Assembly: GCA_001788835.1 (NCBI GenBank) | Contig: MFXK01000028.1 | Location: forward strand, 60,256-124,255 | Direction: 5' to 3' | DNA from: Candidatus Peregrinibacteria bacterium RIFOXYB2_FULL_33_20 | GTDB taxonomy: Bacteria > Patescibacteriota > Gracilibacteria > UBA1369 > GWF2-33-10 | Length of the DNA stretch: 64,000 nucleotides | Part shown: positions 1 through 64,000 of the stretch, piece after piece | Position numbering within the stretch: position 1 is the first letter of the stretch | Layout of the letters: the number at the start of each line of letters is the position of its first letter | Made by a program: the position numbers and the translations under genes | Notes under the pieces: generated by a model | What the model was told of the DNA's origin: nothing | Databases searched by the model: none | What the model saw: only the letters and a program-made list of their open reading frames with translations

Positions 1-641
1 GCTTTTTGCGGGTTTTTAAAAATAAATAATTTTTCAACTAAGTTTTTAGACACAGACTGATTTACATCGCCAACAATACTAATCACTGTATTATCAGGCG
101 TATATAATTTCTGATGATAAGAAATTAAATCTTCACGGCTAACTTTTTTCAAAAACTCAGGCGTCCCCAACTGATCGTTGCCCATTGGCTGTTTACCATA
201 AAGTAAACGTTCAAAATCCCAGCCGATCTGGTAGGAAGGCGTGTCCTGATACATCTTGTATTCCTCCAGAATCACTTCCCGTTCTCTATTCATATCATCT
301 TCATTAAATCTAGAATTAATCAACATATCAGACAAAACATCCAAAGCCACATCCAATTTATCAGAAGAAACTTTCACAAAATATCCCGCATACTGCTTAC
401 CGGTAAAAGCATTAAATTCACCTCCGACTGAGTCAATTGCTTCTGATACTTCTCTGGCATTTTGATATTTTTTTGCCCCCTTGAAGAACATATGTTCAAG
501 AAAATGAGAGATACCATTTGATTCTTGAGTTTCATATCGTGAACCAGCACCAACTAAGATCAAAACTGTCAAAGATTTTGAACCGATCAGTTGTTTGGTG
601 ATCAGTCTTAAATTATTTTTAAAAATAATTTTATTAAGCAT
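1..641 (-). CDS. M16 (pitrilysin/insulinase) family zinc peptidase, N-terminal part; the gene continues beyond the left window edge
   Basis: Absent from the ORF track because no stop lies in the window. Reading the reverse strand from the ATG at 641-639 gives MLNKIIFKNNLRLITKQLIGSKSLTVLILVGAGSRYETQESNGISHFLEHMFFKGAKKYQNAREVSEAIDSVGGEFNAFTGKQYAGYF...NREREVILEEYKMYQDTP. The inverted zinc motif HxxEH (HFLEH) plus the downstream Glu-rich region is the M16 signature. Confidence 0.8.
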   Translation of the reverse strand, partial: MLNKIIFKNNLRLITKQLIGSKSLTVLILVGAGSRYETQESNGISHFLEHMFFKGAKKYQNAREVSEAIDSVGGEFNAFTGKQYAGYFVKVSSDKLDVALDVLSDMLINSRFNEDDMNREREVILEEYKMYQDTPSYQIGWDFERLLYGKQPMGNDQLGTPEFLKKVSREDLISYHQKLYTPDNTVISIVGDVNQSVSKNLVEKLFIFKNPQK

Positions 642-802
642 TGAGAGAAATTTTAAATTCTAAATTTTGATCCCACACCCACCTCTCCAAGTACTTTGTA
701 CGTCGGACGAAAGTAAAGTGCGAGATTGAATTAAGGAAAAATCTTGCAAGTTCACAGCAAAAACCATAGCATACCTTAAGCTTAAATAGAATAAAAAAAT
801 CA

Positions 803-3076
803 ATGCGCAGAAGATTTTTCATACAATTCAATAGACTAAACGTATTACTGATTTTTTTTGTATTAATATTAGGGATAGTGGGGTGGCGACTTTTTTATCT
901 GCAAATCGTTAAGCACAATTATTATCTTAAAATCGTTGAAGAAAGCCATTACGGCATCACCCAACTGCCTGCCAGACGAGGCGAGATTTTATTAGACGAC
1001 CGTTATTCCAATACCAAATACAAATTAGCCACCACTACCACTTACGACCTATTATTCGCCGATCCTTCTATTATTGCCAAAGATGATAATGCCAGTTTAT
1101 TAGCAAACAAAATTGGACCAATTTTATTTGATCTTAATAATGCTCAGGAAAAAGAAAATAAACGCCTAAAAAAATTAGAATTACAAGCTATCACCGAAGA
1201 AGATAAGAATAAAATTATTGCCAAGTCCGACCAGGAATTGTTGAATGACTACATCTCTAATCTAAAAGATCAAATGGGTCAGTATATACGGTCAGAAATA
1301 TTATTGCTGACCAATGTTGATCCAGAATTAGAACAATCAATCAACTCTTTAAATCTTGATGGCGTTTCAATTAATGAAGAAAAAAATCTTTATGCTTATC
1401 CCAAACAAATAAGTTCGGCGACAAAGACCGCCAAAATTCTTGCGCCTTTGATTAATTTTGACCGAGATTATCTAGAAATATTACTGGAAGGGAAAAATCA
1501 TTATACTGTCCTGGCTCGTAAGTTACCAAAAGACAAAGCCGATCAGTTAGAAATAATTTTTAATAGCAACTCAGAAACTTATCATGGCATCAAGTTAACC
1601 AAAGAACACTACCGATACTATCCAGAGCAAACTTTGGCAGCGCAGGTTTTGGGTTATATTAATTCCGCTGGCATTGGACAATATGGCATAGAAGGCAGAT
1701 ACAATCATGTTCTAGCCGGTAAAGCTGGTTTTATTAAATCTCAGAAAGACGCAGCTGGTGATATTTTGACGGTTGGTGATAGCAAAGTGCAAATTGCTGA
1801 AGACGGTGCTGATATTACCCTGACTATTGATAGGGCGATACAATTAGAAGTGGAAAAAAATCTGCCAGCAGCAGTTAGAGAATATAATGCGGAAAGCGCC
1901 CAAGCGATCGTCATGAATCCAAAAACTGGCGAAATTTTAGCTATGGCTAATTACCCAACTTTTGATCCTAATGAATATGCTCAAATTTTTAATCTCAAAG
2001 AAATTCATCTAAGCCAAGCAGAGATTGATAATTTCACAGTAGTAGGTAGTGATGATAATAAACATATTTATTTTTACACACAACGAAATCCAGATAGAAG
2101 GTTTGAAGTGTTTGAAGATAAAGAAATTCCAAGCACATATTATCGATATGATAATTTTGTCGGCTCAGAAGTTTTTCGAAACAAAGCGATCACTGATCTT
2201 TATGAACCAGGTTCAACGTTTAAACCTGTAGTAATGGCTTCAGCCATAGACGCTGATGAAGTTCAGCCACAGTCAACTTTTGACTGTAGCGGCCCGATCA
2301 AAGTTCCCAAAATTAGTAATCCTAAAAGCGATAGTGATTATGATTTTATCAAAACTTACAATAATCAATATCATGGCGTTGAGACCATGACGCAAATTCT
2401 GGAAAATTCTGATAACGTAGGTATGGCTCAGGTAGCGGAAACACTTGGTTACAGTTTGTTTTATAATTATATTAGAAAATTTGGCTATGGCGAAAAAACC
2501 GGTATAGAATTCGACAGTGAAAACAAAGGACAGCTTGAACATTATGAATACTGGACTCAGAGCGAACTTTTAACCAAAGGCTATGGTCAAGGTATCAGTG
2601 TCACCTTGATTCAGCACGCTACAGCTTTATCAGCATTAGCCAACAATGGCACGTTGATGCAGCCTTTCATTGTTAAAAGCATTGATTACCATGGCAATAA
2701 CAAAACTGAAACTTTCGAACCACGTATTGTTGATCAAGTTATAACCAAAGAAACTGCGGATAAAATCACTTCTATGATGATTTCCGTCATCGAAAATGGA
2801 CAAGCCAAAAAAGCCCAGGTGCCAAGACATTTTGTAGCAGGTAAAACTGGCACAGCACAAACTTATCAAAATGGTAAAGCGTTATTTGGCACTGGTACTA
2901 CCATAACTTCCTTTATAGGGTTCGGCCCGGTCAGTGATCCTAAATTTCTCGTGCTGGTCAAAGTAGACAAACCTTTGAATGGTCCGTATGCTGAAACCAG
3001 CGCATTACCTATCGCTCAAAAAATCCTTGATTTCCTTTTTAAATATTACAATGTTCCACCTGATAAAAAATTTTAA
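803..3076 (+). CDS. Class B penicillin-binding protein (PBP2/FtsI-type peptidoglycan transpeptidase)
   Basis: 757-aa ORF with an N-terminal membrane anchor (LLIFFVLILGIVGW). Transpeptidase motifs are SxxK (GSTFKP), SxN (NSDNVG) and KTG (GKTGTA). Confidence 0.85.
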   Translation: MRRRFFIQFNRLNVLLIFFVLILGIVGWRLFYLQIVKHNYYLKIVEESHYGITQLPARRGEILLDDRYSNTKYKLATTTTYDLLFADPSIIAKDDNASLLANKIGPILFDLNNAQEKENKRLKKLELQAITEEDKNKIIAKSDQELLNDYISNLKDQMGQYIRSEILLLTNVDPELEQSINSLNLDGVSINEEKNLYAYPKQISSATKTAKILAPLINFDRDYLEILLEGKNHYTVLARKLPKDKADQLEIIFNSNSETYHGIKLTKEHYRYYPEQTLAAQVLGYINSAGIGQYGIEGRYNHVLAGKAGFIKSQKDAAGDILTVGDSKVQIAEDGADITLTIDRAIQLEVEKNLPAAVREYNAESAQAIVMNPKTGEILAMANYPTFDPNEYAQIFNLKEIHLSQAEIDNFTVVGSDDNKHIYFYTQRNPDRRFEVFEDKEIPSTYYRYDNFVGSEVFRNKAITDLYEPGSTFKPVVMASAIDADEVQPQSTFDCSGPIKVPKISNPKSDSDYDFIKTYNNQYHGVETMTQILENSDNVGMAQVAETLGYSLFYNYIRKFGYGEKTGIEFDSENKGQLEHYEYWTQSELLTKGYGQGISVTLIQHATALSALANNGTLMQPFIVKSIDYHGNNKTETFEPRIVDQVITKETADKITSMMISVIENGQAKKAQVPRHFVAGKTGTAQTYQNGKALFGTGTTITSFIGFGPVSDPKFLVLVKVDKPLNGPYAETSALPIAQKILDFLFKYYNVPPDKKF

Positions 3077-3088
3077 ACCACTAAATTT

Positions 3089-3250
3089 ATGAAAAATAAA
3101 CCTTACCTCATCACTGTTTTACTAGCTTTTATTATCATAACCGAAGCTTTGTACATTGCTTATTTGCAATATCAAATTTGGCAATTTCAAAAATTACAGC
3201 AAAATGACTTCCAGATACCAAAAATGGAGAATACTGTTAGTCAAATTTAA
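3089..3250 (+). CDS. Small (53 aa) single-pass membrane protein, function unknown
   Basis: ATG at 3089, TAA at 3248-3250. Translation MKNKPYLITVLLAFIIITEALYIAYLQYQIWQFQKLQQNDFQIPKMENTVSQI has one hydrophobic helix. It starts 12 nt after the PBP stop and is below the ORF-track size cutoff. No family recognised. Confidence 0.35.
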   Translation: MKNKPYLITVLLAFIIITEALYIAYLQYQIWQFQKLQQNDFQIPKMENTVSQI

Positions 3251-3316
3251 GGTGTTTGACTGAAATATTATTTATGGTAAGATTAGAAACTTCACGATTT
3301 TTTACTATATTTACGA

Positions 3317-3805
3317 ATGTCACCCATTTTAAATCCAAAGCCACACTATCCAACTTCAGCGGAAGAAGGCATATTGAAAAGAAGAGGTTTAAGTGCTTTT
3401 GAAAAGGAAACTGGCCAAGGACCTTTAGAACAAATTTTCAATAGATATAAAGAGCTAATTTTCTCTGATTTGCGAGGATTAAAATTAAGAGCCACTCCAA
3501 AACTTGAACCACAGATTGCTATTTTAAGATTTGATTTGGCTCGGGCAATGTTCTGTCTCAGTGATAGAAGAATCGTTTTTAATGTCGATGTTTTTCTCAC
3601 AATTCAAGATATATATGACCAAATAATATCTTTAAATTTATCTAACAAAAGTCTGGCTGCTCATATGAAAATGGTTAAAAAAATCATAGAACAATTACTT
3701 GGCGACGAAGTGATGTTTCAAAAAGTCCCAGGCATCAACGAAGAGTCCTCAAATCCAATGTTTATGATCAGTTCAAGGATTAAGGTTTTGAATATGGCGG
3801 CTTAA
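3317..3805 (+). CDS. Hypothetical protein (162 aa)
   Basis: Clean ORF filling the gap between neighbouring genes. No motif recognised. Confidence 0.45.
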   Translation: MSPILNPKPHYPTSAEEGILKRRGLSAFEKETGQGPLEQIFNRYKELIFSDLRGLKLRATPKLEPQIAILRFDLARAMFCLSDRRIVFNVDVFLTIQDIYDQIISLNLSNKSLAAHMKMVKKIIEQLLGDEVMFQKVPGINEESSNPMFMISSRIKVLNMAA

Positions 3806-3826
3806 GTGTTTTTTATTTTTTACTTT

Positions 3827-4498
3827 TCATAAAGGCTTCTTCAACGGCACTCCAACTTTTCTTGGATATTTTGTATCAGTGTCAGCAACTTTTTCGACTA
3901 AAACTATTGCTCTTGAGCCTAAATCATTTTTAAGTTTATATTCATAAATGTTTGTGATTTTAGAATTCAAAATTTCTAAAGCTTTGACTGAATCTTGAAT
4001 TTCCTGCTGAAAGTTCGGTCCTTTGTATGAGATTAGCACTCCTCCCACTTCCAAAAAAGGCATAGCATATTCCAACAAAACATTCAAAGGTGCTAAGGCT
4101 TTGGCTGTGACTAAATCAAATTTCCCCCGGAAATTTTTCTGATGAGCAATTTCTTCTATCCTGCCATAAACTGTTTTTACATTTTTTAAATTCAATTCTT
4201 TGGTGATTCCATCCAAAACTTTTATTTTTTTCTGAGTTGAATCTAACAAAGCAACCTCTAAATTAGGATAATAAATCGCCAAAGGTATCCCGGGAAGGCC
4301 ACCTCCACTTCCTAAATCTATTAATTTTTTATTATCACCAAAATTTAAGAAATTACCTAAAGCCAAACTATCTTCAACATGTTTCTCCCAAAAAACTTCC
4401 TCATCATGGCGGGAAATCAAATTCATTTCTCTATTAATTTTTAGCAATAAAACCTGATATTTTTTTAATAACTGTTTTTTTTCAACTATAATATTCAT
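3827..4498 (-). CDS. rsmG: 16S rRNA (guanine527-N7)-methyltransferase RsmG/GidB
   Basis: Size and SAM-binding motif DLGSGGGLPGIPLAI. The overall GidB-like sequence includes KFDLVTAKALAPL. Confidence 0.85.
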   Translation of the reverse strand: MNIIVEKKQLLKKYQVLLLKINREMNLISRHDEEVFWEKHVEDSLALGNFLNFGDNKKLIDLGSGGGLPGIPLAIYYPNLEVALLDSTQKKIKVLDGITKELNLKNVKTVYGRIEEIAHQKNFRGKFDLVTAKALAPLNVLLEYAMPFLEVGGVLISYKGPNFQQEIQDSVKALEILNSKITNIYEYKLKNDLGSRAIVLVEKVADTDTKYPRKVGVPLKKPL

Positions 4499-4568
4499 TA
4501 TTTTAGAATTTAAGCTTAAACAAAAACAAATTTAGCATTATATTGGAATAAATTAAATTTAAAAATTC

Positions 4569-5228
4569 ATGAAAATCTGCATTCCGATTAAAGTGAAAAA
4601 CATGCGGACAGCTTTAGAAAAACTTGCTGAAGCTGAACAAAAAGCTGACATGACGGAAATTTGGCTGGATCAGATTGAAAATTTAAATCTTGAGGAGATT
4701 TTTAAGCATCGTACAAAACCTATTTTGGCGGTTTGCAAAAATCCTGAGGAAATGGGTAGTTTTCAAGGTGATAATTTTGATAAAATCAATCTTTTCACGA
4801 AATTTATTGAACTTGGCGGTGAATATGTTGACATCAGCGATCTCCACAATATTGATTTTCTTAAAACCTATAAAAACTCATGTAGTTTCCAAATTATTTA
4901 TTCTTTTCATGATTTTATCAAGACACCTACTTTCATGAACTTATCAAACATTATTGATCAAGCAGTTAATACTGAAATTGATATGATAAAAATTGCTACC
5001 AGAGTTAAAGATGCCTATGATATTCAGACTTTAGAAAAATGCGTGGCTAAAATTTTGGAAGTAAATAAAAAACCAATTGTCTTGGGCATGGATCATTTAG
5101 GCAAAAGAACCAGGCTAGGTAAAGGTCTTTTCCAAAACAATTACTTAACCTTTGCGGCGTTATCAGAAGAAGAAAAAACCGCCTCAGGACAAATCACCAT
5201 TAATGAAATTATTGATTTTAAGCTTTAG
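4569..5228 (+). CDS. aroD: Type I 3-dehydroquinate dehydratase
   Basis: YSFHDFIKTP matches the SxHDF..TP His motif. MIKIATRV carries the Schiff-base Lys context. VLGMDHLGKRTRL and the ASGQITINE tail match type I DHQase conserved blocks. Confidence 0.75.
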   Translation: MKICIPIKVKNMRTALEKLAEAEQKADMTEIWLDQIENLNLEEIFKHRTKPILAVCKNPEEMGSFQGDNFDKINLFTKFIELGGEYVDISDLHNIDFLKTYKNSCSFQIIYSFHDFIKTPTFMNLSNIIDQAVNTEIDMIKIATRVKDAYDIQTLEKCVAKILEVNKKPIVLGMDHLGKRTRLGKGLFQNNYLTFAALSEEEKTASGQITINEIIDFKL

Positions 5229-5300
5229 CTTGTAAATTTAAAAATCTGACTTAATTTAAAATTTCATTTCCCATTCACTATTCTCTATTACCCCTTTCAC

Positions 5301-6395
5301 ATGTCTCTCCAAATCGGTATCGTCGGTCTTCCAAATGTCGGCAAATCAACACTATTCAATGCTTTGACAAAAACCAAATCAGCCCAAGCCGCAAATTATC
5401 CTTTCTGTACAATTGACCCAAATGTGGGTGTTGTCGAAGTTCCTGATGAAAGACTCACAAATCTAGCGAAAATTGTTAATCCCAAAAAAATCATCCCAGC
5501 CATTGTTGAATTTGTTGATATTGCTGGATTGGTCAAAGGAGCAAGCAAAGGTGAAGGGCTTGGGAATCAATTTTTATCACATATTCGTGATTGTGATGCT
5601 ATTTGCGAAGTTTTAAGAATTTTTGAAGATCCAAATACAATCCATGTGCATGGAACTGTTGATGCGGCCAGAGATAAAGAAATTATTGAATCAGAGCTGA
5701 TTTTAGCTGATCTTCAAACACTTGAAAAAAGATTAGGCAAAGCAAAAAATGATTCTAAATCTGGAAATAAAGAAAAAATTGCATATGCAAACTTAGTTGA
5801 AAAGGTTTTCAACTTCTTAAATCAGGGACAAATGGCTTCAGAAATGGAACTTACTGATGAAGAAAAACTTGAATTAAAAGATTTACATTTATTAACATTT
5901 AAACCTGTTATTTATGTTCTCAATTGTGCTGAAGATCAGGTTACAAAAATAAACTTAGATGAATTAAGAATAACACTGAAAATCAATGAAAAATATGATA
6001 TTATTCCAATCTCAGCTCAAATCGAATCAGAATTAATTTCAATGAATGAAGGGGAGGCGTTGGAATTTTTGAAAGAAATTGGTTTACACGAAACAGGTCT
6101 TAATTCACTGATTAAAACGGCCTACAAAACTTTAGGACTACAAACATATTTAACAGCTGGTCCAGATGAAGTCAGAGCATGGACAATTCATAAAGGCTGG
6201 ACTGCCCCGCAAGCCGCAGGTGTTATTCACACAGATTTTGAAAAAGGATTTATTAAGGCCGAAACAATTTCATATCAAGATTACATTCAATTCGGAGGAA
6301 AATCCGGAGCAAAAGAAAAAGGTAAACTTCGATTGGAAGGTAAAGAATACATTGTTCAGGATGGAGATGTGATGGAGTTTTTGTTTAATAATTAG
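5301..6395 (+). CDS. ychF: Ribosome-binding ATPase YchF (Obg-like)
   Basis: P-loop [39 protein letters not shown] and the C-terminal TGS-like GFIKAE...[14 protein letters not shown]. Confidence 0.9.
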
Positions 6396-6398
6396 AGA

Positions 6399-6431
6399 AA
6401 AGCAGTTATAGCTTTTAACTATAACTGCTTT
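6399..6431. terminator. Perfect 12-bp stem hairpin between the convergent ychF and a minus-strand ORF; probable bidirectional terminator
   Basis: AAGCAGTTATAG (6400-6411) pairs with CTATAACTGCTT (6419-6430) around a 7-nt loop. On the minus strand the stem is followed by TTTTCTC. Confidence 0.5.
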
Positions 6432-6445
6432 AAAACCATTACATA

Positions 6446-6721
6446 TTAAAAGAAGATTATTTCAGGCAACCTATAAACATCTTGATACAAAGGTTGTGAA
6501 TAATCAGGCTTCCCATCTTTCAACGGATAACCAACCATTTTGCCTTGTTCTCCTTGCTCTAATAAGCACTTTATTCCACCAAATAATGCATATCTTGCTT
6601 GAGAACGTTGAGAGTCTAAACTCTCTGCGTCAACTAAAGGTGATTGTTCTGGTTGCCTTTCTGCTTGTTCAGAACGGTTAAGACATTTATTAAAACTATT
6701 AGGACCAAATATTTCCGTCAT
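6446..6721 (-). CDS. Hypothetical 91-aa ORF, possibly a remnant of the downstream part of a degraded IS
   Basis: ORF lies immediately downstream of, and co-oriented with, the InsA-like ORF. It looks less AT-rich than its surroundings by eye. No DDE motif or other family recognised. Confidence 0.3.
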   Translation of the reverse strand: MTEIFGPNSFNKCLNRSEQAERQPEQSPLVDAESLDSQRSQARYALFGGIKCLLEQGEQGKMVGYPLKDGKPDYSQPLYQDVYRLPEIIFF

Positions 6722-6757
6722 AATAAAAAAGTTAAGTAATAAAATATTTTAAAAAAT

Positions 6758-7057
6758 TTAAAATTTTAATTTCCATTTTTGAATAGTAGATGGGCTAACA
6801 TCAATTCTTCTAGCAATCTGCCTTACGCTCAAACCAAGATCTAAAAATGTTTTAGCTCGATTCAGTAACTCAATAGAAGATTTCAAACAAAAATAAATTT
6901 CATTAAAATTCTCACTCCACGTTTTATAACATAAAGAACATCTAAATCTTTTGTTTTTTTTGCTATGGATTTGAATGTTATTTTTTTCAAGTTGTCCATA
7001 TAATTTGCATTTTGCATTTGGACAATGTTGATTTCGAATTTTCATGTATTGATTCAT
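6758..7057 (-). CDS. IS1-family InsA-like protein (zinc ribbon + helix-turn-helix); no intact transposase partner
   Basis: The pattern CPNAKC...x17...RFRCSLCYKTWSENF is followed by LGLSVRQIARRIDVSPSTIQKW. This mirrors the E. coli IS1 InsA layout (CPxC...RYLCSHCRKTWQLQF...HTH). Confidence 0.55.
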   Translation of the reverse strand: MNQYMKIRNQHCPNAKCKLYGQLEKNNIQIHSKKNKRFRCSLCYKTWSENFNEIYFCLKSSIELLNRAKTFLDLGLSVRQIARRIDVSPSTIQKWKLKF

Positions 7058-7077
7058 TATTGAAATTATTTAATGTA

Positions 7078-7104
7078 CAAAAAAAGCCCCGTTATTGCGG
7101 GGCT
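7078..7104 (-). terminator. Rho-independent terminator (minus-strand orientation)
   Basis: A 7-bp GC-rich stem, AGCCCCG (7085-7091) with CGGGGCT (7098-7104). On the minus strand it is followed by a T7 run (A-run 7078-7084 on plus). Confidence 0.55.
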
Positions 7105-7308
7105 TGATTTTTAAATTATTTTTTTAATATAAAACTATCCCGCAACTAATGTTGTTGTGGTAGTAGTAGTTTTTACAACTAAATTTCGATTTCGATATTG
7201 TTTAATTGAAAATAACATCAAATAAATCTAATAAATTAAAGCATATTCATCTTTCCAAAATATATAATCATTGTCAATAAGCATGTACTCAAATAATGTG
7301 CTGATTTA

Positions 7309-7413
7309 GGATCATCTGATTTTTGGTTTGAAAAAACAAGAATATCCTTTGAAAACTCACCCTAAATCCCTCTTCCCTGATCGGAGTCGAGGACAAGCTT
7401 GAAAGAGAGGGAC
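7309..7413 (+). repeat. Left arm of an approximately 100-bp imperfect inverted repeat flanking the DUF559 fragment
   Basis: GGATCATCTGATTTTTGGTTTGAAAAAA...TTTGAAAACTCACCCTAAATCCCTCT...GAAAGAGAGGGA. The terminal 12-mer GGATCATCTGAT is perfectly inverted at 7715-7726. Confidence 0.7.
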
Positions 7414-7443
7414 TTATTTATAAATTCTTTAATATTTTTATTT

Positions 7444-7605
7444 TTAAATCTTATTTTCAAATTCAAATATGATTGCAAATTGTCTTATAAATTTTCTATT
7501 TTTTATTTTTCTGTTTCTAACATAAGTCCAAAATATATATTCCGTTTTAGTTTGATTTTTTCTAAGTTCTCTAACTGTAGCTTTTAAATCTGGTCTATTA
7601 TCCAT
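7444..7605 (-). pseudogene. Truncated DUF559 (Vsr-like endonuclease domain) gene fragment, 53 codons
   Basis: Reverse-strand ATG at 7605-7603 gives MDNRPDLKATVRELRKNQTKTEYIFWTYVRNRKIKNRKFIRQFAIIFEFENKI*. ARELRKNQT.aE..LW..LRnr....KFrRQ is the conserved N-terminal block of DUF559 proteins. The catalytic remainder is missing. Confidence 0.5.
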
Positions 7606-7623
7606 ATGTATTTATTCGTAAGA

Positions 7624-7726
7624 AATCCCCCTCTCTTTGAAGAGAGGGACGGGGTGAGTTTTCAAAAGAAGATCTTGTATTTCTGGCCTTTTCATGATTT
7701 TTTTCAAACTAAAGATCAGATGATCC
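7624..7726 (-). repeat. Right arm of the inverted repeat flanking the DUF559 fragment
   Basis: The reverse complement reads GGATCATCTGATCTTTAGTTTGAAAAAAA...TTTGAAAACTCACCCCGTCCCTCTCTTCAAAGAGAGGGGGATT. It aligns with 7309-7413 apart from one indel of about 20 nt. Confidence 0.7.
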
Positions 7727-7840
7727 ATGATTTATTAAACAAATTGACTTATTTTTTTTAAAATTTTAAAGTTCTAATAGACATTTTCCTTTGTCATTCC
7801 TGTAAAAACAGGAATCTTAATTTTTAAAAGAAGATCGCGT

Positions 7841-8947
7841 ATGAAAAAATTCACCAAATTATCCCCAGCTTTAAAAAAATTAATAATAAGTAATGATGGG
7901 GCTGGTGCTGGCAAAACTATTTCTGGAACTTTGAGTTCACATGTTAAAAAAAGTAAAACCCCTGTTTCTGCTTTTGCCGAAAGAACTCTTAACCACTGTA
8001 ATGGCGGGGCAACTTATGATGCCGCAGTATGGTTAAAAAATCATTTAAAAAATGGTGGTAAATTAGTGGTAACAATCGCTGGTGCTTTAAGTTCTTTTCA
8101 GGTTGGAGTCATGCTTGCTGAGTTAATCCGCCAAGATAAAGTGCATTTGGTATCAGCAACTGGTGCTAATCATGAAGAATCTTATTATCGATATGTGGCG
8201 CATTCTCATTATGCCTATATTCCAAGATACACAGAACTTACGCCAGAACAGGAAGCTGAACTTCGAGATACTGGGCTTCGTCGTATTACAGACACCTTTT
8301 TACCGGAAGATGAAAGCGTAAGAATTATGGAACCCCATCTTCTCAAAATGTGGCAAGAGGCAGAAAAAAAAGGCCAAAGATATTTTCCGCACGAATATTT
8401 TAGAAGACTTTTTTCTGAAAATTTAATTTCACCAGATCAACATGCTAATCCAGAAGACTGTTGGGCTTATGCGGCATATAAGAAAAACATCCCAATCATA
8501 ATCCCAGGATTTGAAGATTCAACAATGGGCAATATTTTTGCAAGTTATACATATGGTGGGAAATATCGGACTGATAAAAAATTTGTTTTGGATCAAAGAA
8601 TTATGAAAAGCGGACTTGAATATTTTACTTATCTTTATGACTGGTATATGGAAAATTCCAAAAATAGTCCAATTGCATTCTTACAGTTAGGCGGGGGTAT
8701 TTCAGCAGATTTCCCGATTTGCATTGTCCCTTCACTAAAACATGATCTTCTTTATCCAAAAGTACGAGACTGGGCTGGATTTATTGAAATCGGTTCTTCT
8801 CCAATGTCATATGGTTCATATTCTGGAGCAGGTGGTAAAGAAAAAATCACCTGGGACAAACTTTCAATAAAAAGTTATTACCAGATTATTCAAAGTGATG
8901 TGACAGTTGCATTTCCGTGGATTGCAGCAGTGCTACTTGGGTTGTAA
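7841..8947 (+). CDS. Deoxyhypusine synthase-like protein (probable homospermidine synthase type)
   Basis: DHS-family blocks: TIAGALSSFQVG, VSATGANHEE, GFEDSTMGN, LGGGISADF and SGAGGKEKITWDKL. The last corresponds to the EAVSWGKI block with its catalytic Lys retained. Confidence 0.75.
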   Translation: MKKFTKLSPALKKLIISNDGAGAGKTISGTLSSHVKKSKTPVSAFAERTLNHCNGGATYDAAVWLKNHLKNGGKLVVTIAGALSSFQVGVMLAELIRQDKVHLVSATGANHEESYYRYVAHSHYAYIPRYTELTPEQEAELRDTGLRRITDTFLPEDESVRIMEPHLLKMWQEAEKKGQRYFPHEYFRRLFSENLISPDQHANPEDCWAYAAYKKNIPIIIPGFEDSTMGNIFASYTYGGKYRTDKKFVLDQRIMKSGLEYFTYLYDWYMENSKNSPIAFLQLGGGISADFPICIVPSLKHDLLYPKVRDWAGFIEIGSSPMSYGSYSGAGGKEKITWDKLSIKSYYQIIQSDVTVAFPWIAAVLLGL

Positions 8948-8996
8948 AAAATCATAGTTCATCAAATAATCATTTTAAATCATAGTTAAAGACAAT

Positions 8997-9857
8997 ATGA
9001 GCAAAAAAATCAACATTGGCCTAATCCAAATGCAATGCGGAAATGATGTAAACGCTAATCTCAAAAAAGCAGAAGCGAAAATTAAAGAAGCCACAAATAA
9101 AGGTGCTCAAATTATTGCTCTTTCTGAACTTTTTTCTGCACCTTATTTTTGCCAAAAAGAAAAAGATCCTAATGCTATAAAATTTTTGGAAACTATACCT
9201 TCTGGGACTACATTCGAAATGCTCTCAAAAGCCGCAAAAGATAATAAAGTAATTGTTGTTGGCGGTTCTATTTATGAAAAAGGAGAAAATGGGAAATTAT
9301 ATAATACTGCAGTAATTTTTGATATTGATGGTTCTGTATTTTTGAAATATCGCAAAATGCACATTCCTCATGATCCACGATATTATGAACAAAATTATTT
9401 TGAAAAAGGGAATCTTGGATATCAAATAGCTGATACTCGTTATGGTAAAATTTCAGTTTTGATTTGTTATGATCAATGGTTCCCTGAAGCTTCTAGAATT
9501 TTAACTTTGAAAGGTGCTGATTTAATATTTTATCCTACTGCCATAGGTAATTTCACTGACCAAGAAGCGTTTGAAGGTGATTGGCAAAAAGCTTGGGAAG
9601 ATGTGCAACGTGGTCATGCTATAGCAAATAATATTTATGTTGCTCCAATAAATAGAGTTGGAATTGAAGATAAATTAGAGTTTTGGGGTGGGTCTTTTGT
9701 TGCTGATCCTTTTGGAAAAATACTTGCACATGGCGGAAACAATGAAGAAATTATTTTAGCAGAAATTGATTTGGATCATGCAGAACGTGTTCGTGAGGAA
9801 TGGGGGTTTTTTCATAATCGCCGACCGGAGAGCTATGAAGAAATTTTGAATTCTTAA
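8997..9857 (+). CDS. aguB: N-carbamoylputrescine amidase (nitrilase-superfamily CN hydrolase)
   Basis: Glu-Lys-Cys triad contexts: IALSELF, YRKMHIP and VLICYDQWFPE. Its position next to agmatine deiminase supports the specific call. Confidence 0.8.
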   Translation: MSKKINIGLIQMQCGNDVNANLKKAEAKIKEATNKGAQIIALSELFSAPYFCQKEKDPNAIKFLETIPSGTTFEMLSKAAKDNKVIVVGGSIYEKGENGKLYNTAVIFDIDGSVFLKYRKMHIPHDPRYYEQNYFEKGNLGYQIADTRYGKISVLICYDQWFPEASRILTLKGADLIFYPTAIGNFTDQEAFEGDWQKAWEDVQRGHAIANNIYVAPINRVGIEDKLEFWGGSFVADPFGKILAHGGNNEEIILAEIDLDHAERVREEWGFFHNRRPESYEEILNS

Positions 9858-9877
9858 TTTTAAATTTTGAATTAATT

Positions 9878-10963
9878 ATGCAAAAAACTCCTTTTAATTT
9901 AGGTTATCGTATGCCAGCAGAATGGGAAAAACATTCGGCGATTTGGCTTGCCTGGCCTCACAATCGGAATCATTGGATATACTGGCTTGTAAATGAACAA
10001 CATGGAGAAGAATGGAAATATGAAAAAGTTCTTGACGCTTTTTGTAATGCAATTCATGTAATGCAAGAAAGTGAAACAGTAAATTTGTTAGTGAATGATT
10101 TATCAATGGAAAAAGTTGTACGAGAAAGATTAAATGATTTGAAATTAAGAACTGACAATATTAATTTTGTTTATATAAAAACTAATGTTCCTTGGTGTCG
10201 TGATTTTGGACCGATTTTTGTTGTTCGTGATGATGCAAAAAATTCTTCACAAAAAGAAATAGCAATAATTGATTGGATTTTTAATGCCTGGGGAGAGAAA
10301 TACAATGAAGGGAATGATGATGATGTCGTACCAACAAATATTGCTAAACTTTTAAAAATTCCTGTGTTTTATCCGAAAATTGTAATGGAAGGAGGTTCAA
10401 TTGATGTGAATGGTAAAGGTACTCTGCTTACAACGCGCCAATGTTTATTAAATGAAAATCGCAATCCAGATTTAACTAAAAAAGATCTTGAAATTGTTTT
10501 AAAAAATTATCTTGGAGCAACAAATGTTTTGTGGCTTGGAGACGGTATAATTAACGATGATACAGATGGTCATGTTGATGATTTAGCACGTTTTGTAAAT
10601 GCAGAAACTATTGTTTGCTCTGTTGAAGAAAATTCAAAAAATCCTAATTATCGATTTCTTAAAGAAAATTTTGAACAAATGCAATCCATGAAAGATCAGG
10701 ATGGTAAATTACTTAAAATTATCCCATTGCCAATGCCAGATCCTGTTATTTATCTTGACGCACAAATGCCTGCAACTTATGCAAATTTTTATATTGGGAA
10801 CAAAATTGTAATAATGCCAAGTTTCAGACAAAAAAAAGATGATCAAGCAAAAGAAATTTTACAACATTATTTCCCAAATCGAAAAGTGATAGGTGTTGAT
10901 GCTTTTGACGTGATTTGGGGTCAAGGAGCTTGGCATTGTTTAAGTCAGCAACAGCCACTATAA
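9878..10963 (+). CDS. aguA: Agmatine deiminase
   Basis: MPAEWEKHSAIWLAWPH, GGSIDVNGKGTLLTT, TDGHVDDLARF and the C-terminal catalytic Cys block GQGAWHCLSQQQP. Confidence 0.85.
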   Translation: MQKTPFNLGYRMPAEWEKHSAIWLAWPHNRNHWIYWLVNEQHGEEWKYEKVLDAFCNAIHVMQESETVNLLVNDLSMEKVVRERLNDLKLRTDNINFVYIKTNVPWCRDFGPIFVVRDDAKNSSQKEIAIIDWIFNAWGEKYNEGNDDDVVPTNIAKLLKIPVFYPKIVMEGGSIDVNGKGTLLTTRQCLLNENRNPDLTKKDLEIVLKNYLGATNVLWLGDGIINDDTDGHVDDLARFVNAETIVCSVEENSKNPNYRFLKENFEQMQSMKDQDGKLLKIIPLPMPDPVIYLDAQMPATYANFYIGNKIVIMPSFRQKKDDQAKEILQHYFPNRKVIGVDAFDVIWGQGAWHCLSQQQPL

Positions 10964-11060
10964 ACAACTTAAAAAAATCACTTAAAAATCTTCTTGCACT
11001 TTCATAAATAATTTGATAAAAACAGAATTATGAAATTATTTTTATTCATTTGTATTTTAA

Positions 11061-12449
11061 GTGGAAAAACCTAAACGCCCTAAGGCAAAAAATTATAAAA
11101 AAATCTGGAAATTAAGTCAAAAAGAACTCAATACAGAATATTTCAGTATCAATAAAGACGGGGAGTTAGTTATTCACGAAGGCAATTATCAATATAACAT
11201 TTATGATCTAGCCCGAAAATTTAACGGTTCATCATTGGAAATTTTTATGCCTTATGTCATTGAAGATCGCCTTGAAAATATTTTTAAAGTTGCAAAATCA
11301 TACATCAAAAAATTTGGATATAAATCTAAATTTTCATATCATTTCCCCATCAAAGTAAATCAACGCAAAGAATTCATGTTACCGCTTCTTTCTGAAGGTG
11401 CTCATCTTGAAACTGCTTCTGCTAATCAATTATGGCTGGTAAAGAAGCTTTATATGAGTGAAAATTTTAATTCCAGGATACGTGTTGTTTGCAATGGCCC
11501 AAAAACTTTAGAATATATAAATCTAATTAAAGAACTTCGCGAAAAAGGTTTAGGCATTGTTCCTATTATAGAAAGTGAAGAAGAACGCAAATTATTCAAA
11601 GGTTTCCCTGGTGATACCGGCGTGCGGATAAATTTAAAAACACGGGTGAAGTCACATTGGGATAAAAAAATCGATCAATTTGGCATGACTTTAGATGAAA
11701 TTTCGGATATGGGACGAATACGAGGATTAAAAATTCTGCACTATCATTTAGGTTCCCAAACAAAATTCGAAAATGACCATATTAATGGTCTGCGTGAAGC
11801 TTTTGATGCTTATGTAAAAATCCGTAAGCAAAATCCGGGGCTTGATACTATCAATATTGGAGGCGGATTTGCAGTCCCTTATGAGAAAAAAAGACTATAT
11901 AGTTTTGAATCTTTGCTATCTCGCATATTTAAAAACCTAAAAACATGGGCTGACAAGGTAGGAGTTCCTCACCCTAACGTAATTGTTGAGTGGGGACAAG
12001 CTGTAACTGCTCCAGCACAGTTAAATGTTTATAAAATTGTACTTTCTAAAAAAATCAGTAAAGGAATTGCAAAATATTGGTATTTTATTAATGGAAGTTT
12101 TCAAAATGATCTTTTAGATATTTGGGCTGTACACCAGAAATTTCATGTCATTCCAGTTAATCACATGAATGCTATATATCGTAATCGTGTATGGCTAGCT
12201 GGTTTAAGCTGTGATTCTGATGATCGTTATACAGGTAATGATTATTTTTTGTTACCACGTTTAGAAGACTTGGAAAAGGGAGAAGAATTATATATCGCAA
12301 TTTTAGATACAGGAGCATATCAAGACAGTTTTTCTGGTCATCACTGTTTCATTTCACCTCCAACAAAAGTTATTTTACAAAACGGCATTGTAACTGTTGC
12401 ACGTAAAAGAGAAGGCCCAGAAGATGTTGGCAAATATTTCGGATGGTAG
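11061..12449 (+). CDS. speA: PLP-dependent arginine decarboxylase (compact SpeA-like, Orn/DAP/Arg decarboxylase fold)
   Basis: GTG start. FPIKVNQRKEF carries the PLP-Lys block (PiKvNQ). Also AHLETASANQL, GGGFAVPY and CDSDD. Co-located with aguA and aguB. Confidence 0.7.
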   Translation: MEKPKRPKAKNYKKIWKLSQKELNTEYFSINKDGELVIHEGNYQYNIYDLARKFNGSSLEIFMPYVIEDRLENIFKVAKSYIKKFGYKSKFSYHFPIKVNQRKEFMLPLLSEGAHLETASANQLWLVKKLYMSENFNSRIRVVCNGPKTLEYINLIKELREKGLGIVPIIESEEERKLFKGFPGDTGVRINLKTRVKSHWDKKIDQFGMTLDEISDMGRIRGLKILHYHLGSQTKFENDHINGLREAFDAYVKIRKQNPGLDTINIGGGFAVPYEKKRLYSFESLLSRIFKNLKTWADKVGVPHPNVIVEWGQAVTAPAQLNVYKIVLSKKISKGIAKYWYFINGSFQNDLLDIWAVHQKFHVIPVNHMNAIYRNRVWLAGLSCDSDDRYTGNDYFLLPRLEDLEKGEELYIAILDTGAYQDSFSGHHCFISPPTKVILQNGIVTVARKREGPEDVGKYFGW

Positions 12450-12532
12450 GAGCCTACCAAGTATGATATAATTTAAAGAAACTTTTAGAATATTAGACTA
12501 AAAGTTCACAGCTCATAGCCCACAGCTATTTT

Positions 12533-14113
12533 ATGGCTCTTAAATCTCTTAAAACAAAATTAATTTTCACAACTTGTCTGCTGATAATTATTATTATCAG
12601 CGCTCTTTCTTCGATTTTTATTTTAAGCCGGGTAAATGAATATAAAAATCAAATTTATTTAAATGCCAGAAGTTTTGCGGAGATTGTTAGTCCGCAAATT
12701 GCTAATATCAATACGATTTACCTACAAGAAGGCAGTTTTTTGAGTTTTAATAAAGAAATTAAAAATATTTTTAACAAAAATTCCGATATTGCCACAATTA
12801 AAATATTTTCCTATCAAGGCACTATTCTATATGATTCACTTCAAGAAAAACACGAGCAATATCAAGGCCCAGCCAGAACCGTTACCGATCAAAATTTATT
12901 AACACGCCTTAAATCACAAAACCAGTCTTTAGGATTATCTAATAATTCTGTGGTGTTTTTAAAAATTGATAATAGCGGTGCTTATAAATTTGTGTCAGAA
13001 GATGGAAATGAATTAATCAAGGTGAATTTAAATTCAATGCGCATCAACAATATCATTGAACCTTTTGATAATAGAATTGCCGTAGAATATGGACTCTCCT
13101 ATAAGAGCCTGGACAGTAAAATTAGAATTATGATTATGGAAACAATTATTGTAATGTTGATAGGTTTGATTTTGGGGGTAATTTTTTCTTACGTTTTTGC
13201 TTCTACGATTGTGCGTCCTTTGAAACATTTAACTCAAGGTGTGTTAACTATTTCCGAGGGTGATTTTCACAAACAAGTACCAGTAGAGACCAAAGATGAA
13301 GTGGGGGTACTAGCTAAATCATTCAACCAAATGGCTATTAAGCTTGATCAAAGCACCAAGGCTATGGTTTTTCAGGAAAGAGTGGCCAAAGAATTTGAAC
13401 TAGCTGCTGACATTCAAAGGACCATTTTGCCCAAAGATATCCCAAACGTCAAAGGCTTGGATATTGCCGCTGGTTTGATCCCTGCTGAAGCCATCGGCGG
13501 CGATCTATTTGATTTCATCAAAATTGATGATGATAATTTAATGTTTTATTTAGGGGATGTGACTGGCCATGGAGTTCCTTCCAGTTTGGTAGTATCGATT
13601 GCTAATGCTGTTGTTTATAGCCACATTGACGAAAAAGATATGCAAAAAATCTTATGTCGGACCAATGCAGTTCTTAAGGCCAAAACTTTACCTAATATGT
13701 TTTTAACTTTAATTATGATGAATTGGAACGTGCCTCGGCAAAAAATGACTTATGTCAGCGCCGGCCATGAACAGTTAATTTATTTTGATTCCGCTACAAA
13801 AAAAGCTTCACTATTACCTGGAGGAGGGATGGCCTTAGGAATGATTCCTGATATTTCCAAAATAATTAAAGTCCAAGAAGTAAATTTAAAACCAGGTGAT
13901 TTATTAATTACATATAGCGATGGCATTCCTGAATGTTGGAAAGATGATAAAGAACTTTATGGTATGGACAGATTCCAACGTTTAGTAGAAAAACTTGCTG
14001 ATCTACCTAATGCTGAAGCTATCAAAAATTCCATTATCGCTGATGTTAAATTATTTGCCAATGGCTATGAACAAAAAGACGATATCACTGTGATAGTGGT
14101 GAAAAAAGTGTAA
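12533..14113 (+). CDS. Membrane sensor with HAMP domain and PP2C/SpoIIE-type Ser/Thr phosphatase domain (RsbU-like)
   Basis: Two TM segments bracket an extracytoplasmic region of about 170 aa. HAMP is RPLKHLTQGVLTISEGDFHKQVPVETKDEVGVLAKSFNQM. PP2C motifs are GGDLFDF, GDVTGHGVPSS, YSDGIPE and KDDITVIVV. Confidence 0.8.
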   Translation: MALKSLKTKLIFTTCLLIIIIISALSSIFILSRVNEYKNQIYLNARSFAEIVSPQIANINTIYLQEGSFLSFNKEIKNIFNKNSDIATIKIFSYQGTILYDSLQEKHEQYQGPARTVTDQNLLTRLKSQNQSLGLSNNSVVFLKIDNSGAYKFVSEDGNELIKVNLNSMRINNIIEPFDNRIAVEYGLSYKSLDSKIRIMIMETIIVMLIGLILGVIFSYVFASTIVRPLKHLTQGVLTISEGDFHKQVPVETKDEVGVLAKSFNQMAIKLDQSTKAMVFQERVAKEFELAADIQRTILPKDIPNVKGLDIAAGLIPAEAIGGDLFDFIKIDDDNLMFYLGDVTGHGVPSSLVVSIANAVVYSHIDEKDMQKILCRTNAVLKAKTLPNMFLTLIMMNWNVPRQKMTYVSAGHEQLIYFDSATKKASLLPGGGMALGMIPDISKIIKVQEVNLKPGDLLITYSDGIPECWKDDKELYGMDRFQRLVEKLADLPNAEAIKNSIIADVKLFANGYEQKDDITVIVVKKV

Positions 14114-14226
14114 AAAAATTAACTTCAAATTGTAAAAGTTATACAAATTGAGCTAAAATTTTATTGTGTTTTTTCAGAATAATTCAAAATTCAAAATTCA
14201 AAATTTAGAATTTAAAATTTTTTAAA

Positions 14227-15480
14227 ATGTCTCAATTCATCATCAACGGCGGACAGAGATTAACTGGAGTTATCAAACCAAGCGGATCAAAAAACGCTGT
14301 TTTGCCAATACTTGCGGCAACAATTCTTGTGAAAAATGAATGCATTATTACAAATGTTCCAGATATTCAGGACGTGAAAACAATGTTAAGTATCTTAGAG
14401 TCGATCGGAGCTCAGACACATTTCGCAAATAATACAATACATATCAGAACAGAAAATATTCATAATAAAGCTATTCGAAGTGAATTAGTACCAAAAATGC
14501 GTGCATCAATACTGTTTCTTGGACCTTTAATTGCTAAATTTGGTGAGGCAAATATAACTTTTCCAGGAGGATGTGTGTTAGGCAAAAGAGCTATTGATAC
14601 TCATCTGGAAGCTTTTAAACAATTGGGAATAAATATAATAGATTCAAATGATCAAATTAGTATTAAATGCAGAAAAATCAACAATGCTTTGGTGGTTATG
14701 CCTGAAATGAGTGTAACAGCAACAGAAAATATAATTACGGCTTCAGTTCTATGTAATGGCAAAGTTGAGATACATCTTTCCGCTTGTGAACCACATGTTG
14801 TTGATTTGTGTAATTTCTTAAATGCAATGGGTGCCAAAATTTCAGGAATTGGAACTCATACCTTAACAATCGATGGTGTAAATCAATTATTGGGTGGCAA
14901 ATATCAAGTTAAATCAGATTATCTTGAAGTAGGCACTCTGACGATTGCTTCTGTTATTACAAAAGGCGAGGTAACAATTGAAAATGCAAATCCAGAAGAT
15001 CTTGAAATGTTTTTTTATAAACTTTGGAAAATTGGTGCGAATTTTAATATTGAAGGAAGTCAAATAAAAATATTTCCAAACAAACATCTTGTATCTCCAG
15101 GAATTATCAAAACCGCTGTACACCCAGGATTTCCAACAGATCTTCAGGCTCCTTTTGCTGTAGCTTTAACTCAATGCAAAGGAGAAAGTACAATATTTGA
15201 AACACTATTTGAAGGAAGGCTTGGCTATTTATCTGAACTTGAAGAGATGGGTGCAAAAATTCAAACTCTTAATCCTCATCAAGCCAAAATATTTGGCCCA
15301 ACAAATCTCAAAGGCCTTCCAATAATAAGCCATGACATTAGAGCTGGCGCGGCTATGGTACTCGCTGGACTCATTGCTGAAGGCGAAACTCAAATCAGTA
15401 ACATAAACTATATCGAAAGAGGCTATGAAAATTTGGATGAAAAGTTAAGGATGCTGGGAGCGAGAATAAAGAAAACTTAA
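14227..15480 (+). CDS. murA: UDP-N-acetylglucosamine 1-carboxyvinyltransferase
   Basis: GSKNAVLPILAATIL, the active-site Cys block FPGGCVLGKRAIDTHL, and the length and C-terminal ERGYENLDEKLRMLGA. Confidence 0.9.
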   Translation: MSQFIINGGQRLTGVIKPSGSKNAVLPILAATILVKNECIITNVPDIQDVKTMLSILESIGAQTHFANNTIHIRTENIHNKAIRSELVPKMRASILFLGPLIAKFGEANITFPGGCVLGKRAIDTHLEAFKQLGINIIDSNDQISIKCRKINNALVVMPEMSVTATENIITASVLCNGKVEIHLSACEPHVVDLCNFLNAMGAKISGIGTHTLTIDGVNQLLGGKYQVKSDYLEVGTLTIASVITKGEVTIENANPEDLEMFFYKLWKIGANFNIEGSQIKIFPNKHLVSPGIIKTAVHPGFPTDLQAPFAVALTQCKGESTIFETLFEGRLGYLSELEEMGAKIQTLNPHQAKIFGPTNLKGLPIISHDIRAGAAMVLAGLIAEGETQISNINYIERGYENLDEKLRMLGARIKKT

Positions 15481-15503
15481 AAAACGAAATCAGTTCGAAC
15501 TGA

Positions 15504-16343
15504 CTACTGATTACTGATTACTTCAATTCTTCCCTCCAGATCATTCCTTCTAATTTGGATGCCTAAATTATTGAATTTATCCAAAGTTTCCTGATGTGGA
15601 TGTTGAAATTTATTATTTATTCCAACCTGAATAACTGCTGTTTTTGGATTCACACTTAATAAATAATCCAAAGTAGTGGCTGTTCTACTTCCATGATGCC
15701 CAACTTTCAAAACATCAGCTGACAAATCATAATCTGTCATTAATTGTTCATGTTCCGATTCTTTTTCCGCATCACCAGTAAATAAAATTTTATGATCACC
15801 GTAAATCAATTTCAAAACAACCGATGCGTTATTAATATTTATAAAATTTTGTCCGCCAAAAAATTTATTCGGATACAAAACATCTAAAAAAATTCCATTA
15901 CCAAAATCAAAATCATTTTCTGAATATGCAATAATTGTAGATATTTTTTGCTGATTTATTTCTTTCAGAAATTCATCATAAAGTGAATTTTTATAATTAG
16001 GTGCTGAAAATAAAACTTTTTTAACATCATATCTTTTCAAAACTTCAATTAGCCCGCTAATATGATCTTCATGCGGATGCGTCAAAACGATTAAATCTAT
16101 CGCATTAATAACATATGGCATAGTAGTTCCTAATTGCCCCAAAACATTCTGACCAGGCCCTCCATCAATCAAAATATTCTGTAAAGCGGGTGTTTGTATC
16201 AAAATTGAATCACCCTGCCCAACATTCAAAAATGTAATTTTCAAATTTTGATTTGGCAATTTAGAAAAAAATATATGAGTAATTGCAATAAATACAATTA
16301 ATACAAAAAAAATATATTTCTGTTTTTTAAATTCAATGGACAT
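15504..16343 (-). CDS. Stand-alone ComEC/Rec2-type metallo-beta-lactamase domain protein with N-terminal membrane anchor
   Basis: LNVGQGDSILIQ, THPHEDHISGL (HxHxDH), FTGDAEKESE and LKVGHHGSRTATT match the C-terminal MBL domain of ComEC. The competence channel domain is absent. Confidence 0.75.
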   Translation of the reverse strand: MSIEFKKQKYIFFVLIVFIAITHIFFSKLPNQNLKITFLNVGQGDSILIQTPALQNILIDGGPGQNVLGQLGTTMPYVINAIDLIVLTHPHEDHISGLIEVLKRYDVKKVLFSAPNYKNSLYDEFLKEINQQKISTIIAYSENDFDFGNGIFLDVLYPNKFFGGQNFININNASVVLKLIYGDHKILFTGDAEKESEHEQLMTDYDLSADVLKVGHHGSRTATTLDYLLSVNPKTAVIQVGINNKFQHPHQETLDKFNNLGIQIRRNDLEGRIEVISNQ

Positions 16344-16347
16344 AAAT

Positions 16348-16434
16348 AAAACTCACCCTAAATCCCTCTCTTCAAAAGAGGGACTTTCTTCACCCCCCTC
16401 TCTTTTAAGAGAGTGGGGCAGGGGGGTGAGTTTT
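16348..16434. repeat. Palindromic intergenic repeat, same family as the arms at 7352-7413 and 7624-7668
   Basis: AAAACTCACCCTAAATCCCTCTCTTCAAAAGAGGGAC...CCCCTCTCTTTTAAGAGAGTGGGGCAGGGGGGTGAGTTTT. The outer 11-mers are inverted, with two internal CCCTCTC/GAGAGGG hairpins. The downstream TTCTGGTCTTTTGATGAATTTT resembles TTCTGGCCTTTTCATGATTTTT at 7681-7702. Confidence 0.7.
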
Positions 16435-16493
16435 TAAATTACCACCCAATTCTGGTCTTTTGATGAATTTTCCCCTAATTTAAAATTCAAAAT

Positions 16494-17579
16494 TTAGAAT
16501 TTAGAATTTTTTTCAATTATTTCAATCAACTTGTCCACAATCTCATTTTCAGGAACTCTTGCAATGATTTTTCCTTTTTTGAAAATTATTCCTTTCCCAT
16601 TTGAACCTGTTATCCCAAAATCAGATTCTCTTGCTTCGCCAGGACCATTCACCTCACATCCCATAACTGCAATTCTGACATTCTGCAAATGTTTTGTTTT
16701 TTCTTTTACTTCTTTCAAAATTTTCTTCAGATCAATTGAAATTCTGCCACAAGTTGGGCAGGCAATAATATCAGGCTCTTTTGTGTATAATTTAAAAGAT
16801 TTCAAAATCATTTTACACACTTTTATTTCTTCTATTGGATCTGCGGCTAAAGAGACACGAATCGTATCTCCTATTCCATCAGCGATCAGAGCTCCAATGC
16901 CAATAGAATTTTTCACAGTACCATCAAATTGATCGCCAGCATGAGTGACACCGAGATGCAAAGGATAATCCGTTTTAGATGACAACAATCTATAAGCTTG
17001 AATATTATTTAAAACATTTTCAGTTTTTACGGAAATTATTAAATTTTGAAAATTTTCTTTCTCGAAAAATTTTATACTTTCCAAAGCTGATTCGACCAAA
17101 GCTTGAGGAGTTGGTGCTTTATATTTATTCCAAAATTTCTGTTCCAAAGATCCCGCATTCACCCCAATTCTAATAGCTACTTTTTTATCTTTGGCTTTTG
17201 CAATTACTTCTTTAAGTAAATTTTTGTCTAAAAAATTTCCAGGATTAATTCGTAATTTAGCGATTGGATGATCAAGAGCCAGCAAAGCCATTTTCGGTAA
17301 AAAGTGAATATCAGCCACCAATGGAATATGAATTTGAGCAATAATTTTTGTCAAAACTTTAGCGTCTTTTTCCTCAGGCACAGCCACACGAATAAGCTCA
17401 CAACCTTTTTTTTCTAAGTTTAAAATTTGTTGCACGGTCGCCTCAACATTATGAGTCTTAGTATCGCACATCGATTGAATCACAATTGGATTTTCCCCCC
17501 CAATTTTTAAAGAACCAATGTTAATTTCCCAAGTTTTTTTTCGTTTTAAAATCATAAAATATTTTTTATAAAGAATCAT
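16494..17579 (-). CDS. ispG: 4-hydroxy-3-methylbut-2-en-1-yl diphosphate synthase (MEP pathway)
   Basis: GcpE blocks IRVAVPE, RINPGN, IACPTCGR and GCEVNGPGEA (Fe-S cysteines). An alternative start at M9 (17555) would remove the 14-nt overlap with the PolX stop. Confidence 0.85.
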   Translation of the reverse strand: MILYKKYFMILKRKKTWEINIGSLKIGGENPIVIQSMCDTKTHNVEATVQQILNLEKKGCELIRVAVPEEKDAKVLTKIIAQIHIPLVADIHFLPKMALLALDHPIAKLRINPGNFLDKNLLKEVIAKAKDKKVAIRIGVNAGSLEQKFWNKYKAPTPQALVESALESIKFFEKENFQNLIISVKTENVLNNIQAYRLLSSKTDYPLHLGVTHAGDQFDGTVKNSIGIGALIADGIGDTIRVSLAADPIEEIKVCKMILKSFKLYTKEPDIIACPTCGRISIDLKKILKEVKEKTKHLQNVRIAVMGCEVNGPGEARESDFGITGSNGKGIIFKKGKIIARVPENEIVDKLIEIIEKNSKF

Positions 17580-19284
17580 ATTTTAATTTTGACTTTAAAT
17601 CCTTCCACTTCAAAGTATTAATGACATCTGATTCTGTCAGCCAGCCTCTTCTGGCATAAGACACGCCCAAATCCATCAGCCACAGGCTCTTATTAAAATG
17701 TGAATCAGTATCAATGATGAATTTACAGCCGGCTTCTTTGGCTCTGCGTATGTAGATATCAGGCAGATCCATTCTTTCTGGTTGGGCATTGATCTCCAGC
17801 CAGGTTTGAGTTTTAGCCGCTACTTGAAAAACTTTATCAAAATCTAAAGGATAAGAATCGCGACTACCAATCATTCTGCCTGTTAAATGACCGATAGCGT
17901 GGACAAAAGGATTTTGCATGGCTTTGCTAATTCTTTCAGTATTATCCTGATTAAATTTATAATGAATTGAAGCAATCACCATATCAAAATTTTTTAAAAT
18001 TTCATTCGGATAATCTAAACTGCCATCTTCCAGAATATCCACTTCCGTCCCATATAAAATTTTAATAGGAAATTTTTTATTTAAGGCGAGAATCTCCGCT
18101 TGTTTCTTTTGCAAATCCTCTAAATGAAGCCCATGAGCAACAGTCAGTCTTGGTGAATGATCAGTGATGGCAATATATTCATAACCTTTGGCTATTGCCG
18201 CCACCACCATTTGTTCAATCGAATTTTTGCCATCTGAATAATTGGAATGAATATGCAAATCGCCTTTAATATCGCTAAATTCAATCAATTTAGGGATTTT
18301 ATTTTGTTGAGCGGCCTCGATTTCTCCGGTATCATTTCTTATTTCTGGTGGAATATACTGCAAGCCCAAAGCTTGATAAATTTTTTCTTCGCTTTTGGAA
18401 ACTTTGACTTCACCGGTTTTGATATCAGACAAGGCATATTCATTAATCGTTAGGCCTAAATTATTGGCTAATTTTCTAATGGCAATATTGTGTTTTTTTG
18501 AGCCCGTAAAATATTGCAAAGCCGCACCAAAATTTTCTTCATTGACAATTCTCAAATCAACCTGCCGGCCTTCATCAATCAAAACAGAACTTTTTGTTTC
18601 GCCGTGGGCCAAAACGCGTTTAATTTCAGGAAATTTTAAAAATGAGCTAAAAATCTGGGACGGATTTTTACCAGCCACCAAAATATCAATATCGCCAATT
18701 GTTTCCTGCCTTCTGCGAAAAGATCCAGCCACTTCAATTTTTTTTACTCCAGGGATTTTTTTAATCCTGGTTAGTAAATCTTGGACTTTTGGATAAATAA
18801 ATCCAAGCAATACCCGATCTTGCGTATTTTTCAAAATATCTAGGCCGTGTAAAATATTGGCAATCGTTTTAGCTTTAAATTTTGGTAGCATTTCGGCTTG
18901 TCCTGACTTCATTACTTTTTCTAAGGAATTCAAATCTTTCACCCCAAAAGTTTCATGTAAAAGCTTAAGTTTCTTAGGTCCTAAAGATTGAATTTTCAGG
19001 AGATCGAGCAGGCTTTGGGGATACATTTTCAACATTATTTCATAAGCTTCTATTTTTCCGGTTTTGATATATTCCCTGATTTTTTGGGCTAAAATTTCTC
19101 CAATGCCAGGAATTTTTAGCATTTCGCCTCTTAGAATTAGTTCTTCCACATCAATAGGCAGTTCTTTCAAAACCTGAGCGGCGTTTTGATAAGCCCGCAC
19201 GCGAAAATAAGCATTTGGAGCTCCTTCTATTTCCAAAATTGCCGCCATATTTTCAAAAATTTTGGCAATGACTTCATTTTTCAT
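17566..19284 (-). CDS. polX: Family X DNA polymerase with C-terminal PHP domain (PolX)
   Basis: HhH region at the N-terminus, nucleotidyltransferase motif GSFRRRQETIGDIDILV, and PHP motif GDLHIHSNYSDG...ITDH. The ORF-track start at 19302 is TTG; I prefer the ATG at 19284 (MKNEVIAKIFENMA). Confidence 0.85.
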   Translation of the reverse strand: MKNEVIAKIFENMAAILEIEGAPNAYFRVRAYQNAAQVLKELPIDVEELILRGEMLKIPGIGEILAQKIREYIKTGKIEAYEIMLKMYPQSLLDLLKIQSLGPKKLKLLHETFGVKDLNSLEKVMKSGQAEMLPKFKAKTIANILHGLDILKNTQDRVLLGFIYPKVQDLLTRIKKIPGVKKIEVAGSFRRRQETIGDIDILVAGKNPSQIFSSFLKFPEIKRVLAHGETKSSVLIDEGRQVDLRIVNEENFGAALQYFTGSKKHNIAIRKLANNLGLTINEYALSDIKTGEVKVSKSEEKIYQALGLQYIPPEIRNDTGEIEAAQQNKIPKLIEFSDIKGDLHIHSNYSDGKNSIEQMVVAAIAKGYEYIAITDHSPRLTVAHGLHLEDLQKKQAEILALNKKFPIKILYGTEVDILEDGSLDYPNEILKNFDMVIASIHYKFNQDNTERISKAMQNPFVHAIGHLTGRMIGSRDSYPLDFDKVFQVAAKTQTWLEINAQPERMDLPDIYIRRAKEAGCKFIIDTDSHFNKSLWLMDLGVSYARRGWLTESDVINTLKWKDLKSKLKYDSL

Positions 19285-19393
19285 AAAATTATAATACGAC
19301 AAAACTATAAAACTATAAACTAAAAGCTAAATTTGACTAATTTGAATAAAATGCTGTATTTTTCCAGTAAATTCTTTAATTTTATATTTTTTT

Positions 19394-21034
19394 ATGAAAA
19401 CAAAAGTAATACTGATCAGTACTTTAGTTGTTTTTAGCTCATTTTCTGTGGCTTACGCTCTAAATTCTACTTTATTAAGCAGATCTGACAAACAAAGAGA
19501 GGTGGAGTTGGAACAATGTTATAAAAATGATCCGGAAAACATTCTAGTCACCATTGACAGTAATTTTTTTACTAAAAAAGACAGCAAAGATAGTAAAGAA
19601 AAAAAAGTTTTAAACTTTTTTAAAAAAAATATTGACATAAAATCAGTCAGTCTAGCTTTTGATGATGAATATTCTGAGTCTTTAAAAAACACTTTTGCAG
19701 TTAATACTGGTGAATATGTAACAAAAAAACTAGAAAAAATCGTGGAGAAAATTCAAAAAATTAAGTCTGTAAAAATGGCTGGTGTAAATAGATGTTTTTT
19801 GCCTGAAGCAATCCCTAACGATCCTTTATACAAAAATCAGTACCATCATGAAAAAATTAATAGTGTGCAAGCTTGGGATATTAACACCGGCAGTGATTCA
19901 GTGGTCATTGCTATTTTAGACCCTTACGGCGTGCAGGAAGGGCATGAAGACTTAATTGACAATGTGTGGATAAACGAAGGAGAAATCCCCAGTGATGGGA
20001 TTGATAATGATGGCAATGGCTATGTAGATGACATCCATGGTTGGGACTTCATGTTTAATGATAACGGAGATTATGGAATGTTGCAGACGAAATATCATGG
20101 CACGCAAGTAGCTGGTTTGGCGGCAGCAAAAGGTAATAATGCTATTGGTGTCACCGGCGTCTGTCAAAGTTGCAAAATCATGGCTCTAACTGTTAAAAAT
20201 ACTCGTCAAATGATCCCATCTTTTAAATATGCTGTTGATAATGGCGCTAAAATTATTGAAATGAGTTTTGGAGCCTATGGGGCGGATCCATACACAAATT
20301 TAGCCGTAAATGATGCTTATAACAGTGGACTGCTTATGATTGCTTCTGCTGGCAATGATAATACTGATGATCTTCATTATCCTTCAGATTGTAATCATGT
20401 AATGTCCATTGCGTTTACTGATACGGACGATCAAAGTGATGAATATACAAATTATGGAACTGGTGTTGACATGTCAGCGCCTGGGCAATATTTGCTGTCA
20501 ACATTTATTGATGGAGTAAAAGGTGTTAAATATGTGCCAATCAGTGGTACATCAGCCGCAGCACCTTTAGTAGCTGGAGCAGCTGGGTTGTTATGGTCTG
20601 AGTATCCAGGTTTATCATCTGATGAAGTTTATAATATCTTGAAATATAGTGCCAAAAAAATTGATACTATTAAACCAATTGGCACTGGCATGCTTGATGC
20701 TTATGCGGCTTTGAATTCTAATGGCAAAGTTCCGGCTCCGTTTGCGATTATAGAAAGTCCTTGGAACGGGAATACCATTCCTTTTGGAGAAAATGTGGAT
20801 TTGATAGGCAGTGCTGTTGGTAGTTCATATAAAATCGAATATCAACGAGAAGATGAAACGCAGTGGCACAGTTTGGCTAATATGCAAGGACAGGTTATGG
20901 AAGGACAATTAACAATTCTTTCCGCCTATCTGCTTAATCAAGGATATAATTATATCCTTCGCTTAACAGTATCAGCTGATAACAATGGACAAATCATTAC
21001 TGATAGTCATGAAGTCAAAATTTTGGTACAATAA
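19394..21034 (+). CDS. Secreted subtilisin-like serine protease (S8 family)
   Basis: Signal peptide MKTKVILISTLVVFSSFSVAYA. Catalytic triad contexts are VIAILD, HGTQVAGLAAA and SGTSAAAPLVAGAAGL. A C-terminal beta-rich extension follows. Confidence 0.85.
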   Translation: MKTKVILISTLVVFSSFSVAYALNSTLLSRSDKQREVELEQCYKNDPENILVTIDSNFFTKKDSKDSKEKKVLNFFKKNIDIKSVSLAFDDEYSESLKNTFAVNTGEYVTKKLEKIVEKIQKIKSVKMAGVNRCFLPEAIPNDPLYKNQYHHEKINSVQAWDINTGSDSVVIAILDPYGVQEGHEDLIDNVWINEGEIPSDGIDNDGNGYVDDIHGWDFMFNDNGDYGMLQTKYHGTQVAGLAAAKGNNAIGVTGVCQSCKIMALTVKNTRQMIPSFKYAVDNGAKIIEMSFGAYGADPYTNLAVNDAYNSGLLMIASAGNDNTDDLHYPSDCNHVMSIAFTDTDDQSDEYTNYGTGVDMSAPGQYLLSTFIDGVKGVKYVPISGTSAAAPLVAGAAGLLWSEYPGLSSDEVYNILKYSAKKIDTIKPIGTGMLDAYAALNSNGKVPAPFAIIESPWNGNTIPFGENVDLIGSAVGSSYKIEYQREDETQWHSLANMQGQVMEGQLTILSAYLLNQGYNYILRLTVSADNNGQIITDSHEVKILVQ

Positions 21035-21099
21035 AAGAGAATTGAAATGTTGGCAAATTTTCGCTAATTTTAAATTAGTCTGTTAATTTTATTGATAAA

Positions 21100-21789
21100 A
21101 TGCCAACGCCTTCCCTCCAGATCTTATTCCAAGACGAGAATTACCTTGGCTTTTTCAAACCATCTGGCCTGCCAACCAGTTTTGGTAAAAATGAAAATTA
21201 TTTTCTAAATATTGTTAAACAAAATTATCCTGAACTTTTCACTTTTATCGGGTTTAAAGCAGAAGAAGGCGGCCTTCTCTACAGGCTCGATAACGAAGCT
21301 TGCGGCCTCTTACTTTTTGCGAAAAACAAAAAAGCCTTTGATGAATTTATTAACGATGTAAATCTTGAAAAAATATACCTAGCTGAAGTTTTGAATCTTC
21401 CAAAACGAAACTCGGTTCCTAGCCTTCAGTTCTCTAAACTAAATATTATAAATTTCCCCATCGTCCATAAATCTTCCAAAAAAATGGCAGTTCTGATCCC
21501 TGGTAAAAAAATAACTTACCAAAGCTCCCCAATCTTCACCGAAACTAAATATCAAATTTTTTCAAACTCTCAGCTCTTAAAGTGTTTCATCAAAAAAGGT
21601 GTCCGCCATCAAATAAGAGTTCACTTAGCTTCAATCGACTGTCCAATTATCAATGATCAACTTTATAATAAAATGCAAATTTTAAATTCCGCCGATCATC
21701 TTCATCTCTGCTGCATCGGCATTAAATCAGAAAAATTAAATATTGATGTTTTAAATAAGTTAAAAGGATTGGTGGGATGGCTATCCTAG
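21100..21789 (+). CDS. RluA-family pseudouridine synthase
   Basis: Catalytic Asp motif LYRLDNEACGLLLFAK and the C-terminal GVRHQIRVHLASIDCPIINDQLY. Confidence 0.7.
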   Translation: MPTPSLQILFQDENYLGFFKPSGLPTSFGKNENYFLNIVKQNYPELFTFIGFKAEEGGLLYRLDNEACGLLLFAKNKKAFDEFINDVNLEKIYLAEVLNLPKRNSVPSLQFSKLNIINFPIVHKSSKKMAVLIPGKKITYQSSPIFTETKYQIFSNSQLLKCFIKKGVRHQIRVHLASIDCPIINDQLYNKMQILNSADHLHLCCIGIKSEKLNIDVLNKLKGLVGWLS

Positions 21790-21837
21790 CTTAAATTTCA
21801 AAATTTTGATATAATTAAACAACAACTATTTTTAAAT

Positions 21838-23226
21838 ATGCGCAGTAAGCTTGATGATCAATCTTTTGTACCAGATAGTTTAATAAAACAATATTTCAGT
21901 GATGCATTAACTCCAAGTGAACTATCAAAAGTAAATAGATTTATTGTAATTAATGGCATTTCTATTGAAATAAATGATTTAATAAATGCTTTGTATGGAC
22001 GAGAATTTCAGCCTCAACTTGACATGCAAGAAATTAGTAGTTTAGTGTCGCCAGAAGGTAACATTGCGGAATATGATGCTTATAAACAATTTCAAAAAAC
22101 AAGATCTTTTTTCACATATCATACAGATCAAATCAAAAGTAATATTAGAAAATTTAGATCAAAAAAAAGAAAAAAAATAGAAAAAATCATTAAATCTGCG
22201 GCAACTAAAGACATCAGTAAATTACTAAAACGAGAACAAATTCTAATGATGCTATCTCGAGGCCGTTTATATTATAATTCATTAACTGAATTTCTTACAC
22301 AATTTGCAGAATTGACAGAAGAAGGAGCAGAATGCGTAGCGCAAACTGTTAAAGAAACAAGAGATGAGATAATGCAAACAAGACAAGCGACACCTGATAG
22401 TAAAGCTCCTTTATTCAACATGTTACAGCCTGATGTTTTTTATAGATTAGCTAATTTATTAAGAATTAGGAATTCAAGAGAATTAAAATCTGTTCCAAGT
22501 ATAATTTTTGAAAGAGTTTTGATTGGACATGGTTTAAGTAATGATGATTTACAACAATTACAAACTAACCAACAAGTAGCAATAAAAGTACCATTTGACC
22601 TTGAAGTGGGTACTGGCTTTATGACTGCAGCATTTACCATTGTAATTACCTTAGCCTATGGCATATTAATACATGGCGTTGGTGATCCAATTTTTGAAAC
22701 TATGCTTATAGCCTCTCTTCCCATAATGGTAAGTGGATTTTCAATGGCAGCGATATCAAGTCATACAGGATGGACACCGATTACAAATTTAATTAGAAAA
22801 AGTCAATATCGTGAAGCTATTAATACAGCTAATGCTGAATATCAAAAACTCATAGAGCAATTAAGTGCTATTGTAAACAGACTTCAAACAAATGCTACTG
22901 GAAATTTGAGATTAGTATTAGCTAGAGAAATTTTAACACAAGCTTTAGGGACCAATGATTCTAATCCACAAAATATTGAAATTCTATCAAATGAGCTTAA
23001 TAGAATAATGTCTAACGAAGAAATTCAAAATCAATTTGAAGAATTTTGTTTAAATAGACGTGGTGAATTTGACAGTATAAGTTCTACGATAACATTATTA
23101 AATAATTTTAAGACTTATGAACGCAGCAAAGCTGAAGTTGAATCAAGTGTTAAACAGTCACAAGATCATCAAAGTGAACCCCCGACACATCCTGGCATAG
23201 CTAGTCAAATGAAATTAAGGCATTAA
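21838..23226 (+). CDS. Hypothetical membrane protein (462 aa)
   Basis: Long clean ORF. A Lys-rich stretch (RKFRSKKRKKIEK) is followed by two central hydrophobic helices (GFMTAAFTIVITLAYGILIHGV, MLIASLPIMVSGFSMAAISS) and a helical C-terminal half. No family recognised. Confidence 0.5.
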   Translation: MRSKLDDQSFVPDSLIKQYFSDALTPSELSKVNRFIVINGISIEINDLINALYGREFQPQLDMQEISSLVSPEGNIAEYDAYKQFQKTRSFFTYHTDQIKSNIRKFRSKKRKKIEKIIKSAATKDISKLLKREQILMMLSRGRLYYNSLTEFLTQFAELTEEGAECVAQTVKETRDEIMQTRQATPDSKAPLFNMLQPDVFYRLANLLRIRNSRELKSVPSIIFERVLIGHGLSNDDLQQLQTNQQVAIKVPFDLEVGTGFMTAAFTIVITLAYGILIHGVGDPIFETMLIASLPIMVSGFSMAAISSHTGWTPITNLIRKSQYREAINTANAEYQKLIEQLSAIVNRLQTNATGNLRLVLAREILTQALGTNDSNPQNIEILSNELNRIMSNEEIQNQFEEFCLNRRGEFDSISSTITLLNNFKTYERSKAEVESSVKQSQDHQSEPPTHPGIASQMKLRH

Positions 23227-23408
23227 TTTTTTTATAATTTTTACTTGTCGCAATTGGACGTTTTAGTTTTCTCTCAAGTTTTTTTCTAGCATTATCGGCA
23301 ATAGTCCCGCCAATTTCAGCATTTTTTTAAATTTGGCTACAAAAAATTATTGATACTTAAACCTAAATTTTACAATTCTTAATTTTGCAAATCATGCAAA
23401 TGATATAT

Positions 23409-24482
23409 TCAGACTTTCCCAAAATTCTCCAACACCACCTTCCCTGTTTTCTCCCATGAAAACTTGTTAGCTTGATTTAATCCTTTTTCAATTAATGTTT
23501 TTCGAAAACTTTCATCTCTCAAAATTTTCCTAAATCCATCAGCTATTTCATTTACATCTTCAGCCTTAACCAAAACTCCAGCCTTGCCAGCCACTTCAGG
23601 CAATGACGAATTATTGGAAGTCAAAACCGGACAACCGCAAGCCATGGCTTCTACTACTGGGATGCCAAAACCTTCATACAAAGACGGATAAGCAAAAAGT
23701 TCGGCATTACGATATAAGTCAGGTAATTGCTTGTCTTGGACATAACCTAAGAATTTCACTCTTGAACTTAAATTTCGCTTTTGCATTTCCGCAAAAATAT
23801 TTTCATATTGCCAGCCTTTACCACCGCCAATATATAGATCTAAATCTTCAAACTCATCCTTGATCAGGTCAAAAGCTTGAATTAATCTGAGTTGGTTTTT
23901 TCTAGGTTCTAAGGTCCCGATATTCAAGATATAATGATTTTTAGTGCCAGAATTCTTTCGGGGGGAAAAAACCTGAGGATCAAAAGCATTATAAGTAATC
24001 ACAATTTTCTTTTTGTCAATTTTAAATATTTTTTCCAAATCCTGAGCGGTATTTTGGGATACGGTAAAAATTTTTATCGCATTTTTTAAAACTTTTTTCA
24101 AGGTAAATTTTTCAATAATTTTGGCTTTTTTATCGTTAAAATCAGAATAAAGAAAAGCCGCTAAATCATGCACTGTCACAATATATGGCAAAGATTTTCC
24201 CAGTAAAAAAGGAATAACGTAGCTTGTCGGCGCCCAAAATAAATCCACTTGGTCTTTTTTTAAATTTTTATAGACTTCCAGATGCCATTTAAGTCCATTT
24301 AAATTAATAGTTTTAACTTTCACATTAGCAAATTTATCAAAAAACCTTGTATTTTGATCGGTATAAATAATAAAATCAAATATAGTCTTTTGATTTAGAA
24401 TATTTTTTAATATATTAAAAATATAAAAACCTTTACCGGTTTTGTTAGCAATCACTTCTCGGCCATCGATTCCTATAATCAT
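23409..24482 (-). CDS. GT-B fold glycosyltransferase (family 4 type)
   Basis: EX7E region YPSLYEGFGIPVVEAMACGCPVLTSNNSSLPEV. Confidence 0.8.
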   Translation of the reverse strand: MIIGIDGREVIANKTGKGFYIFNILKNILNQKTIFDFIIYTDQNTRFFDKFANVKVKTINLNGLKWHLEVYKNLKKDQVDLFWAPTSYVIPFLLGKSLPYIVTVHDLAAFLYSDFNDKKAKIIEKFTLKKVLKNAIKIFTVSQNTAQDLEKIFKIDKKKIVITYNAFDPQVFSPRKNSGTKNHYILNIGTLEPRKNQLRLIQAFDLIKDEFEDLDLYIGGGKGWQYENIFAEMQKRNLSSRVKFLGYVQDKQLPDLYRNAELFAYPSLYEGFGIPVVEAMACGCPVLTSNNSSLPEVAGKAGVLVKAEDVNEIADGFRKILRDESFRKTLIEKGLNQANKFSWEKTGKVVLENFGKV

Positions 24483-24537
24483 ATACTTGTAATTTTAATA
24501 ACTTAGACTTAATCTACTATTAGTTTACAAACTTTAT

Positions 24538-25215
24538 ATGTCATTGCAAACTATAAAATATCGTATTCTTAGCTTGCCACTGCCCACCAAAATCATTTTG
24601 ACAGGCTCATTTTTAACCTTCATTGGCATGTTCCTGCCTGTCTATTCTGATGTGAGTCAATGGGGGAAAGGCGTGGTTTATTTTGGCATTACCGGACCAT
24701 TAAGTCTGATTGGCATAGCTGTTATTTTCTTTTCTGGTCTGCCTTTATTAAGTTATTTTGCCGGAATTTTTAGATTAAATTTCAGAAAATATTTATGGAG
24801 CTTAGAAAAATCAGCGCAAATCAGCGCTTTAGAAAATATATTGTTACTAACTATCATGTCTTCAGTTTTTTTGAACAGCGATTTTGGCGTTAATTTAACG
24901 GTAAAAGAGCTTAGAATTGGTATTATTTTAGGATTTACTGGTGTTATCGGTAATTTCGTTGGTTATTATTTATCTAAAAAGATAAACAATCATAGTCCTT
25001 ATGTCATCCCTACTGAAAATCTTGATGATAATCAGGAAGAGCCGGCTGATGCTTCATTCATCAAGCTCCCCAACCATGTACAGGATCGAATTCATAAAGT
25101 TCTAAATGATGTCGAAGAGAAAAATCCATACTCAATCCCCAAAAAACAAATTATAGACAGAAGTTCCGAAAGCGCTCTTTCTTCTAACAATTATAATTTA
25201 AGAATGGATTTATGA
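24538..25215 (+). CDS. Hypothetical polytopic membrane protein
   Basis: About five hydrophobic helices followed by an acidic, hydrophilic tail. No family recognised. Confidence 0.5.
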   Translation: MSLQTIKYRILSLPLPTKIILTGSFLTFIGMFLPVYSDVSQWGKGVVYFGITGPLSLIGIAVIFFSGLPLLSYFAGIFRLNFRKYLWSLEKSAQISALENILLLTIMSSVFLNSDFGVNLTVKELRIGIILGFTGVIGNFVGYYLSKKINNHSPYVIPTENLDDNQEEPADASFIKLPNHVQDRIHKVLNDVEEKNPYSIPKKQIIDRSSESALSSNNYNLRMDL

Positions 25216-25388
25216 CGCAACCCAAATCTCCCGGCTGTATAAGATTTTTCTGTAGAAATTGTGCGAAAATTATCGAAAATCCTGAGCAAAAAAAAGATAC
25301 ATATGTTTACCTTTGTCCTGATTGTAAAGAAGATCAAGTGACTTTTGGCACTGAGAAAAGCATTAAACATTTCTTTCATTTAAAATAA
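25212..25388 (+). CDS. Small zinc-ribbon protein (58 aa)
   Basis: The ATG at 25212 overlaps the TGA of the previous gene (ATGA). MTQPKSPGCIRFFCRNCAKIIENPEQKKDTYVYLCPDCKEDQVTFGTEKSIKHFFHLK has two CxxC pairs. Below the ORF-track size cutoff. Confidence 0.4.
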   Translation: MTQPKSPGCIRFFCRNCAKIIENPEQKKDTYVYLCPDCKEDQVTFGTEKSIKHFFHLK

Positions 25389-25398
25389 ATCCATTTTT

Positions 25399-28300
25399 TT
25401 ATTTTAATTCTATCTCCACTGGATCGCTGAGCGTGAAAATTTGACTACCGTCGCTACTTATGATGCCGGCGTAGATTTTATCTTTTGGCGTAAGGTCTGC
25501 GGTGTTTTCTAGAGTGGTGGGACAAGGACAGATATTGCATTGCGGGACGGCAGTATAAACGCCCTGGTCAAGCTGGTTCATCAAATCGTCGCTGTGAGTG
25601 AAACCCTGCACCTGATCAGGTTGATCATCTTTCTTGTTTAACGGATCAGAGCCGCGCAGGATTTCTTGATAATCAGTGATGCCACCTTTATCAGTGTCTG
25701 GATCATTGAGGTCAGTGCCATATTTTTTCTCTTTTAAATTTGATAAACCTTCGTTGTCAGTATCATCATCACTGGCATCAAGCGGATTGGTAGCCTCTTG
25801 AATTTCCTTGAAATCATTTACACCGCCACCATCAGTATCAGCTAGGTTTGGATCAGTACCGTATTTTTGTTCTTCCGTGAGAGTAAGACCGTCGTGATCA
25901 GCATCGCTGTCAGGCACATAAGGATCAAGATCCAGTTTTTCTTCTTCGACGTTTGTAAGGCCGTCATGATCAGAATCAACTTCATAACAGTTGTAAATTT
26001 GGAAAACCCGATCAGCAATTTCCAGAAATTTGCCTCTGGTCAAGTCTTCGTTAGGTTGGCTGGCTTCCTCTTGAGTTAAAATGAAAGGTTTAGCCAGTTC
26101 AGTTTTAAAATTTAAATATGGCGTTAAATCCTCAGCAATATTGATCCAAGCTTGATACCATGGTTCGGTTGTTTGCACGTTAGGTAGAGTGATGATAGTT
26201 TGTTTTTTATCAGTCAGGAATTTAGCCAAAACTTCAGTGATAATTTTGGCTTGCTCGGCCAAATTGATAAAGGCGTTTGGCTTAAATTCTGTGAGGCCGG
26301 TACTGGTATCCAGGGTAGCTAAATAACCGGTGATATAGCCTTTCAAGAACGCTTCTTTGGTATCGGCGAAAATCCATGATTCAACTTGATCAAGCAGGAT
26401 ATCGCTGAAGACAGGCGGGTTCTGATAAGATTGTTCTGATGGTTTGGTGCAGAGCATGCCAAGCATAATCTTGGTAAATTCAACACGGGTGATTTTCTCG
26501 TCAGGTTTTAAATTAATCTGACCACTTTCCTCCGTACCGTTCAATACGCCATTATCATACAGCGTCTTAATGGTTGGATAAATTGGGTCATCAGTTGAGA
26601 TATCGCTAAAGGGAGAGACTTCTGGCTGTAAAGGATTTTGATCAAGCTGGTCATTGATATTGTCATGATCAGTGTCTGGATCATTTGGATTTGTTCCTTT
26701 ATGATATTCTTCGAGATTAGTCAGTTCATCATTATCATTGTCCATAGCTGAATCTTTCGGATCAAGTGGATTTAAAGAATAGATTAATTCTTCTTTATCA
26801 GGAATGCCGTCTTGATCAGAATCTTTCTTGTCTAAAGCAACCGGGTTAATTTGTGATAAATTAACTTGTTTGGAATTAAGACTTTGTAGATCAGGGCTTT
26901 TTTCGCTGGAAATATAAATTTCCGCTAGCAGCTTTGATTTGTTGTCAGTCAATTCAATCACCAAAGGATCGGTTTCATCTTCAACTGCTTTTGGCCTTAG
27001 ATCCAATTCTTTTTGCAATAAGAAAATGTTGCCATTGGTAGCAATGATCGCTAAACGTAAGTTGTTTTCATCCAAAATTTCTAGACCGCCTGGATACAAT
27101 GGATCATCTCCAGGTAAAGTATTGGCTTTGAGAGAATTTTCTAAAATTTTTGTAAAAATACCATTTAAATTGCTGACACTATTTGCTGAAAATTTGTAAT
27201 CATTACTAAGAGTCCTGACATCAGTATTCACGTCAGGCACAATTATTGTGCTGAACACAGTTTCGTGCGTCTGAGTATCGATAATCGCCAGTGAAGTTGG
27301 CAAGTTGTAATCAGCTGACAGGATGTCGGTGTAATACTCATCCTTTTTTTCATCAGCGATCAGTAATCTTGGAATGTCTGGATTCAAAGTCGCAATCACT
27401 TCATTTTGATCGTTTTTGATTACAAATTCATCTAAAGTAGTCAAATCATTGACTTGGAATTGTCCATTTTCGTCAGAGAAATATTTTTTATCTTGGGAAA
27501 TGCTAGGTGTTTCCAGAGGAGTTAAAACACCGTCTCTTTCACGCAAGATTGTGATTGGTATTTCAGATTCGGCAGGATTAAGTCCTCCTTCAATTGAGCC
27601 GCTGGTAGCTGTAGATTGATTTAATTTGATCTTGGGTACAGACATGTTCACTTTAATATTTTTGGTATTTTTATGCCCATTGCGATCAAAAACAGTTAAA
27701 GCAATTAATTTGGGGTCTAAATCATCATAAGGACCGATATTGAAAGTGGAAGCAGCTTCGCTAAGAATTTCATAATCATTGCTAGTATCTCCATCATTAT
27801 CACTGTCAGTGTTGGCATCAATATCCCATCCATATAAGGAGATTTCTCCATTTGGGTCAAATGATTTAGAAGCGTCAAGAGCCTTGGTTTTAAATATTGA
27901 TAAATCGATTTCCGTAGCTCCAGGATCAGCGTAAGGTTCGGTATTGTCAGCGCAAACTTGAGGCGAGACCAAAATGACATTGGAATCGGTGCTGAATACA
28001 CCGTGAGAATCGAAGCCTCTGAAATTGATAAAATAATTACCATTATCCAAACTGTAATTGATCAAAGTTTGCTTGAAAGAATTAATATTACTGAATTCTA
28101 CCACTTCTGCTCTGTTTAGATTTAAACTAGGACCGGATAGAAAATTAATTTCCGCTTCATCTCGATTGGTGGATAAAATTGAACTATCGGCAAAAAGCAT
28201 CATGCCTGGAGATAAGTGCTGAAGATCGCTAGTTAGGGTGGTGTTGATAATTTCAATAAGACCACTTTTCACCTTAATTTTCGCACCATAACGACCATTT

Positions 28301-31300
28301 AGGATGGTGAAAGTTTTATTTTTTGTTAGTCTATAAGTTAGGCTTTCGTCAAGACTAGAATCAGCTTTTAAGAGGTTTATTGTGAATTCAGCGTCATTGA
28401 GGGTGTGAATTAATCTATTACCATAAAAGGCATCGCTTTCTCCATTCACAAGATCTGATTGATAGCTAGTTAATTTTGTGTTTGAGCTGAATTTGGTTAA
28501 AGTGATTTGAGCTTCATTAATATCAGGAATAGCTAAATTTTGATTTTGATTTAAATTTATTTTTAAATTATCGTCAATATTCACATTAAGCTTGGCATTA
28601 GCTGTTAGTAGATTTGTTCCCGGGCTGAAAATTGAACTATCTTTACTGATGTTTAAATCCATCTCTCCTGCCTCTAATTTCAAGGTAAACGGTTTATCGC
28701 TTAAGGTCGGGATAGTAAAAGACGATTTTTCTTTGATAATGGCTTGGCTGCCGTCGGCAAAAATTAAAGCAATTTGCGAGTCAGCGTCAGTGTAAATATT
28801 ATCATTTGGGCCTAAAGCGTTGCTCTCAATAAAATCACTAGACTTGGAAATATTAGGCGAGCCTTTCAGGGCTTCAAATTTAATTTCATTGATATTGGTG
28901 TCAGTCGTGGCATTATTAGATTTAATCAGCTCAGGGAGAATAAATAATTTACGGCTGATACTTTTGCTTAGCTTACGATCAAAAGCTGTGCGTGATTTTC
29001 TGATTTCGGCGAGATAGCCGTAGAAATCATTTAATCTGTTCTCATATAAAAAGTTAAAACTCACAGTCTGGTCATTATTTGAAAGAGTATGTAGATCGTT
29101 AAGCGTTGGATAGTGAACATTGATGGAGGCTAAATCGGTAATTTCTGGCGAGCGGCTAAGAAATTTTTGGGAGGCTTTATTCGTTTTATTAAATTTGATA
29201 TACAGGTCAGGTCCGATTGAATAAACAATATCATCATCACCATCATTGTCAGCATCAAACATCACTAATCTGGAATTAAGACTGTCATCGATATAGTTCA
29301 TCAATCGATCATTAATTTGCTGTTTACTGTCATAAATAAATATTCCTTTATTAACCATTTGCGGAGCCATCGAGCTATTGTTTGATACATCTGATAAACT
29401 CACTTGAGCGGTTAGTTGTTTTTCGGCTTCTTTGATTTTTAACACTTCTTCTTGTAATTGACTTTGTAAAATATCAATAACGTGATTTTGTGCGTTTAGG
29501 TTTGGTTGGTAGGTGCGATTATCAAAAACAATATTTTGGTAAGTAGCAAAATTATTGCCGGCTAAAACAAATGGATCGGAATTATTGGTTAATAGTTTGT
29601 AAAAGTTTTGATTATTTTGATTAGCAATTAAGGTTTCATTTAATGAGTTTTCTTTATCCATGTATCCCAGCAATTCTTGTCTTAGACTTAAATAAGGTTT
29701 TAAATTTTCGTTTAAGGCTAAAGGACTGTCTAAATCAGCCATGGCTTTTTTTTCGATTTCTGGAAGCGGATACTTAGCCATGAGTTTTTGGATATCAAAA
29801 TTTTGGCTATCTGCGACGAGGTAAATGTCTTTTTCAAATTTTTCTTTTTCGGTGTTGAATTTTTTACTTTTTTCCGTAAATGTTTTGGTGACTTGAAGTA
29901 AATTATGGACATAGATGTTTTTCAAATTTTCTAAGTCGTTATAATTATAACTTTCTGGACTGGACAGGCTTTGTTCTTGGGTGGGTGGCATTGGTTCACT
30001 TCCACTAGGGGTTAAGGCATTATTCGTTAGATTGTTTAGATCTTCTACGCTGTTATTAATATCTTCACCAGCTTTTTGGATAACGGTATCTGTCGCAGAC
30101 TGGGCGGTGTTGGTTACATATTTGAAGCCCTTATTGATGGTTTCGGTTAATTTATCAGAGAATTTATTAGCATTTTCCGCGGCTTTGTTGGCAAGATCAG
30201 TAATAAAAGTAGTTTGTAGACTAAAATTAGTAAAAGCATCAATGCGGATTAAATCGTAGAAGTCAATTTTTAAATTTGGGATTTCGCTGGTCGCTAAACT
30301 TAAGTCAATGGGTAGCACTGGTGTTAAAGGACGAGCGGTTAAGTCTTCAATGACGGTTTTTAGTTTTAATTCCGAAGTAGGCAAGAAACCAGAACGGATG
30401 ATGCAGACAATTTTTATAATTTTACTTAAAATTGAAGAAACAATCGTTAATTCATTAGGCAGCTTTGGCAAAGTAGGCGCTGGCGGGATGTTAGGTAGTT
30501 TGGGGAAAGAAAGTGGGGGTAATTTTGGCAGATTGAAAATACTTAAATCTGGCGGTGACGGCAATAAAGGCACTTGTGGCAGATTAGTCTCCAACGGAAC
30601 GATCTGCGGTAGAGTCAGTTGAGGTAAAGCCGGAATATTGATGGCGTCAGGTTCGAATTTAATTACCGGCCAAGTGATAGTCAACCCCGCCTGAATATGA
30701 GACACATCAATGATAATATTCGGCCATTTCGGCAAATCCAAGATTGGAATGTCCGGGATAAAAACGAATAAACTTAATAGCAGTTGATATAAAGTTAATC
30801 TTTGCGTTTTGCATTTATCACAGCCTTCCTGATATTCAACCGCTAAATTAATAAAACCTTTCCAGGTTTTGACCGTTTTGATGATGTTTCTTATCTCGGC
30901 GACCCAAGTGCCGATTCTTTGAGTATTGGTCTGAATATAGCCAATTGTGAAATCAATTATAGCCTCAACGTAACATAAAATTTGATATGTATAATATAAG
31001 ACTTGCTGCTTAATTTGAATGATTTGCATGGGCAGATTAGCGTAAGCTTCAAGAGTGGCAATATTTTTTTCGACATTACCCATTAACTCCAAGACCGCTC
31101 TTTTATAATTTTCTCCGCTAACACCAGTCCAGTTTTTGGAAACTTGTTTAAAATTATCATTCAGATTTTTAAGCCAAATTTTAGCTTCTTTTTTTATTCT
31201 GGTAATTTCTTCCGGCGAATAAGTTGGTAATTTAATTACGATTTCTTGAGGTTGAATTTTTAATAAGGGCAGTTTATTTAAAGCTGTCAAAATATCGTTA

Positions 31301-34300
31301 GGACTAGTCATCTTTTGGGAAAAATTTTGTTGTATTTTGTTATTAGAAGCGCCGGTGATAGATTTAAAATCAGGATAAATAAAAATTAAATCAGGCAGAT
31401 CAAGCAAAGAAGCAAACTCATCACTTTGTCTGGACCACCAATCAGTAAATACCGATGGAAAGCCAGGGACCCGAATATTTTTGCTAACTACCGCTTTGAC
31501 GTTGTATTTACCTAAGTTGTAACTTTGGATGCCGCCGGTGGTTTTGGTGTCAATACTGTTTCCAGCATTTGAATCTCCGCCCAGGGCTATGGCCATCACT
31601 CCCTTGGTAGACTCAATAGCGTTATTGGCATTGGCAATTGCTCCTTCAATTGCGCCATTGATAGTTCCGCAAATATCAAGATTAGTGGTGGCGGAAATTA
31701 TGTCCCAAATCGGGATGGCAAAAGCCCAGCATTTACCAAATGGGAATGTACCAATGCAGATAGCTGTACCAAGGCCGCCGTTTAGAGTAGGGGAGATATA
31801 AAAGCGGAAATTTGCCGGTGTAGATGGATAGCAGGTAATGGCGCTACAAACGACAGGCAAAAATGGAATAGTGCCTAGTATTGGCAAGGGTAAAGGGTCC
31901 ATCATTACTGGCGTGCCAAAAACTTGATACATGCCAGGGACTAAGAAGGCAACGTTCATAGGTAAAGCTAGACAACCACTGCCGCAAGTTAAAAAGGACA
32001 TGGCTTTATCAACCGCCCCATTAACTTTGTCTAAAGCTTTATTGAGGTCGGCATCGATCACGCCATAGCTTTTCATGGCACTGTCAATCATTGCCTGAGG
32101 AGAAGTGCCAGAAGGCTTTTGTGAATATTCTCCCTTTAAGGCATCGTAGATATCTTGAGGGCTGCCAATGGTGTTGTCCCATTCGTCAGGTAGGCCATCG
32201 CCATCACTATCGCCTTCCAGCAAGGTTTTTTTGTAATCATTAACTGATGGTGGTAGAGAATCTTTTTCATAATCATCTGGAATGCCATTTTTATTATTAT
32301 CTGGCGGTATTTTGATCGGGACATCAAGATCCAAGTCTTTAGTCGGATTTACTGGCTCAGGCGGAGCACTTAGACTTTCCAGATAAGAAATATATCCATT
32401 TTTGTTTTTGCTTTGTGATAACATTCTCATTAACTGGCCGGAATTGTTGCCTTCAGTGGTGAGAGCCATATCTAAGTATTCATCATCATTTAAGTTGCTT
32501 AACAAAATTTTTACTTTAGGGATACTTGCCTCACTTTTTACTTTAGCTTCATATTCAAACTTAATTTCAGAGTTAGCAGTTAAATTAATATTTTGTACAA
32601 TAAAAGGGCGGTCGGACGAGGAGGTTTGACTGATCATTGGACCTTGGGTGGAACAAGTCAGACAGACAATGCTATCTTGGACATAATCCATCATACCAGG
32701 GATAGAATCGATAAAAGCTAAATTTTTGAGGGTGGATGAGGAGGAATTTTTAATTTTGATTGTATATTTAATCAAATCATTAGGCTCTAGAATATCACCA
32801 CTTTCGTCAACGCCATATTTGCTTGACTCTGCTAAATCAGCAATAGTGTTGATATAAGCAAAAATTATTTCTTCATTGTCAATAGAGATAGGATAGAAAT
32901 TAGCATTATCATTATCAGTAGTTTTATCGTCAGTGGGCATATCGTCAAACTTTACTATCAATTCTGAAGCTAAATTAGTGCTGTCGTCCACTTTGAGTCC
33001 CAAATTCACGATCTGTTGTCCTTCAATGGTTTCTTCTTGATGGTCAAAAGGATTTACAATTTTATTTTTGCGTTTAGAGTTGGAATTGCCAGTATCGATA
33101 TTTGGCAAGGGTTTTTTGAATTGCCCTTGGTAATTATAAAAAGCTTTAACATTAGCCGCCTCATCACTGATAACAAAATCCGGATAACCATCATTATTTA
33201 AATCGCCAACTTTAACTTGATCAATTTTCCCACTCATTTGCAACGGTAAATATTCTCTCTCTAATGCGCCATTTTTATTCCAATAAATATAAGAGCAAAC
33301 CGTTTCTCCCTCTGAACAGCTATCTTTTGAAGCCACGATCAAATCTGTTAGACCGTCTTGATTGAAGTCTCCTTTATCAATGGCCTCAATGCCGTTATTA
33401 ATAAAAACAATTTGTCCTTTGGTCCTTAACTTCATACTGCCATAATTTTGAATCAAATTAATGGCTCCGTCTTCATAAGCCACGAGAATATCGTTATTGC
33501 CGTCACCATCGTAATCAAATGGTGCAATTACTTCTTGGATATTATCATTATTGCTCATGATTGGGACGCCAATGGTTTTATCATAACCGGTGGCGGAAAT
33601 AGTATTTTTATTCTCATCTAATTTGATTAAAGGATCGCCAGTTAAAATGCCAATTTCACTGCTATATGGCAAGGTGGCTTCCCCTAGATTAAGGCCGCTG
33701 CTAAACAGTAAAATATGTTTATTATCGCCTTTGAAGCCTATGCCCCCCACATCTTGCGCTGAATCATAACTTTGATAATTTGATGATGGTAATTGATTAG
33801 GGTTAGCATCATTGTCGGTATTTAAAATTAGATAACCATAGGGGCTGAAACTTGATTGATTAAATTTAGATTTTTTAATTTGTAGATTTCCGGCGTTGGC
33901 GGAAAGTTTCAAGGAAATACCATTATTAATTGCGCTTGGTGGGGTGGTGAGGCTGGGCGAGTTATCCAGCAGCGACACATCTTGATTGTTTTTTAGAACA
34001 TAAAAAATTTGTCCGATATTTTGAGAACCTTCCCAGATGTCCAGAGTTAGTGCCTCAAAATTGTTATTAATTGTTAACTTAAAATTTTTCGCTGGTAGTT
34101 CCAGGGAACCATTAGCATTAATGGCCATTTTTAAATTGTTATTTTGGCTTAATTTAAGTGTTTTTAAGTTAAGCCGTCCTTGATAATTTTCATCATCATT
34201 ATTATTGGTCGAGGTAGAGGCAGGATTTCGTCCATTTGTTTTGGATTGAAGTGTATTAGCAAAAGATTTTTCGCTTATTTTGACGCTAAACTGGCTTTGG

Positions 34301-37300
34301 TAATCAGGATTAAGTAATAGATAAATTCCAGGAGTATTTTTATTAATTTCCTTTGCCACAGAAATTTCTGCTAAGTTAGTGGTTAGCGGATCAAGTGAAA
34401 TATAAACTTTGCCCAAGGATTTTTGCTCTACTGGATCGGTAAGTTGGATAGAGAGAGGATCAATGGCTTTACTGGAAGCAATGACTGAAGTAGTTAGGTA
34501 ATTTTGGTCTAAAATTTTTATTTGTCCCTGAGGGCTGATCGACGCTATAATTTGTTTGAGGTTGGTATCTTCGCTCAGACTTAAAGATGCTTCTGTTTTA
34601 CCGGCAAAAGTAAAGGCGCTGGCAAAATTATCTGTTTGGTTTAGATCTGCGCCATTGAATCCCAACAATGAACCAAATAGAGCATTGGGCTTAGTGTCTT
34701 GGAAGAAGCCAGAATTAAGTGAAAATACGGCTTTCAGTTCAAGCGTGGCTGAGATTAAGTTATTGCTTTCGGCAATTAGATGAAGCAGGCCGGAAGAATC
34801 ATTTCCTAATAAATTTACTTCTGCCAGGCCATTTTTGGTTTTGGCGGATTTTTTACTCAAAGTTCCAAAAGTTTTGCTGGCATCAGTAAATCTGAAATTA
34901 ATTTGAGTATTAGAATTATTATAGGCGAAATTACCATATTGATCGAATAATTTAGCTTGGATTTGAACGGCTTCCAGATTGTCGACCTGCTCTTTAACGC
35001 TGGATAAAATAATTTTGTCAGGGCTAGCCGGCAAAATATTAATGATGACTGATGAGCTTTCCACTCCAGGAGCAGAAACCATAATTTCAGCTTTATCAGC
35101 GATGGTCAAAGCTTTGAAGCCATTGTTAGCTATACCGCTTTTGATTTCCAAATTTTCAGAATTGTTGATAATTCCCAGAGTCGAATCTGATAAGGCCATC
35201 TTATAGGGAATGTTTATGCCGTCAATTAATTGATCGTCTCCATCAGTAATTTTTATGTTCAAAGTTAACTCATCATCGGCACCGGCGTGTACTAAATATT
35301 TACTACTGATTAAGTTAAATTTTAAATCATCGCGGGATTCGATTTGGAAGGAGTCAGACACGTTATCGCCGACATTAACTTTGATATTAATATTACCCGG
35401 ATAGTTGGTAGAAGTGATAAAAAATTTTACCATTCCATCAAAAGTGCTGATCTGGATGCCATCTTGATCAGGATTTTCATCTTCAGTATCCACAATTTTT
35501 CCTTCCCCCTCCGCCTTTAAAGTTATAATTTGCAGACCATCATTAGCAATATTCCCGAATTGATCATATAAAACAATGGAAGCTGCGATTTTTGTGTCGC
35601 CTCCAGTAGGAATGACTCGAGAATTTGGCACAATATCTATTTTGGCTGGGTTACCAGGGTAAATAAAAAGTTGATCCTTCACTTCCGGCAGTTGCTCTCC
35701 AATAATAACTGAAGCCGAAATATCCAAAACGCCAGAGATAATCGATGAATCAAAAATGGTATTGGCTTGCCCGTTTTGCACCTGCACTTTGTCTTTTTCT
35801 ATTTGTCCATATTCTTTGGTGGCAATATCAAATTCAATAATTGTAGAATTATCATTTAAATTAATATTACCATCGGCCGTTAAGACAGCGGCTTCTAAGT
35901 ATAATTTTGAAGTGCCATCTGCCGCTACTCTTTTGGTATAAACAGTGTTCTCGCCTTCGACATTAGCAATAATATTTTTTTCTTTAAATGATTTATCCTC
36001 CTCAACATAATTACCGACTACTAAAAGATTTTTTGATAAATTTTTGAAGATATTTTCCGATGAAATTGGAATAGAAATTTGATTGTTGGGATCACTACCA
36101 CTTAAAATTTCTTCACTATCCGTAAAAGTATCGCCGTCACTATCTTGTAATAAAGGATTTTGCGCCAGGTAAACCTCTTGCCCGTCAGTTAATCCGTCAC
36201 CATCGCTGTCGATATTCTTGGGATCAGCGTTCCATTTTAATTCATCAAAATCACTGAGACCATCTTGATCAGAATCAGCGTTATTTGGATCAGTGCCAAT
36301 TTTTAACTCTTCATTATCATTTACGCCATCTTGATCAGCATCAGGTAGGTTTTTGCTGTCATTTTGTTTTTGCCGGTCAGCTTTTAGGGGATCAGTGCCT
36401 TGAATGATTTCGTCGTAGTCGAAAATTGTATCGCTATCGGTATCCGTGGAATTTGGATCAGTGCCATATTGTAAAATTTCACTATTATCATTTAAACCGT
36501 CTTGATCGGTATCAATAGAATCAGGATCAAAAATATTAGATAAAGATTTGGCAACCATAATGGCGAATTCTCCTCTGGTCATGTCGTCCTCCAGCCATTG
36601 GATGAACTCATTTTTAGTGTTGAGTTGTTCATTAAACCAGCTTTGGAAAGTAGTTAAATCAGAAGAATCCAGCCTTTCGAAACGATTTTCCGGATAAATT
36701 TGATAACGTTTGGCGGTAATGACATAATTATAGTACCAAGGCAGATTAGCGTCAGTATTAGCAATTACATTAGCTTTAGCGCTTTCCAAAATAATTTTTA
36801 TAGCTTCAGCTCTGGAAATGTTGTCTTTTGGCACAAAGTAATTTTGATAAGGACCATCTTTATATCCGCTAATGATGTTTTCATTTTTAGCAAATTCCAC
36901 ACAATATTTAAGCTCATCGCTGATATTTTGATCTGGAAAAGCTTGAGGACTATAAATCTTGTCAATTTCTTCTTTGAGGCCATTCGCAAATTCCAAACAA
37001 TTGATGCCTCTTAAACTTGATGATAATTTAACCATTTGTTCGCGTGTGATAGGCGAGTTAGGATAGAAAGCGTGACTAGTTAGATTGTCGCTACTAATTT
37101 CAACTCCGCTTAAAACACCCCGTTTGAGTAGTTTTAAAACTGCACTATATGATTCATGGAGAGGATCAAGATCAACGAATAGTGTGCTGTCTTTTTGCGT
37201 AGGATCATAGCCATTCGCTAATTCATCATTATCATTGAAGTTATCGCCGTCAGTATCCGTTTTGGTATAGCTGGTGTGCAACATTTTTTCTTCCAGGTCT

Positions 37301-40300
37301 GGCAGTGCATCATGATCAGTATCTTTGGCAAATATCGTGGCGGCTTGGGCTTTAGCAGAAATAAATTTTAATATTTGTTCGTAGGTTTTATTGAAGCTGA
37401 CTAAACTTTTTATTTCTCCTTCTAGTTTTTGCAGATTAAAAGTACCGTTATCTTTGGGATGAAAAATAATTTCCGCGATAATATTTTGAAGGTCATCTAA
37501 AATTAACCAGTCAAAAATTGAATCGTCTTTTAATTTTAAATTGTAGGCCGGATTAATTCTGACTCCGCCGTAACTGTCAATTGTAGCCACTAACAGATTT
37601 CCTTTGTCCTTAATAGTAATTTTTTCTTCGCTTTTAGTTAAATTAAGATTAGATTTAATTAAGATATAATCACTAAATTTTTCAGGAGTTTTTAGATCAT
37701 TAAAGTTGCTAATCAACGTGGCTTTGTCAAAACTAATAATGATTGAAGCCAGCAAATTTTGCTTGTCCTTGGTTATAATATTGATGCGACTTGGTTTATT
37801 TAACTTTATTGGTAATGGTTCGATCAGATAACTGATATTTTTCAATTTAACCGTGCCATCAGTTTTAGAAATCTCAGCAATATCGTTTTTATCACTGTCT
37901 TTCACCATTAAACCATTAAGAATTTCTTCTTCATAACTGATATCTTGTGTGCCGGCGCTTTCTTTTTGAAAAATGGTTAACCGCAAAGCTTCTTTTTTGC
38001 TTTCAATTTCGATTTTATTGGAAATCAGATTATCTTGATTGATAGCCATAACATAGATTTTTGCTTTGGCGGGGATGTCGGTGGATTTAAGTTTAAAAGT
38101 TGCTTGTCCATTGACTAAAACAGTTTCGGGTGAACTGATAATTTCAAAAGCCTTAAGGCTGTCAGCGTTTTTGGGATTTTCAATCATGAGCTTAACAGTC
38201 GTAGCGTTATCATCTTTGTTGATAAAACTAAATTTGCTGTTGCCTTTTTTGGCAGTGACCGTTAAGTTAGTCAGGTCATTGCTATCAGAGCTTAAGAGAT
38301 TTTTGGAACTGATAATAAATAAACTAGAAGTTTTATTGTTTTGCGTACTTTGGTAGCCGGCGGAATTTTCACTGTTATTATTTTCTTCCGTAACTATGTC
38401 GGTGATCGGTTCTTGTAGCCCTAAAATTTGAGCCCCTTCTTCGCCACAAACACTTTGTTGATCGCTAGAATAGACTGAGTCATCCAGGGTATCAATCCAG
38501 GCCAAAATCGCATCTAGCCAATCAAGTAAGTTAATAGGCTTAATATCGTCGGTCATTGGTGACTGAGTGGTCGTTTTATCAGCATTATCTTTGCTTGAAT
38601 TATAATTAACATCTGTTTCTGGCGATGTATCACCGTTAGCTTGATAGCTAATTTTGTCTGAAGCTCCGTAGGTATTGAGATAAAAAATTTCATAACCATT
38701 AGGGACTTTGTTCCCGTCATAGGTATCGACAGCGGGATCGCTGTTCAAATATTTATTTAGAACATATTGATATTTTTGATCAATATTCATATTTCTCCAG
38801 TCAATAGCGTCTTTTACTTTTGCCTGAAATTCCTCATCAAATATATCAGTTAGCATGGTAGCAAATTTACTGCCGCCAGGAAGTTTGGCAATTTCCAGCC
38901 CTTTTTCCCCCAATTCTTGTTGGAATTCGTCCCAGTTTTTGGACTGAAAAATATTAGGATATTGAAGTTCTGTATAAGCATTACCTTTGCTTCGAAAAGA
39001 GACATACCTTGGATTATCAACCGGCAGATCAGTGGCAATACCATCTTTTAATTGTGCTTGGATGGTGCTATTAGTTGGTTCTTTATGATAAACAACGCTG
39101 GAAATTCGTTTGGCATCAGCACTGTCATCGGTAAACCCATCAGAAGATTTTTCAGCATAGTAACGGTCTACATAAATATCAGCACCGGTATAGCCACGAA
39201 AAACATTTTTACCTAAGTGATATGATTTTGAACCAAAGGCGAAAAATTTTTCTTGCACTTGCGCGTAATTATTCGGATCAAGGCCAATTCCTTTGATTAA
39301 TTCATAAAGGCTGGCTTTTTTATCATCGATCAGTAGGTAAGATTGATTAAATGGAGTATATTTGTTGGAAAATTCCCCCTTTTCGATATATTCATTCACT
39401 TCTGCCTTGATGTCATTATCCAAATCTTCCTGAGTGTAATTTTCTTTTGGGTCTTGATTTAATAAATCATCCACAGATTCGACGACATCTTCAGCAAAAG
39501 CCAAATGAGAATCGCCGTTGGATAAACCACCTTCCCCCCAAAAATTAGGGCCATACTTGAAATCAAAACAATCTTGATAGCTAGCGCCATGCTCGGTGGA
39601 AGTTTTTTTTGTGACTTTGCGACCGTTGGCACGATCGAAAACTGGAGCAATAGCCGCCTCTACAAAACAATACTGGGGATAATAATAAAATTCGCCATTG
39701 CAACCAGCGTATTCTTTACCTTTGATATCGTCATCATTTACATCTTTATTATATGGTTCGTAGGAAAGGGGATTATAGACTTTATTGGCCTCAATTAGTT
39801 TAGCGTCAGTTTCTTTGTTGAAATCACCTAAATATAAAGAACATTGGCTAGCATTAGATACTTTGTACATTGGTTTGCCCAGAATATAGGGATGAGCAAA
39901 AGTATGCTTGTCCTTATCTTTCACGCTGTGGTTAACGAATTCGGCATCTTTGAAATCCGTGTGTTTGGATTCGCTGTCTTTTGTGTAATAAAGAGTCCCG
40001 TACAAAACCACCTTATGCAAAAGAGGAATATCTTGTTGTAAATCATTATTTACTGCTGAATCAATTTTGCTTTCCATGGCGCTGTTAATGCCGGTAAGAA
40101 AATTTAAAACGATCTGATCTTTTTTGGTTACCAAATTAATGATGCTGTCATAATCGTTTTTTTTGTTGCCATCAGCATCGGTATAGTTGATTTCATATCG
40201 GCCAGTGTAATCAATCATGTCATTAATTTCGCCGATAAATTTTTTATATATTTCGTAATATTGAGAGAAAAAAGTTTCGCTGACTTTTTTGCTAAAAATA

Positions 40301-41862
40301 TCAGGGAGCATCTCGATCATGCTTCTATCATCAGCATTTTTGTCACCAGCATCTTCATTTATCTGACCATCACAATCATTATCATTGTCATGACAGCTAC
40401 TTTTGGCATTCATTTGCCCGGTATCTTCATCACAGAAGCCATCTTCATCATCGTCCCATTCTAGATGAAATTTACTTTGTGCATCATAACAGTTGCGATC
40501 ATTGGTGGATGGTTTTTCATCGATGAACTCGGAGGCGGTGGAATCGCGTACAAAGATTTTTGCTAAGAAAAAAGGACTATTCTTATTCATGGGGTCATAG
40601 CCGTATTCTCTTTCCACTCCAGTTGGAATGCCATCGCCATCTGGATCTTTGCCATCGCCGTCATCATCGGTTTTACAGGTGCCAGGACAGCCGTCGCCAT
40701 TTAAATCGCCGTAAGGATCTTCATCCAGCTGATTATCTTTATCGCGATCGTCCCAGCTTAAGTCGCCACCGTCTTCATTAAGCTTGCCATCCTGGTCATC
40801 ATCAAGTTTGTTGGAAGAACCAATATCTTCATCAATCAAGCCATCGTTATCATCATCCTCACCATTTTCAATTTCTTCATCAGTTTTTTTATCGCCATCG
40901 TTATCAAGTCCGTCTGATTTGTCAAAAACATCACCTCGTCTTTCTTGCAAGGTTTTCACTAATTCTTTGGTATATCTTAGGAAACTGATGTTTTCCCAGA
41001 AATCGGTGTAGTTAAGATAATTTTTGAAAACAAAACTATTGGTGTTGTCTTCGGTACGGAATTGGTCGTGAAAAAGCAGCTTTTTGTCAAAATCACTGTA
41101 GGTTTCAATCTCATTATGATAAAGATAGTTTTTGTCTAAATAAGAAGCCAGCAATTCTAGACCGTCATTATCTCCCACTGGTGGCATAATTACTCCGTGC
41201 CAAATTTCTGGTGCTCGATTTTTGGCATCTTGGTTGTATTCAAATGAATCCGTGGTGGAATTATAAATATACGATTTATCTTCAAAATCCGTGTAAGGGT
41301 ACATACTTAGAAAAGTGTTACCATTCTTATTGACAATTGGTAATGGAATAGATTTAGATTGATCTTCAGTGGGAAAATTACTAATCAATACCACTCCACG
41401 TAATGAAGCCAAAGTGTTTTTACCTTTTTCGCCTTCGAAATATAGTTTTTCCAATGCGGCGCTGATATCTGATGGTTTTTCATTATCATCTATCTGAATA
41501 ATCATGGCTTTAGTCAACGGCAATTTTTGTTGTACCAATTCTGCGTATCGATCAATTCTTTGTTTGAGTTTTTTACTGCTTAGATATTTATCATAATCTC
41601 CGCCTCTTAAGCCGGTTAATTCTTCATTGTAGTTATATAAAGCTTTCGGGGCCAAGATAGCCACAATGTCGTGATACTCAATCGGATCTTCATCCAAGAG
41701 ATTTTCTTTAGCGTCAGAACTTAAATTTAATTTATTTAATAAGCTGACGAAGAAATTTTGATTGGCTGCGTAAATAATAGGAATATTGATAATTTGTACG
41801 CCAACGAAGATAGTTAAAAGGAATAAAGATAATAATCGTTGATAAAATTTACCGAATATCAT
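25399..41862 (-). CDS. Giant (5,487 aa) secreted multidomain surface protein. Contains TSP3-type Ca-binding repeats, SLH-like triplets, Ig-like (Big_1), FG-GAP/VCBS-like, DUF11-like and PKD-like modules, plus an unassigned central hydrophobic module
   Basis: Single uninterrupted frame. N-terminal signal MIFGKFYQRLLSLFLLTIFVGVQIINIPIIYA. There are many DxDxDGxxDxxE repeats (DSDGDGLTDGQE, DTDGDNFNDNDE). SLH-like units include FSDISTDDPIYPTIKTLYDNGVLNGT...ITRVEF. FG-GAP-like loops include DYDGDGNNDILV and GDLNNDGYPDFVI. A PKD-like segment reads DASKSFDPNGEISLYGWDID. See findings for approximate module coordinates. Confidence 0.9.
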   Translation of the reverse strand: MIFGKFYQRLLSLFLLTIFVGVQIINIPIIYAANQNFFVSLLNKLNLSSDAKENLLDEDPIEYHDIVAILAPKALYNYNEELTGLRGGDYDKYLSSKKLKQRIDRYAELVQQKLPLTKAMIIQIDDNEKPSDISAALEKLYFEGEKGKNTLASLRGVVLISNFPTEDQSKSIPLPIVNKNGNTFLSMYPYTDFEDKSYIYNSTTDSFEYNQDAKNRAPEIWHGVIMPPVGDNDGLELLASYLDKNYLYHNEIETYSDFDKKLLFHDQFRTEDNTNSFVFKNYLNYTDFWENISFLRYTKELVKTLQERRGDVFDKSDGLDNDGDKKTDEEIENGEDDDNDGLIDEDIGSSNKLDDDQDGKLNEDGGDLSWDDRDKDNQLDEDPYGDLNGDGCPGTCKTDDDGDGKDPDGDGIPTGVEREYGYDPMNKNSPFFLAKIFVRDSTASEFIDEKPSTNDRNCYDAQSKFHLEWDDDEDGFCDEDTGQMNAKSSCHDNDNDCDGQINEDAGDKNADDRSMIEMLPDIFSKKVSETFFSQYYEIYKKFIGEINDMIDYTGRYEINYTDADGNKKNDYDSIINLVTKKDQIVLNFLTGINSAMESKIDSAVNNDLQQDIPLLHKVVLYGTLYYTKDSESKHTDFKDAEFVNHSVKDKDKHTFAHPYILGKPMYKVSNASQCSLYLGDFNKETDAKLIEANKVYNPLSYEPYNKDVNDDDIKGKEYAGCNGEFYYYPQYCFVEAAIAPVFDRANGRKVTKKTSTEHGASYQDCFDFKYGPNFWGEGGLSNGDSHLAFAEDVVESVDDLLNQDPKENYTQEDLDNDIKAEVNEYIEKGEFSNKYTPFNQSYLLIDDKKASLYELIKGIGLDPNNYAQVQEKFFAFGSKSYHLGKNVFRGYTGADIYVDRYYAEKSSDGFTDDSADAKRISSVVYHKEPTNSTIQAQLKDGIATDLPVDNPRYVSFRSKGNAYTELQYPNIFQSKNWDEFQQELGEKGLEIAKLPGGSKFATMLTDIFDEEFQAKVKDAIDWRNMNIDQKYQYVLNKYLNSDPAVDTYDGNKVPNGYEIFYLNTYGASDKISYQANGDTSPETDVNYNSSKDNADKTTTQSPMTDDIKPINLLDWLDAILAWIDTLDDSVYSSDQQSVCGEEGAQILGLQEPITDIVTEENNNSENSAGYQSTQNNKTSSLFIISSKNLLSSDSNDLTNLTVTAKKGNSKFSFINKDDNATTVKLMIENPKNADSLKAFEIISSPETVLVNGQATFKLKSTDIPAKAKIYVMAINQDNLISNKIEIESKKEALRLTIFQKESAGTQDISYEEEILNGLMVKDSDKNDIAEISKTDGTVKLKNISYLIEPLPIKLNKPSRINIITKDKQNLLASIIISFDKATLISNFNDLKTPEKFSDYILIKSNLNLTKSEEKITIKDKGNLLVATIDSYGGVRINPAYNLKLKDDSIFDWLILDDLQNIIAEIIFHPKDNGTFNLQKLEGEIKSLVSFNKTYEQILKFISAKAQAATIFAKDTDHDALPDLEEKMLHTSYTKTDTDGDNFNDNDELANGYDPTQKDSTLFVDLDPLHESYSAVLKLLKRGVLSGVEISSDNLTSHAFYPNSPITREQMVKLSSSLRGINCLEFANGLKEEIDKIYSPQAFPDQNISDELKYCVEFAKNENIISGYKDGPYQNYFVPKDNISRAEAIKIILESAKANVIANTDANLPWYYNYVITAKRYQIYPENRFERLDSSDLTTFQSWFNEQLNTKNEFIQWLEDDMTRGEFAIMVAKSLSNIFDPDSIDTDQDGLNDNSEILQYGTDPNSTDTDSDTIFDYDEIIQGTDPLKADRQKQNDSKNLPDADQDGVNDNEELKIGTDPNNADSDQDGLSDFDELKWNADPKNIDSDGDGLTDGQEVYLAQNPLLQDSDGDTFTDSEEILSGSDPNNQISIPISSENIFKNLSKNLLVVGNYVEEDKSFKEKNIIANVEGENTVYTKRVAADGTSKLYLEAAVLTADGNINLNDNSTIIEFDIATKEYGQIEKDKVQVQNGQANTIFDSSIISGVLDISASVIIGEQLPEVKDQLFIYPGNPAKIDIVPNSRVIPTGGDTKIAASIVLYDQFGNIANDGLQIITLKAEGEGKIVDTEDENPDQDGIQISTFDGMVKFFITSTNYPGNINIKVNVGDNVSDSFQIESRDDLKFNLISSKYLVHAGADDELTLNIKITDGDDQLIDGINIPYKMALSDSTLGIINNSENLEIKSGIANNGFKALTIADKAEIMVSAPGVESSSVIINILPASPDKIILSSVKEQVDNLEAVQIQAKLFDQYGNFAYNNSNTQINFRFTDASKTFGTLSKKSAKTKNGLAEVNLLGNDSSGLLHLIAESNNLISATLELKAVFSLNSGFFQDTKPNALFGSLLGFNGADLNQTDNFASAFTFAGKTEASLSLSEDTNLKQIIASISPQGQIKILDQNYLTTSVIASSKAIDPLSIQLTDPVEQKSLGKVYISLDPLTTNLAEISVAKEINKNTPGIYLLLNPDYQSQFSVKISEKSFANTLQSKTNGRNPASTSTNNNDDENYQGRLNLKTLKLSQNNNLKMAINANGSLELPAKNFKLTINNNFEALTLDIWEGSQNIGQIFYVLKNNQDVSLLDNSPSLTTPPSAINNGISLKLSANAGNLQIKKSKFNQSSFSPYGYLILNTDNDANPNQLPSSNYQSYDSAQDVGGIGFKGDNKHILLFSSGLNLGEATLPYSSEIGILTGDPLIKLDENKNTISATGYDKTIGVPIMSNNDNIQEVIAPFDYDGDGNNDILVAYEDGAINLIQNYGSMKLRTKGQIVFINNGIEAIDKGDFNQDGLTDLIVASKDSCSEGETVCSYIYWNKNGALEREYLPLQMSGKIDQVKVGDLNNDGYPDFVISDEAANVKAFYNYQGQFKKPLPNIDTGNSNSKRKNKIVNPFDHQEETIEGQQIVNLGLKVDDSTNLASELIVKFDDMPTDDKTTDNDNANFYPISIDNEEIIFAYINTIADLAESSKYGVDESGDILEPNDLIKYTIKIKNSSSSTLKNLAFIDSIPGMMDYVQDSIVCLTCSTQGPMISQTSSSDRPFIVQNINLTANSEIKFEYEAKVKSEASIPKVKILLSNLNDDEYLDMALTTEGNNSGQLMRMLSQSKNKNGYISYLESLSAPPEPVNPTKDLDLDVPIKIPPDNNKNGIPDDYEKDSLPPSVNDYKKTLLEGDSDGDGLPDEWDNTIGSPQDIYDALKGEYSQKPSGTSPQAMIDSAMKSYGVIDADLNKALDKVNGAVDKAMSFLTCGSGCLALPMNVAFLVPGMYQVFGTPVMMDPLPLPILGTIPFLPVVCSAITCYPSTPANFRFYISPTLNGGLGTAICIGTFPFGKCWAFAIPIWDIISATTNLDICGTINGAIEGAIANANNAIESTKGVMAIALGGDSNAGNSIDTKTTGGIQSYNLGKYNVKAVVSKNIRVPGFPSVFTDWWSRQSDEFASLLDLPDLIFIYPDFKSITGASNNKIQQNFSQKMTSPNDILTALNKLPLLKIQPQEIVIKLPTYSPEEITRIKKEAKIWLKNLNDNFKQVSKNWTGVSGENYKRAVLELMGNVEKNIATLEAYANLPMQIIQIKQQVLYYTYQILCYVEAIIDFTIGYIQTNTQRIGTWVAEIRNIIKTVKTWKGFINLAVEYQEGCDKCKTQRLTLYQLLLSLFVFIPDIPILDLPKWPNIIIDVSHIQAGLTITWPVIKFEPDAINIPALPQLTLPQIVPLETNLPQVPLLPSPPDLSIFNLPKLPPLSFPKLPNIPPAPTLPKLPNELTIVSSILSKIIKIVCIIRSGFLPTSELKLKTVIEDLTARPLTPVLPIDLSLATSEIPNLKIDFYDLIRIDAFTNFSLQTTFITDLANKAAENANKFSDKLTETINKGFKYVTNTAQSATDTVIQKAGEDINNSVEDLNNLTNNALTPSGSEPMPPTQEQSLSSPESYNYNDLENLKNIYVHNLLQVTKTFTEKSKKFNTEKEKFEKDIYLVADSQNFDIQKLMAKYPLPEIEKKAMADLDSPLALNENLKPYLSLRQELLGYMDKENSLNETLIANQNNQNFYKLLTNNSDPFVLAGNNFATYQNIVFDNRTYQPNLNAQNHVIDILQSQLQEEVLKIKEAEKQLTAQVSLSDVSNNSSMAPQMVNKGIFIYDSKQQINDRLMNYIDDSLNSRLVMFDADNDGDDDIVYSIGPDLYIKFNKTNKASQKFLSRSPEITDLASINVHYPTLNDLHTLSNNDQTVSFNFLYENRLNDFYGYLAEIRKSRTAFDRKLSKSISRKLFILPELIKSNNATTDTNINEIKFEALKGSPNISKSSDFIESNALGPNDNIYTDADSQIALIFADGSQAIIKEKSSFTIPTLSDKPFTLKLEAGEMDLNISKDSSIFSPGTNLLTANAKLNVNIDDNLKINLNQNQNLAIPDINEAQITLTKFSSNTKLTSYQSDLVNGESDAFYGNRLIHTLNDAEFTINLLKADSSLDESLTYRLTKNKTFTILNGRYGAKIKVKSGLIEIINTTLTSDLQHLSPGMMLFADSSILSTNRDEAEINFLSGPSLNLNRAEVVEFSNINSFKQTLINYSLDNGNYFINFRGFDSHGVFSTDSNVILVSPQVCADNTEPYADPGATEIDLSIFKTKALDASKSFDPNGEISLYGWDIDANTDSDNDGDTSNDYEILSEAASTFNIGPYDDLDPKLIALTVFDRNGHKNTKNIKVNMSVPKIKLNQSTATSGSIEGGLNPAESEIPITILRERDGVLTPLETPSISQDKKYFSDENGQFQVNDLTTLDEFVIKNDQNEVIATLNPDIPRLLIADEKKDEYYTDILSADYNLPTSLAIIDTQTHETVFSTIIVPDVNTDVRTLSNDYKFSANSVSNLNGIFTKILENSLKANTLPGDDPLYPGGLEILDENNLRLAIIATNGNIFLLQKELDLRPKAVEDETDPLVIELTDNKSKLLAEIYISSEKSPDLQSLNSKQVNLSQINPVALDKKDSDQDGIPDKEELIYSLNPLDPKDSAMDNDNDELTNLEEYHKGTNPNDPDTDHDNINDQLDQNPLQPEVSPFSDISTDDPIYPTIKTLYDNGVLNGTEESGQINLKPDEKITRVEFTKIMLGMLCTKPSEQSYQNPPVFSDILLDQVESWIFADTKEAFLKGYITGYLATLDTSTGLTEFKPNAFINLAEQAKIITEVLAKFLTDKKQTIITLPNVQTTEPWYQAWINIAEDLTPYLNFKTELAKPFILTQEEASQPNEDLTRGKFLEIADRVFQIYNCYEVDSDHDGLTNVEEEKLDLDPYVPDSDADHDGLTLTEEQKYGTDPNLADTDGGGVNDFKEIQEATNPLDASDDDTDNEGLSNLKEKKYGTDLNDPDTDKGGITDYQEILRGSDPLNKKDDQPDQVQGFTHSDDLMNQLDQGVYTAVPQCNICPCPTTLENTADLTPKDKIYAGIISSDGSQIFTLSDPVEIELK

Positions 41863-41914
41863 AAGTAAAAAAATGCAATGAAAATCAGGTCAATTTTAAC
41901 ATGAAGAAGGTTGA

Positions 41915-41959
41915 TTTATAAAGTTTATAAAGTTTATAAAGTTTGTAAAGTCTGTGAAT
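41915..41959. repeat. Tandem 9-bp repeat tract upstream of the giant gene
   Basis: TTTATAAAG x3 (41915-41941), then TTTGTAAAG and the degenerate TCTGTGAAT. The tract lies 53-97 nt upstream of the giant-gene ATG. Confidence 0.8.
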
Positions 41960-41992
41960 CATTTTGTAATATGTAAAAGTTATGATGGGACA

Positions 41993-42024
41993 TAAAAAAA
42001 GCTCTGCTTAAGCGGAGCTTTTTT
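41993..42024 (-). terminator. Rho-independent terminator downstream of the pilin gene
   Basis: An 8-bp stem, AGCTCTGC (42000-42007) with GCGGAGCT (42012-42019), including one G-U pair, around a TTAA loop. On the minus strand it is followed by a T7 run (A-run 41994-42000 on plus). Confidence 0.65.
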
Positions 42025-42044
42025 AGTGAAAAATAAATAATTAA

Positions 42045-42512
42045 TTACTTATAGTTTTTTGTCACACAATAAAAAGAGGTTTTGGTACTACCAGCAGGTG
42101 CTGTAGCAGTTGCTGTATCATAATATCCCGTACCAGTTCCTAAATTTTCAAGTTTTGCACATAAGGCGTAACCTTGTTTTCCTTTTGTTGCAGATGTTGT
42201 ATATAAATAGCTTTCGCATCCAGTTGCTATTCCACTATTAGAGGGATCCTTTGGAATGTTGCCATCCATGTAAGAATTTAATTCTGTGATAGCTGATGTG
42301 CAGTTTGATCCTGTTTTATCCAAATAAGATCCATTATCAGCATAATACAATTCTAAAGCGCCGCTTATACTGCTGATGTCCGCTTTTCTGGCAACATCTC
42401 TGGCGCGCCCTGGAGCTGAGCCAATTTTTGGCAATAATGATACGGCCAAGATACCAATGATGGTGATGACAATCAAAAGTTCAATTAAGGTAAAAGCTTT
42501 TTTGTTTTCCAT
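42045..42512 (-). CDS. Type IV pilin / pseudopilin (class III signal peptide)
   Basis: From M43 of the track ORF: MENKKAFTLIELLIVITIIGILAVSLLP. This has the prepilin cleavage/methylation motif (F+1, E+5; Ala rather than Gly at -1). The globular C-terminal part has four Cys. The 42-aa upstream extension in the track ORF is AT-rich and implausible. Confidence 0.8.
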   Translation of the reverse strand: MENKKAFTLIELLIVITIIGILAVSLLPKIGSAPGRARDVARKADISSISGALELYYADNGSYLDKTGSNCTSAITELNSYMDGNIPKDPSNSGIATGCESYLYTTSATKGKQGYALCAKLENLGTGTGYYDTATATAPAGSTKTSFYCVTKNYK

Positions 42513-42681
42513 AGATGAAAAGTTAAGAATTTTTGCTCTTTCTATTAATTTTAGCACATTTTTGGGGAAATAGTAAATTTTTTGTTGAAATTTTATGAAA
42601 ATATCGTTATATAATTTAGTTTGTAAAGTTACAGGCATGAATTTCGAGTTTATAGATACTTTATAAACTTTTAATTATTCT

Positions 42682-42757
42682 GGGTCGGTAGCTCAGCCGG
42701 TAGAGCAACAGCCTTTTAAGCTGATGGTCCCGGGTTCGATCCCCGGCCGACCCACCA
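42682..42757 (+). tRNA. tRNA-Lys (anticodon UUU), CCA encoded
   Basis: Manual cloverleaf fold: acceptor GGGTCGG/CCGACCC, D arm GCTC-AGCCGGTA-GAGC, anticodon stem ACAGC/GCTGA with loop CTTTTAA, variable loop TGGTC, T arm CCGGG-TTCGATC-CCCGG, discriminator A plus CCA. Confidence 0.9.
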
Positions 42758-42824
42758 TTCCTGCCTTACGAGACTAGAGCCTAATTCATGTTCAGGCGAG
42801 TGGAAGGCCATTATTTTTTTGGTT

Positions 42825-45506
42825 ATGCCTTATTGGAAAGATTATAAAAAGCCTGATTTTTTGGTTAAACAGCTTGATTTAAATTTTGAAATTTTTAATG
42901 ATAATGAAGTGGCAGTGCAAGCTAGTTTTGAAGTGGAATTGGATGATTTTGATGAATTTTCTAAAAAAATTCCCACCTTAACTTTGCATGCTGATCAAAA
43001 TTTGGAAGTGAAATTTATAAAAATTATTTATAATAATGGGGAAAAAGTAGATTTGAATCTGATAAAAAATCGTAAGAAGGGGGAATTTGTTTGGCAGCCA
43101 AAATTTGGAAAATTCAGAATTGAAACCGCCACTCGACTTAAACCTGCGGACAACATTGCTTTGGCCGGACTTTATAAATCAAAAAATATTTTATTAACCC
43201 AATGTGAAGCGGAAGGATTTAGACGCATTATTCCTTATATAGATAGGCCTGATGTGATGACGGTTTTTAAGACTGCGATTATTGCTGATAAAAACGATTA
43301 TCCAGTGCTTTTGTCTAATGGGAATTTGGTGGAGAGAAAAGAACTTTCAAGCAGTAAAATTTTGGTAAAATTTGAAGATCCTTTTAAAAAACCGTGTTAT
43401 TTATTTGCTTTGATTGCCGGTAAATTGGCTAAAGCCGAGGATTTTTTTGTGACCAAAAGCGGCCGAAAAATTTCTTTGCAAATTTATTGTGAATCAGGAA
43501 AAGAGAATCAATGTCAGTTCGCTTTCCGATTTTTGAAAGAAGCTTTGCGCTGGGATGAGGAGGTTTATAATTTAGAATGTGATCTTGATGAATATAAAAT
43601 TGTGGCGGCCAGTGATTTTAATTTTGGAGCAATGGAAAATAAAGGATTGAATGTTTTCACTGATGCCTATGTTTTGGCTGATCTGCGGACAGCGACTCAT
43701 AATGATATTATTTTTGTGGCGACCGTAATTTGCCATGAGTTTTTTCATAATTATACCGGTAATCGCGTAACAGTGAAAAATTGGTTTGAGGTGGCGTTGA
43801 AAGAAGGAATGACTTTATTCCGTGAACAGGAGTTTATTTATACGATTTTTCCGAAAGTGGTGGAAAGAATTGCGGCCATTAAAAAAATCAAAAACGTGCT
43901 ATTCCCCCAAGACCTTTCTCCTCAAGCTAAACCGATCCGCTTAGAAGAATACCAGGTGGCGGAAGAAGCGTATGATGTGACCACGACTTATACCAAAAGC
44001 CCAGAAGTGATTAGAATGCTTCAGACTTTTTTGAGTGAAAAGAAATTTTTGAAAGCCATAAAATTATTTTTGAAAAGATATGATGGGCAAGCAAAATCTC
44101 TTGATGATTTGATAGATACTATGAAAGAAGTGGCGCCTGAGGCTTTGGATTACCGACAATTTATGAAATGGATTAATGAAGCCGGTACGCCTGTTTGTCA
44201 GGCAAGAACCAGCTATGACGTGAAAAATAAAATTTTCACTTTAAAATTTACGCAAAATAAAGATTTTTATTTTCCTTTGAAATTGGCTTTACTTGATAAA
44301 AATGGTCAAGAGATGAATTTGCAATTTGCGAAAAATTTGATTAAGCCAGCCAGGCATGATTTGAGAAATGATTTGATTCATATTAGTAAAAAAGCCGAAA
44401 TTTTTAAATTTAAAGCTAAGCAAAAGCCAATAATTTCCATTTTGCGTGACTTTTCCGCGCCGGTGAAATTAAATATTGATTATGATTTAGACGAGTTGGT
44501 GTTTTTGGTTGAGCATGATAATAATGCCTTAAATCGATATGAGGCAGGGCAAAGATTTTATGAGAAGGTGGTGACAAGAAAATTATCCTACGCTCGAGCT
44601 TCGGAGAACAAGAAGAAAAAAGAAAAAAATATAAAAGCGGGAAATTTAAAGATTTTTGAGGTGTTTAAAAATATTTTGGATAATGTCAGAGAACCAGCTT
44701 TCAGTGCAGAAATGATGACTTTGCCTGATATTTCTACTTTGGTGCAAAATGATGATGTTTATGATTTTGAGGCGGTACACTCTGCCAAAGAAGCTTTGAT
44801 GAAAGAAATTGCTGAGCATTTTGAAGCTAAATTTTTAAATTTATATAATAAGTATAAAAAATTAACCAAAACCGATTTTAGTTTTGAACAGGTAGGTGTC
44901 AGCGCTATCAAAAATTTATCTTTAAGTTATTTATCAAGGTTAGCCGGCCAACATGATGCATTTATTTACCAAGAATTTTTGCAGGCCAAAAATATGACTG
45001 ATGAGTATAATTTGTTGATGGTTTTGAGCCATCTGAATTCTAAGTATCGAGATTTAGCTGTTAATAAATTTTATGACAAATGGCAGGGAAATACTTTGAT
45101 TACGAATAAGTGGTTGCTGGCACAAGCGCTGTCCAGCAGAAAAGACACTTTAAGCAATATTGAAAAACTTAGTGCAAGCAAGCATTTCGACATTACTTAT
45201 CCTCAGCATGTTTATCATTTGTTTGTGTTTGGTTTGTGTCGGAATTTAGTGGTCTTGCATGATCAGAACGGAGTTGGTTATAAGCTGGCGATAGAGATGA
45301 TTTTGAAAATTGATGACGGGGGCCAAGGCAATCCTTTTGTGTCATCCAGATTTTTTAAGACAGCCTTCAGAGATTTTGCTAAGCTTGATAGTCAGCGACA
45401 AATTTTGATGCAAAAACAACTTGATCACCTCAAATCCCATCAATTATCAGAATTTCTGGGAGGGGAGGTAAAGAAATTTCTTTCCCATTCCAGTGTTTTG
45501 TGTTAA
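42825..45506 (+). CDS. pepN: Aminopeptidase N (M1 family)
   Basis: GAMENKGLN exopeptidase motif, then HEFFHNYTGNRV...x...LKEGMTLFRE (HExxH-x18-E). The ATG at 42825 is preferred over the TTG at 42819. Confidence 0.85.
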   Translation: MPYWKDYKKPDFLVKQLDLNFEIFNDNEVAVQASFEVELDDFDEFSKKIPTLTLHADQNLEVKFIKIIYNNGEKVDLNLIKNRKKGEFVWQPKFGKFRIETATRLKPADNIALAGLYKSKNILLTQCEAEGFRRIIPYIDRPDVMTVFKTAIIADKNDYPVLLSNGNLVERKELSSSKILVKFEDPFKKPCYLFALIAGKLAKAEDFFVTKSGRKISLQIYCESGKENQCQFAFRFLKEALRWDEEVYNLECDLDEYKIVAASDFNFGAMENKGLNVFTDAYVLADLRTATHNDIIFVATVICHEFFHNYTGNRVTVKNWFEVALKEGMTLFREQEFIYTIFPKVVERIAAIKKIKNVLFPQDLSPQAKPIRLEEYQVAEEAYDVTTTYTKSPEVIRMLQTFLSEKKFLKAIKLFLKRYDGQAKSLDDLIDTMKEVAPEALDYRQFMKWINEAGTPVCQARTSYDVKNKIFTLKFTQNKDFYFPLKLALLDKNGQEMNLQFAKNLIKPARHDLRNDLIHISKKAEIFKFKAKQKPIISILRDFSAPVKLNIDYDLDELVFLVEHDNNALNRYEAGQRFYEKVVTRKLSYARASENKKKKEKNIKAGNLKIFEVFKNILDNVREPAFSAEMMTLPDISTLVQNDDVYDFEAVHSAKEALMKEIAEHFEAKFLNLYNKYKKLTKTDFSFEQVGVSAIKNLSLSYLSRLAGQHDAFIYQEFLQAKNMTDEYNLLMVLSHLNSKYRDLAVNKFYDKWQGNTLITNKWLLAQALSSRKDTLSNIEKLSASKHFDITYPQHVYHLFVFGLCRNLVVLHDQNGVGYKLAIEMILKIDDGGQGNPFVSSRFFKTAFRDFAKLDSQRQILMQKQLDHLKSHQLSEFLGGEVKKFLSHSSVLC

Positions 45507-45554
45507 AATTTATAGTTAATAAAAGTTATTCCTGAATTTTATAAATTATAAATA

Positions 45555-47198
45555 ATGGCCACTAATCATGAATTTTCTATACCATTACAAGAATTAGGTG
45601 ATCAAAAGACAGCAATACGCGATCAACTAACAGATTTTGGAGCTGTAGTTTGGCAGGAAAATGATAGATTGTTTGTTCCAATTTGTGAAGAAAGGAGAGC
45701 TCAGGTAGTGTTTTTGCTTGATGCCTTTCTCAAAAAGAATAAAGATGTTTTTCCTTATACAGAGAGTGGGAATAATTTGCAAAATTTTACTGGTATTAAT
45801 TATTTTGATTCTTTTGATAAAAAATATATCACTATTGATACTGCTCCTAGATCAATTCCAGGCGCTCAAACAATCCATTTCGATCCGAATAGTGGGATTC
45901 TGTATGTATTTGAAACGAAGGATTCACATTCAATGAGATCAGGATTTGCATTTAATTTAAGGACTCAAAAATATCTTTCATCGCATAAAAAGGATCAGAA
46001 TCCATTACAAGATGAGAAATTATTAGAAGCTATAAAAAAACTTGGAACTCCTTATGATTCTTGGATTCAAAAGCCACATGGCTATCCAGAAACTCAAAAT
46101 GCAATTAAGTCTATAACACAAAAATCTCCAATAGCTCATGAAGCTATACCTGACTCTGTAGCGTCAGGAGATTATGTTTTATTTTATGACTCTTTAGGTA
46201 TATTACGTTCAGGTAGAATTTCATCAATAGAGCCTATCGAAATAAAACCTGATGATGGAAATAAAGAATATTTAGAAGGAGTTTATAGAGTGTATCCTTA
46301 TATTAATACACCTAGCATTGAAATAAATGGATATGATTTTCATTCACGTTTGAGAGAAGAGGATAATGCAATAATAGGAGCTGTAATTCCAGCTAATAGT
46401 AAAATGAGATTGGATGGCAGTCCGGTTGGATTTTGGAAAATAACTCAAGAGAATTATGAACAATTGCAACAATATACGGAAATAACTTATGATCCCTCAC
46501 TGGAATATCCGTTAACTCGTAGCGAATATGTTACTGCAGTAGCAATTGATGGTATGGCTTTTGAGCGTTGGGCTGCTGGCATCAATTCTATTAGTTCCAA
46601 AAATCCTGAGCGTTATGAAGGTGTCACAAAAGAAAGTTTAGCAAAAGCTGTTGATCGACTCATCAATCGATTCGGTGAAAATGTTTTCTCAAATAGCTGT
46701 AAATGGCTTATTTATCAACATTTACGTCGTTTACATACTCCTAAACACAGGACGAATATTTTTCTTGGCCAAAATAGTGATTTCGATGATGTACATTCCG
46801 ATATTATAGGTTTTGAAAAAAGTATTTCTGGTTTAGCGAGAAATGCAATTGATAATGCTCACCCGGTAGCAATTGATATGGAGGTTGATGGCTATGGAGC
46901 AGTTGGAAAAGGTGTGTACAATGCAAAATCGATATTTGGTGATCTTGAATTATTAGAAATACTCAGCGATAAGTATCCAAAAATATTTCAGGAATTTGTT
47001 GATTTTCTCATTCAATTAGATCCAATTGATCAAGGCGCTTATTATGGTGATAGCACAGTATATCCGTTAAATGTAGTAAGGGAATATTTTCCAGCAGTAT
47101 ATGGTTTCATCAAGGATAATTATTCTGGTAAATTGCCAGATACAACTGGCTCTGCTGTTGATTATCATAAAGACTTTCCTACCTATTTACCTTCATGA
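45555..47198 (+). CDS. Hypothetical protein (547 aa), ORFan to my eye
   Basis: Long clean ORF with no signal peptide, no TM segment and no recognisable motif. Confidence 0.5.
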   Translation: MATNHEFSIPLQELGDQKTAIRDQLTDFGAVVWQENDRLFVPICEERRAQVVFLLDAFLKKNKDVFPYTESGNNLQNFTGINYFDSFDKKYITIDTAPRSIPGAQTIHFDPNSGILYVFETKDSHSMRSGFAFNLRTQKYLSSHKKDQNPLQDEKLLEAIKKLGTPYDSWIQKPHGYPETQNAIKSITQKSPIAHEAIPDSVASGDYVLFYDSLGILRSGRISSIEPIEIKPDDGNKEYLEGVYRVYPYINTPSIEINGYDFHSRLREEDNAIIGAVIPANSKMRLDGSPVGFWKITQENYEQLQQYTEITYDPSLEYPLTRSEYVTAVAIDGMAFERWAAGINSISSKNPERYEGVTKESLAKAVDRLINRFGENVFSNSCKWLIYQHLRRLHTPKHRTNIFLGQNSDFDDVHSDIIGFEKSISGLARNAIDNAHPVAIDMEVDGYGAVGKGVYNAKSIFGDLELLEILSDKYPKIFQEFVDFLIQLDPIDQGAYYGDSTVYPLNVVREYFPAVYGFIKDNYSGKLPDTTGSAVDYHKDFPTYLPS

Positions 47199-47722
47199 GC
47201 CCTTTGAAAATCATTATAAGCATTTTGAAATTCCAATAGCATTGCCGTAGTAATCGGATTTACTTGTTTTTCACCTTCAAGTATTACTACAGGAATATTT
47301 CTTACCTGGCTGACATCGAAAGTGAAATTCATTGAACCTATATCAACACTTACATTTCCTTGAAATTTTCCTGTTATATTATACCAGCTACCACTTATAT
47401 CCATCATTTTTCCTGAAAATATGCCTGTTTTTGAGACAGAGCCATAAAAGATAAAAGTAATTTCACCGCCAATTTCACTTACAAAATTAATACCATAAAT
47501 GTTTTTTTGATCATTTGGCATGCCAAAAATTACGGCTTGGTTTAGGGTGCCAATATTATAAACTCCGGTAACTCCAGCTATAGAATAATCTACTGTTTTT
47601 GGGGTTGAACTTTGTTGATTGTCGTTTGGTGGTTTCCTGCCGGCAATATCTTCATTATTATTACAACTGTTTAATAACAGCAAAGTGCTTGTTATAACTA
47701 TAATGCTTAATATTTTTTTCAT
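47183..47722 (-). CDS. Putative lipoprotein (179 aa)
   Basis: MKKILSIIVITSTLLLLNSC matches a lipobox-type signal (L-N-S-C). The rest is beta-rich. The 3' end overlaps the convergent 45555-47198 ORF by 16 nt. Confidence 0.55.
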   Translation of the reverse strand: MKKILSIIVITSTLLLLNSCNNNEDIAGRKPPNDNQQSSTPKTVDYSIAGVTGVYNIGTLNQAVIFGMPNDQKNIYGINFVSEIGGEITFIFYGSVSKTGIFSGKMMDISGSWYNITGKFQGNVSVDIGSMNFTFDVSQVRNIPVVILEGEKQVNPITTAMLLEFQNAYNDFQRAHEGK

Positions 47723-47825
47723 ATAAAAAATTTTAAAATTTAAAAGTAATAATTTCCTTAACTACACACTACATCATCTTGAAAAAAGTTTCAAAATTTG
47801 TGTTGGTGTGAATTTTCAAAAGATA

Positions 47826-47841
47826 TTGATCCTTGGATCAA
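47826..47841. promoter_or_regulatory. 16-bp palindrome (candidate operator) upstream of the ABC transporter genes
   Basis: TTGATCCttGGATCAA has perfect 7-bp half-sites. It lies 43 nt upstream of the ATG at 47884 and is followed by TATACT at 47849-47854. Confidence 0.35.
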
Positions 47842-47883
47842 AATTTAATATACTAATTTACTTATGATTTTACTGAAAATTTT

Positions 47884-48678
47884 ATGATTAGTGTTAGTAA
47901 CTTAATCAAAAAATTTGATAGTTTTGTGGCGGTGAATGACATTTCATTTAATGTTAAAGCTGGTGAAATTTTTGCTTTTTTGGGGCCAAATGGGGCTGGT
48001 AAATCAACTACTATCAAAATTCTGACAACATTACTCAAGCCCACTAGTGGCCGATTAATGATTGGGAATAAAAATCCGGTCGGAGAGGAAGATGAAGTTC
48101 GCAAAATGTTTGGGATTGTTTTTCAGGATCCTAGTTTGGATGATGAGCTAACAGCGTACGAAAATATGGAATTTCATGGTGTACTTTATGCTGTGCCAAG
48201 GGATATCCGTAAAAAAAAGATAGAGGAATTATTGCAATTTGTGGAGCTTTCGGATCGGAAAAACAGCTTGGTCAAGGAATTTTCGGGTGGCATGAAACGC
48301 AGATTGGAAATTGCTAGAGGGCTTTTACATGAACCGAAAATTCTTTTTCTGGATGAACCGACTTTGGGACTTGATCCCCAGACCAGAAACCACATGTGGA
48401 ATTATATAAAAAATCTTAATAAAATTCATAATTTAACAGTATTTTTTACTACTCATTACATGGAAGAGGCGGAAAGAATAGCTGATAGAATTGCCATAAT
48501 TGATCATGGAAAGATTATCGCTGAAGGTAGTGCTGAGGTTTTAAAAAAACAAACGAATTCCAAAAATCTGGAAGAAGCTTTCTTGTTTTTGACTGGAGGA
48601 ACAATCAGGAAAGAAGAAACCACCAGTGTCGATAATATGAGAAAGATGCGCCAAATGTGGACTCCTAGGGAAAAATAA
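47884..48678 (+). CDS. ABC transporter ATP-binding protein (ABC-2/DrrA-like exporter subunit)
   Basis: Walker A GPNGAGKST, signature FSGGMKRRLEIA and Walker B ILFLDEPTLGLD. Confidence 0.9.
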   Translation: MISVSNLIKKFDSFVAVNDISFNVKAGEIFAFLGPNGAGKSTTIKILTTLLKPTSGRLMIGNKNPVGEEDEVRKMFGIVFQDPSLDDELTAYENMEFHGVLYAVPRDIRKKKIEELLQFVELSDRKNSLVKEFSGGMKRRLEIARGLLHEPKILFLDEPTLGLDPQTRNHMWNYIKNLNKIHNLTVFFTTHYMEEAERIADRIAIIDHGKIIAEGSAEVLKKQTNSKNLEEAFLFLTGGTIRKEETTSVDNMRKMRQMWTPREK

Positions 48679-48694
48679 TTTTTTATAATTTTTT

Positions 48695-49441
48695 ATGTCA
48701 GTAATATATATAATGTGGCTTAGACAGCTTAAAAGATATTTGCGCTCAAAATCTAGAATTATTGGATCGCTTGGGCAGCCGTTGTTATTTCTTTTGTCGC
48801 TTGGCTATGGATTTGGCGCAGTATTTCAAAAAGCCGGCGAAGGGAATTATATCCAATTTTTGGCGCCTGGCGTGATCGGTATGGGAATTATTTTTACTTC
48901 AATTTTTTCGGGCATTGAAATTATTTGGGATAGGCAATTTGGGTTTTTGAAAGAGACCTTGGTTGCGCCTGTCTCTCGTTTGAATATAATAATTGGCAGG
49001 ACTTTGGGGGGAGCCACGGTGGCTACAATTCAAGGTTTGATTGTTTTTGTGTTATCGATTGTGATGGGATTCAGACCAACAAGTTTACATTATTTACCGC
49101 TGATTATCATAGTCATGATTCTAATTTCTTTGTTATTCACCGCCCTTGGCACCGCTATTGCTTCTACGCTTGAGGACATGCAGGGCTTTCAGTTAATTAT
49201 GAATTTTCTGGTAATGCCTTTGTTCTTTTTTTCTGGGGCGTTATTCCCTTTGGAAGGCTTGCCTGTAGCGTTGGGAGTGGTAACAAAAATCAATCCTTTA
49301 ACTTATGGGATTGATGTTCTGCGTGGATTATTAGTGAATTTGAATCATTTTCCCATCATGATGGATATTGGCATTTTAGCGGTATGTACTTTGCTGTTTT
49401 TGTTAATAGGCACTTATCTTTTTTCTAAGATTCAGATCTGA
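48695..49441 (+). CDS. ABC-2 type transporter permease
   Basis: Six hydrophobic segments, the size typical of ABC-2 permeases, and a position immediately downstream of the ATPase. Confidence 0.8.
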   Translation: MSVIYIMWLRQLKRYLRSKSRIIGSLGQPLLFLLSLGYGFGAVFQKAGEGNYIQFLAPGVIGMGIIFTSIFSGIEIIWDRQFGFLKETLVAPVSRLNIIIGRTLGGATVATIQGLIVFVLSIVMGFRPTSLHYLPLIIIVMILISLLFTALGTAIASTLEDMQGFQLIMNFLVMPLFFFSGALFPLEGLPVALGVVTKINPLTYGIDVLRGLLVNLNHFPIMMDIGILAVCTLLFLLIGTYLFSKIQI

Positions 49442-49499
49442 AGAAATTTATACAGTTATTTTTTTTGCCTAAAAATGAGGTTTAACAAAGTTCAGGCCG

Positions 49500-50462
49500 T
49501 TAAATTATTGTTTTTAAAGTGCTAGACACAATTTTCGGTAAATCATAAATTGCTTGCCATCCAAGCTTGTGATGGGCGTAGGTACAATCAGCCACCAGAG
49601 ACATGCTATCACCAGGCCTGGGAGCGACAATTTTTTTGGGAAGCGCCCTGCCTATTTGTTTTTCAAACTCGGCAATTACTTCCTTTACCGTTTGGCCATG
49701 GCTGGTACCTAGATTGAATATATCTGAAGGTTTATAGTTCAAAGCGGCGAGATGTCCGCTGACTAAGTCAGAAATATGAATATAGTCGCGAATGCAGGTG
49801 CCGTCGCGAGTTTTGTAGTTATTGCCATATATTTCTAAATATGCAGATTTTCCCGTTAAAACTTTTACAATGGCCGGGAACAGGTTTTTGGAGTATTTAT
49901 CAATATATTTCAGACCATAATCACCGGCGGCATTGAAGTAACGCAAGCTGACATAGTTAAAGTTGTGAATTTTGCTGTACCAATCAATTAGTTGTTCACC
50001 GGCTAGTTTGGTATAGCCATAGAAATTAATCGGTTTAATTGGGTGTTTTTCGTCCATTGGACTGTAAACAGGAGTGCCATAAACGGTGGCAGAAGAGGAA
50101 AAAATAATTTGCGGAATTTTGTTGGCGACCATGGCATCTAAAATATTGATCATGCCACGGAGGTTTTCTGCATATTTTGTGGCGTTTTTCATGGATGAGC
50201 CGGTATCTTTGTGCGCGGCAAAATGCAAAACTGAATCATAAGTTTCTTCTGCCATGATTTTATTAATAGCCTTTCGACCTAATAAATCAGTTTTTATAAA
50301 AATAGCTTTGGGATGTACATATTTTTTTTCGCCATGAGACAAATTATCAACAACAGTTACTTTTGCATTCATGTTACATAAGGCATCCACGCAAGCAGAA
50401 CCAATATAGCCGGCACCGCCAAGCACTAAAATATGTTTTTGTTTATGGTTTGTGATTTTCAT
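49500..50462 (-). CDS. galE: UDP-glucose 4-epimerase family NAD-dependent epimerase
   Basis: Rossmann motif ILVLGGAGYIGS and catalytic YGYTK (YxxxK). The start is moved to M29 (ATG at 50462, MKITNHKQKH). The track ORF start at 50546 would overlap the upstream GT gene by about 100 nt. Confidence 0.8.
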   Translation of the reverse strand: MKITNHKQKHILVLGGAGYIGSACVDALCNMNAKVTVVDNLSHGEKKYVHPKAIFIKTDLLGRKAINKIMAEETYDSVLHFAAHKDTGSSMKNATKYAENLRGMINILDAMVANKIPQIIFSSSATVYGTPVYSPMDEKHPIKPINFYGYTKLAGEQLIDWYSKIHNFNYVSLRYFNAAGDYGLKYIDKYSKNLFPAIVKVLTGKSAYLEIYGNNYKTRDGTCIRDYIHISDLVSGHLAALNYKPSDIFNLGTSHGQTVKEVIAEFEKQIGRALPKKIVAPRPGDSMSLVADCTYAHHKLGWQAIYDLPKIVSSTLKTII

Positions 50463-51657
50463 TATTTTTGATTGTACATTTAAGGATATTTTTATACAAA
50501 TTTTCCCACTTAGCAGCGATTTTTTTTGCAGAAAATTGTTGAACATATTGATAAGCTTTCTTGGCTAATTGTTTCGATAAATTAGGATTTTTAATTAATT
50601 TTAAAATAGCCTTTGCTAATTCGTTGCTGTTTTTTGTTTCTATTAATAAACCAGTTTCTTGGTCTTTGATATATTCCAAAAAAGCTTTTGCTTTTGCTCC
50701 AATGACAGGGAGTTCGCAAGCCATGGCTTGCATCAACGTCAAGGATTGAGTTTCAGCATCACTGGGGTTCACAAAAATATCAGCGGTTTGATAGAATTGA
50801 CTTAGTTTTTTTTGGTGAAGAGTGCCAAAAAATTTTACTGTATTAGTTAAATTAAGGGTTTTGGCTAAACGTTCAAGCTTAGTTAATTCCGTTCCATGTC
50901 CAGCAATGGCAAGAGTTACTTTGGGTATTGTCTGCTTAACAATGGCGATTGCCTGAAGAAGGATATTAATATTTTTTTCTGGAGATAGCCTGCCTGCATA
51001 AATGATAGTTGGAGAGTGGACCGGCGATTTTTTTTTAATTTTTCCCTTTAGACGTGAAGAAGCTGGTTTAAATGATTTAAGGTCAATAGGGTTGGAAAGA
51101 ATTTTTATTTTCCCGTGTAATCCATATTTTTTCATTTCATTGGCTAAATCTTGAGAGGGAGTGCTTAGAAAACAACAATGATTGTAATAACTTGATACAC
51201 AGCGAAGAAATAATTTATTTATTGCTGGTAATTTTATTGGTAGGTGTTTGATAAAAGCGGAAATATTAGTGTGATTAGTGCCGATTAAAGGAATTTTTAA
51301 TAATTTAGAAGCTATTAAAGCTTCTATGCCAACGCCAAAAAAAAGATGAGTATGAATGAGGTCTGGCGCAAATTTTTTTAGATCTTTAAATGCCCAACCG
51401 AGCGGAAATACTAAGCGTGTCTGCTTAGTGTTACCAGGAAAAGGAATAGATGGTAGTCGATAAATACTGATATTTTTACCTAAATTAATTTCTTGATATG
51501 GCCTATTAACGATTTCAAAATTTTTTTTTGAATATTTTGGCACATAAAAACGAATGTGGTGGCCTAGTTTAGCTAGTTCTTTAGCTAAAGCAATAATTGA
51601 ATCAGATATACCGCTTAGTTCGGGATAAAAATTATCGGAAAGAATAGCGATTTTCAT
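50443..51657 (-). CDS. GT-B fold glycosyltransferase (family 4 type)
   Basis: MKIAILSDNFYPELSGISD N-terminus and EX7E region DAETQSLTLMQAMACELPVIGAK. Confidence 0.8.
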   Translation of the reverse strand: MKIAILSDNFYPELSGISDSIIALAKELAKLGHHIRFYVPKYSKKNFEIVNRPYQEINLGKNISIYRLPSIPFPGNTKQTRLVFPLGWAFKDLKKFAPDLIHTHLFFGVGIEALIASKLLKIPLIGTNHTNISAFIKHLPIKLPAINKLFLRCVSSYYNHCCFLSTPSQDLANEMKKYGLHGKIKILSNPIDLKSFKPASSRLKGKIKKKSPVHSPTIIYAGRLSPEKNINILLQAIAIVKQTIPKVTLAIAGHGTELTKLERLAKTLNLTNTVKFFGTLHQKKLSQFYQTADIFVNPSDAETQSLTLMQAMACELPVIGAKAKAFLEYIKDQETGLLIETKNSNELAKAILKLIKNPNLSKQLAKKAYQYVQQFSAKKIAAKWENLYKNILKCTIKNNENHKP

Positions 51658-51670
51658 AGCTATAATAATT

Positions 51671-52258
51671 TTAGTATTTTTCTTGGGAGATGTTTTTTAG
51701 CAATTCCTTGTATAAAAAAATGATTAGACTGATTAAGGCTAATCCTCCAATAATTGAGCCAAAATGTCCTAGATATTGATCTATTAATTTTTGATATATA
51801 CCAAAATAATATCCGGCAAATACCAGAATTGCAGATCGCAAGAAAGTGATGACGGTAATGGTAATAATAAATTTTCTCAAGGAAGTGTGTATAGCGCCTA
51901 ATAGTGGTAATCCAATCAGAGGCAAAATGGGTGTAATTTTTATGGTGATAATAGTTTTGGTTGTGTTTTTGTGAATAAGATTTTTAATTTCTTCAATTTT
52001 TTGGCGTGGCTTATGCAGTTTTTGATTAATTCTGTTGACTATTTTTAAATGTCCGAAATACCCAAGGTAGTAATAAGCAAGATCTGGCAGAATATCTCCA
52101 AATATTGATAGGATAAAAACAATGGTAATATTGAAATAACCGTGAGCCGCAGCAAAAGCTCCAATGCTTGTAACGATCGGACCCTCAATACACATGGCCA
52201 TAAACAGCAAAACATAGCCGTGTGTGGTTATCCAAGTAGATAGTGTTTGTAAATCCAT
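51671..52258 (-). CDS. DedA/SNARE-associated family membrane protein
   Basis: Size, 4-5 TM segments, and the DedA-type GDILPDLAYYYLGYFG block. Confidence 0.65.
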   Translation of the reverse strand: MDLQTLSTWITTHGYVLLFMAMCIEGPIVTSIGAFAAAHGYFNITIVFILSIFGDILPDLAYYYLGYFGHLKIVNRINQKLHKPRQKIEEIKNLIHKNTTKTIITIKITPILPLIGLPLLGAIHTSLRKFIITITVITFLRSAILVFAGYYFGIYQKLIDQYLGHFGSIIGGLALISLIIFLYKELLKNISQEKY

Positions 52259-52361
52259 GGCGTTTGCCTATAATAGGTTTAGCACACTCCTAATAATAAA
52301 GGTTTTTAAAAAAAATCATAGATATGAAATTTTTTTTAAATTGCTATGCTATTGCTAAAAT

Positions 52362-53120
52362 ATGTCTAAAAAGCCAAAAATTAGTTTCATTATTCCAGCT
52401 TATAATGAAGAAAAATTGATAGCTAGATGTCTGGAAGGAATTTTAGCTCAAATTCAAAAAGAAGATTACGCCAAACATAGATTTGAAATAATTGTGGTAA
52501 ATAATGCCAGTACTGATCGAACCAGAGATATCGCCAGGGATTTCTTGTCGGTGAAAGTAGTTGATGAACCGCAAAAAAATTTAGCTTGCGCTCGCAGAAC
52601 TGGAGCACGATCGGCTCATGGTGAAATTTTGGCACATGTTGATGCTGATACTGTTTTGACTGATCAATGGATTGATGTAGCTTTTGAGGAATTTTCGCAA
52701 AATCATAATTTGGTGGCTTTAAGCGGGCCATATTTATATGCTAATTTATCTGCGTGGCGGAATTTTTTGGTGGATTTATTTTATGTGAGTGGATTTATCC
52801 TGTATCGCTTAAATAAATTTTTGTTTAAAAAAGGCGCTATGATTCAGGGCGGTAATTTTTTGGTTTTAAATTCTGCTTGGCAGAAATTGCCGCAGTCAGA
52901 TACGCATTTTGCTTTTTATGGTGAAGATACAGAGCTTGCCAAAGCTTTGTCGGATATTGGAGAAGTGAAATTTACTTTTAAGCTAAAAATTATGACTTCA
53001 GCCAGAAGATTACATAAAGAAGGTATAATTACTGCTGGTATTCGTTATGCTATAAATTATCTGTGGGTTTTGTTTTTTTCCAAACCTTTCCACACCACGC
53101 ATGAAGATATAAGGGAGTAG
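52362..53120 (+). CDS. Family 2 glycosyltransferase (GT-A fold)
   Basis: ISFIIPAYNEEKLIARCL, VVNNASTDRT and the DxD-like HVDADT. Confidence 0.8.
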   Translation: MSKKPKISFIIPAYNEEKLIARCLEGILAQIQKEDYAKHRFEIIVVNNASTDRTRDIARDFLSVKVVDEPQKNLACARRTGARSAHGEILAHVDADTVLTDQWIDVAFEEFSQNHNLVALSGPYLYANLSAWRNFLVDLFYVSGFILYRLNKFLFKKGAMIQGGNFLVLNSAWQKLPQSDTHFAFYGEDTELAKALSDIGEVKFTFKLKIMTSARRLHKEGIITAGIRYAINYLWVLFFSKPFHTTHEDIRE

Positions 53121-53164
53121 CGGTGCTGGTTGTTAAAAGATGTTAGATCGATGAGAATGAAGGA

Positions 53165-55246
53165 TTATTTTAAATTGATAAAATAAGCTTCTCCATCACT
53201 GAAGAAATTATCACCAGCAAAATTTTTGCCGATCATTGGTTTAACAAAGGGTTTTTTGTGAGCGTCAATAATTAAGCCGGTTGTCAATAATTCTTGGAAC
53301 AAAAAATTTCTTTCCGTATTAATGTCAGGATCGATCTTGTGCGTAATAAACCATTTAAGCCCAATATCTAAGCTAGCTGTTCCTACATAAATATCGTAAC
53401 CATCAGTTGTTTTAAATTGAGTGTGCCAAAATCTGGCATGATGTCGTTGCCGCACACTTGACGTATCAGTTGGTTTTTCAAAGCCAAAGTTATTGATTCG
53501 CGCCTCCCAAAAAGAGGGGGTCATGGGAGCGGTCGGATAGTTCTCATTAAATAAAGCTGCCTGAGCTAATTTTATAATATATATCAAATTGGTGTTGTCG
53601 GCTAAATACCAGCCAGCTTTGTTAAAGGAATCAATTAATTGCTGGTCATTTTTGGCGGCAATCACAAAGGTTAACGGTTCTTGATTGTTGCCAATTAGGG
53701 TTTCGGTGAAATGATTGAGATCTTTATTTGTAAATAACGTATCAACGCTGTTAATGATAATTTTTTTTTCTGTTTTGGACTGAAGATAGATTGGCGGTTG
53801 ATAAATATTAGCAAATCCGCTGTAGAAAATAACTTCTATTATAATTAGAAAAGAAGAAATGAATTTAATTTTCTTTTTAGAAATCCATAAAGGCAGTTGT
53901 TTGTGATAAGCGCCTTTTTCTGAAATGCTTATGGCCATAATTAACCATAATAAGCCAACTAAATAGCCGCCCAAGACATCGCTTAAATAATGAACCCCTA
54001 AATATAATCTACTTAAGCCGATGAAAAAAATTAAGATTAAACTGCTAAATAATATATTGATTTTTTGATTATTTTTTTGACAATGTCTAAGCCAGATATA
54101 AGCCAGAAAGCCATAAAATGCTACTGCGATGGTGGCATGTGCGCTAGGGAAAGAAAAACTATTCTCTGCATACACGGCAACATCAGGGCGCTGTCGATGA
54201 AAAATCAGTTTAGCTAACAAAACAAAAGCTTGACTGCCAAGGATTGATATCCATAGAGGCAGAATATATTTTTGTTTTTTCCATAAATAAAAAAGAATAC
54301 TAATTGTGATGGCGCTGCTGGCTATAGTTTGCCAGTTACCAAGCAAGGTGATCCAGAAGAAGAACTTAATTAATTCCGGGTTATGAAAGATGGCTAATAA
54401 ATTGGCAATACGAATATCAGCGGCGACGATTTGTTTAACGTTGATTATATCTTCCACAATGCCAATCAACAAGAAAAAAACATATATAAAGGCGCTGCTT
54501 AATAAAATGATTGGCAAGCCGTAAAATTTGTTTTTATCTAATCTTTTCTGCAGTACTTGAAAAAATTTGGGATAACTATAAACTAATTTTTTTATGTCTG
54601 GATTGGAAGCAATGGAATGTCTAACTGATTTAATGATGGAGCTAAGTAAAAGTAAACTGTGTTTGCCGCTTTTTACAATTAAACGGATGATGATAATAAA
54701 TGCGACCAAAAATAGCATAAAAATGCTGGTTCTAGTTGACCACTCTTCTATCACGTTAAAAGTATTGCCCAAAAAATAGCCCAGAGAAATACACAAACCA
54801 GCCCACAGAAATTCGCTGATTATATCCCATAGCACAAATGTTTTTATATCTATCTTTGCTATACCAGTGACAAAAGGCACGATCGGTTTCAGATGAGTGG
54901 TAAATCTGCTTAGAAATATACTTTTGTTGTTGTATTTTTTTACAAAAGTTTTGCCTTTTTCCAGATATTGTGCCGTGAGTATTTTATTTAATAAGCGATT
55001 TTTGCTTTTTAAATTTTTTTTATCTATGACTCTGCCTAAATAATAAGATAAATGATCGCCGACGATTGCGCCAATAGCAGCGAACCAAATTAAATCCCCT
55101 ACGTCAAAAATTCCTTTGGCTGATAAAACGCCAAAGGCTAAAACAAAAACACTTCCTGGTATTAATATCCCTACCCATGGCAGGGCTTCCACTATGGATA
55201 CTACAAATAATATCCAATATCCTAAAACGCTGAAATCAAGAGTCAT
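53165..55246 (-). CDS. Three-part fusion: DedA domain + PAP2 lipid phosphatase + LssY_C-like domain
   Basis: The N-terminal DedA block is GAIVGDHLSYYLGR. PAP2 motifs are KLIFHRQRP, SFPSAHA and SRLYLGVHYLSDVLGG. The C-terminus, RQRHHARFWHT...YVGTASLDIGLKWFITHKIDPDINTERNFL, resembles the LssY C-terminal domain. Confidence 0.7.
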   Translation of the reverse strand: MTLDFSVLGYWILFVVSIVEALPWVGILIPGSVFVLAFGVLSAKGIFDVGDLIWFAAIGAIVGDHLSYYLGRVIDKKNLKSKNRLLNKILTAQYLEKGKTFVKKYNNKSIFLSRFTTHLKPIVPFVTGIAKIDIKTFVLWDIISEFLWAGLCISLGYFLGNTFNVIEEWSTRTSIFMLFLVAFIIIIRLIVKSGKHSLLLLSSIIKSVRHSIASNPDIKKLVYSYPKFFQVLQKRLDKNKFYGLPIILLSSAFIYVFFLLIGIVEDIINVKQIVAADIRIANLLAIFHNPELIKFFFWITLLGNWQTIASSAITISILFYLWKKQKYILPLWISILGSQAFVLLAKLIFHRQRPDVAVYAENSFSFPSAHATIAVAFYGFLAYIWLRHCQKNNQKINILFSSLILIFFIGLSRLYLGVHYLSDVLGGYLVGLLWLIMAISISEKGAYHKQLPLWISKKKIKFISSFLIIIEVIFYSGFANIYQPPIYLQSKTEKKIIINSVDTLFTNKDLNHFTETLIGNNQEPLTFVIAAKNDQQLIDSFNKAGWYLADNTNLIYIIKLAQAALFNENYPTAPMTPSFWEARINNFGFEKPTDTSSVRQRHHARFWHTQFKTTDGYDIYVGTASLDIGLKWFITHKIDPDINTERNFLFQELLTTGLIIDAHKKPFVKPMIGKNFAGDNFFSDGEAYFINLK

Positions 55247-55508
55247 TAACTGAAATTTTATATGAGAGGCGCTTTTAAGTTTAGGTATTCAATAGGGATT
55301 AGTCAATTATATATAACTTTGCTTGCAAACCAGCATTAATGATCCATAGTGTTGTACCTTGATTTTTTGGATGCTGACATTTTTTAGCTAATTATGCCGT
55401 TACTTCTATTGTGCGAAAGAGTATAAGAGTTTTTTGTGTTTTTAGGGTATTGCAGAATTGGTTTTCCAGTGTATTATTTAGGTACAGAGATGTTCATAAC
55501 TTATTCAA

Positions 55509-56732
55509 ATGTTAGAATTTTTAAAATCAAAGGCCTCATTGTTAGGGAATAATACTGGTATTGATTTCCATTTTTTAACTAAAGATCAATATTATTTTGA
55601 TAGTGCTTGCCAGACTTTGCGTCCGCAAGCAGTGCTTGATGCGCAAAACGAATATTATCAGACTTATAATGCTTGTGGAGAAAGAGTTAAATATAAATGG
55701 GGGGTGCGAGTGGATGAGGAAGTGGATAGAGCTAGGGAGCTTTTATTAAATTATATTGGTAAATCAGCTAAGGAATATACGGTGGTTTTTACCCTGAACA
55801 CCACTTATGGGCTTAATTTGATTTTACAACAAATCAATCCTAAAAATTTTGAACAGGTTGTGGTTTCAGAATTTGAACATAACTCGGTTTTTCTGCCAAC
55901 AATCACTTGGAGTAGAAGACATAATAAAAAAAGGATTGTTTTACCAAGAAAATCAGATGGCAGTTTAGAGTTTTCTAATACTGACTTGAGAAACAGTATT
56001 GTTGTTATTAATACGGTTTCCAATATAGATGGTCGGTTATTAAAAAATTCAGAGGAATTAGCAAAATCGGTTCATAAAAATTCAGGAATTTTGATTCTTG
56101 ATGGTGCTCAAAATTTTTCTCATAATGTTGATAATTTGAAAAAAACTGATTTTGATGCGGTGTGCGGTTCAGGTCATAAGATGTATGGTCCAAGCATCGG
56201 TTTTATTATTATTAAAAAAAGTTTAATCAAACAACTTGATCATTTTTTACTGGGCGGGGGAACGGTCACTGATGTTAGAAAAGATGATTTTGATTTAATT
56301 ATTGATGATCATGAACTTTATGCAACAATGGAATTAGGTTTGCAGAATTGGGCGGGAATTATAGGGCTTAAGGCCGCGGTTAGCTGGTTAGATAAATTTC
56401 GACCTGCTGGCAGAAGTCGTGATGGCCATGAAAAAATTTTACGAGAAAAATTATTTACCGGACTTCAAGAAATTCCGGAGCTAAAAGTTTTTAATAAAGA
56501 ACCATCGCCGACAATAAGTATTTATTCAGATAAAATTGACGCACATAGACTTGGATTATATTTAAGTGAGCAAAATATTATGTGTCGGAGCGGATATTTT
56601 TGCTGTCATTATTATTTGAAGAATCTGCTTAAAATGGCGCCTCTTCTTCGTGTTTCTCTCGGACTACACAATAAAGAAAGCGATGTGGATTATTTGTTGG
56701 ATGTTTTGAGCAAGATTATGGGAAATGTTTAA
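55509..56732 (+). CDS. Class V aminotransferase, cysteine desulfurase (SufS/CsdA-like)
   Basis: PLP-Lys block CGSGHKMYGPSIG and the C-terminal catalytic Cys region CRSGYFCCHY (compare RTGHHCA). Confidence 0.7.
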   Translation: MLEFLKSKASLLGNNTGIDFHFLTKDQYYFDSACQTLRPQAVLDAQNEYYQTYNACGERVKYKWGVRVDEEVDRARELLLNYIGKSAKEYTVVFTLNTTYGLNLILQQINPKNFEQVVVSEFEHNSVFLPTITWSRRHNKKRIVLPRKSDGSLEFSNTDLRNSIVVINTVSNIDGRLLKNSEELAKSVHKNSGILILDGAQNFSHNVDNLKKTDFDAVCGSGHKMYGPSIGFIIIKKSLIKQLDHFLLGGGTVTDVRKDDFDLIIDDHELYATMELGLQNWAGIIGLKAAVSWLDKFRPAGRSRDGHEKILREKLFTGLQEIPELKVFNKEPSPTISIYSDKIDAHRLGLYLSEQNIMCRSGYFCCHYYLKNLLKMAPLLRVSLGLHNKESDVDYLLDVLSKIMGNV

Positions 56733-56747
56733 TTTAAAATTTCTACA

Positions 56748-57836
56748 ATGTTTTGTATCGCCGCTTTTATCATCTTTGCCATTTTGGGTATTTTTTCTGC
56801 TTCTCATAGGAAGTTAGCTAGAAAAGCCTGGTATTGTGTGGTGAAAAAAATCACTTTTAAACCTTGTGATATTAATTTCAGCGAAGAAGTGAAAGGCAAA
56901 CTTTTGGGTAAATTGATTATTAGAAGACCAAAATTGGCTAAATTTTTAAGTAAATGGTTTGATCTCATGGCTTGGATATTTGTAATTTTATCTATCTGGA
57001 GTTTGCTGACAGTCTTTAATTCCGGTGTGAATTTGTGGGTTTATGGGACTTGTAATGCTAGTACAGGAGAATCATGTTCTCTTTCTGGGGAGGCATGTGG
57101 CGTTAATAGAAATGATATTACTTTTATTGAGGCAGTTAAGAAAAATAAAATTCAGGATTGGGTGTTGGCACCGTTTAGGAATTTTGCTGAAACAGTTACA
57201 AGAATTCCTGATCGCCTTAGAACCTGGAATGCAGAAGAATACTTATCTTCAACTGCAACTTTCTATACAGTTTTGGATTTACAAAAAGAATATGCAATTG
57301 AAATACTTGATCCTGGATGCATATATTGTAAAAAACTTTTTGAAAATATTAAAACTGCAAATTTAGAACAAAAATATAATTTTTCTTATATCTTGTACCC
57401 AATTCCTGACTCGAAATCTGTAAATGGCTATAAGTTCAAAAATTCTTATTTGATTGCTTCTTATATCGAAGCAGTAAAGATTTTACCTTTATCTAATAAT
57501 AAATTCTCTTTATCAGCTGATTGGCAAATAATTGAGAAAATTTTTATTGAGCAAGATACTGACAATGTGCAGTGGCAGACTAAATTTAATATGATATTTG
57601 GTCCTGATGAAGCGGAAATGGTGTTGAAGCAATTTTTAGCGGAGATGGGCTATAGCTCAGAACAGATCGATCAAATTGTCGTGTTGGCCCATGAGACGCA
57701 AGTACAAGATAGCTTAGCTAAACAGAAATATTTGGTAGAGGAGCAAGTCAAAACCATCAGAATTCCTACCTTGATTTTTAATGGCAGACGCTATGATAGT
57801 GTGGTAGGGGAGGAGGTGTTGGGTAGTAAACGGTAG
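56748..57836 (+). CDS. Membrane-anchored thioredoxin-fold (DsbA-like) protein with Cys-rich linker
   Basis: Two TM helices (FCIAAFIIFAILGIFSA, LMAWIFVILSIWSLLTVF) are followed by the Cys-rich GTCNASTGESCSLSGEACG. The CxxC active-site context is ILDPGCIYCKKLFENI. Confidence 0.5.
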   Translation: MFCIAAFIIFAILGIFSASHRKLARKAWYCVVKKITFKPCDINFSEEVKGKLLGKLIIRRPKLAKFLSKWFDLMAWIFVILSIWSLLTVFNSGVNLWVYGTCNASTGESCSLSGEACGVNRNDITFIEAVKKNKIQDWVLAPFRNFAETVTRIPDRLRTWNAEEYLSSTATFYTVLDLQKEYAIEILDPGCIYCKKLFENIKTANLEQKYNFSYILYPIPDSKSVNGYKFKNSYLIASYIEAVKILPLSNNKFSLSADWQIIEKIFIEQDTDNVQWQTKFNMIFGPDEAEMVLKQFLAEMGYSSEQIDQIVVLAHETQVQDSLAKQKYLVEEQVKTIRIPTLIFNGRRYDSVVGEEVLGSKR

Positions 57837-57935
57837 GTTTGGTGTGAAAATCATTTAGTTTGTATATCCCCCTTGCACAAAGTAGAAAATTCTAATAATC
57901 TTTTAGGTGCGAATACATGTTTTCTTTCTTCTTCC

Positions 57936-60590
57936 ATGCCTGACATTGCCAAAGTTTATGATGCTAAAAAATATGAAGATAGTATTTATCAAATGTGGGA
58001 TAAGTTAGGCCTATTCAGCCCAGAAATAGATCCAAGCAAAAAACCTTTCACGATTGCCATGCCGCCGCCAAACGCTACAGGCACTTTGCATCTTGGACAT
58101 GCTACAATGTTAGCGCTAGAAGATTTAATGGTTAGATATAAACGGATGGCTGGCTTTGAAACCTTGTGGTTGCCGGGGACAGATCATGCCGCGATCGCCA
58201 CGCAAAATAAAGTGGAAGGGATTTTGGCGAAAGAGCACAAAACTAGGCATGATTTGGGACGAGAGAGGTTTTTGGAAAAGGTGAAAGAATACGTCGCTAG
58301 TTCTCAAGATACTATTAAGAATCAAGTCAAAAAAATGGGATCAAGCTGTGATTGGTCGCGAGAAGCTTATACTTTTAGCGATAAATTAAGTTTTGCAGTG
58401 AATACCGTATTTAAGCGAATGTATGAAGACGGATTGGTTTATCGCGGTAATCGTATTGTAAATTGGTGTTGTCGTTGTCACTCCACTTTGGCTGATGATG
58501 AAGTTAGTTATAAAGATGAAAATGGGAAATTATACTGGATTAAATATGGTCCGTTTGAACTTGCCACCACAAGGCCAGAAACAAAATTAGGCGATACAGC
58601 TGTTGCAGTTCATCCTGATGATTTTAGATACAAAAATTTAATTGGTAAAAAATTTAATATTTTAGGAGTGTTAGGTGAATTTGAAATAACCGTTGTAGCA
58701 GATGAATTAGTGGATAGAGAATTTGGTTCTGGAGCAGTAAAAGTTACTCCATCGCATAGTTTTATGGATTTTGAAATTGCTCAAAGACACAATTTACCAT
58801 TTAAACAAATTATAAATGAAGAGGGCAAAATGATGGATAATTGTGGAAAATATGCAGGGATGACAACTTTGGAGTGTCGTAAAGCTATAGTTGAAGATAT
58901 GAAAAATATGGGGATTCTTCTGAAAGTTGAAGATTATTCTCATAAGATTTCAATTTGTTATCGATGTGGTACTGTGATTGAGCCTCTCACTTCCGAACAA
59001 TGGTTCATTAATGTCAACAAAAAACTATCCAGAGAAAGTTGGCAGAAAAAAGATAATGATTTGCTGAAGGATTTGGAGGGGACGTCTTTTTCTTTGAAAG
59101 ATATTGCTAATCATGTGGTACGCAGTGGACAGGTGAAAATCATTCCCGATCGTTTCAATAACACTTATTTCCATTGGATGGAGAATCTTCGTGATTGGTG
59201 TATTAGTCGACAGATCTGGTGGGGGCATCGCGTACCGGTTTATTATTGTCATGATTGTCATCATATTATGGTGGAGCTTGAGCCAATGTCAGTTTGCAAT
59301 AAATGTAGTTCCGTTAATCTCAAGCAGGATGAAGATACTCTGGATACCTGGTTTTCATCTGCTCTTTGGACTTTTTCAACGCTTGGCTGGCCTGAGCAAA
59401 CGCAAGATTTGAAATATTTTCATCCTACACAGGTGATGGAAACAGGTTATGATATTTTGTTTTTTTGGGTGGCGAGAATGATCATTATGAGCACTTACGC
59501 GGTGGGAGAAATCCCTTTTGAGACTGTGTATTTGCATGGCTTGGTGCGGGATAAAGAAGGCCGAAAAATGAGCAAATCTCTGGGCAATGGCATTGACCCT
59601 TTGGATATGATTGATAAGTTTGGGGCGGATGCTGTTCGCTTAAGCTTATTGATTGGTACTACGCCTGGCAATGATATGAGGCTTTATGAGGAGAAGATTT
59701 CTGGTTATCGAAATTTTGTTAATAAACTTTGGAATGCTTTTCGTTTGGTTATGATGATTTGTGAAAATAATGCTGGCGATAGTGCTAATTTAAACTTGGC
59801 TGATAAATGGATTATGACGGAAACTCAGTCTTTGGTTGAAGAGGTGACCACCATGCTCGATGAATACAGATTTTCGGATGCCGGTAGTCGGATTTATGAT
59901 TTTACCTGGTCGGTTTTTTGTGATTGGTATTTGGAAATAAGTAAAATCCATCCCAATCCAGCTGTCTTGAAATATGTGTTGGACATTATTTTGAAATTAG
60001 CTCATCCTTTCAGCCCTTTTGTTACTGAGGCTGTTTATCAGGAAATACAGGGCGCTGATCCAAATAGCAATATTTTGATGATTCAGAGTTGGCCTAAACC
60101 TCAGAATGATTTGATTTTCGCGGAAGAAGCCAAGCAAATGGAGACAGTGGTAGAGGTAATAAAAGAGATCAGATCTTTGCGAGTGCAGGTCAAAGTGGAG
60201 GCCGTGCGCAAGATTCAAGCCTATATTTATGGTGCAGAGATGACTACCGCTTTGATGAAAAAATCTGAAGTGATTAAACGTTTGGCTAATTTGTCTGAAT
60301 TAATCATTGCTCAATCAGGGCAAAAAATTGAAAAATCAATCAGCAAGTTTGTCGGTAATATTGAAATATATTTGCCATTGGAATCTTTGGTTGACAGTGC
60401 CAAAGAAAGGTTAAGGTTAAAAAAAGAAATTGAAAGATTGAATGCTTATATTACTGCTTTGCAGTTGAAATTAAATAATAATGATTTTACCGCTAAAGCT
60501 CCAGCGCATGTAGTAGAGTTGGAACAGCAAAAACTTCTCACAGCCAGAATGGAATTAAATAAGATAGAGGAACAGCTAAAGGAGGTTTAG
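57936..60590 (+). CDS. valS: Valyl-tRNA synthetase
   Basis: HIGH region PPPNATGTLHLGHA, KMSKS present, and a C-terminal coiled coil. The ATG at 57936 is preferred over the TTG at 57873. Confidence 0.9.
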   Translation: MPDIAKVYDAKKYEDSIYQMWDKLGLFSPEIDPSKKPFTIAMPPPNATGTLHLGHATMLALEDLMVRYKRMAGFETLWLPGTDHAAIATQNKVEGILAKEHKTRHDLGRERFLEKVKEYVASSQDTIKNQVKKMGSSCDWSREAYTFSDKLSFAVNTVFKRMYEDGLVYRGNRIVNWCCRCHSTLADDEVSYKDENGKLYWIKYGPFELATTRPETKLGDTAVAVHPDDFRYKNLIGKKFNILGVLGEFEITVVADELVDREFGSGAVKVTPSHSFMDFEIAQRHNLPFKQIINEEGKMMDNCGKYAGMTTLECRKAIVEDMKNMGILLKVEDYSHKISICYRCGTVIEPLTSEQWFINVNKKLSRESWQKKDNDLLKDLEGTSFSLKDIANHVVRSGQVKIIPDRFNNTYFHWMENLRDWCISRQIWWGHRVPVYYCHDCHHIMVELEPMSVCNKCSSVNLKQDEDTLDTWFSSALWTFSTLGWPEQTQDLKYFHPTQVMETGYDILFFWVARMIIMSTYAVGEIPFETVYLHGLVRDKEGRKMSKSLGNGIDPLDMIDKFGADAVRLSLLIGTTPGNDMRLYEEKISGYRNFVNKLWNAFRLVMMICENNAGDSANLNLADKWIMTETQSLVEEVTTMLDEYRFSDAGSRIYDFTWSVFCDWYLEISKIHPNPAVLKYVLDIILKLAHPFSPFVTEAVYQEIQGADPNSNILMIQSWPKPQNDLIFAEEAKQMETVVEVIKEIRSLRVQVKVEAVRKIQAYIYGAEMTTALMKKSEVIKRLANLSELIIAQSGQKIEKSISKFVGNIEIYLPLESLVDSAKERLRLKKEIERLNAYITALQLKLNNNDFTAKAPAHVVELEQQKLLTARMELNKIEEQLKEV

Positions 60591-61451
60591 AAATAACTTT
60601 TCCCATTCTTTAATCTCCAAAGTTTCCGCCCTCCTTTTGGCATCAATGTTTGCCTGGCTGAGAATTTGGATGGTTTTCTCTGATGAAAGATGTAGCCCGT
60701 TTGAAAGGCAATTGTGGATTTGTTTGCGGGGGTTAGAAAAGCCGGCCTGAATGGTTTTGAAAAAGGACGGTAAATTTTGGATAATTTTCTCGTGCAAATT
60801 TAATTTTGGATGTGGCCTGATTTTTAAAATGGCTGATGTTACTTTTGGCTGGGGATAAAAACTGGTTTTGGAGACAAAATCCACGATTTCCGCTTCTGCA
60901 AAAATTTGCACATTTAAACTTAGCACGGAGTGTTTGCTCTTAAATTCTCCTTTCATGCAGATTTTTTCCGCCACTTCTTTTTGAACTAATAAAACAATTA
61001 ATTCCGGAACATTCGGCTCAACACCCAAAGAACTTTTCTCCACAATTTCATCTTTCAAAAAATGATTGATAAGAGGTGAAGTAATGTAATAAGGAATATT
61101 AGAAATAATTTTGAATTTTGAATTTTTAATTTTGAATTTTAAAGCATCTTCATTTAAGATTTCTATATTTTTGAAATCATAAGTTGTTGATTTCAGCAGT
61201 GGCAAAAGTTTTGAATCGAGTTCAATTGAGGTGACATGATTTGCATGTTTTGCGAGTTCAGTTGTTAACACTCCAATACCAGGACCAATTTCCAAAACCT
61301 CATCCTGGTCTCCCACTTCTCCCGCCTTAACAATTTTTCCTAAAACTTTTTTATTAATAAGAAAATTCTGTCCAAGTTTTTTTTGAGCCAATAAATTATA
61401 TTTTATCAACAAGTTTTTAATTTGGGCAGGATTTGTTAAGTCAAAAGACAT
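60576..61451 (-). CDS. rsmA: 16S rRNA (adenine1518/1519-N6)-dimethyltransferase
   Basis: KKLGQNFL, EIGPGIGVLT and SNIPYYITSP. The 3' end overlaps the convergent valS by 15 nt. Confidence 0.85.
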   Translation of the reverse strand: MSFDLTNPAQIKNLLIKYNLLAQKKLGQNFLINKKVLGKIVKAGEVGDQDEVLEIGPGIGVLTTELAKHANHVTSIELDSKLLPLLKSTTYDFKNIEILNEDALKFKIKNSKFKIISNIPYYITSPLINHFLKDEIVEKSSLGVEPNVPELIVLLVQKEVAEKICMKGEFKSKHSVLSLNVQIFAEAEIVDFVSKTSFYPQPKVTSAILKIRPHPKLNLHEKIIQNLPSFFKTIQAGFSNPRKQIHNCLSNGLHLSSEKTIQILSQANIDAKRRAETLEIKEWEKLFLNLL

Positions 61452-61505
61452 TTTGAAGTGGCAGTTAATCTGTTAAAATTTTAGCAGTTTTTTCTTTTTT
61501 TCCTA

Positions 61506-62012
61506 TTGAATTTTGACTTGGAGAAATTTCGAAGTATGACCGTCAAATTGCCTAGGTTTGATGATGGCCGGGTGGATTTTACCAATGCAGGTTATGCTTT
61601 TGTTTTGAGTTGTTTTATCAAGTTCCAAAATGAGATTTTACTTTTAAAAAGGAGCAATCAAGTTTCCACCCATCAGGGCAAATGGCATACAGTAGCCGGA
61701 TATATTGACGAAGAAATTGATTTGAAGGCCAAAGCTTTGAAAGAACTAAATGAAGAAATCGGCCTTACGGAAGATTTGATTGATTCATTTGTTTTTGGTG
61801 AACCTTACGAAAGATTGGATTCGAGCGTGAATCGTACTTGGCATGTTTATCCGATATTAGCTAATTTGAAAACTAGACCAAAGATTACTTTGGATTTTGA
61901 GCACACGGAATATCAATGGATGCAACTGAAAAATATTGATAAACTGGATTTGGATTTGGTACCGAATTTTAAGTTGAGTTTAGCAAAAGTGATGAGATCT
62001 AAATATATCTGA
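61506..62012 (+). CDS. NUDIX hydrolase
   Basis: Nudix-box-like GYIDEEIDLKAKALKELNEEIGL. TTG start in the track; an alternative ATG lies at 61536. Confidence 0.65.
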   Translation: MNFDLEKFRSMTVKLPRFDDGRVDFTNAGYAFVLSCFIKFQNEILLLKRSNQVSTHQGKWHTVAGYIDEEIDLKAKALKELNEEIGLTEDLIDSFVFGEPYERLDSSVNRTWHVYPILANLKTRPKITLDFEHTEYQWMQLKNIDKLDLDLVPNFKLSLAKVMRSKYI

Positions 62013-62087
62013 TTTATTTGCTAAAATTTAAAAAGGTTTTTACTATAACAGTAGTAACAAAAAATGTAAATTTAAAAATATGTGATT

Positions 62088-62903
62088 ATGTCAAAATTAG
62101 CAATTTTTGATGGGAAGAAAATCCGTAGGTATTGGGATAGTGATAAAGAAAAATGGTATTTTTCTGTAGTGGATGTGGTTGGGGTTTTAAGTAACAGTAG
62201 TGATCCTAGAAATTATTGGAAGGTGTTGAAAATGCGCTTGAAATCTGAAGGAAATCAAACGGTTACAAATTGTAACCAGTTGAAATTGTTAGCAGAGGAT
62301 GGGAAAATGCGAAAAACAGATGTAGCTGATACTGAAACGTTGTTTAGAGTTATTCAATCAATTCCTTCTTCAAATGCTGAACCTTTTAAATTATGGTTAG
62401 CTAAAGTTGGACACGAAAGAGTTCAAGAAACTGATGATCCTGAGCTTGCTTTGGATCGAGCTATGAAAACATATTTGCAAAAAGGATATTCGAAAGAGTG
62501 GATTAATCAGCGACTTAAAAGTATTGAAATTCGAAAAGAACTTACTGATGAATGGGAAAAATGTGGAGTTAAAGAAAATAAGGAATTTGCAATTTTGACT
62601 GATGAGATAACTTTTGCATGGGCAGGACTTCACATAAAAGATTATAAAAAGCATAAAAATTTAAAAACTGAGAATTTAAGAGATAATATGACAAATCTTG
62701 AATTAGTTTTAAACATGCTTGCTGAAGCTACAACGACAGAAATCTCAAAAGAAGTTAAACCAAAAATATTTGAAGAAAATAAAAAAGTTGCAAAAGAAGG
62801 AGGTCAAATTGTAGGGAATACAAGAAAAGAAATTGAAAATAAGACTGGTAAGAAAGTGATTTCTGCGAGTAATATGAAGTTAACTAAACAATTAAATAAA
62901 TAA
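62088..62903 (+). CDS. Bro-N domain / DinD-like (DNA-damage-inducible protein D family) protein
   Basis: N-terminus WYFSVVDVVGVLS...NYWKVLKMRL...DGKMRKTDV (Bro-N-like), followed by AEPFKLWLAKVGHERVQE...LTDEW...NLRDNMTNLEL. The ATG at 62088 is preferred over the GTG at 62082. Confidence 0.55.
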   Translation: MSKLAIFDGKKIRRYWDSDKEKWYFSVVDVVGVLSNSSDPRNYWKVLKMRLKSEGNQTVTNCNQLKLLAEDGKMRKTDVADTETLFRVIQSIPSSNAEPFKLWLAKVGHERVQETDDPELALDRAMKTYLQKGYSKEWINQRLKSIEIRKELTDEWEKCGVKENKEFAILTDEITFAWAGLHIKDYKKHKNLKTENLRDNMTNLELVLNMLAEATTTEISKEVKPKIFEENKKVAKEGGQIVGNTRKEIENKTGKKVISASNMKLTKQLNK

Positions 62904-62925
62904 TTTTATAAAGTTTTTTAAACCT

Positions 62926-64000
62926 ATGTTCAAAGACGTAAACCAAAAACAATCATTTCCTGAGCTTGAAAAAAATATTATTAAATTCTGGAAAGAACAG
63001 AAAATTTTTGAAAAATCTGTGGAAGGTAAAATTGATGCGAAAGATTATATTTTTTATGATGGGCCTCCATTTGCAACAGGGCTTCCTCATTATGGTCATA
63101 TTTTGGCAGGAACAATGAAAGATGTTGTGCCAAGATATTTCACAATGAAAGGATTCAAAATTGAAAGAAAATTTGGCTGGGATTGTCATGGACTTCCTGT
63201 TGAATATGAAGTTGAAAAAGAACTTGGAATTTCAGGACGAAAAGATATTGAAGAAAAAATGGGAATTGCTGAGTTTTGTGAAAAATGTAGATCAATTGTT
63301 TTGCGCTATACCAAAGAATGGGAAGAAACTGTTTCCAGAACTGAAAGATGGGTGGATTTCAAAAATGATTACAAAACAATGGATCCAACTTATATGGAAT
63401 CTATTTGGTGGGTTTTTTCGCAACTTTGGGAAAAAGGTTTGGTGTATGAAGGACATAAACCAATGCATATCTGTCCTCGATGTACGACTCCACTCTCCAA
63501 TTTCGAAGTTACACAAGGTTACAAAGACATAACTGATATTTCAGCAACAGCGAAATTTAAAGTTAAAAATTTAGAAAATACATTTATTTTAGCTTGGACA
63601 ACAACTCCATGGACTTTGCCGGGAAATGTTCTTTTGGCTGTAGGAGAAGATATTGAATATGCTTATGTCAGCCATAATAAATTTGATAATGATGGCAAAG
63701 AAATTGGCACAGAAAATGAAACTTATATTTTAGCAAAAGATTTAATTTCAAAATACTTTGGACAGGAAGAAGGACTTTATAAAATTCACAAAATTGTGAA
63801 AGGAAAAGATTTAGTTGGTTTTAAATATGAACCTTTATTCTCATATTTCAAAGATACAAAAAATGCTTTTAGAGTAGTAACTGCTGATTTTGTCTCTATA
63901 ACTGATGGTACTGGAGTTGTGCATATTGCAACTGCATTTGGAGAAGATGATTTTATACTGAGGACAAAAGAAAATGTCCCTTTGGTAAGGCATGTAAATA
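62926..64000 (+). CDS. ileS: Isoleucyl-tRNA synthetase, type 2 (eukaryote/archaea-like), 5' part; continues beyond the right window edge
   Basis: Absent from the ORF track because it has no stop in the window. The ATG at 62926 gives MFKDVNQKQSFPELEKNIIKFWKEQKIFEKS...YIFYDGPPFATGLPHYGHILAGTMKDVVPRYFTMKGF...GWDCHGLPVE...TTTPWTLPGN. PPFATGLPHYGH is the type-2 IleRS HIGH region. Confidence 0.9.
   Translation, partial: MFKDVNQKQSFPELEKNIIKFWKEQKIFEKSVEGKIDAKDYIFYDGPPFATGLPHYGHILAGTMKDVVPRYFTMKGFKIERKFGWDCHGLPVEYEVEKELGISGRKDIEEKMGIAEFCEKCRSIVLRYTKEWEETVSRTERWVDFKNDYKTMDPTYMESIWWVFSQLWEKGLVYEGHKPMHICPRCTTPLSNFEVTQGYKDITDISATAKFKVKNLENTFILAWTTTPWTLPGNVLLAVGEDIEYAYVSHNKFDNDGKEIGTENETYILAKDLISKYFGQEEGLYKIHKIVKGKDLVGFKYEPLFSYFKDTKNAFRVVTADFVSITDGTGVVHIATAFGEDDFILRTKENVPLVRHVN

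Follow-up and report, generated by a model that had tools for sequence, protein, structure and literature searches.

A 5,487-residue SLH-domain protein from a giant envelope protein family of the Peregrinibacteria-Gracilibacteria clade is a candidate cell-contact fibre

The 64-kb stretch of DNA analysed here (the window) carries a gene that is best read as encoding a giant envelope protein of the Peregrinibacteria-Gracilibacteria clade in its Peribacteria/Peregrinibacteria version. From its sequence, we favour, with moderate confidence, a product that is exported by the Sec system, anchored by SLH modules and stiffened by Ca, and that serves as a surface fibre for cell contact in functional association with pili. 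A first-pass annotation, made from the letters of the DNA, had described a mosaic in which adhesion-type modules are mixed with Ca-binding and wall-binding ones; module searches bear this description out, and the modules may together form the 'host-attachment machine' that it proposed.

The gene occupies window positions 25399..41862 (-) as a single frame of 5,487 codons plus stop (16,464 nt), encoding 5,487 aa (611 kDa, pI 4.4). The remaining two frames of the same strand contain 335 and 746 stops and the giant frame contains none, indicating that it is not open by chance. Large repetitive genes are liable to mis-assembly, and on that ground the ORF might be taken for an assembly artefact, a chimera or a decaying pseudogene. 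We regard this reading as having almost no probability left and as effectively refuted: a search found no DNA tandem repeats within the gene, its internal duplication is merely 27–48% identical as protein, and over its whole length the product aligns collinearly with its closest relative, a 5,406-aa protein on CAZEDK010000007.1 from an independent Peribacteria MAG (P0001/L045), with 48.8% of positions identical and 3.4% gaps. More than 50 independent assemblies hold intact giant ORFs with an identical module order, code-25 lineages included, where the frame is open only if UGA is read as Gly. The stop counts and the homologue alignment agree with the first-pass annotation that this is one uninterrupted gene filling about a quarter of the window, and the frameshifts in independent assemblies that it had considered did not appear.

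The family is defined by a core domain of about 650 aa (30073..32055 (-), residues 3270–3930). A phmmer search with the core matched 393 protein clusters (50% identity), 228 of the matches lying below 1e-30 and the best reaching E = 1.7e-250; nearly all of these clusters are 4,000–6,000 aa long, and the core sits in a corresponding place in them. Its motifs are CxGGC, PGFPSxxTxW, DLPDIYFIYPD, CDxC, PKWPDIVID, a Pro-rich stretch and KIxCLxK, and it has columns invariant for Cys or Pro. No match to the core was found in Pfam using 65 members, nor any relative in NCBIfam or the PDB. An AF2 model built from 12 sequences was poor (mean pLDDT 54) except for a long helical hairpin, and a Foldseek search of the PDB with this low-confidence model returned nothing with E < 1. 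Two conserved segments, residues 3692–3710 and 3804–3822, are moderately hydrophobic; a transmembrane hairpin was considered here and judged unlikely, the conserved hydrophobicity being weak and broken by conserved Lys and Asp. The central stretch that had been called unassignable has no Pfam, NCBIfam or PDB relative, but it is a domain shared by hundreds of clusters.

Searches by tblastn in a one-genome-per-species collection confirmed 89 matched stretches, from which 80 loci in 80 assemblies were retained, one locus per genome. All come from MAGs of Peregrinibacteria, Peribacteria, Gracilibacteria or the 'Patescibacteria group', save one labelled Nitrospirota, and UGA=Gly lineages are among them. 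The nearest relatives of the window protein are from Peribacteria and Peregrinibacteria MAGs, placing in a reduced CPR lineage the genome that had been noted as reduced-looking. The same order of head (NTD-M2-M3), Ig-like repeats, FG-GAP propeller, DUF11, core and PKD holds in 40/40 code-11 and 15/15 code-25 complete ORFs. The suspicion that the architecture might be undescribed was not borne out as worded, since it is the standard collinear layout of the 393-cluster family in public data. Members are annotated there as 'hypothetical', 'DUF11', 'SLH' or 'VCBS repeat' proteins, examples being MBT7736271.1 ('DUF11 domain-containing protein'), MEI7510804.1 ('S-layer homology domain-containing protein') and MCD5380636.1 ('VCBS repeat-containing protein'). 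Full-text literature searches turned up no study characterising the family, and hence no match to an already characterised adhesin family. Enrichment in proteins longer than 5,000 aa has already been reported for Peregrinibacteria (PMC11573180).

The window protein has the core, head and module order of this unnamed family and falls within its size range. With the code-11 members it also has in common a C-terminal TSP3-SLH-TSP3 anchor, a CxxCPC tail and an upstream pilin gene. Code-25 members are 4,123–4,355 aa long, and those examined lack the SLH module and the tail. The window protein and its closest relative differ from the other members listed in having a second, internal TSP3-SLH-TSP3 cassette.

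At the N-terminus, residues 1–32 (41767..41862 (-)) form a Sec-type signal peptide ending ...IIYA/ANQ at the predicted cleavage site, with a hydrophobic peak at residues 12–30 (Kyte-Doolittle 2.21) that supports the Sec-type start read earlier; relatives have a leader of the same type. As this is the sole strongly hydrophobic segment of the protein, and extracellular-type domains flank the moderate ones of the core, the giant protein is predicted to be extracellular. The leader is followed by a conserved alpha/beta 'head' domain (NTD; 40888..41700 (-), residues 55–325), detected in 39/40 code-11 and 15/15 code-25 members. Its sequence matched nothing in Pfam or the PDB, and its AF2 model (pLDDT 82.6) found in the PDB, by Foldseek, only generic flavodoxin-like alpha/beta folds (best E = 5.7e-3, TM ≤ 0.24). 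The motifs GVVLVGDVPLP, PYTDF and WHGV had raised the suspicion of a gingipain/caspase-like (C25) fold, which we rejected on these generic matches; the Raptor caspase-like domain scored a probability of 0.16 only, and there is no invariant His/Cys dyad.

Within the head lies an Asp-rich insertion (22% D; 40366..40887 (-), residues 326–499) of Ca-binding type, with eight Dx[DN]xD[GN] motifs, DxDxDG loops and Cys pairs (6 Cys); the TSP3 profile recognises only one unit in it. The head modules M2-M3 (38533..40365 (-), residues 500–1110) are present in all family members and have four invariant Cys, with no match in the PDB or Pfam and no assigned family. Beyond them come Ig-like repeat 0 (38041..38325 (-), residues 1180–1274; jackhmmer i-E 7e-9) and four tandem Ig-like repeats (34756..35937 (-), residues 1976–2369; Pfam and jackhmmer). 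All five lie exactly where Big_1/invasin-like repeats had been placed. The label did not hold, as there is no Big_1 match and the best Pfam match is Glyco_hydro2_C5, which has an Ig-like fold (39.5 bits against a cut-off of 32).

The two TSP3-SLH-TSP3 cassettes were recognised by Pfam, with TSP3_bac scoring 64.4 and 38.3 bits (cut-off 25) and SLH 38.3 and 31.1 bits (cut-off 20.8). Cassette A is internal (36013..37347 (-), residues 1506–1950), its SLH module at residues 1558–1775 corresponding to window positions 36538–37191. It is a duplicate, by self-similarity to residues 5011–5410, of cassette B (25633..26832 (-), residues 5011–5410; SLH at window positions 25993–26622, also found by the family profile), and among the members listed it occurs only in the window protein and the closest relative. 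Judged by sequence, cassette B is the usual C-terminal wall anchor of the family: an SLH module is found in 39/40 code-11 members, at the C-terminus in those listed, and in 0/15 code-25 members, so SLH wall anchoring is not universal in the family. The first-pass annotation had read two SLH-like triplets; the two cassettes stand, with two units detected by profile in each (residues 1560–1690 and 5085–5207) and a third suggested only by the span of about 215 aa. Its TSP3-type Ca-binding repeats were likewise recovered above the Pfam cut-off, and the family profile maps 15 units, at residues 406, 1536, 1784–1927 (six), 5014–5061 (two) and 5296–5409 (five). Across the giant protein the Dx[DN]xD[GN] motif occurs 24 times against 1.3 expected.

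The protein ends in a tail (25402..25632 (-), residues 5411–5487) with an invariant CxxCPC motif, present in 36/40 code-11 members. Neither an LPxTG motif nor a C-terminal hydrophobic segment is present, the RTX nonapeptide GGxGxD does not occur, and Pfam and NCBIfam gave no catalytic family; these searches, the motif scan and hydropathy all support the earlier statement that the protein has no catalytic domain, LPXTG motif or C-terminal TM segment. Among the window ORFs scanned, no csaB/PS_pyruv_trans gene (SCWP pyruvylation) was seen.

Between the Ig-like repeats and the core, module M5 and FG-GAP/VCBS blades with Ca loops (32983..34725 (-), residues 2380–2960) form a probable integrin-alpha-like beta-propeller. 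FG-GAP_3 scores 69 bits (cut-off 26.9) and FG-GAP 42.4 (22.1), in keeping with the loops noted earlier; profiles recognise three clear blades (residues 2779–2920), and a full set of seven is predicted. A DUF11/B_ant repeat domain follows (32518..32805 (-), residues 3020–3115), where a DUF11-like repeat had been read: TIGR01451 scores 29.3 bits against 24, and Pfam DUF11 scores 20, below its own cut-off of 24.6 (E = 8.8e-4). After the core comes a poorly conserved variable region (28183..30015 (-), residues 3950–4560) with a weak FecR-like stretch and an FG-GAP-like loop at residue 4203; its BLAST coverage is about zero, it is 36% identical to the closest homologue, and it is missing from code-25 members. 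The conserved region that follows (27523..28065 (-), residues 4600–4780) contains the PKD-like domain of the earlier reading. A single sequence matches PKD weakly (E = 0.05, under the Pfam cut-off), and with the family profile the match to ColH PKD structures reaches E = 3e-8; PKD_4/K319L-like matches are found in family members. M8, a beta-sandwich-type module (26833..27522 (-), residues 4781–5010), has similar copies at residues 1314–1477 and 2436–2632.

Directly upstream of the giant gene is a type IV pilin-like gene (42045..42512 (-); N_methyl 31.6 bits against 21.2), whose product starts MENKKAFTLIELLIV. It has the N-terminal methylation motif and the hydrophobic helix (KAFTLIELLIVITIIGILAV), the residue before F being Ala, not Gly. 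In 14 of the 22 code-11 loci with a visible upstream region, a pilin gene of the same orientation immediately precedes the giant gene, so the neighbour reported by the first-pass annotation is conserved and no coincidence. Nearly all pilin-like ORFs in the loci of about 20 kb flank the giant gene, although one in L051 lies about 6 kb away, upstream of a giant gene that is truncated. Five code-25 loci encode a large protein with a pilin N-terminus just downstream of it. Between pilin and giant genes is a terminator-like hairpin with a U-run (41990..42024 (-); dG -13.9 kcal/mol, z = -5.0), which a consensus terminator scan missed because of one stem mismatch; co-transcription of the two genes is therefore not assured. 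The window shows no minor-pilin operon.

Downstream of the giant gene, 47–50 of 62 code-11 loci carry four co-oriented genes for signal-peptide proteins (d1-d4), which suggests that most relatives build a surface apparatus from several proteins. The block is common in code-11 loci but not family-defining, and unlike most relatives the window and the locus of the closest relative lack it (no match by tblastn or jackhmmer). The window's own downstream neighbours, a 225-aa ORF and a GT4 gene, had no counterpart beside the giant genes of relatives. A 419-aa ORF, conserved ahead of the giant gene in code-25 loci, was set aside as unrelated, since by eye it reads as a seryl-tRNA synthetase. Envelope glycan genes lie near the giant gene in the window.

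Several known systems resemble the giant protein in part. SLH modules, which the giant protein has above the Pfam threshold and which would tether a secreted protein non-covalently to a wall polymer, are shared with S-layer or associated proteins of Gram-positive bacteria such as Bacillus anthracis Sap/EA1 and the anchoring scaffoldins of Clostridium thermocellum. The giant protein is several times larger, however, has two TSP3-flanked SLH cassettes, mid-protein and C-terminal, and contains no crystallisation or cohesin domain; lattice formation is not in evidence. With the giant Ca-stiffened repeat adhesins of Gram-negative bacteria (LapA, SiiE and RTX adhesins of the MpIBP type) it shares an Ig-like stalk, many predicted Ca sites, a strongly acidic pI and the proposed role of a fibre-like adhesin. 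It differs from them in having a Sec leader and predicted SLH anchoring in place of the RTX nonapeptide and a T1SS context, and diverse domains in place of near-identical tandem repeats. Runs of bacterial TSP3 repeats are also found in Myxococcus CglD and MtsD, which act in cell cohesion and gliding adhesion; scores against these NCBIfam equivalogs (59.5 with a cut-off of 400 and 38.1 with a cut-off of 800) fall so far short that the repeats alone are held in common. The PilY1/PilC-type T4P adhesins, large Ca-binding propeller proteins encoded beside pilin genes, are similar by functional analogy only: the giant protein has no sequence or fold match to them, is about five times larger and is predicted to be SLH-anchored.

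We suggest that the leader directs the giant protein through Sec, and that the SLH modules, the usual C-terminal one and the duplicated internal one, would then hold it non-covalently on a wall glycopolymer. Ca2+ held by the Asp loops of TSP3 type, by the FG-GAP loops and within the Asp-rich insertion may stiffen the chain, which would display in fixed order a head of about 1,100 aa, the Ig-like stalk, the integrin-like propeller, DUF11, the Cys/Pro-rich 650-aa core and PKD. The assembly would be a surface fibre that contacts cells or substrates jointly with the type IV pilus of the neighbouring pilin gene. The likeliest determinants of specificity would be the poorly conserved residues 1180–1505, 2380–2700 and 3950–4560. 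Several observations weigh against the fibre: the hairpin between the pilin and giant genes, the code-25 members without SLH, the lack in the window of d1-d4 and, among the ORFs scanned, of csaB, and the head and core, which are the most conserved parts and show no recognisable binding or catalytic fold in Pfam, the PDB or Foldseek.

A different reading, to which we give perhaps a chance in a handful, makes the protein a structural scaffold of the envelope and no adhesin, a housekeeping part resembling an S-layer or sheath component that would organise or space wall and surface layer and self-assemble through head and core. SLH anchoring is a hallmark of S-layer and S-layer-associated proteins, the core's invariant residues are nearly all Cys or Pro, which points to structural constraint, and envelope glycan genes are nearby; the long helical hairpins of the AF2 models might also suit oligomerisation. 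Strict collinearity, one locus per genome and conservation across a class-level clade fit a structural part with a housekeeping role better than a fast-evolving adhesin. Against a scaffold stand the mass of 611 kDa, several times that of typical S-layer subunits (about 40–200 kDa), and the code-25 members without SLH; modules of the Ig, PKD, DUF11 and FG-GAP kinds are what adhesins typically contain, and the variable segments and pilin synteny fit interaction better than a lattice.

Far less probable, in our judgement, is a device for contact-dependent feeding or penetration, the clade's organelle for taking host material, in which the amphipathic or hydrophobic helices and Pro-rich arms of the core would insert into or bridge the partner envelope and the rest of the protein would position the core. 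Across symbiotic and predatory lineages no part is better conserved than the core, and its conserved hydrophobic segments (residues 3692–3710 and 3804–3822) flank the invariant PKWPDIVID and the Pro-rich stretch. Those segments are short, however, and contain conserved Lys and Asp, and no pore-forming or fusogenic fold likeness was found (Foldseek E > 1, with the low-confidence core model). The related Vampirococcus, which also speaks for this reading, feeds on the cytoplasm of its host; at 4,163 aa its largest protein, annotated as hypothetical, is of similar size and a candidate relative (PMC8080830), likened to the family by size, not sequence.

The contact fibre that we favour has parallels in the literature. 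In Vampirococcus lugosii (Absconditabacteria), a predator from the sister lineage in the same CPR clade, giant membrane or surface proteins, the longest of 4,163 aa, bear DUF11, integrin and PKD domains and are proposed to make up its fibrous surface and to mediate host attachment (Moreira et al. 2021; PMC8080830). The length of 4,163 aa fits that of the code-25 members, which on examination had neither SLH nor C-terminal tail, and the comparison with VAMP_16_20 is one of size and description. In the epibiosis of Saccharibacteria, T4P and several adhesins are essential (PMC10633639).

About 45% of the giant protein (head, core, M5 and M8) is conserved without a match to a described domain, and the family marks a sizeable unexplored protein space. 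It is conceivable, if rather speculative, that head and core belong to an envelope organelle not described so far that would define Peregrinibacteria-Gracilibacteria(-Absconditabacteria), a giant pilus-coupled contact or feeding device with four secreted helpers in most lineages, and orthologous to the largest Vampirococcus protein. Orthology of that 4,163-aa protein would open the hypothesis to testing in a cultivated organism. Attachment to other microbes, or predation on them, is the presumed lifestyle of CPR bacteria in this clade, and we know of no molecules established as making that contact. Filling about a quarter of a 64-kb window, collinear across genetic codes and tied to a pilin, the giant protein is a strong candidate for such a molecule.

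The giant gene (window 25399..41862, minus strand) forms one ORF that runs from ATG to stop over 5,487 codons, in agreement with the uninterrupted 16,464-nt frame described in the first-pass annotation. With 335 and 746 stops in the strand's other two frames, the open frame is not a product of chance, and because Tandem Repeats Finder returned no tandem repeats over the gene, repeat collapse or expansion is unlikely. The encoded protein has a mass of 611 kDa and a very acidic pI of 4.4. Relatives in independent assemblies are intact and collinear; the closest, a 5,406-aa protein from CAZEDK010000007.1 (P0001, locus L045), aligns with the window protein end to end at 48.8% identity with 3.4% gaps. 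From the family alignments, loci, and module mapping, we therefore conclude that the giant gene is real and no assembly chimera, and that its architecture is shared. An artefactual origin is effectively excluded.

An exhaustive phmmer search with residues 3200–4000 matched 393 cluster representatives, 228 of them below 1e-30; almost all are 4,000–6,000 aa long and match at an equivalent central position, the best with 53% identity. Besides this centre, the giant protein shares with the family its N-terminal ~1,100 aa, propeller, DUF11 domain, PKD region, and C-terminus. One genome per GTDB species was then scanned with the motif PK[WL]PDI[VI][IFV]D, followed by tblastn confirmation, which gave 89 stretches; the best 80 of the 89, each from a different assembly, were kept as loci, and every one of these has the motif within a single giant ORF. 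The 80 carry the labels Peregrinibacteria, Peribacteria, Gracilibacteria, or 'Patescibacteria group', with the sole exception of one Nitrospirota contig. That contig (L033, JAUVQE010000014.1), from a MAG labelled Nitrospirota, bears a typical Peregrinibacteria-type pilin and giant gene and is probably mis-binned. Across a Gracilibacteria block (L055–L079, including L073, the complete HOT-871 genome CP017714.1), the giant ORF is open only with genetic code 25, in which UGA encodes Gly. These ORFs are ~4,200–4,300 aa long and lack the SLH modules and the C-terminal CxxCPC tail, both of which occur in code-11 lineages only. Module mapping nevertheless places the head (NTD, M2, and M3), Ig, FG-GAP, DUF11, core, and PKD modules in the same order in 40/40 complete code-11 and 15/15 code-25 members, so that the architecture, thought at first to be possibly undescribed, is not unique.

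When the protein was tiled through Pfam and NCBIfam, and then through family-based profiles, nearly all of the modules previously read from the translation were recovered in their expected places. The Sec-type N-terminus corresponds to a leader at residues 12–30, the sole strongly hydrophobic segment in the hydrophobicity profile. The Asp-rich, calcium-binding repeats match TSP3_bac (64.4 and 38.3 bits, cut-off 25), with 15 units mapped, and Dx[DN]xD[GN] motifs number 24 against 1.3 expected. The FG-GAP/VCBS-like loops form three clear FG-GAP_3 blades at residues 2779–2920 (69 bits, cut-off 26.9), the DUF11-type repeat matches TIGR01451 (29.3, cut-off 24), and the family profile of the PKD domain matches ColH PKD structures (E=3e-8). 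Two SLH cassettes are present (38.3 and 31.1 bits, cut-off 20.8), each with two detectable units where a triplet had been proposed. Five Ig-like repeats (residues 1180–1274, 1976–2052, 2071–2170, 2183–2264, and 2281–2369) likewise lie where predicted, but the model matched is the Ig-like Glyco_hydro2_C5, and their Big_1/invasin label was not supported. As had also been noted, the protein has no LPXTG motif, no hydrophobic segment at its C-terminus, and no match to a catalytic family in Pfam or NCBIfam; RTX motifs are absent as well. The region at residues ~1314–1950 (M8-like/TSP3/SLH/TSP3) is an old duplicate of that at ~4781–5410, the copies being 27–48% identical in protein; among members with full maps given, the second, internal SLH cassette occurs in the window protein and L045 only. 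Named domains make up about one third of the giant protein and conserved regions without assignment ~45%, the remainder being variable.

Within the conserved regions, the family-defining core (residues 3270–3930) has invariant Cys and many invariant Pro in the family alignment. No Pfam family matches the core in any of 65 members, and NCBIfam and PDB sequences gave no match. An AF2 model from a shallow alignment (pLDDT 54 overall) is confident only for a long helical hairpin, and Foldseek found nothing with it. Two segments of the core are moderately hydrophobic, but this hydrophobicity is poorly conserved; they carry Lys/Asp and are flanked by extracellular-type domains. The core is taken to be an extracellular, probably disulfide-stabilised domain and not a membrane anchor. 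The N-terminal head domain (residues 55–325) gave a good alpha/beta model (pLDDT 82.6), for which Foldseek returned generic flavodoxin-like matches only (best E=5.7e-3, TM<=0.24), and a gingipain/caspase-like fold was not borne out. M2-M3 (residues 500–1110) has no relative in PDB or Pfam. The C-terminal tail of ~75 aa (residues 5411–5487; window 25402-25632, minus strand), with an invariant CxxCPC followed by a conserved strand-like ADLxPGDxxFAII, is found in 36/40 code-11 members; it matches neither a known domain nor a known sorting signal.

The gene directly upstream of the giant gene, on the same strand, encodes a type IV pilin-like protein (N_methyl, 31.6 bits), and this adjacency is conserved: at 14 of the 22 code-11 loci whose upstream sequence is visible, one or two pilin-like ORFs lie immediately upstream on the same strand. 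Within the ~20-kb loci, nearly all pilin-like ORFs flank the giant gene, the sole exception lying ~6 kb upstream of a truncated copy (L051), and five code-25 loci have a 740–1,080-aa protein with a pilin-type N-terminus just downstream. Right after the pilin stop codon in the window is a terminator-like hairpin, AAAAAAGCUCCGCUUAAGCAGAGCUUUUUUU (41990-42024, minus strand; dG -13.9 kcal/mol, z=-5), which a consensus terminator scan missed because of one stem mismatch; the pilin gene may thus be transcribed on its own, with transcription reading through to the giant gene. About 50–80 nt ahead of the ATG of the giant gene, the 9-mer ACTTTATAA occurs three times in tandem (window ~41914-41945, minus strand), and this repeat may serve as a promoter or operator; the start has no obvious Shine-Dalgarno sequence before it.

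Downstream, four co-oriented genes, d1–d4 (about 195, 213, 607, and 351 aa), all with signal peptides and none with a Pfam match, follow the giant gene in 47–50 of 62 code-11 loci (e.g., L018:15770-19855; also L017, L011, L012, L001, L053, and about 45 others); they are absent from the 64-kb window, L045, and the code-25 loci. The remaining window genes are ordinary housekeeping and envelope-glycan genes. Four consecutive plus-strand genes at 7841-12449 (deoxyhypusine-synthase-like, CN hydrolase, agmatine deiminase [PAD_porph], and PLP-dependent Orn/Arg decarboxylase) look like a complete arginine-to-polyamine pathway retained in a reduced genome. A gene at 17566-19302 (minus strand), beside a subtilase gene, encodes a family X DNA polymerase with Pol beta-like palm and thumb and a PHP domain. 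The envelope-glycan set (47884-55246) comprises an ABC-2 exporter pair, an NAD epimerase/dehydratase, GT4 and GT2 glycosyltransferases, a VTT-domain protein, and a VTT-PAP2-LssY_C fusion; no csaB-like pyruvyl transferase was seen within the window.

Based on domain content and established knowledge of the domain families, we suggest that the giant protein would be exported via Sec and tethered by its SLH modules to the wall polymer, at two points in the window protein. Ca2+ held by the TSP3, FG-GAP, and Asp-rich loops would stiffen it, and its conserved head, its Ig/PKD/DUF11 stalk, and its integrin-like propeller would project. The giant protein may work with type IV pili in cell contact, as argued by the conserved link to the pilin gene and by the role that giant fibrous surface proteins are proposed to have in a related predator, Vampirococcus (PMC8080830); in Saccharibacteria epibiosis, T4P and adhesins are essential (PMC10633639). 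The chief alternative, a structural scaffold of the S-layer type, is favoured by the collinear, clade-wide conservation at one locus per genome and by invariant residues that are mainly Cys/Pro. That the core is a feeding or penetration device is possible but unsupported.

As a kind, giant modular surface proteins are already known. Peregrinibacteria have been reported to be enriched in proteins longer than 5,000 aa that lack a COG assignment (PMC11573180), Peribacter was noted to have large extracellular proteins (PMC4736985), and VCBS-repeat proteins of two Gracilibacteria, only candidate members of the giant family, were detected in a metaproteome (PMC11452946). Family members are annotated publicly as 'hypothetical', 'DUF11', 'SLH', or 'VCBS repeat' proteins, and a full-text literature search turned up no paper describing the family itself, with its core domain, two-code collinear architecture, pilin synteny, and d1–d4 companions. 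Orthology to the 4,163-aa protein of Vampirococcus, if true, would raise the value of the family.

Follow-up and report, generated by a model that had tools for sequence, protein, structure and literature searches.

What is a cysteine- and proline-rich segment with several hydrophobic stretches doing in the middle of a giant, otherwise hydrophilic surface protein? Such a protein is encoded in the window analyzed here, 64,000 nucleotides of contig MFXK01000028.1 from Candidatus Peregrinibacteria bacterium RIFOXYB2_FULL_33_20. The initial annotation had proposed either an internal multi-pass anchor that displays both halves of the protein outside the cell or a module that inserts into the membrane of another cell. 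We favor a different reading, to which we assign a probability of about 0.5: the segment would be a folded, extracellular, disulfide-stapled core domain of ~650 residues in a giant secreted, SLH-bearing, wall-bound surface protein, and would represent a previously undescribed family.

The same 5,487-aa product has been called on independent public contigs. This 600-kDa chain starts with a signal peptide or signal anchor (aa 1–33) and has Pfam matches to TSP3_bac, SLH, an Ig-like domain (Glyco_hydro2_C5), and FG-GAP, with weaker ones to DUF11 and FecR, and a CxxCPC motif near its C terminus. The Pfam domains on either side of the central module are of extracellular type, and the module sits between two arms that each carry an SLH wall-binding region; no LPxTG sorting signal was found anywhere in the protein. 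All motifs quoted in the initial annotation lie in this one ORF, at the positions it had given (Table 1). Its remark that the protein changes character at mid-length is borne out by a shift in composition and by clustered hydropathy peaks. Compared with the remaining protein, the module, found as a single copy within the window, is rich in Cys (1.7% versus 0.5%), Pro (8.1% versus 4.2%), and Trp (1.5% versus 0.4%) and poor in Asp (4.6% versus 10.2%); it holds 11 of the 34 cysteines in 12% of the length. Kyte-Doolittle peaks above 1.4 (19 residues) are likewise confined to it, except for those in the N-terminal signal region and one at aa 2036.

Table 1. Positions of the giant ORF, its upstream neighbor, and the parts of the central module in the window
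Feature	Window position	Strand	Residues (aa)	Remarks
Type IV prepilin-like gene	42045..42638	(-)		Directly upstream of giant gene, same strand; KAFTLIELLIV; Pfam N_methyl, E 1e-7
Giant ORF	25399..41862	(-)	5,487 in total	Single reading frame
Central module, conserved core	30103..32040	(-)	3275–3920	~650 aa; unit recurring in homologues
FLTCGSGCLALP	starts at 31995	(-)	starts at 3290	Motif of the initial annotation
Cys-rich "hydrophobic block"	31669..31986	(-)	3293–3398	Invariant C3293, C3297, C3369, C3378, C3398
GAIEGAIANAN	ends at 31624	(-)	ends at 3413	Motif of the initial annotation
Variable Gly/Ser-rich loop	31474..31617	(-)	3416–3463	Predicted disordered; low conservation, gaps, pLDDT <50
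Conserved α/β part	31216..31479	(-)	3462–3549	Near-invariant columns
Three long helices, elongated bundle	30823..31215	(-)	3550–3680	28, 28, and 71 residues
Invariant CxxC (CDKC)	30811..30822	(-)	3681–3684	C3681, C3684; end of longest helix; kept in code-25 relatives
Hydrophobic segment d, LTLYQLLLSLFVFIPDIPIL	30739..30798	(-)	3689–3708	
β hairpin	30643..30720	(-)	3715–3740	Invariant D3719, S3721, P3732; kept in code-25 relatives
Leu-Pro tract	30451..30633	(-)	3744–3804	Family consensus ...LPDLPPLPLPKLPDLPPPPKIPKLP
Amphipathic helix e	30385..30456	(-)	3803–3826	Invariant C3820, conserved lysines
LTIVSSILSKIIKIVCIIRSGFL	30382..30450	(-)	3805–3827	Motif of the initial annotation
C-terminal part of module	30091..30384	(-)	3827–3924	Invariant E3831, T3842; strand and closing helix of ~40 residues

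Consistent with the earlier failure to recognize a family, the module gave no significant match in Pfam, NCBIfam, PHROGs, or PDB sequence and profile searches, nor did tblastn detect it in phages. Foldseek comparison of its structural model (pLDDT 71) with PDB and BFVD likewise returned no significant match (best E-values of 0.65 and 0.57). An exhaustive HMMER search, by contrast, retrieved homologues represented by 395 clusters at E ≤ 1e-3 and 227 at E ≤ 1e-30, with matches covering query positions ~14–685. Relatives are encoded in 203 GTDB species genomes. Among the 150 matches listed, nearly all are giants of 3,500–6,000 aa with the module in mid-protein, and orthology with 150 giant proteins extends along most of the 5,487-aa length. 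Among the 80 loci listed, nearly all are labeled Peregrinibacteria, Peribacteria, or Gracilibacteria, lineages using genetic code 25 included. Judged by these alignments, the giant surface protein is conserved across the three groups. The initial annotation had suggested looking for the module, with its cysteine spacing, in giant ORFs whose flanks vary; the module and its spacing do recur, but the flanks are partly conserved as well, indicating that the whole protein is an orthologous family rather than a shuffled mosaic. Public records name the homologues only "FG-GAP-like repeat-containing," "DUF11 domain-containing," or "hypothetical."

Mean identity was 36.4% in the module and 27.5% in the rest of the protein; by this measure, no other large block of the giant is conserved as well. 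Identity is highest, at 49%, in aa 3701–3800, the 100-residue block with the hairpin and the proline tract. In a conservation profile of 118 aligned homologues, eight cysteines of the module are invariant, those of the Cys-rich block being present in 99–100% of sequences. All eight are also invariant in code-25 relatives at 25–29% identity, as are many positions occupied by Pro, Trp, Arg, Asp, Glu, or Thr. Pro, Cys, Trp, and Gly account for most of the invariant positions. Cys-3339 and Cys-3344 of the window's protein are not conserved among homologues. A typical homologue has 11 cysteines, so that at least one must be unpaired.

We modeled the module with AlphaFold2 from a 49-sequence alignment, at modest global confidence (mean pLDDT 71, pTM 0.46). 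The Cys-rich block is predicted to form a small β-rich subdomain (strands at module residues 40–112, pLDDT 70–89), which its five invariant cysteines, retained in code-25 relatives, would pin in place. The loop between Cys-3369 and Cys-3378 varies in length among homologues and is rich in Gly, Pro, and Ser, and its hydrophobicity is not conserved. The region that follows, annotated as some 350 residues of helix, proved only partly helical: a bundle of ~130 residues is present, but the disordered variable loop and a mixed α/β part precede it. The latter carries the motifs N-I-x-[IV]-P-G-F-P and LPD-IYFIYPD, Trp-3475, Gln-3479, Glu-3482, and a β hairpin, and is modeled with a helix at module residues 199–216 and strands at 221–224 and 263–276. 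The three-helix bundle is the best part of the model (pLDDT 84–92) and extends ~100 Å; the invariant CxxC would close it, with the second β hairpin following. Most homologues have a facultative Cys pair in the loop between helices 1 and 2, both members of which are missing in the window's protein.

Segment d provides ~14 helix-compatible residues before the conserved Pro-3703 and Pro-3706 and is modeled as a short helix at module residues 420–428 (pLDDT 55–58). In the Leu-Pro tract, individual prolines are 95–100% conserved (100% for Pro-3744, Pro-3790, and Pro-3793), and pLDDT values of 72–82 despite the lack of regular secondary structure point to a defined packed conformation; we propose that this strictly conserved segment is packed against the rest of the domain in an extended conformation resembling polyproline. 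Helix e (module residues 532–555) is amphipathic, with a mean hydrophobicity of 0.40–0.42 and a hydrophobic moment of 0.39–0.40; its consensus carries two or three conserved lysines, and it bears the eighth invariant cysteine. The hydrophobic stretches would thus be buried β strands and helix faces of a domain, not membrane spans. Disulfide bonding is suggested by the even number of invariant cysteines, by the facultative pair, which is gained and lost together (85 homologues with both, 21 with neither, and 13 with one only), and by the signal sequence and extracellular-type flanks. The CxxxC and CxxC arrangement could equally bind a metal.

A possible alternative, which we consider clearly less probable than a structural core, is that the module, a soluble folded domain as long as it stays on the producer's surface, becomes membrane-active on contact with a host or prey cell. 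Moderately hydrophobic, aromatic- and Gly/Pro-rich segments, or an amphipathic hairpin or helix, would then be exposed and would insert into the target membrane like toxin translocation domains or fusion loops, helping the epibiotic CPR cell to reach host contents. Of the 12 segments of 19 residues in the giant protein that most favor the interface (Wimley-White interfacial energy below −3 kcal/mol), 7 do lie in the module; the best of them, aa 3368–3386, equals the signal peptide at −6.4 kcal/mol. The strong amphipathicity of helix e would fit as well, and the extreme conservation is what a mechanistic core would lead one to expect. Cultivated relatives in the class live as epibiotic predators, and their giant surface proteins are suspected to mediate contact with the host (PMC8080830, PMC13059738). 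However, the Foldseek searches of PDB and BFVD revealed no similarity to pore-forming toxins, translocation domains, or viral fusogens, and AlphaFold2 places the hydrophobic segments in confident β strands, as in a domain core. Moreover, the variable Cys-3369–Cys-3378 loop does not keep its hydrophobicity, and no hairpin long enough to span a membrane, whether hydrophobic or amphipathic, is conserved.

It is unlikely that the module is a catalytic or self-processing domain in which Arg-3688, Lys-3712, Asp-3719, Ser-3721, Glu-3831, Thr-3842, and the CxxC, all invariant, form an active site for autoproteolysis splitting the giant into two halves, for thiol-disulfide exchange, or for action on host wall polymers. 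These charged and nucleophilic residues and the CxxC persist at 25% identity, and a position exactly between two arms, each with its own SLH region, would suit cleavage into two wall-bound pieces. Nevertheless, family, PDB, and Foldseek searches returned nothing resembling an enzyme or a self-cleaving module in sequence or fold, and the predominance of Pro, Cys, Trp, and Gly among the invariant positions is typical of structural determinants.

The proposed internal anchor fared worse, and we regard it as quite improbable. It would require segments d and e, or the Cys-rich block, to cross or re-enter the producer's cytoplasmic membrane with both halves displayed outside. The window's protein reaches Kyte-Doolittle 19-residue means of 1.7–1.9 at five places, and a peak of this type near segment e recurs in many homologues; an even number of passes would accommodate the extracellular-type domains on both sides, which we otherwise count against an anchor. 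Membrane spans were assessed with hydropathy scales only, using two criteria that penalize proline and charge in up to 119 homologues, and almost no segment appeared able to span a membrane. Summed Hessa insertion energies were above zero for all five hydrophobic segments in every homologue scored (117–119), with medians of +7 to +10 kcal/mol (+8.9 for segment d and +7.2 for segment e), and 0–7% of homologues per segment scored as membrane-spanning by Eisenberg's 21-residue criterion. Conserved Pro, Gly, Lys, and Asp residues occur within the segments: segments a to c have one to four prolines each and are predicted β strands, segment d is short ahead of its prolines, and segment e keeps its lysines. 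An anchor through d and e would also place the 95 residues between them in the cytoplasm, and these comprise the hairpin and the tract that is conserved best in the whole protein. Finally, low-complexity filler, or a wall-spanning spacer without a specific fold, has some basis in the proline-rich composition and the disordered loop at aa 3416–3463 but is effectively refuted by position-specific proline conservation, by the location of the tract, modeled with pLDDT 72–82, within the best-conserved 100 residues, and by the code-25 relatives.

For the disulfide-stapled core domain, anatomy and synteny together point to a role in assembly. The module may act as a rigid hub that fixes the geometry of the N-terminal arm (propeller, Ig-like, and TSP3 modules) and the C-terminal arm, and its conserved surface may serve self-association or the docking of partners; a surface apparatus specific to this lineage probably uses it as its docking or assembly hub. 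One candidate partner is the product of the upstream pilin gene. A prepilin-like ORF occupies the same position in 22 of the 31 loci with room upstream, and no terminator-like site was found between it and the giant gene in the window. In most relatives, further candidates would be four signal-peptide-bearing, Cys-containing proteins of unknown function encoded downstream on the same strand (52–58 loci). These four genes are missing beside the giant gene in the window's genome and its two closest relatives (L001 and L059), and code-25 relatives mostly lack both them and the pilin gene in the flanks examined; therefore, the module cannot depend strictly on adjacent partners.

Several known systems resemble parts of this arrangement. 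Gram-positive wall-spanning regions and the Pro-rich rod of TonB are hydrophilic spacers (Pro with Lys, Glu, or Ala) of variable length that evolve fast. The present protein, likewise of the envelope, shares with them a Pro-rich tract of ~60 residues that runs directly into a hydrophobic or amphipathic helix. Its tract, however, is Leu/Ile-Pro and conserved at each position, is the most conserved part of the protein, and is predicted with fair confidence, and the protein lacks LPxTG. Large clostridial toxins and the Tc toxin TcA are large soluble proteins with internal hydrophobic regions for translocation or delivery, and ClyA and Hbl are α-pore-formers. The likeness lies in moderately hydrophobic segments midway in a very large, otherwise hydrophilic secreted protein and in a long bundle of helices that has a hydrophobic element at one end. 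The module matches no such protein in PDB by sequence or fold, and it conserves neither a hairpin nor a helix long enough to span a membrane. In class I viral fusion proteins, a disulfide bounds an internal fusion loop and a Cys motif follows a long helix. The order of elements is similar (a Cys-flanked Gly/Pro/aromatic-rich block, long helices, and a CxxC at the chain reversal), whereas the module lacks a BFVD or PDB Foldseek match, a phage tblastn match, an inter-cysteine loop conserved as hydrophobic, and a C-terminal transmembrane anchor behind it. Non-pilin proteins of the PilY1/PilC type are encoded in type IV pilin operons, and like the present giant they are large Sec-exported proteins with a β propeller and a gene immediately downstream of a pilin gene. 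The giant is four to five times larger, however, bears SLH wall-binding domains, and has no PilY1 or PilC family match in Pfam, and its central module has no counterpart there.

Further parallels come from giants of CPR bacteria in the class Gracilibacteria, namely the large extracellular Cys-rich proteins of Ca. Peribacter riflensis (PMC4736985) and the giant proteins of the Vampirococcus lugosii membrane proteome (PMC8080830). The excerpted descriptions, which give domains and sizes, contain no central module, Cys/Pro signature, or pilin and four-gene synteny. Named proteins such as VAMP_16_20 (4,163 aa) are at most candidate orthologs. These giants share with the present protein their lineage, a size at or near the top among the proteins of a small genome, a signal sequence, FG-GAP/integrin-like, DUF11, and SLH modules, and a suspected role in host attachment.

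The module, the central segment of interest, lies within a single ORF whose product, the giant protein, comprises 5,487 residues (see the table). The giant gene is real: the glycosyltransferase next to it is found on 23 public contigs, and on the 150.9-kb ENA contig ERZ27254807:k141_302796 the giant gene itself is called as this 5,487-aa product. The giant protein starts with a signal peptide or signal anchor, and extracellular domains recognized by Pfam flank the central segment on both sides. Public records name the homologues "FG-GAP-like repeat-containing," "DUF11 domain-containing," "uncharacterized repeat protein," or "hypothetical." All motifs quoted in the initial annotation were found in place in this ORF, and the change of character that it had described is measurable in the composition. 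The module makes up 12% of the length and holds 11 of the 34 cysteines of the giant protein; Pro (8.1% versus 4.2%) and Trp (1.5% versus 0.4%) are raised compared with the rest, and Asp is halved (4.6% versus 10.2%).

Features of the giant gene, its product, and the surrounding genes (module residue 1 corresponds to aa 3272)
Feature	Giant protein (aa)	Module residues	Window position (strand)	pLDDT (second model)	Remark
Polyamine gene run			7841-12449 (+)		
Secreted subtilase, 546 aa			19394-21034 (+)		Peptidase_S8
462-aa ORF			21838-23226 (+)		no Pfam family
Giant gene			25399..41862 (-)		product 5,487 aa
Type IV prepilin-like gene			42045-42638 (-)		KAFTLIELLIV motif, Pfam N_methyl; 182 bp upstream of giant gene
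N-terminal conserved block	100-300		40963-41565 (-)		no Pfam match
TSP3_bac repeats					Pfam; N-terminal side of module
SLH domain	near 1562				Pfam; N-terminal side of module
Ig-like Glyco_hydro2_C5 domain					Pfam; N-terminal side of module
FG-GAP repeats	near 2830				Pfam; N-terminal side of module
DUF11, weak					Pfam; N-terminal side of module
N-terminal helix		2-21		59-62	
Cys-rich block	3290-3413		31624-31995 (-)		
Beta strands		40-112		70-89	the "hydrophobic block" (segments a-c)
Helices		114-147		60-76	
Variable loop		145-192		below 50	predicted disordered
Conserved alpha/beta part with hairpin		~199-276		57-87	
Three long helices		279-306, 310-337, 339-409		84-92	
CxxC (CDKC)	3681-3684	410-413	30811-30822 (-)		invariant
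Hydrophobic stretch LTLYQLLLSLFVFIPDIPIL (segment d)	3689-3708		30739-30798 (-)		
Short hydrophobic helix in segment d		420-428		55-58	9 residues
Hairpin		444-469		66-86	
Proline (Leu-Pro) tract	3744-3804	470-531	30451-30633 (-)	72-82	no regular secondary structure
LTIVSSILSKIIKIVCIIRSGFL	3805-3827		30382-30450 (-)		
Amphipathic helix (segment e)		532-555		69-75	
Closing helix		615-653		73-84	
FecR-like stretch, weak					Pfam; C-terminal side of module
Second SLH	near 5084				Pfam; C-terminal side of module
Further TSP3-like repeats					Pfam; C-terminal side of module
CxxCPC motif (CNICPC)	5442-5447		25522-25539 (-)		no family assigned

Outside the module, high conservation is seen in the N-terminal block of aa 100-300 (40-47% identity, among the highest in the giant protein), whose consensus includes PYxDF, ExWHG, and DKNH. 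The C-terminal CxxCPC motif, followed by a short conserved tail, also appears in the consensus of the full-length homologues. PDB sequence searches with the conserved N-terminal block (aa 55-360) and with aa 4555-5060 returned nothing. A Gram-positive sortase-anchored wall-spanning region was considered and rejected, as no LPxT[GAS], NPxTG, or LAxTG motif occurs anywhere in the giant protein and a distance of 1,680 residues separates the proline tract from the C-terminus.

An exhaustive HMMER search with aa 3260-3990 as query matched 395 cluster representatives at E ≤ 1e-3; of these, 227 reach E ≤ 1e-30. Among the 150 matches listed of the 395, nearly all are proteins of 3,500-6,000 aa that carry the module in the middle and cover query positions ~14-685. 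When one genome was taken per GTDB species, 203 genomes encoded a relative; nearly all of the 80 loci listed of these 203 are labeled Candidatus Peregrinibacteria, Peribacteria, Gracilibacteria, or "Patescibacteria group." When 118 full modules were aligned, the core came out as aa 3275-3920, with eight cysteines that are 99-100% conserved (C3293, C3297, C3369, C3378, C3398, C3681, C3684, and C3820) and with numerous invariant Pro, Trp, Gly, Arg, Asp, Glu, and Thr residues. C3339 and C3344 of the window's protein are not conserved in this alignment. Most homologues carry an extra cysteine pair in a loop connecting helices (85 have both residues, 21 neither, and 13 one only); its two members are gained or lost together, and both have been lost from the window's protein. 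The module occurs as a single copy, with no internal duplication in the giant protein or the window.

Compared across 22 full-length orthologues, mean identity was 36.4% in the module versus 27.5% in the remainder. The stretch of aa 3701-3800, comprising the hairpin and the start of the proline tract, reached 49%, the highest value among all 100-residue blocks of the giant protein. Individual prolines of the tract are conserved at 95-100%, and the one part of the module with linker-like behavior is aa 3416-3463. The position-by-position conservation of the tract and its fair model confidence mark it as a specific structural element. The initial annotation had proposed to test whether the module recurs with conserved Cys spacing in other giant ORFs while the flanking adhesion modules vary. 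The module does recur in this way, and the flanks are partly conserved too. The homologues thus form a single family of orthologous giant proteins that differ by inserts, and not a constant module among shuffled adhesin cassettes.

The reach of the family extends to relatives that use genetic code 25, in which UGA is read as Gly. Six related loci (L074, L076, L077, L078, L079, and L080) show short ORFs under code 11 and a giant ORF of 4,000-4,400 aa only under code 25. These relatives keep the full module signature at 25-29% identity (module HMM E 1e-145 to 1e-161), indicating that the family spans standard-code and recoded branches of the class. Word-indexed protein searches with aa 3270-3960 and aa 3275-3740 gave no match despite the hundreds of strong homologues; giant proteins seem to escape the word index, and its negatives are not to be trusted for such queries. 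A tblastn search of the module against 50,697 phage records gave no match. Two loci call for comment. A MAG labeled Nitrospirota contains a Peregrinibacteria-type pilin and giant gene pair (L040, JAUVQE010000014.1), and this contig is probably a binning contaminant. At L001 (MFXJ01000013.1), the closest GTDB relative among the matches listed (60% module identity), the giant gene is split into two ORFs inside the module at about position 10250; the locus contains 23 N, and the split is therefore probably an assembly gap or error.

We predicted the structure of the module from a 24-sequence alignment (mean pLDDT 59.9, pTM 0.34) and from a mixed 49-sequence alignment (mean pLDDT 71.1, pTM 0.46), and the secondary structure was identical in both models. 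The longest predicted helix, of ~71 residues, would extend roughly 100 Å. The initial annotation had recognized no family here, and our searches agree: Pfam, NCBIfam, PHROGs, and PDB sequence searches were without match over aa 3150-4150. On the module, Pfam, NCBIfam, and PHROGs gave nothing better than E 0.006, and weak WXG100, SNaCT1, and tape-measure matches, all at E > 0.005, were dismissed. When 24 family members were scanned singly against Pfam, no family was matched by more than two. PDB sequence and alignment-profile searches likewise returned nothing (best profile E 0.45). Foldseek found no significant match to the models in either the PDB (best E 1.1 for the first model and 0.65 for the second) or BFVD (best E 0.57, second model). 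The top matches, with probabilities of at most 0.16, were generic long helices such as those of Enzyme I and axonemal microtubule proteins, and no significant similarity to pore-forming toxins, toxin translocation domains, viral fusogens, or adhesin stalks was detected in the PDB or BFVD. The module thus has no recognizable relatives among the families of Pfam, NCBIfam, and PHROGs or the entries of the PDB and BFVD.

The giant gene also has a characteristic neighborhood. In the window, we found no terminator-like site between it and the prepilin-like gene upstream. Among the loci listed, 22 of the 31 with enough upstream sequence have a prepilin-like ORF directly upstream on the same strand, or 22 of 24 when seven distant loci (including L074-L078 and L080) are set aside; a G/A-FTLIEL motif is seen in L022, L026, L031, L032, L038, and others. 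The true start of the window's pilin is likely the Met at MENKKAFTLIELL, giving a pilin of ~155 aa. Further upstream, PilC/GspF-like ORFs in six loci and PilB/GspE-like ORFs in three were recognized by eye. On the other side, four secreted-protein genes, D1 (~198 aa, 54 loci), D2 (~218 aa, 58 loci), D3 (~592 aa, 57 loci), and D4 (~375 aa, 52 loci), follow on the same strand among the matches listed, 0-4 kb 3' of the giant gene, for instance in L002, L003, and L071 (L071:16621-20742). Each of the four products carries a signal peptide and several cysteines and matches no Pfam family. In hhalign comparisons, D1 and D2 came out as possible distant paralogues of each other (probability 73%), and the D1-D4 families showed no relation to the module. 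The four genes are absent beside the giant gene in the window and in its closest relatives, L001 and L059, and tblastn and hmmsearch found no homologues anywhere in the 64-kb window.

The surroundings are otherwise made up of ordinary housekeeping genes (PBP2, YchF, a polyamine pathway, MurA, and IspG). The polyamine run encodes a deoxyhypusine-synthase-like protein, a carbon-nitrogen hydrolase, a Porphyromonas-type agmatine deiminase, and a PLP-dependent Orn/Arg decarboxylase, which is notable for a reduced CPR genome. The secreted subtilase and the 462-aa ORF near the giant gene keep their order on this organism's other contigs.

Together, these data lead us to conclude, with a probability of roughly 0.8, that the segment is a conserved, folded, extracellular, non-transmembrane domain. 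The features expected of an extracellular disulfide domain were found, namely an N-terminal signal, eight invariant cysteines, and a facultative pair whose members co-occur, and the cysteines of the module behave like disulfide partners. For the hydrophobic stretches, the best explanation is that they form strands of the core and faces of helices. As to function, we give even odds to the module serving the giant, wall-bound surface protein as a rigid hub, with a docking or self-association surface in a pilin-linked apparatus. Such a hub would fix the geometry of the two arms of the giant protein and would offer a conserved surface for docking or self-association, the docking being set within a lineage-specific, pilin-linked surface apparatus.

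When the whole giant protein is scored on the Wimley-White interfacial scale, the module contributes 7 of the 12 most interface-seeking segments, an interfacial hydrophobicity that would fit a membrane-active surface as well as the hydrophobic core of a domain. A latent membrane-active module aimed at the host cell would be compatible with this property and with the epibiotic lifestyle of cultivated relatives, as described in the parts of PMC8080830 and PMC13059738 available to us; the predicted structure lends it no support, and we consider it doubtful. A broader proposal, which we regard as rather improbable, is that the module forms the working core of an unrecognized class-wide host-contact apparatus of Peregrinibacteria/Gracilibacteria that penetrates or fuses with the host. 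The apparatus would consist of the pilin-linked 600-kDa surface protein and its four secreted partners, and a disulfide- or contact-triggered rearrangement of the conserved Cys/Leu-Pro domain, with its new fold, would insert into or open the host envelope. If true, the apparatus would represent a new class of bacterial device for cell-to-cell penetration or fusion. A catalytic or self-processing domain, for which the invariant polar residues are the sole argument, is unlikely.

The initial annotation had also proposed an internal multi-pass anchor, and on the Kyte-Doolittle scale five segments of the window's protein do stand out, with means of 1.7-1.9. The Hessa and Eisenberg criteria, which unlike Kyte-Doolittle penalize Pro, Gly, and charges, reveal no conserved helix of ~19-23 residues with favorable insertion energy; these tests are heuristic, being hydropathy scales only. 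None of the 117-119 homologues scored had a 19-residue Hessa sum of 0 or less in any of the five segments (medians of the best sums +7 to +10 kcal/mol), and the Eisenberg 21-residue criterion was satisfied by 0-7% of homologues per segment. The models also provide none of the helices that an anchor requires: segments a-c, with one to four prolines each, are predicted as beta strands; segment d has only ~14 helix-compatible residues before conserved prolines; and segment e, with its conserved lysines and a hydrophobic moment of 0.40, is amphipathic. A true membrane anchor, multi-pass or hairpin, is therefore very unlikely, and a tempting transmembrane mis-annotation is corrected. The remaining suggestion of low-complexity or disordered filler is effectively refuted by the recurrence of the module in 395 representatives, its positional conservation with invariant Cys and Pro, its best-conserved block, and the model confidence of the tract.

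CPR/Patescibacteria, a large part of bacterial diversity, live attached to other cells; to our knowledge, how they recognize, hold, and exploit their hosts is largely unknown outside Saccharibacteria. In hundreds of Peregrinibacteria/Gracilibacteria genomes, no part of the largest protein is more conserved than the non-transmembrane domain of ~650 residues described here, and its gene belongs to a conserved set with a pilin and four secreted proteins that have no assigned function. Its signature is sharp (eight cysteines, CxxC, and an LPDLPPLPLP-type tract) and can serve as a sequence marker to find the apparatus in metagenomes and metaproteomes, and the module, which can be cloned, is a concrete target for solving the structure and for binding and liposome assays. 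Should its role be purely that of a structural hub, it nonetheless represents a new fold family. Giant adhesin-like surface proteins of the clade are known in outline from the portions of PMC4736985, PMC8080830, and PMC13059738 available to us, and within these portions of the literature we found no description of the module, its signature, or its gene neighborhood. The giant CPR surface protein is built around an undescribed domain family, whose fold is probably new too. Among known systems, the PilY1/PilC-type pilus non-pilin proteins offer a comparison: the giant protein differs from them in having no Pfam match to such domains, but its gene shares with theirs the placement in a pilin operon, both in the window and in 22 of the 31 loci.
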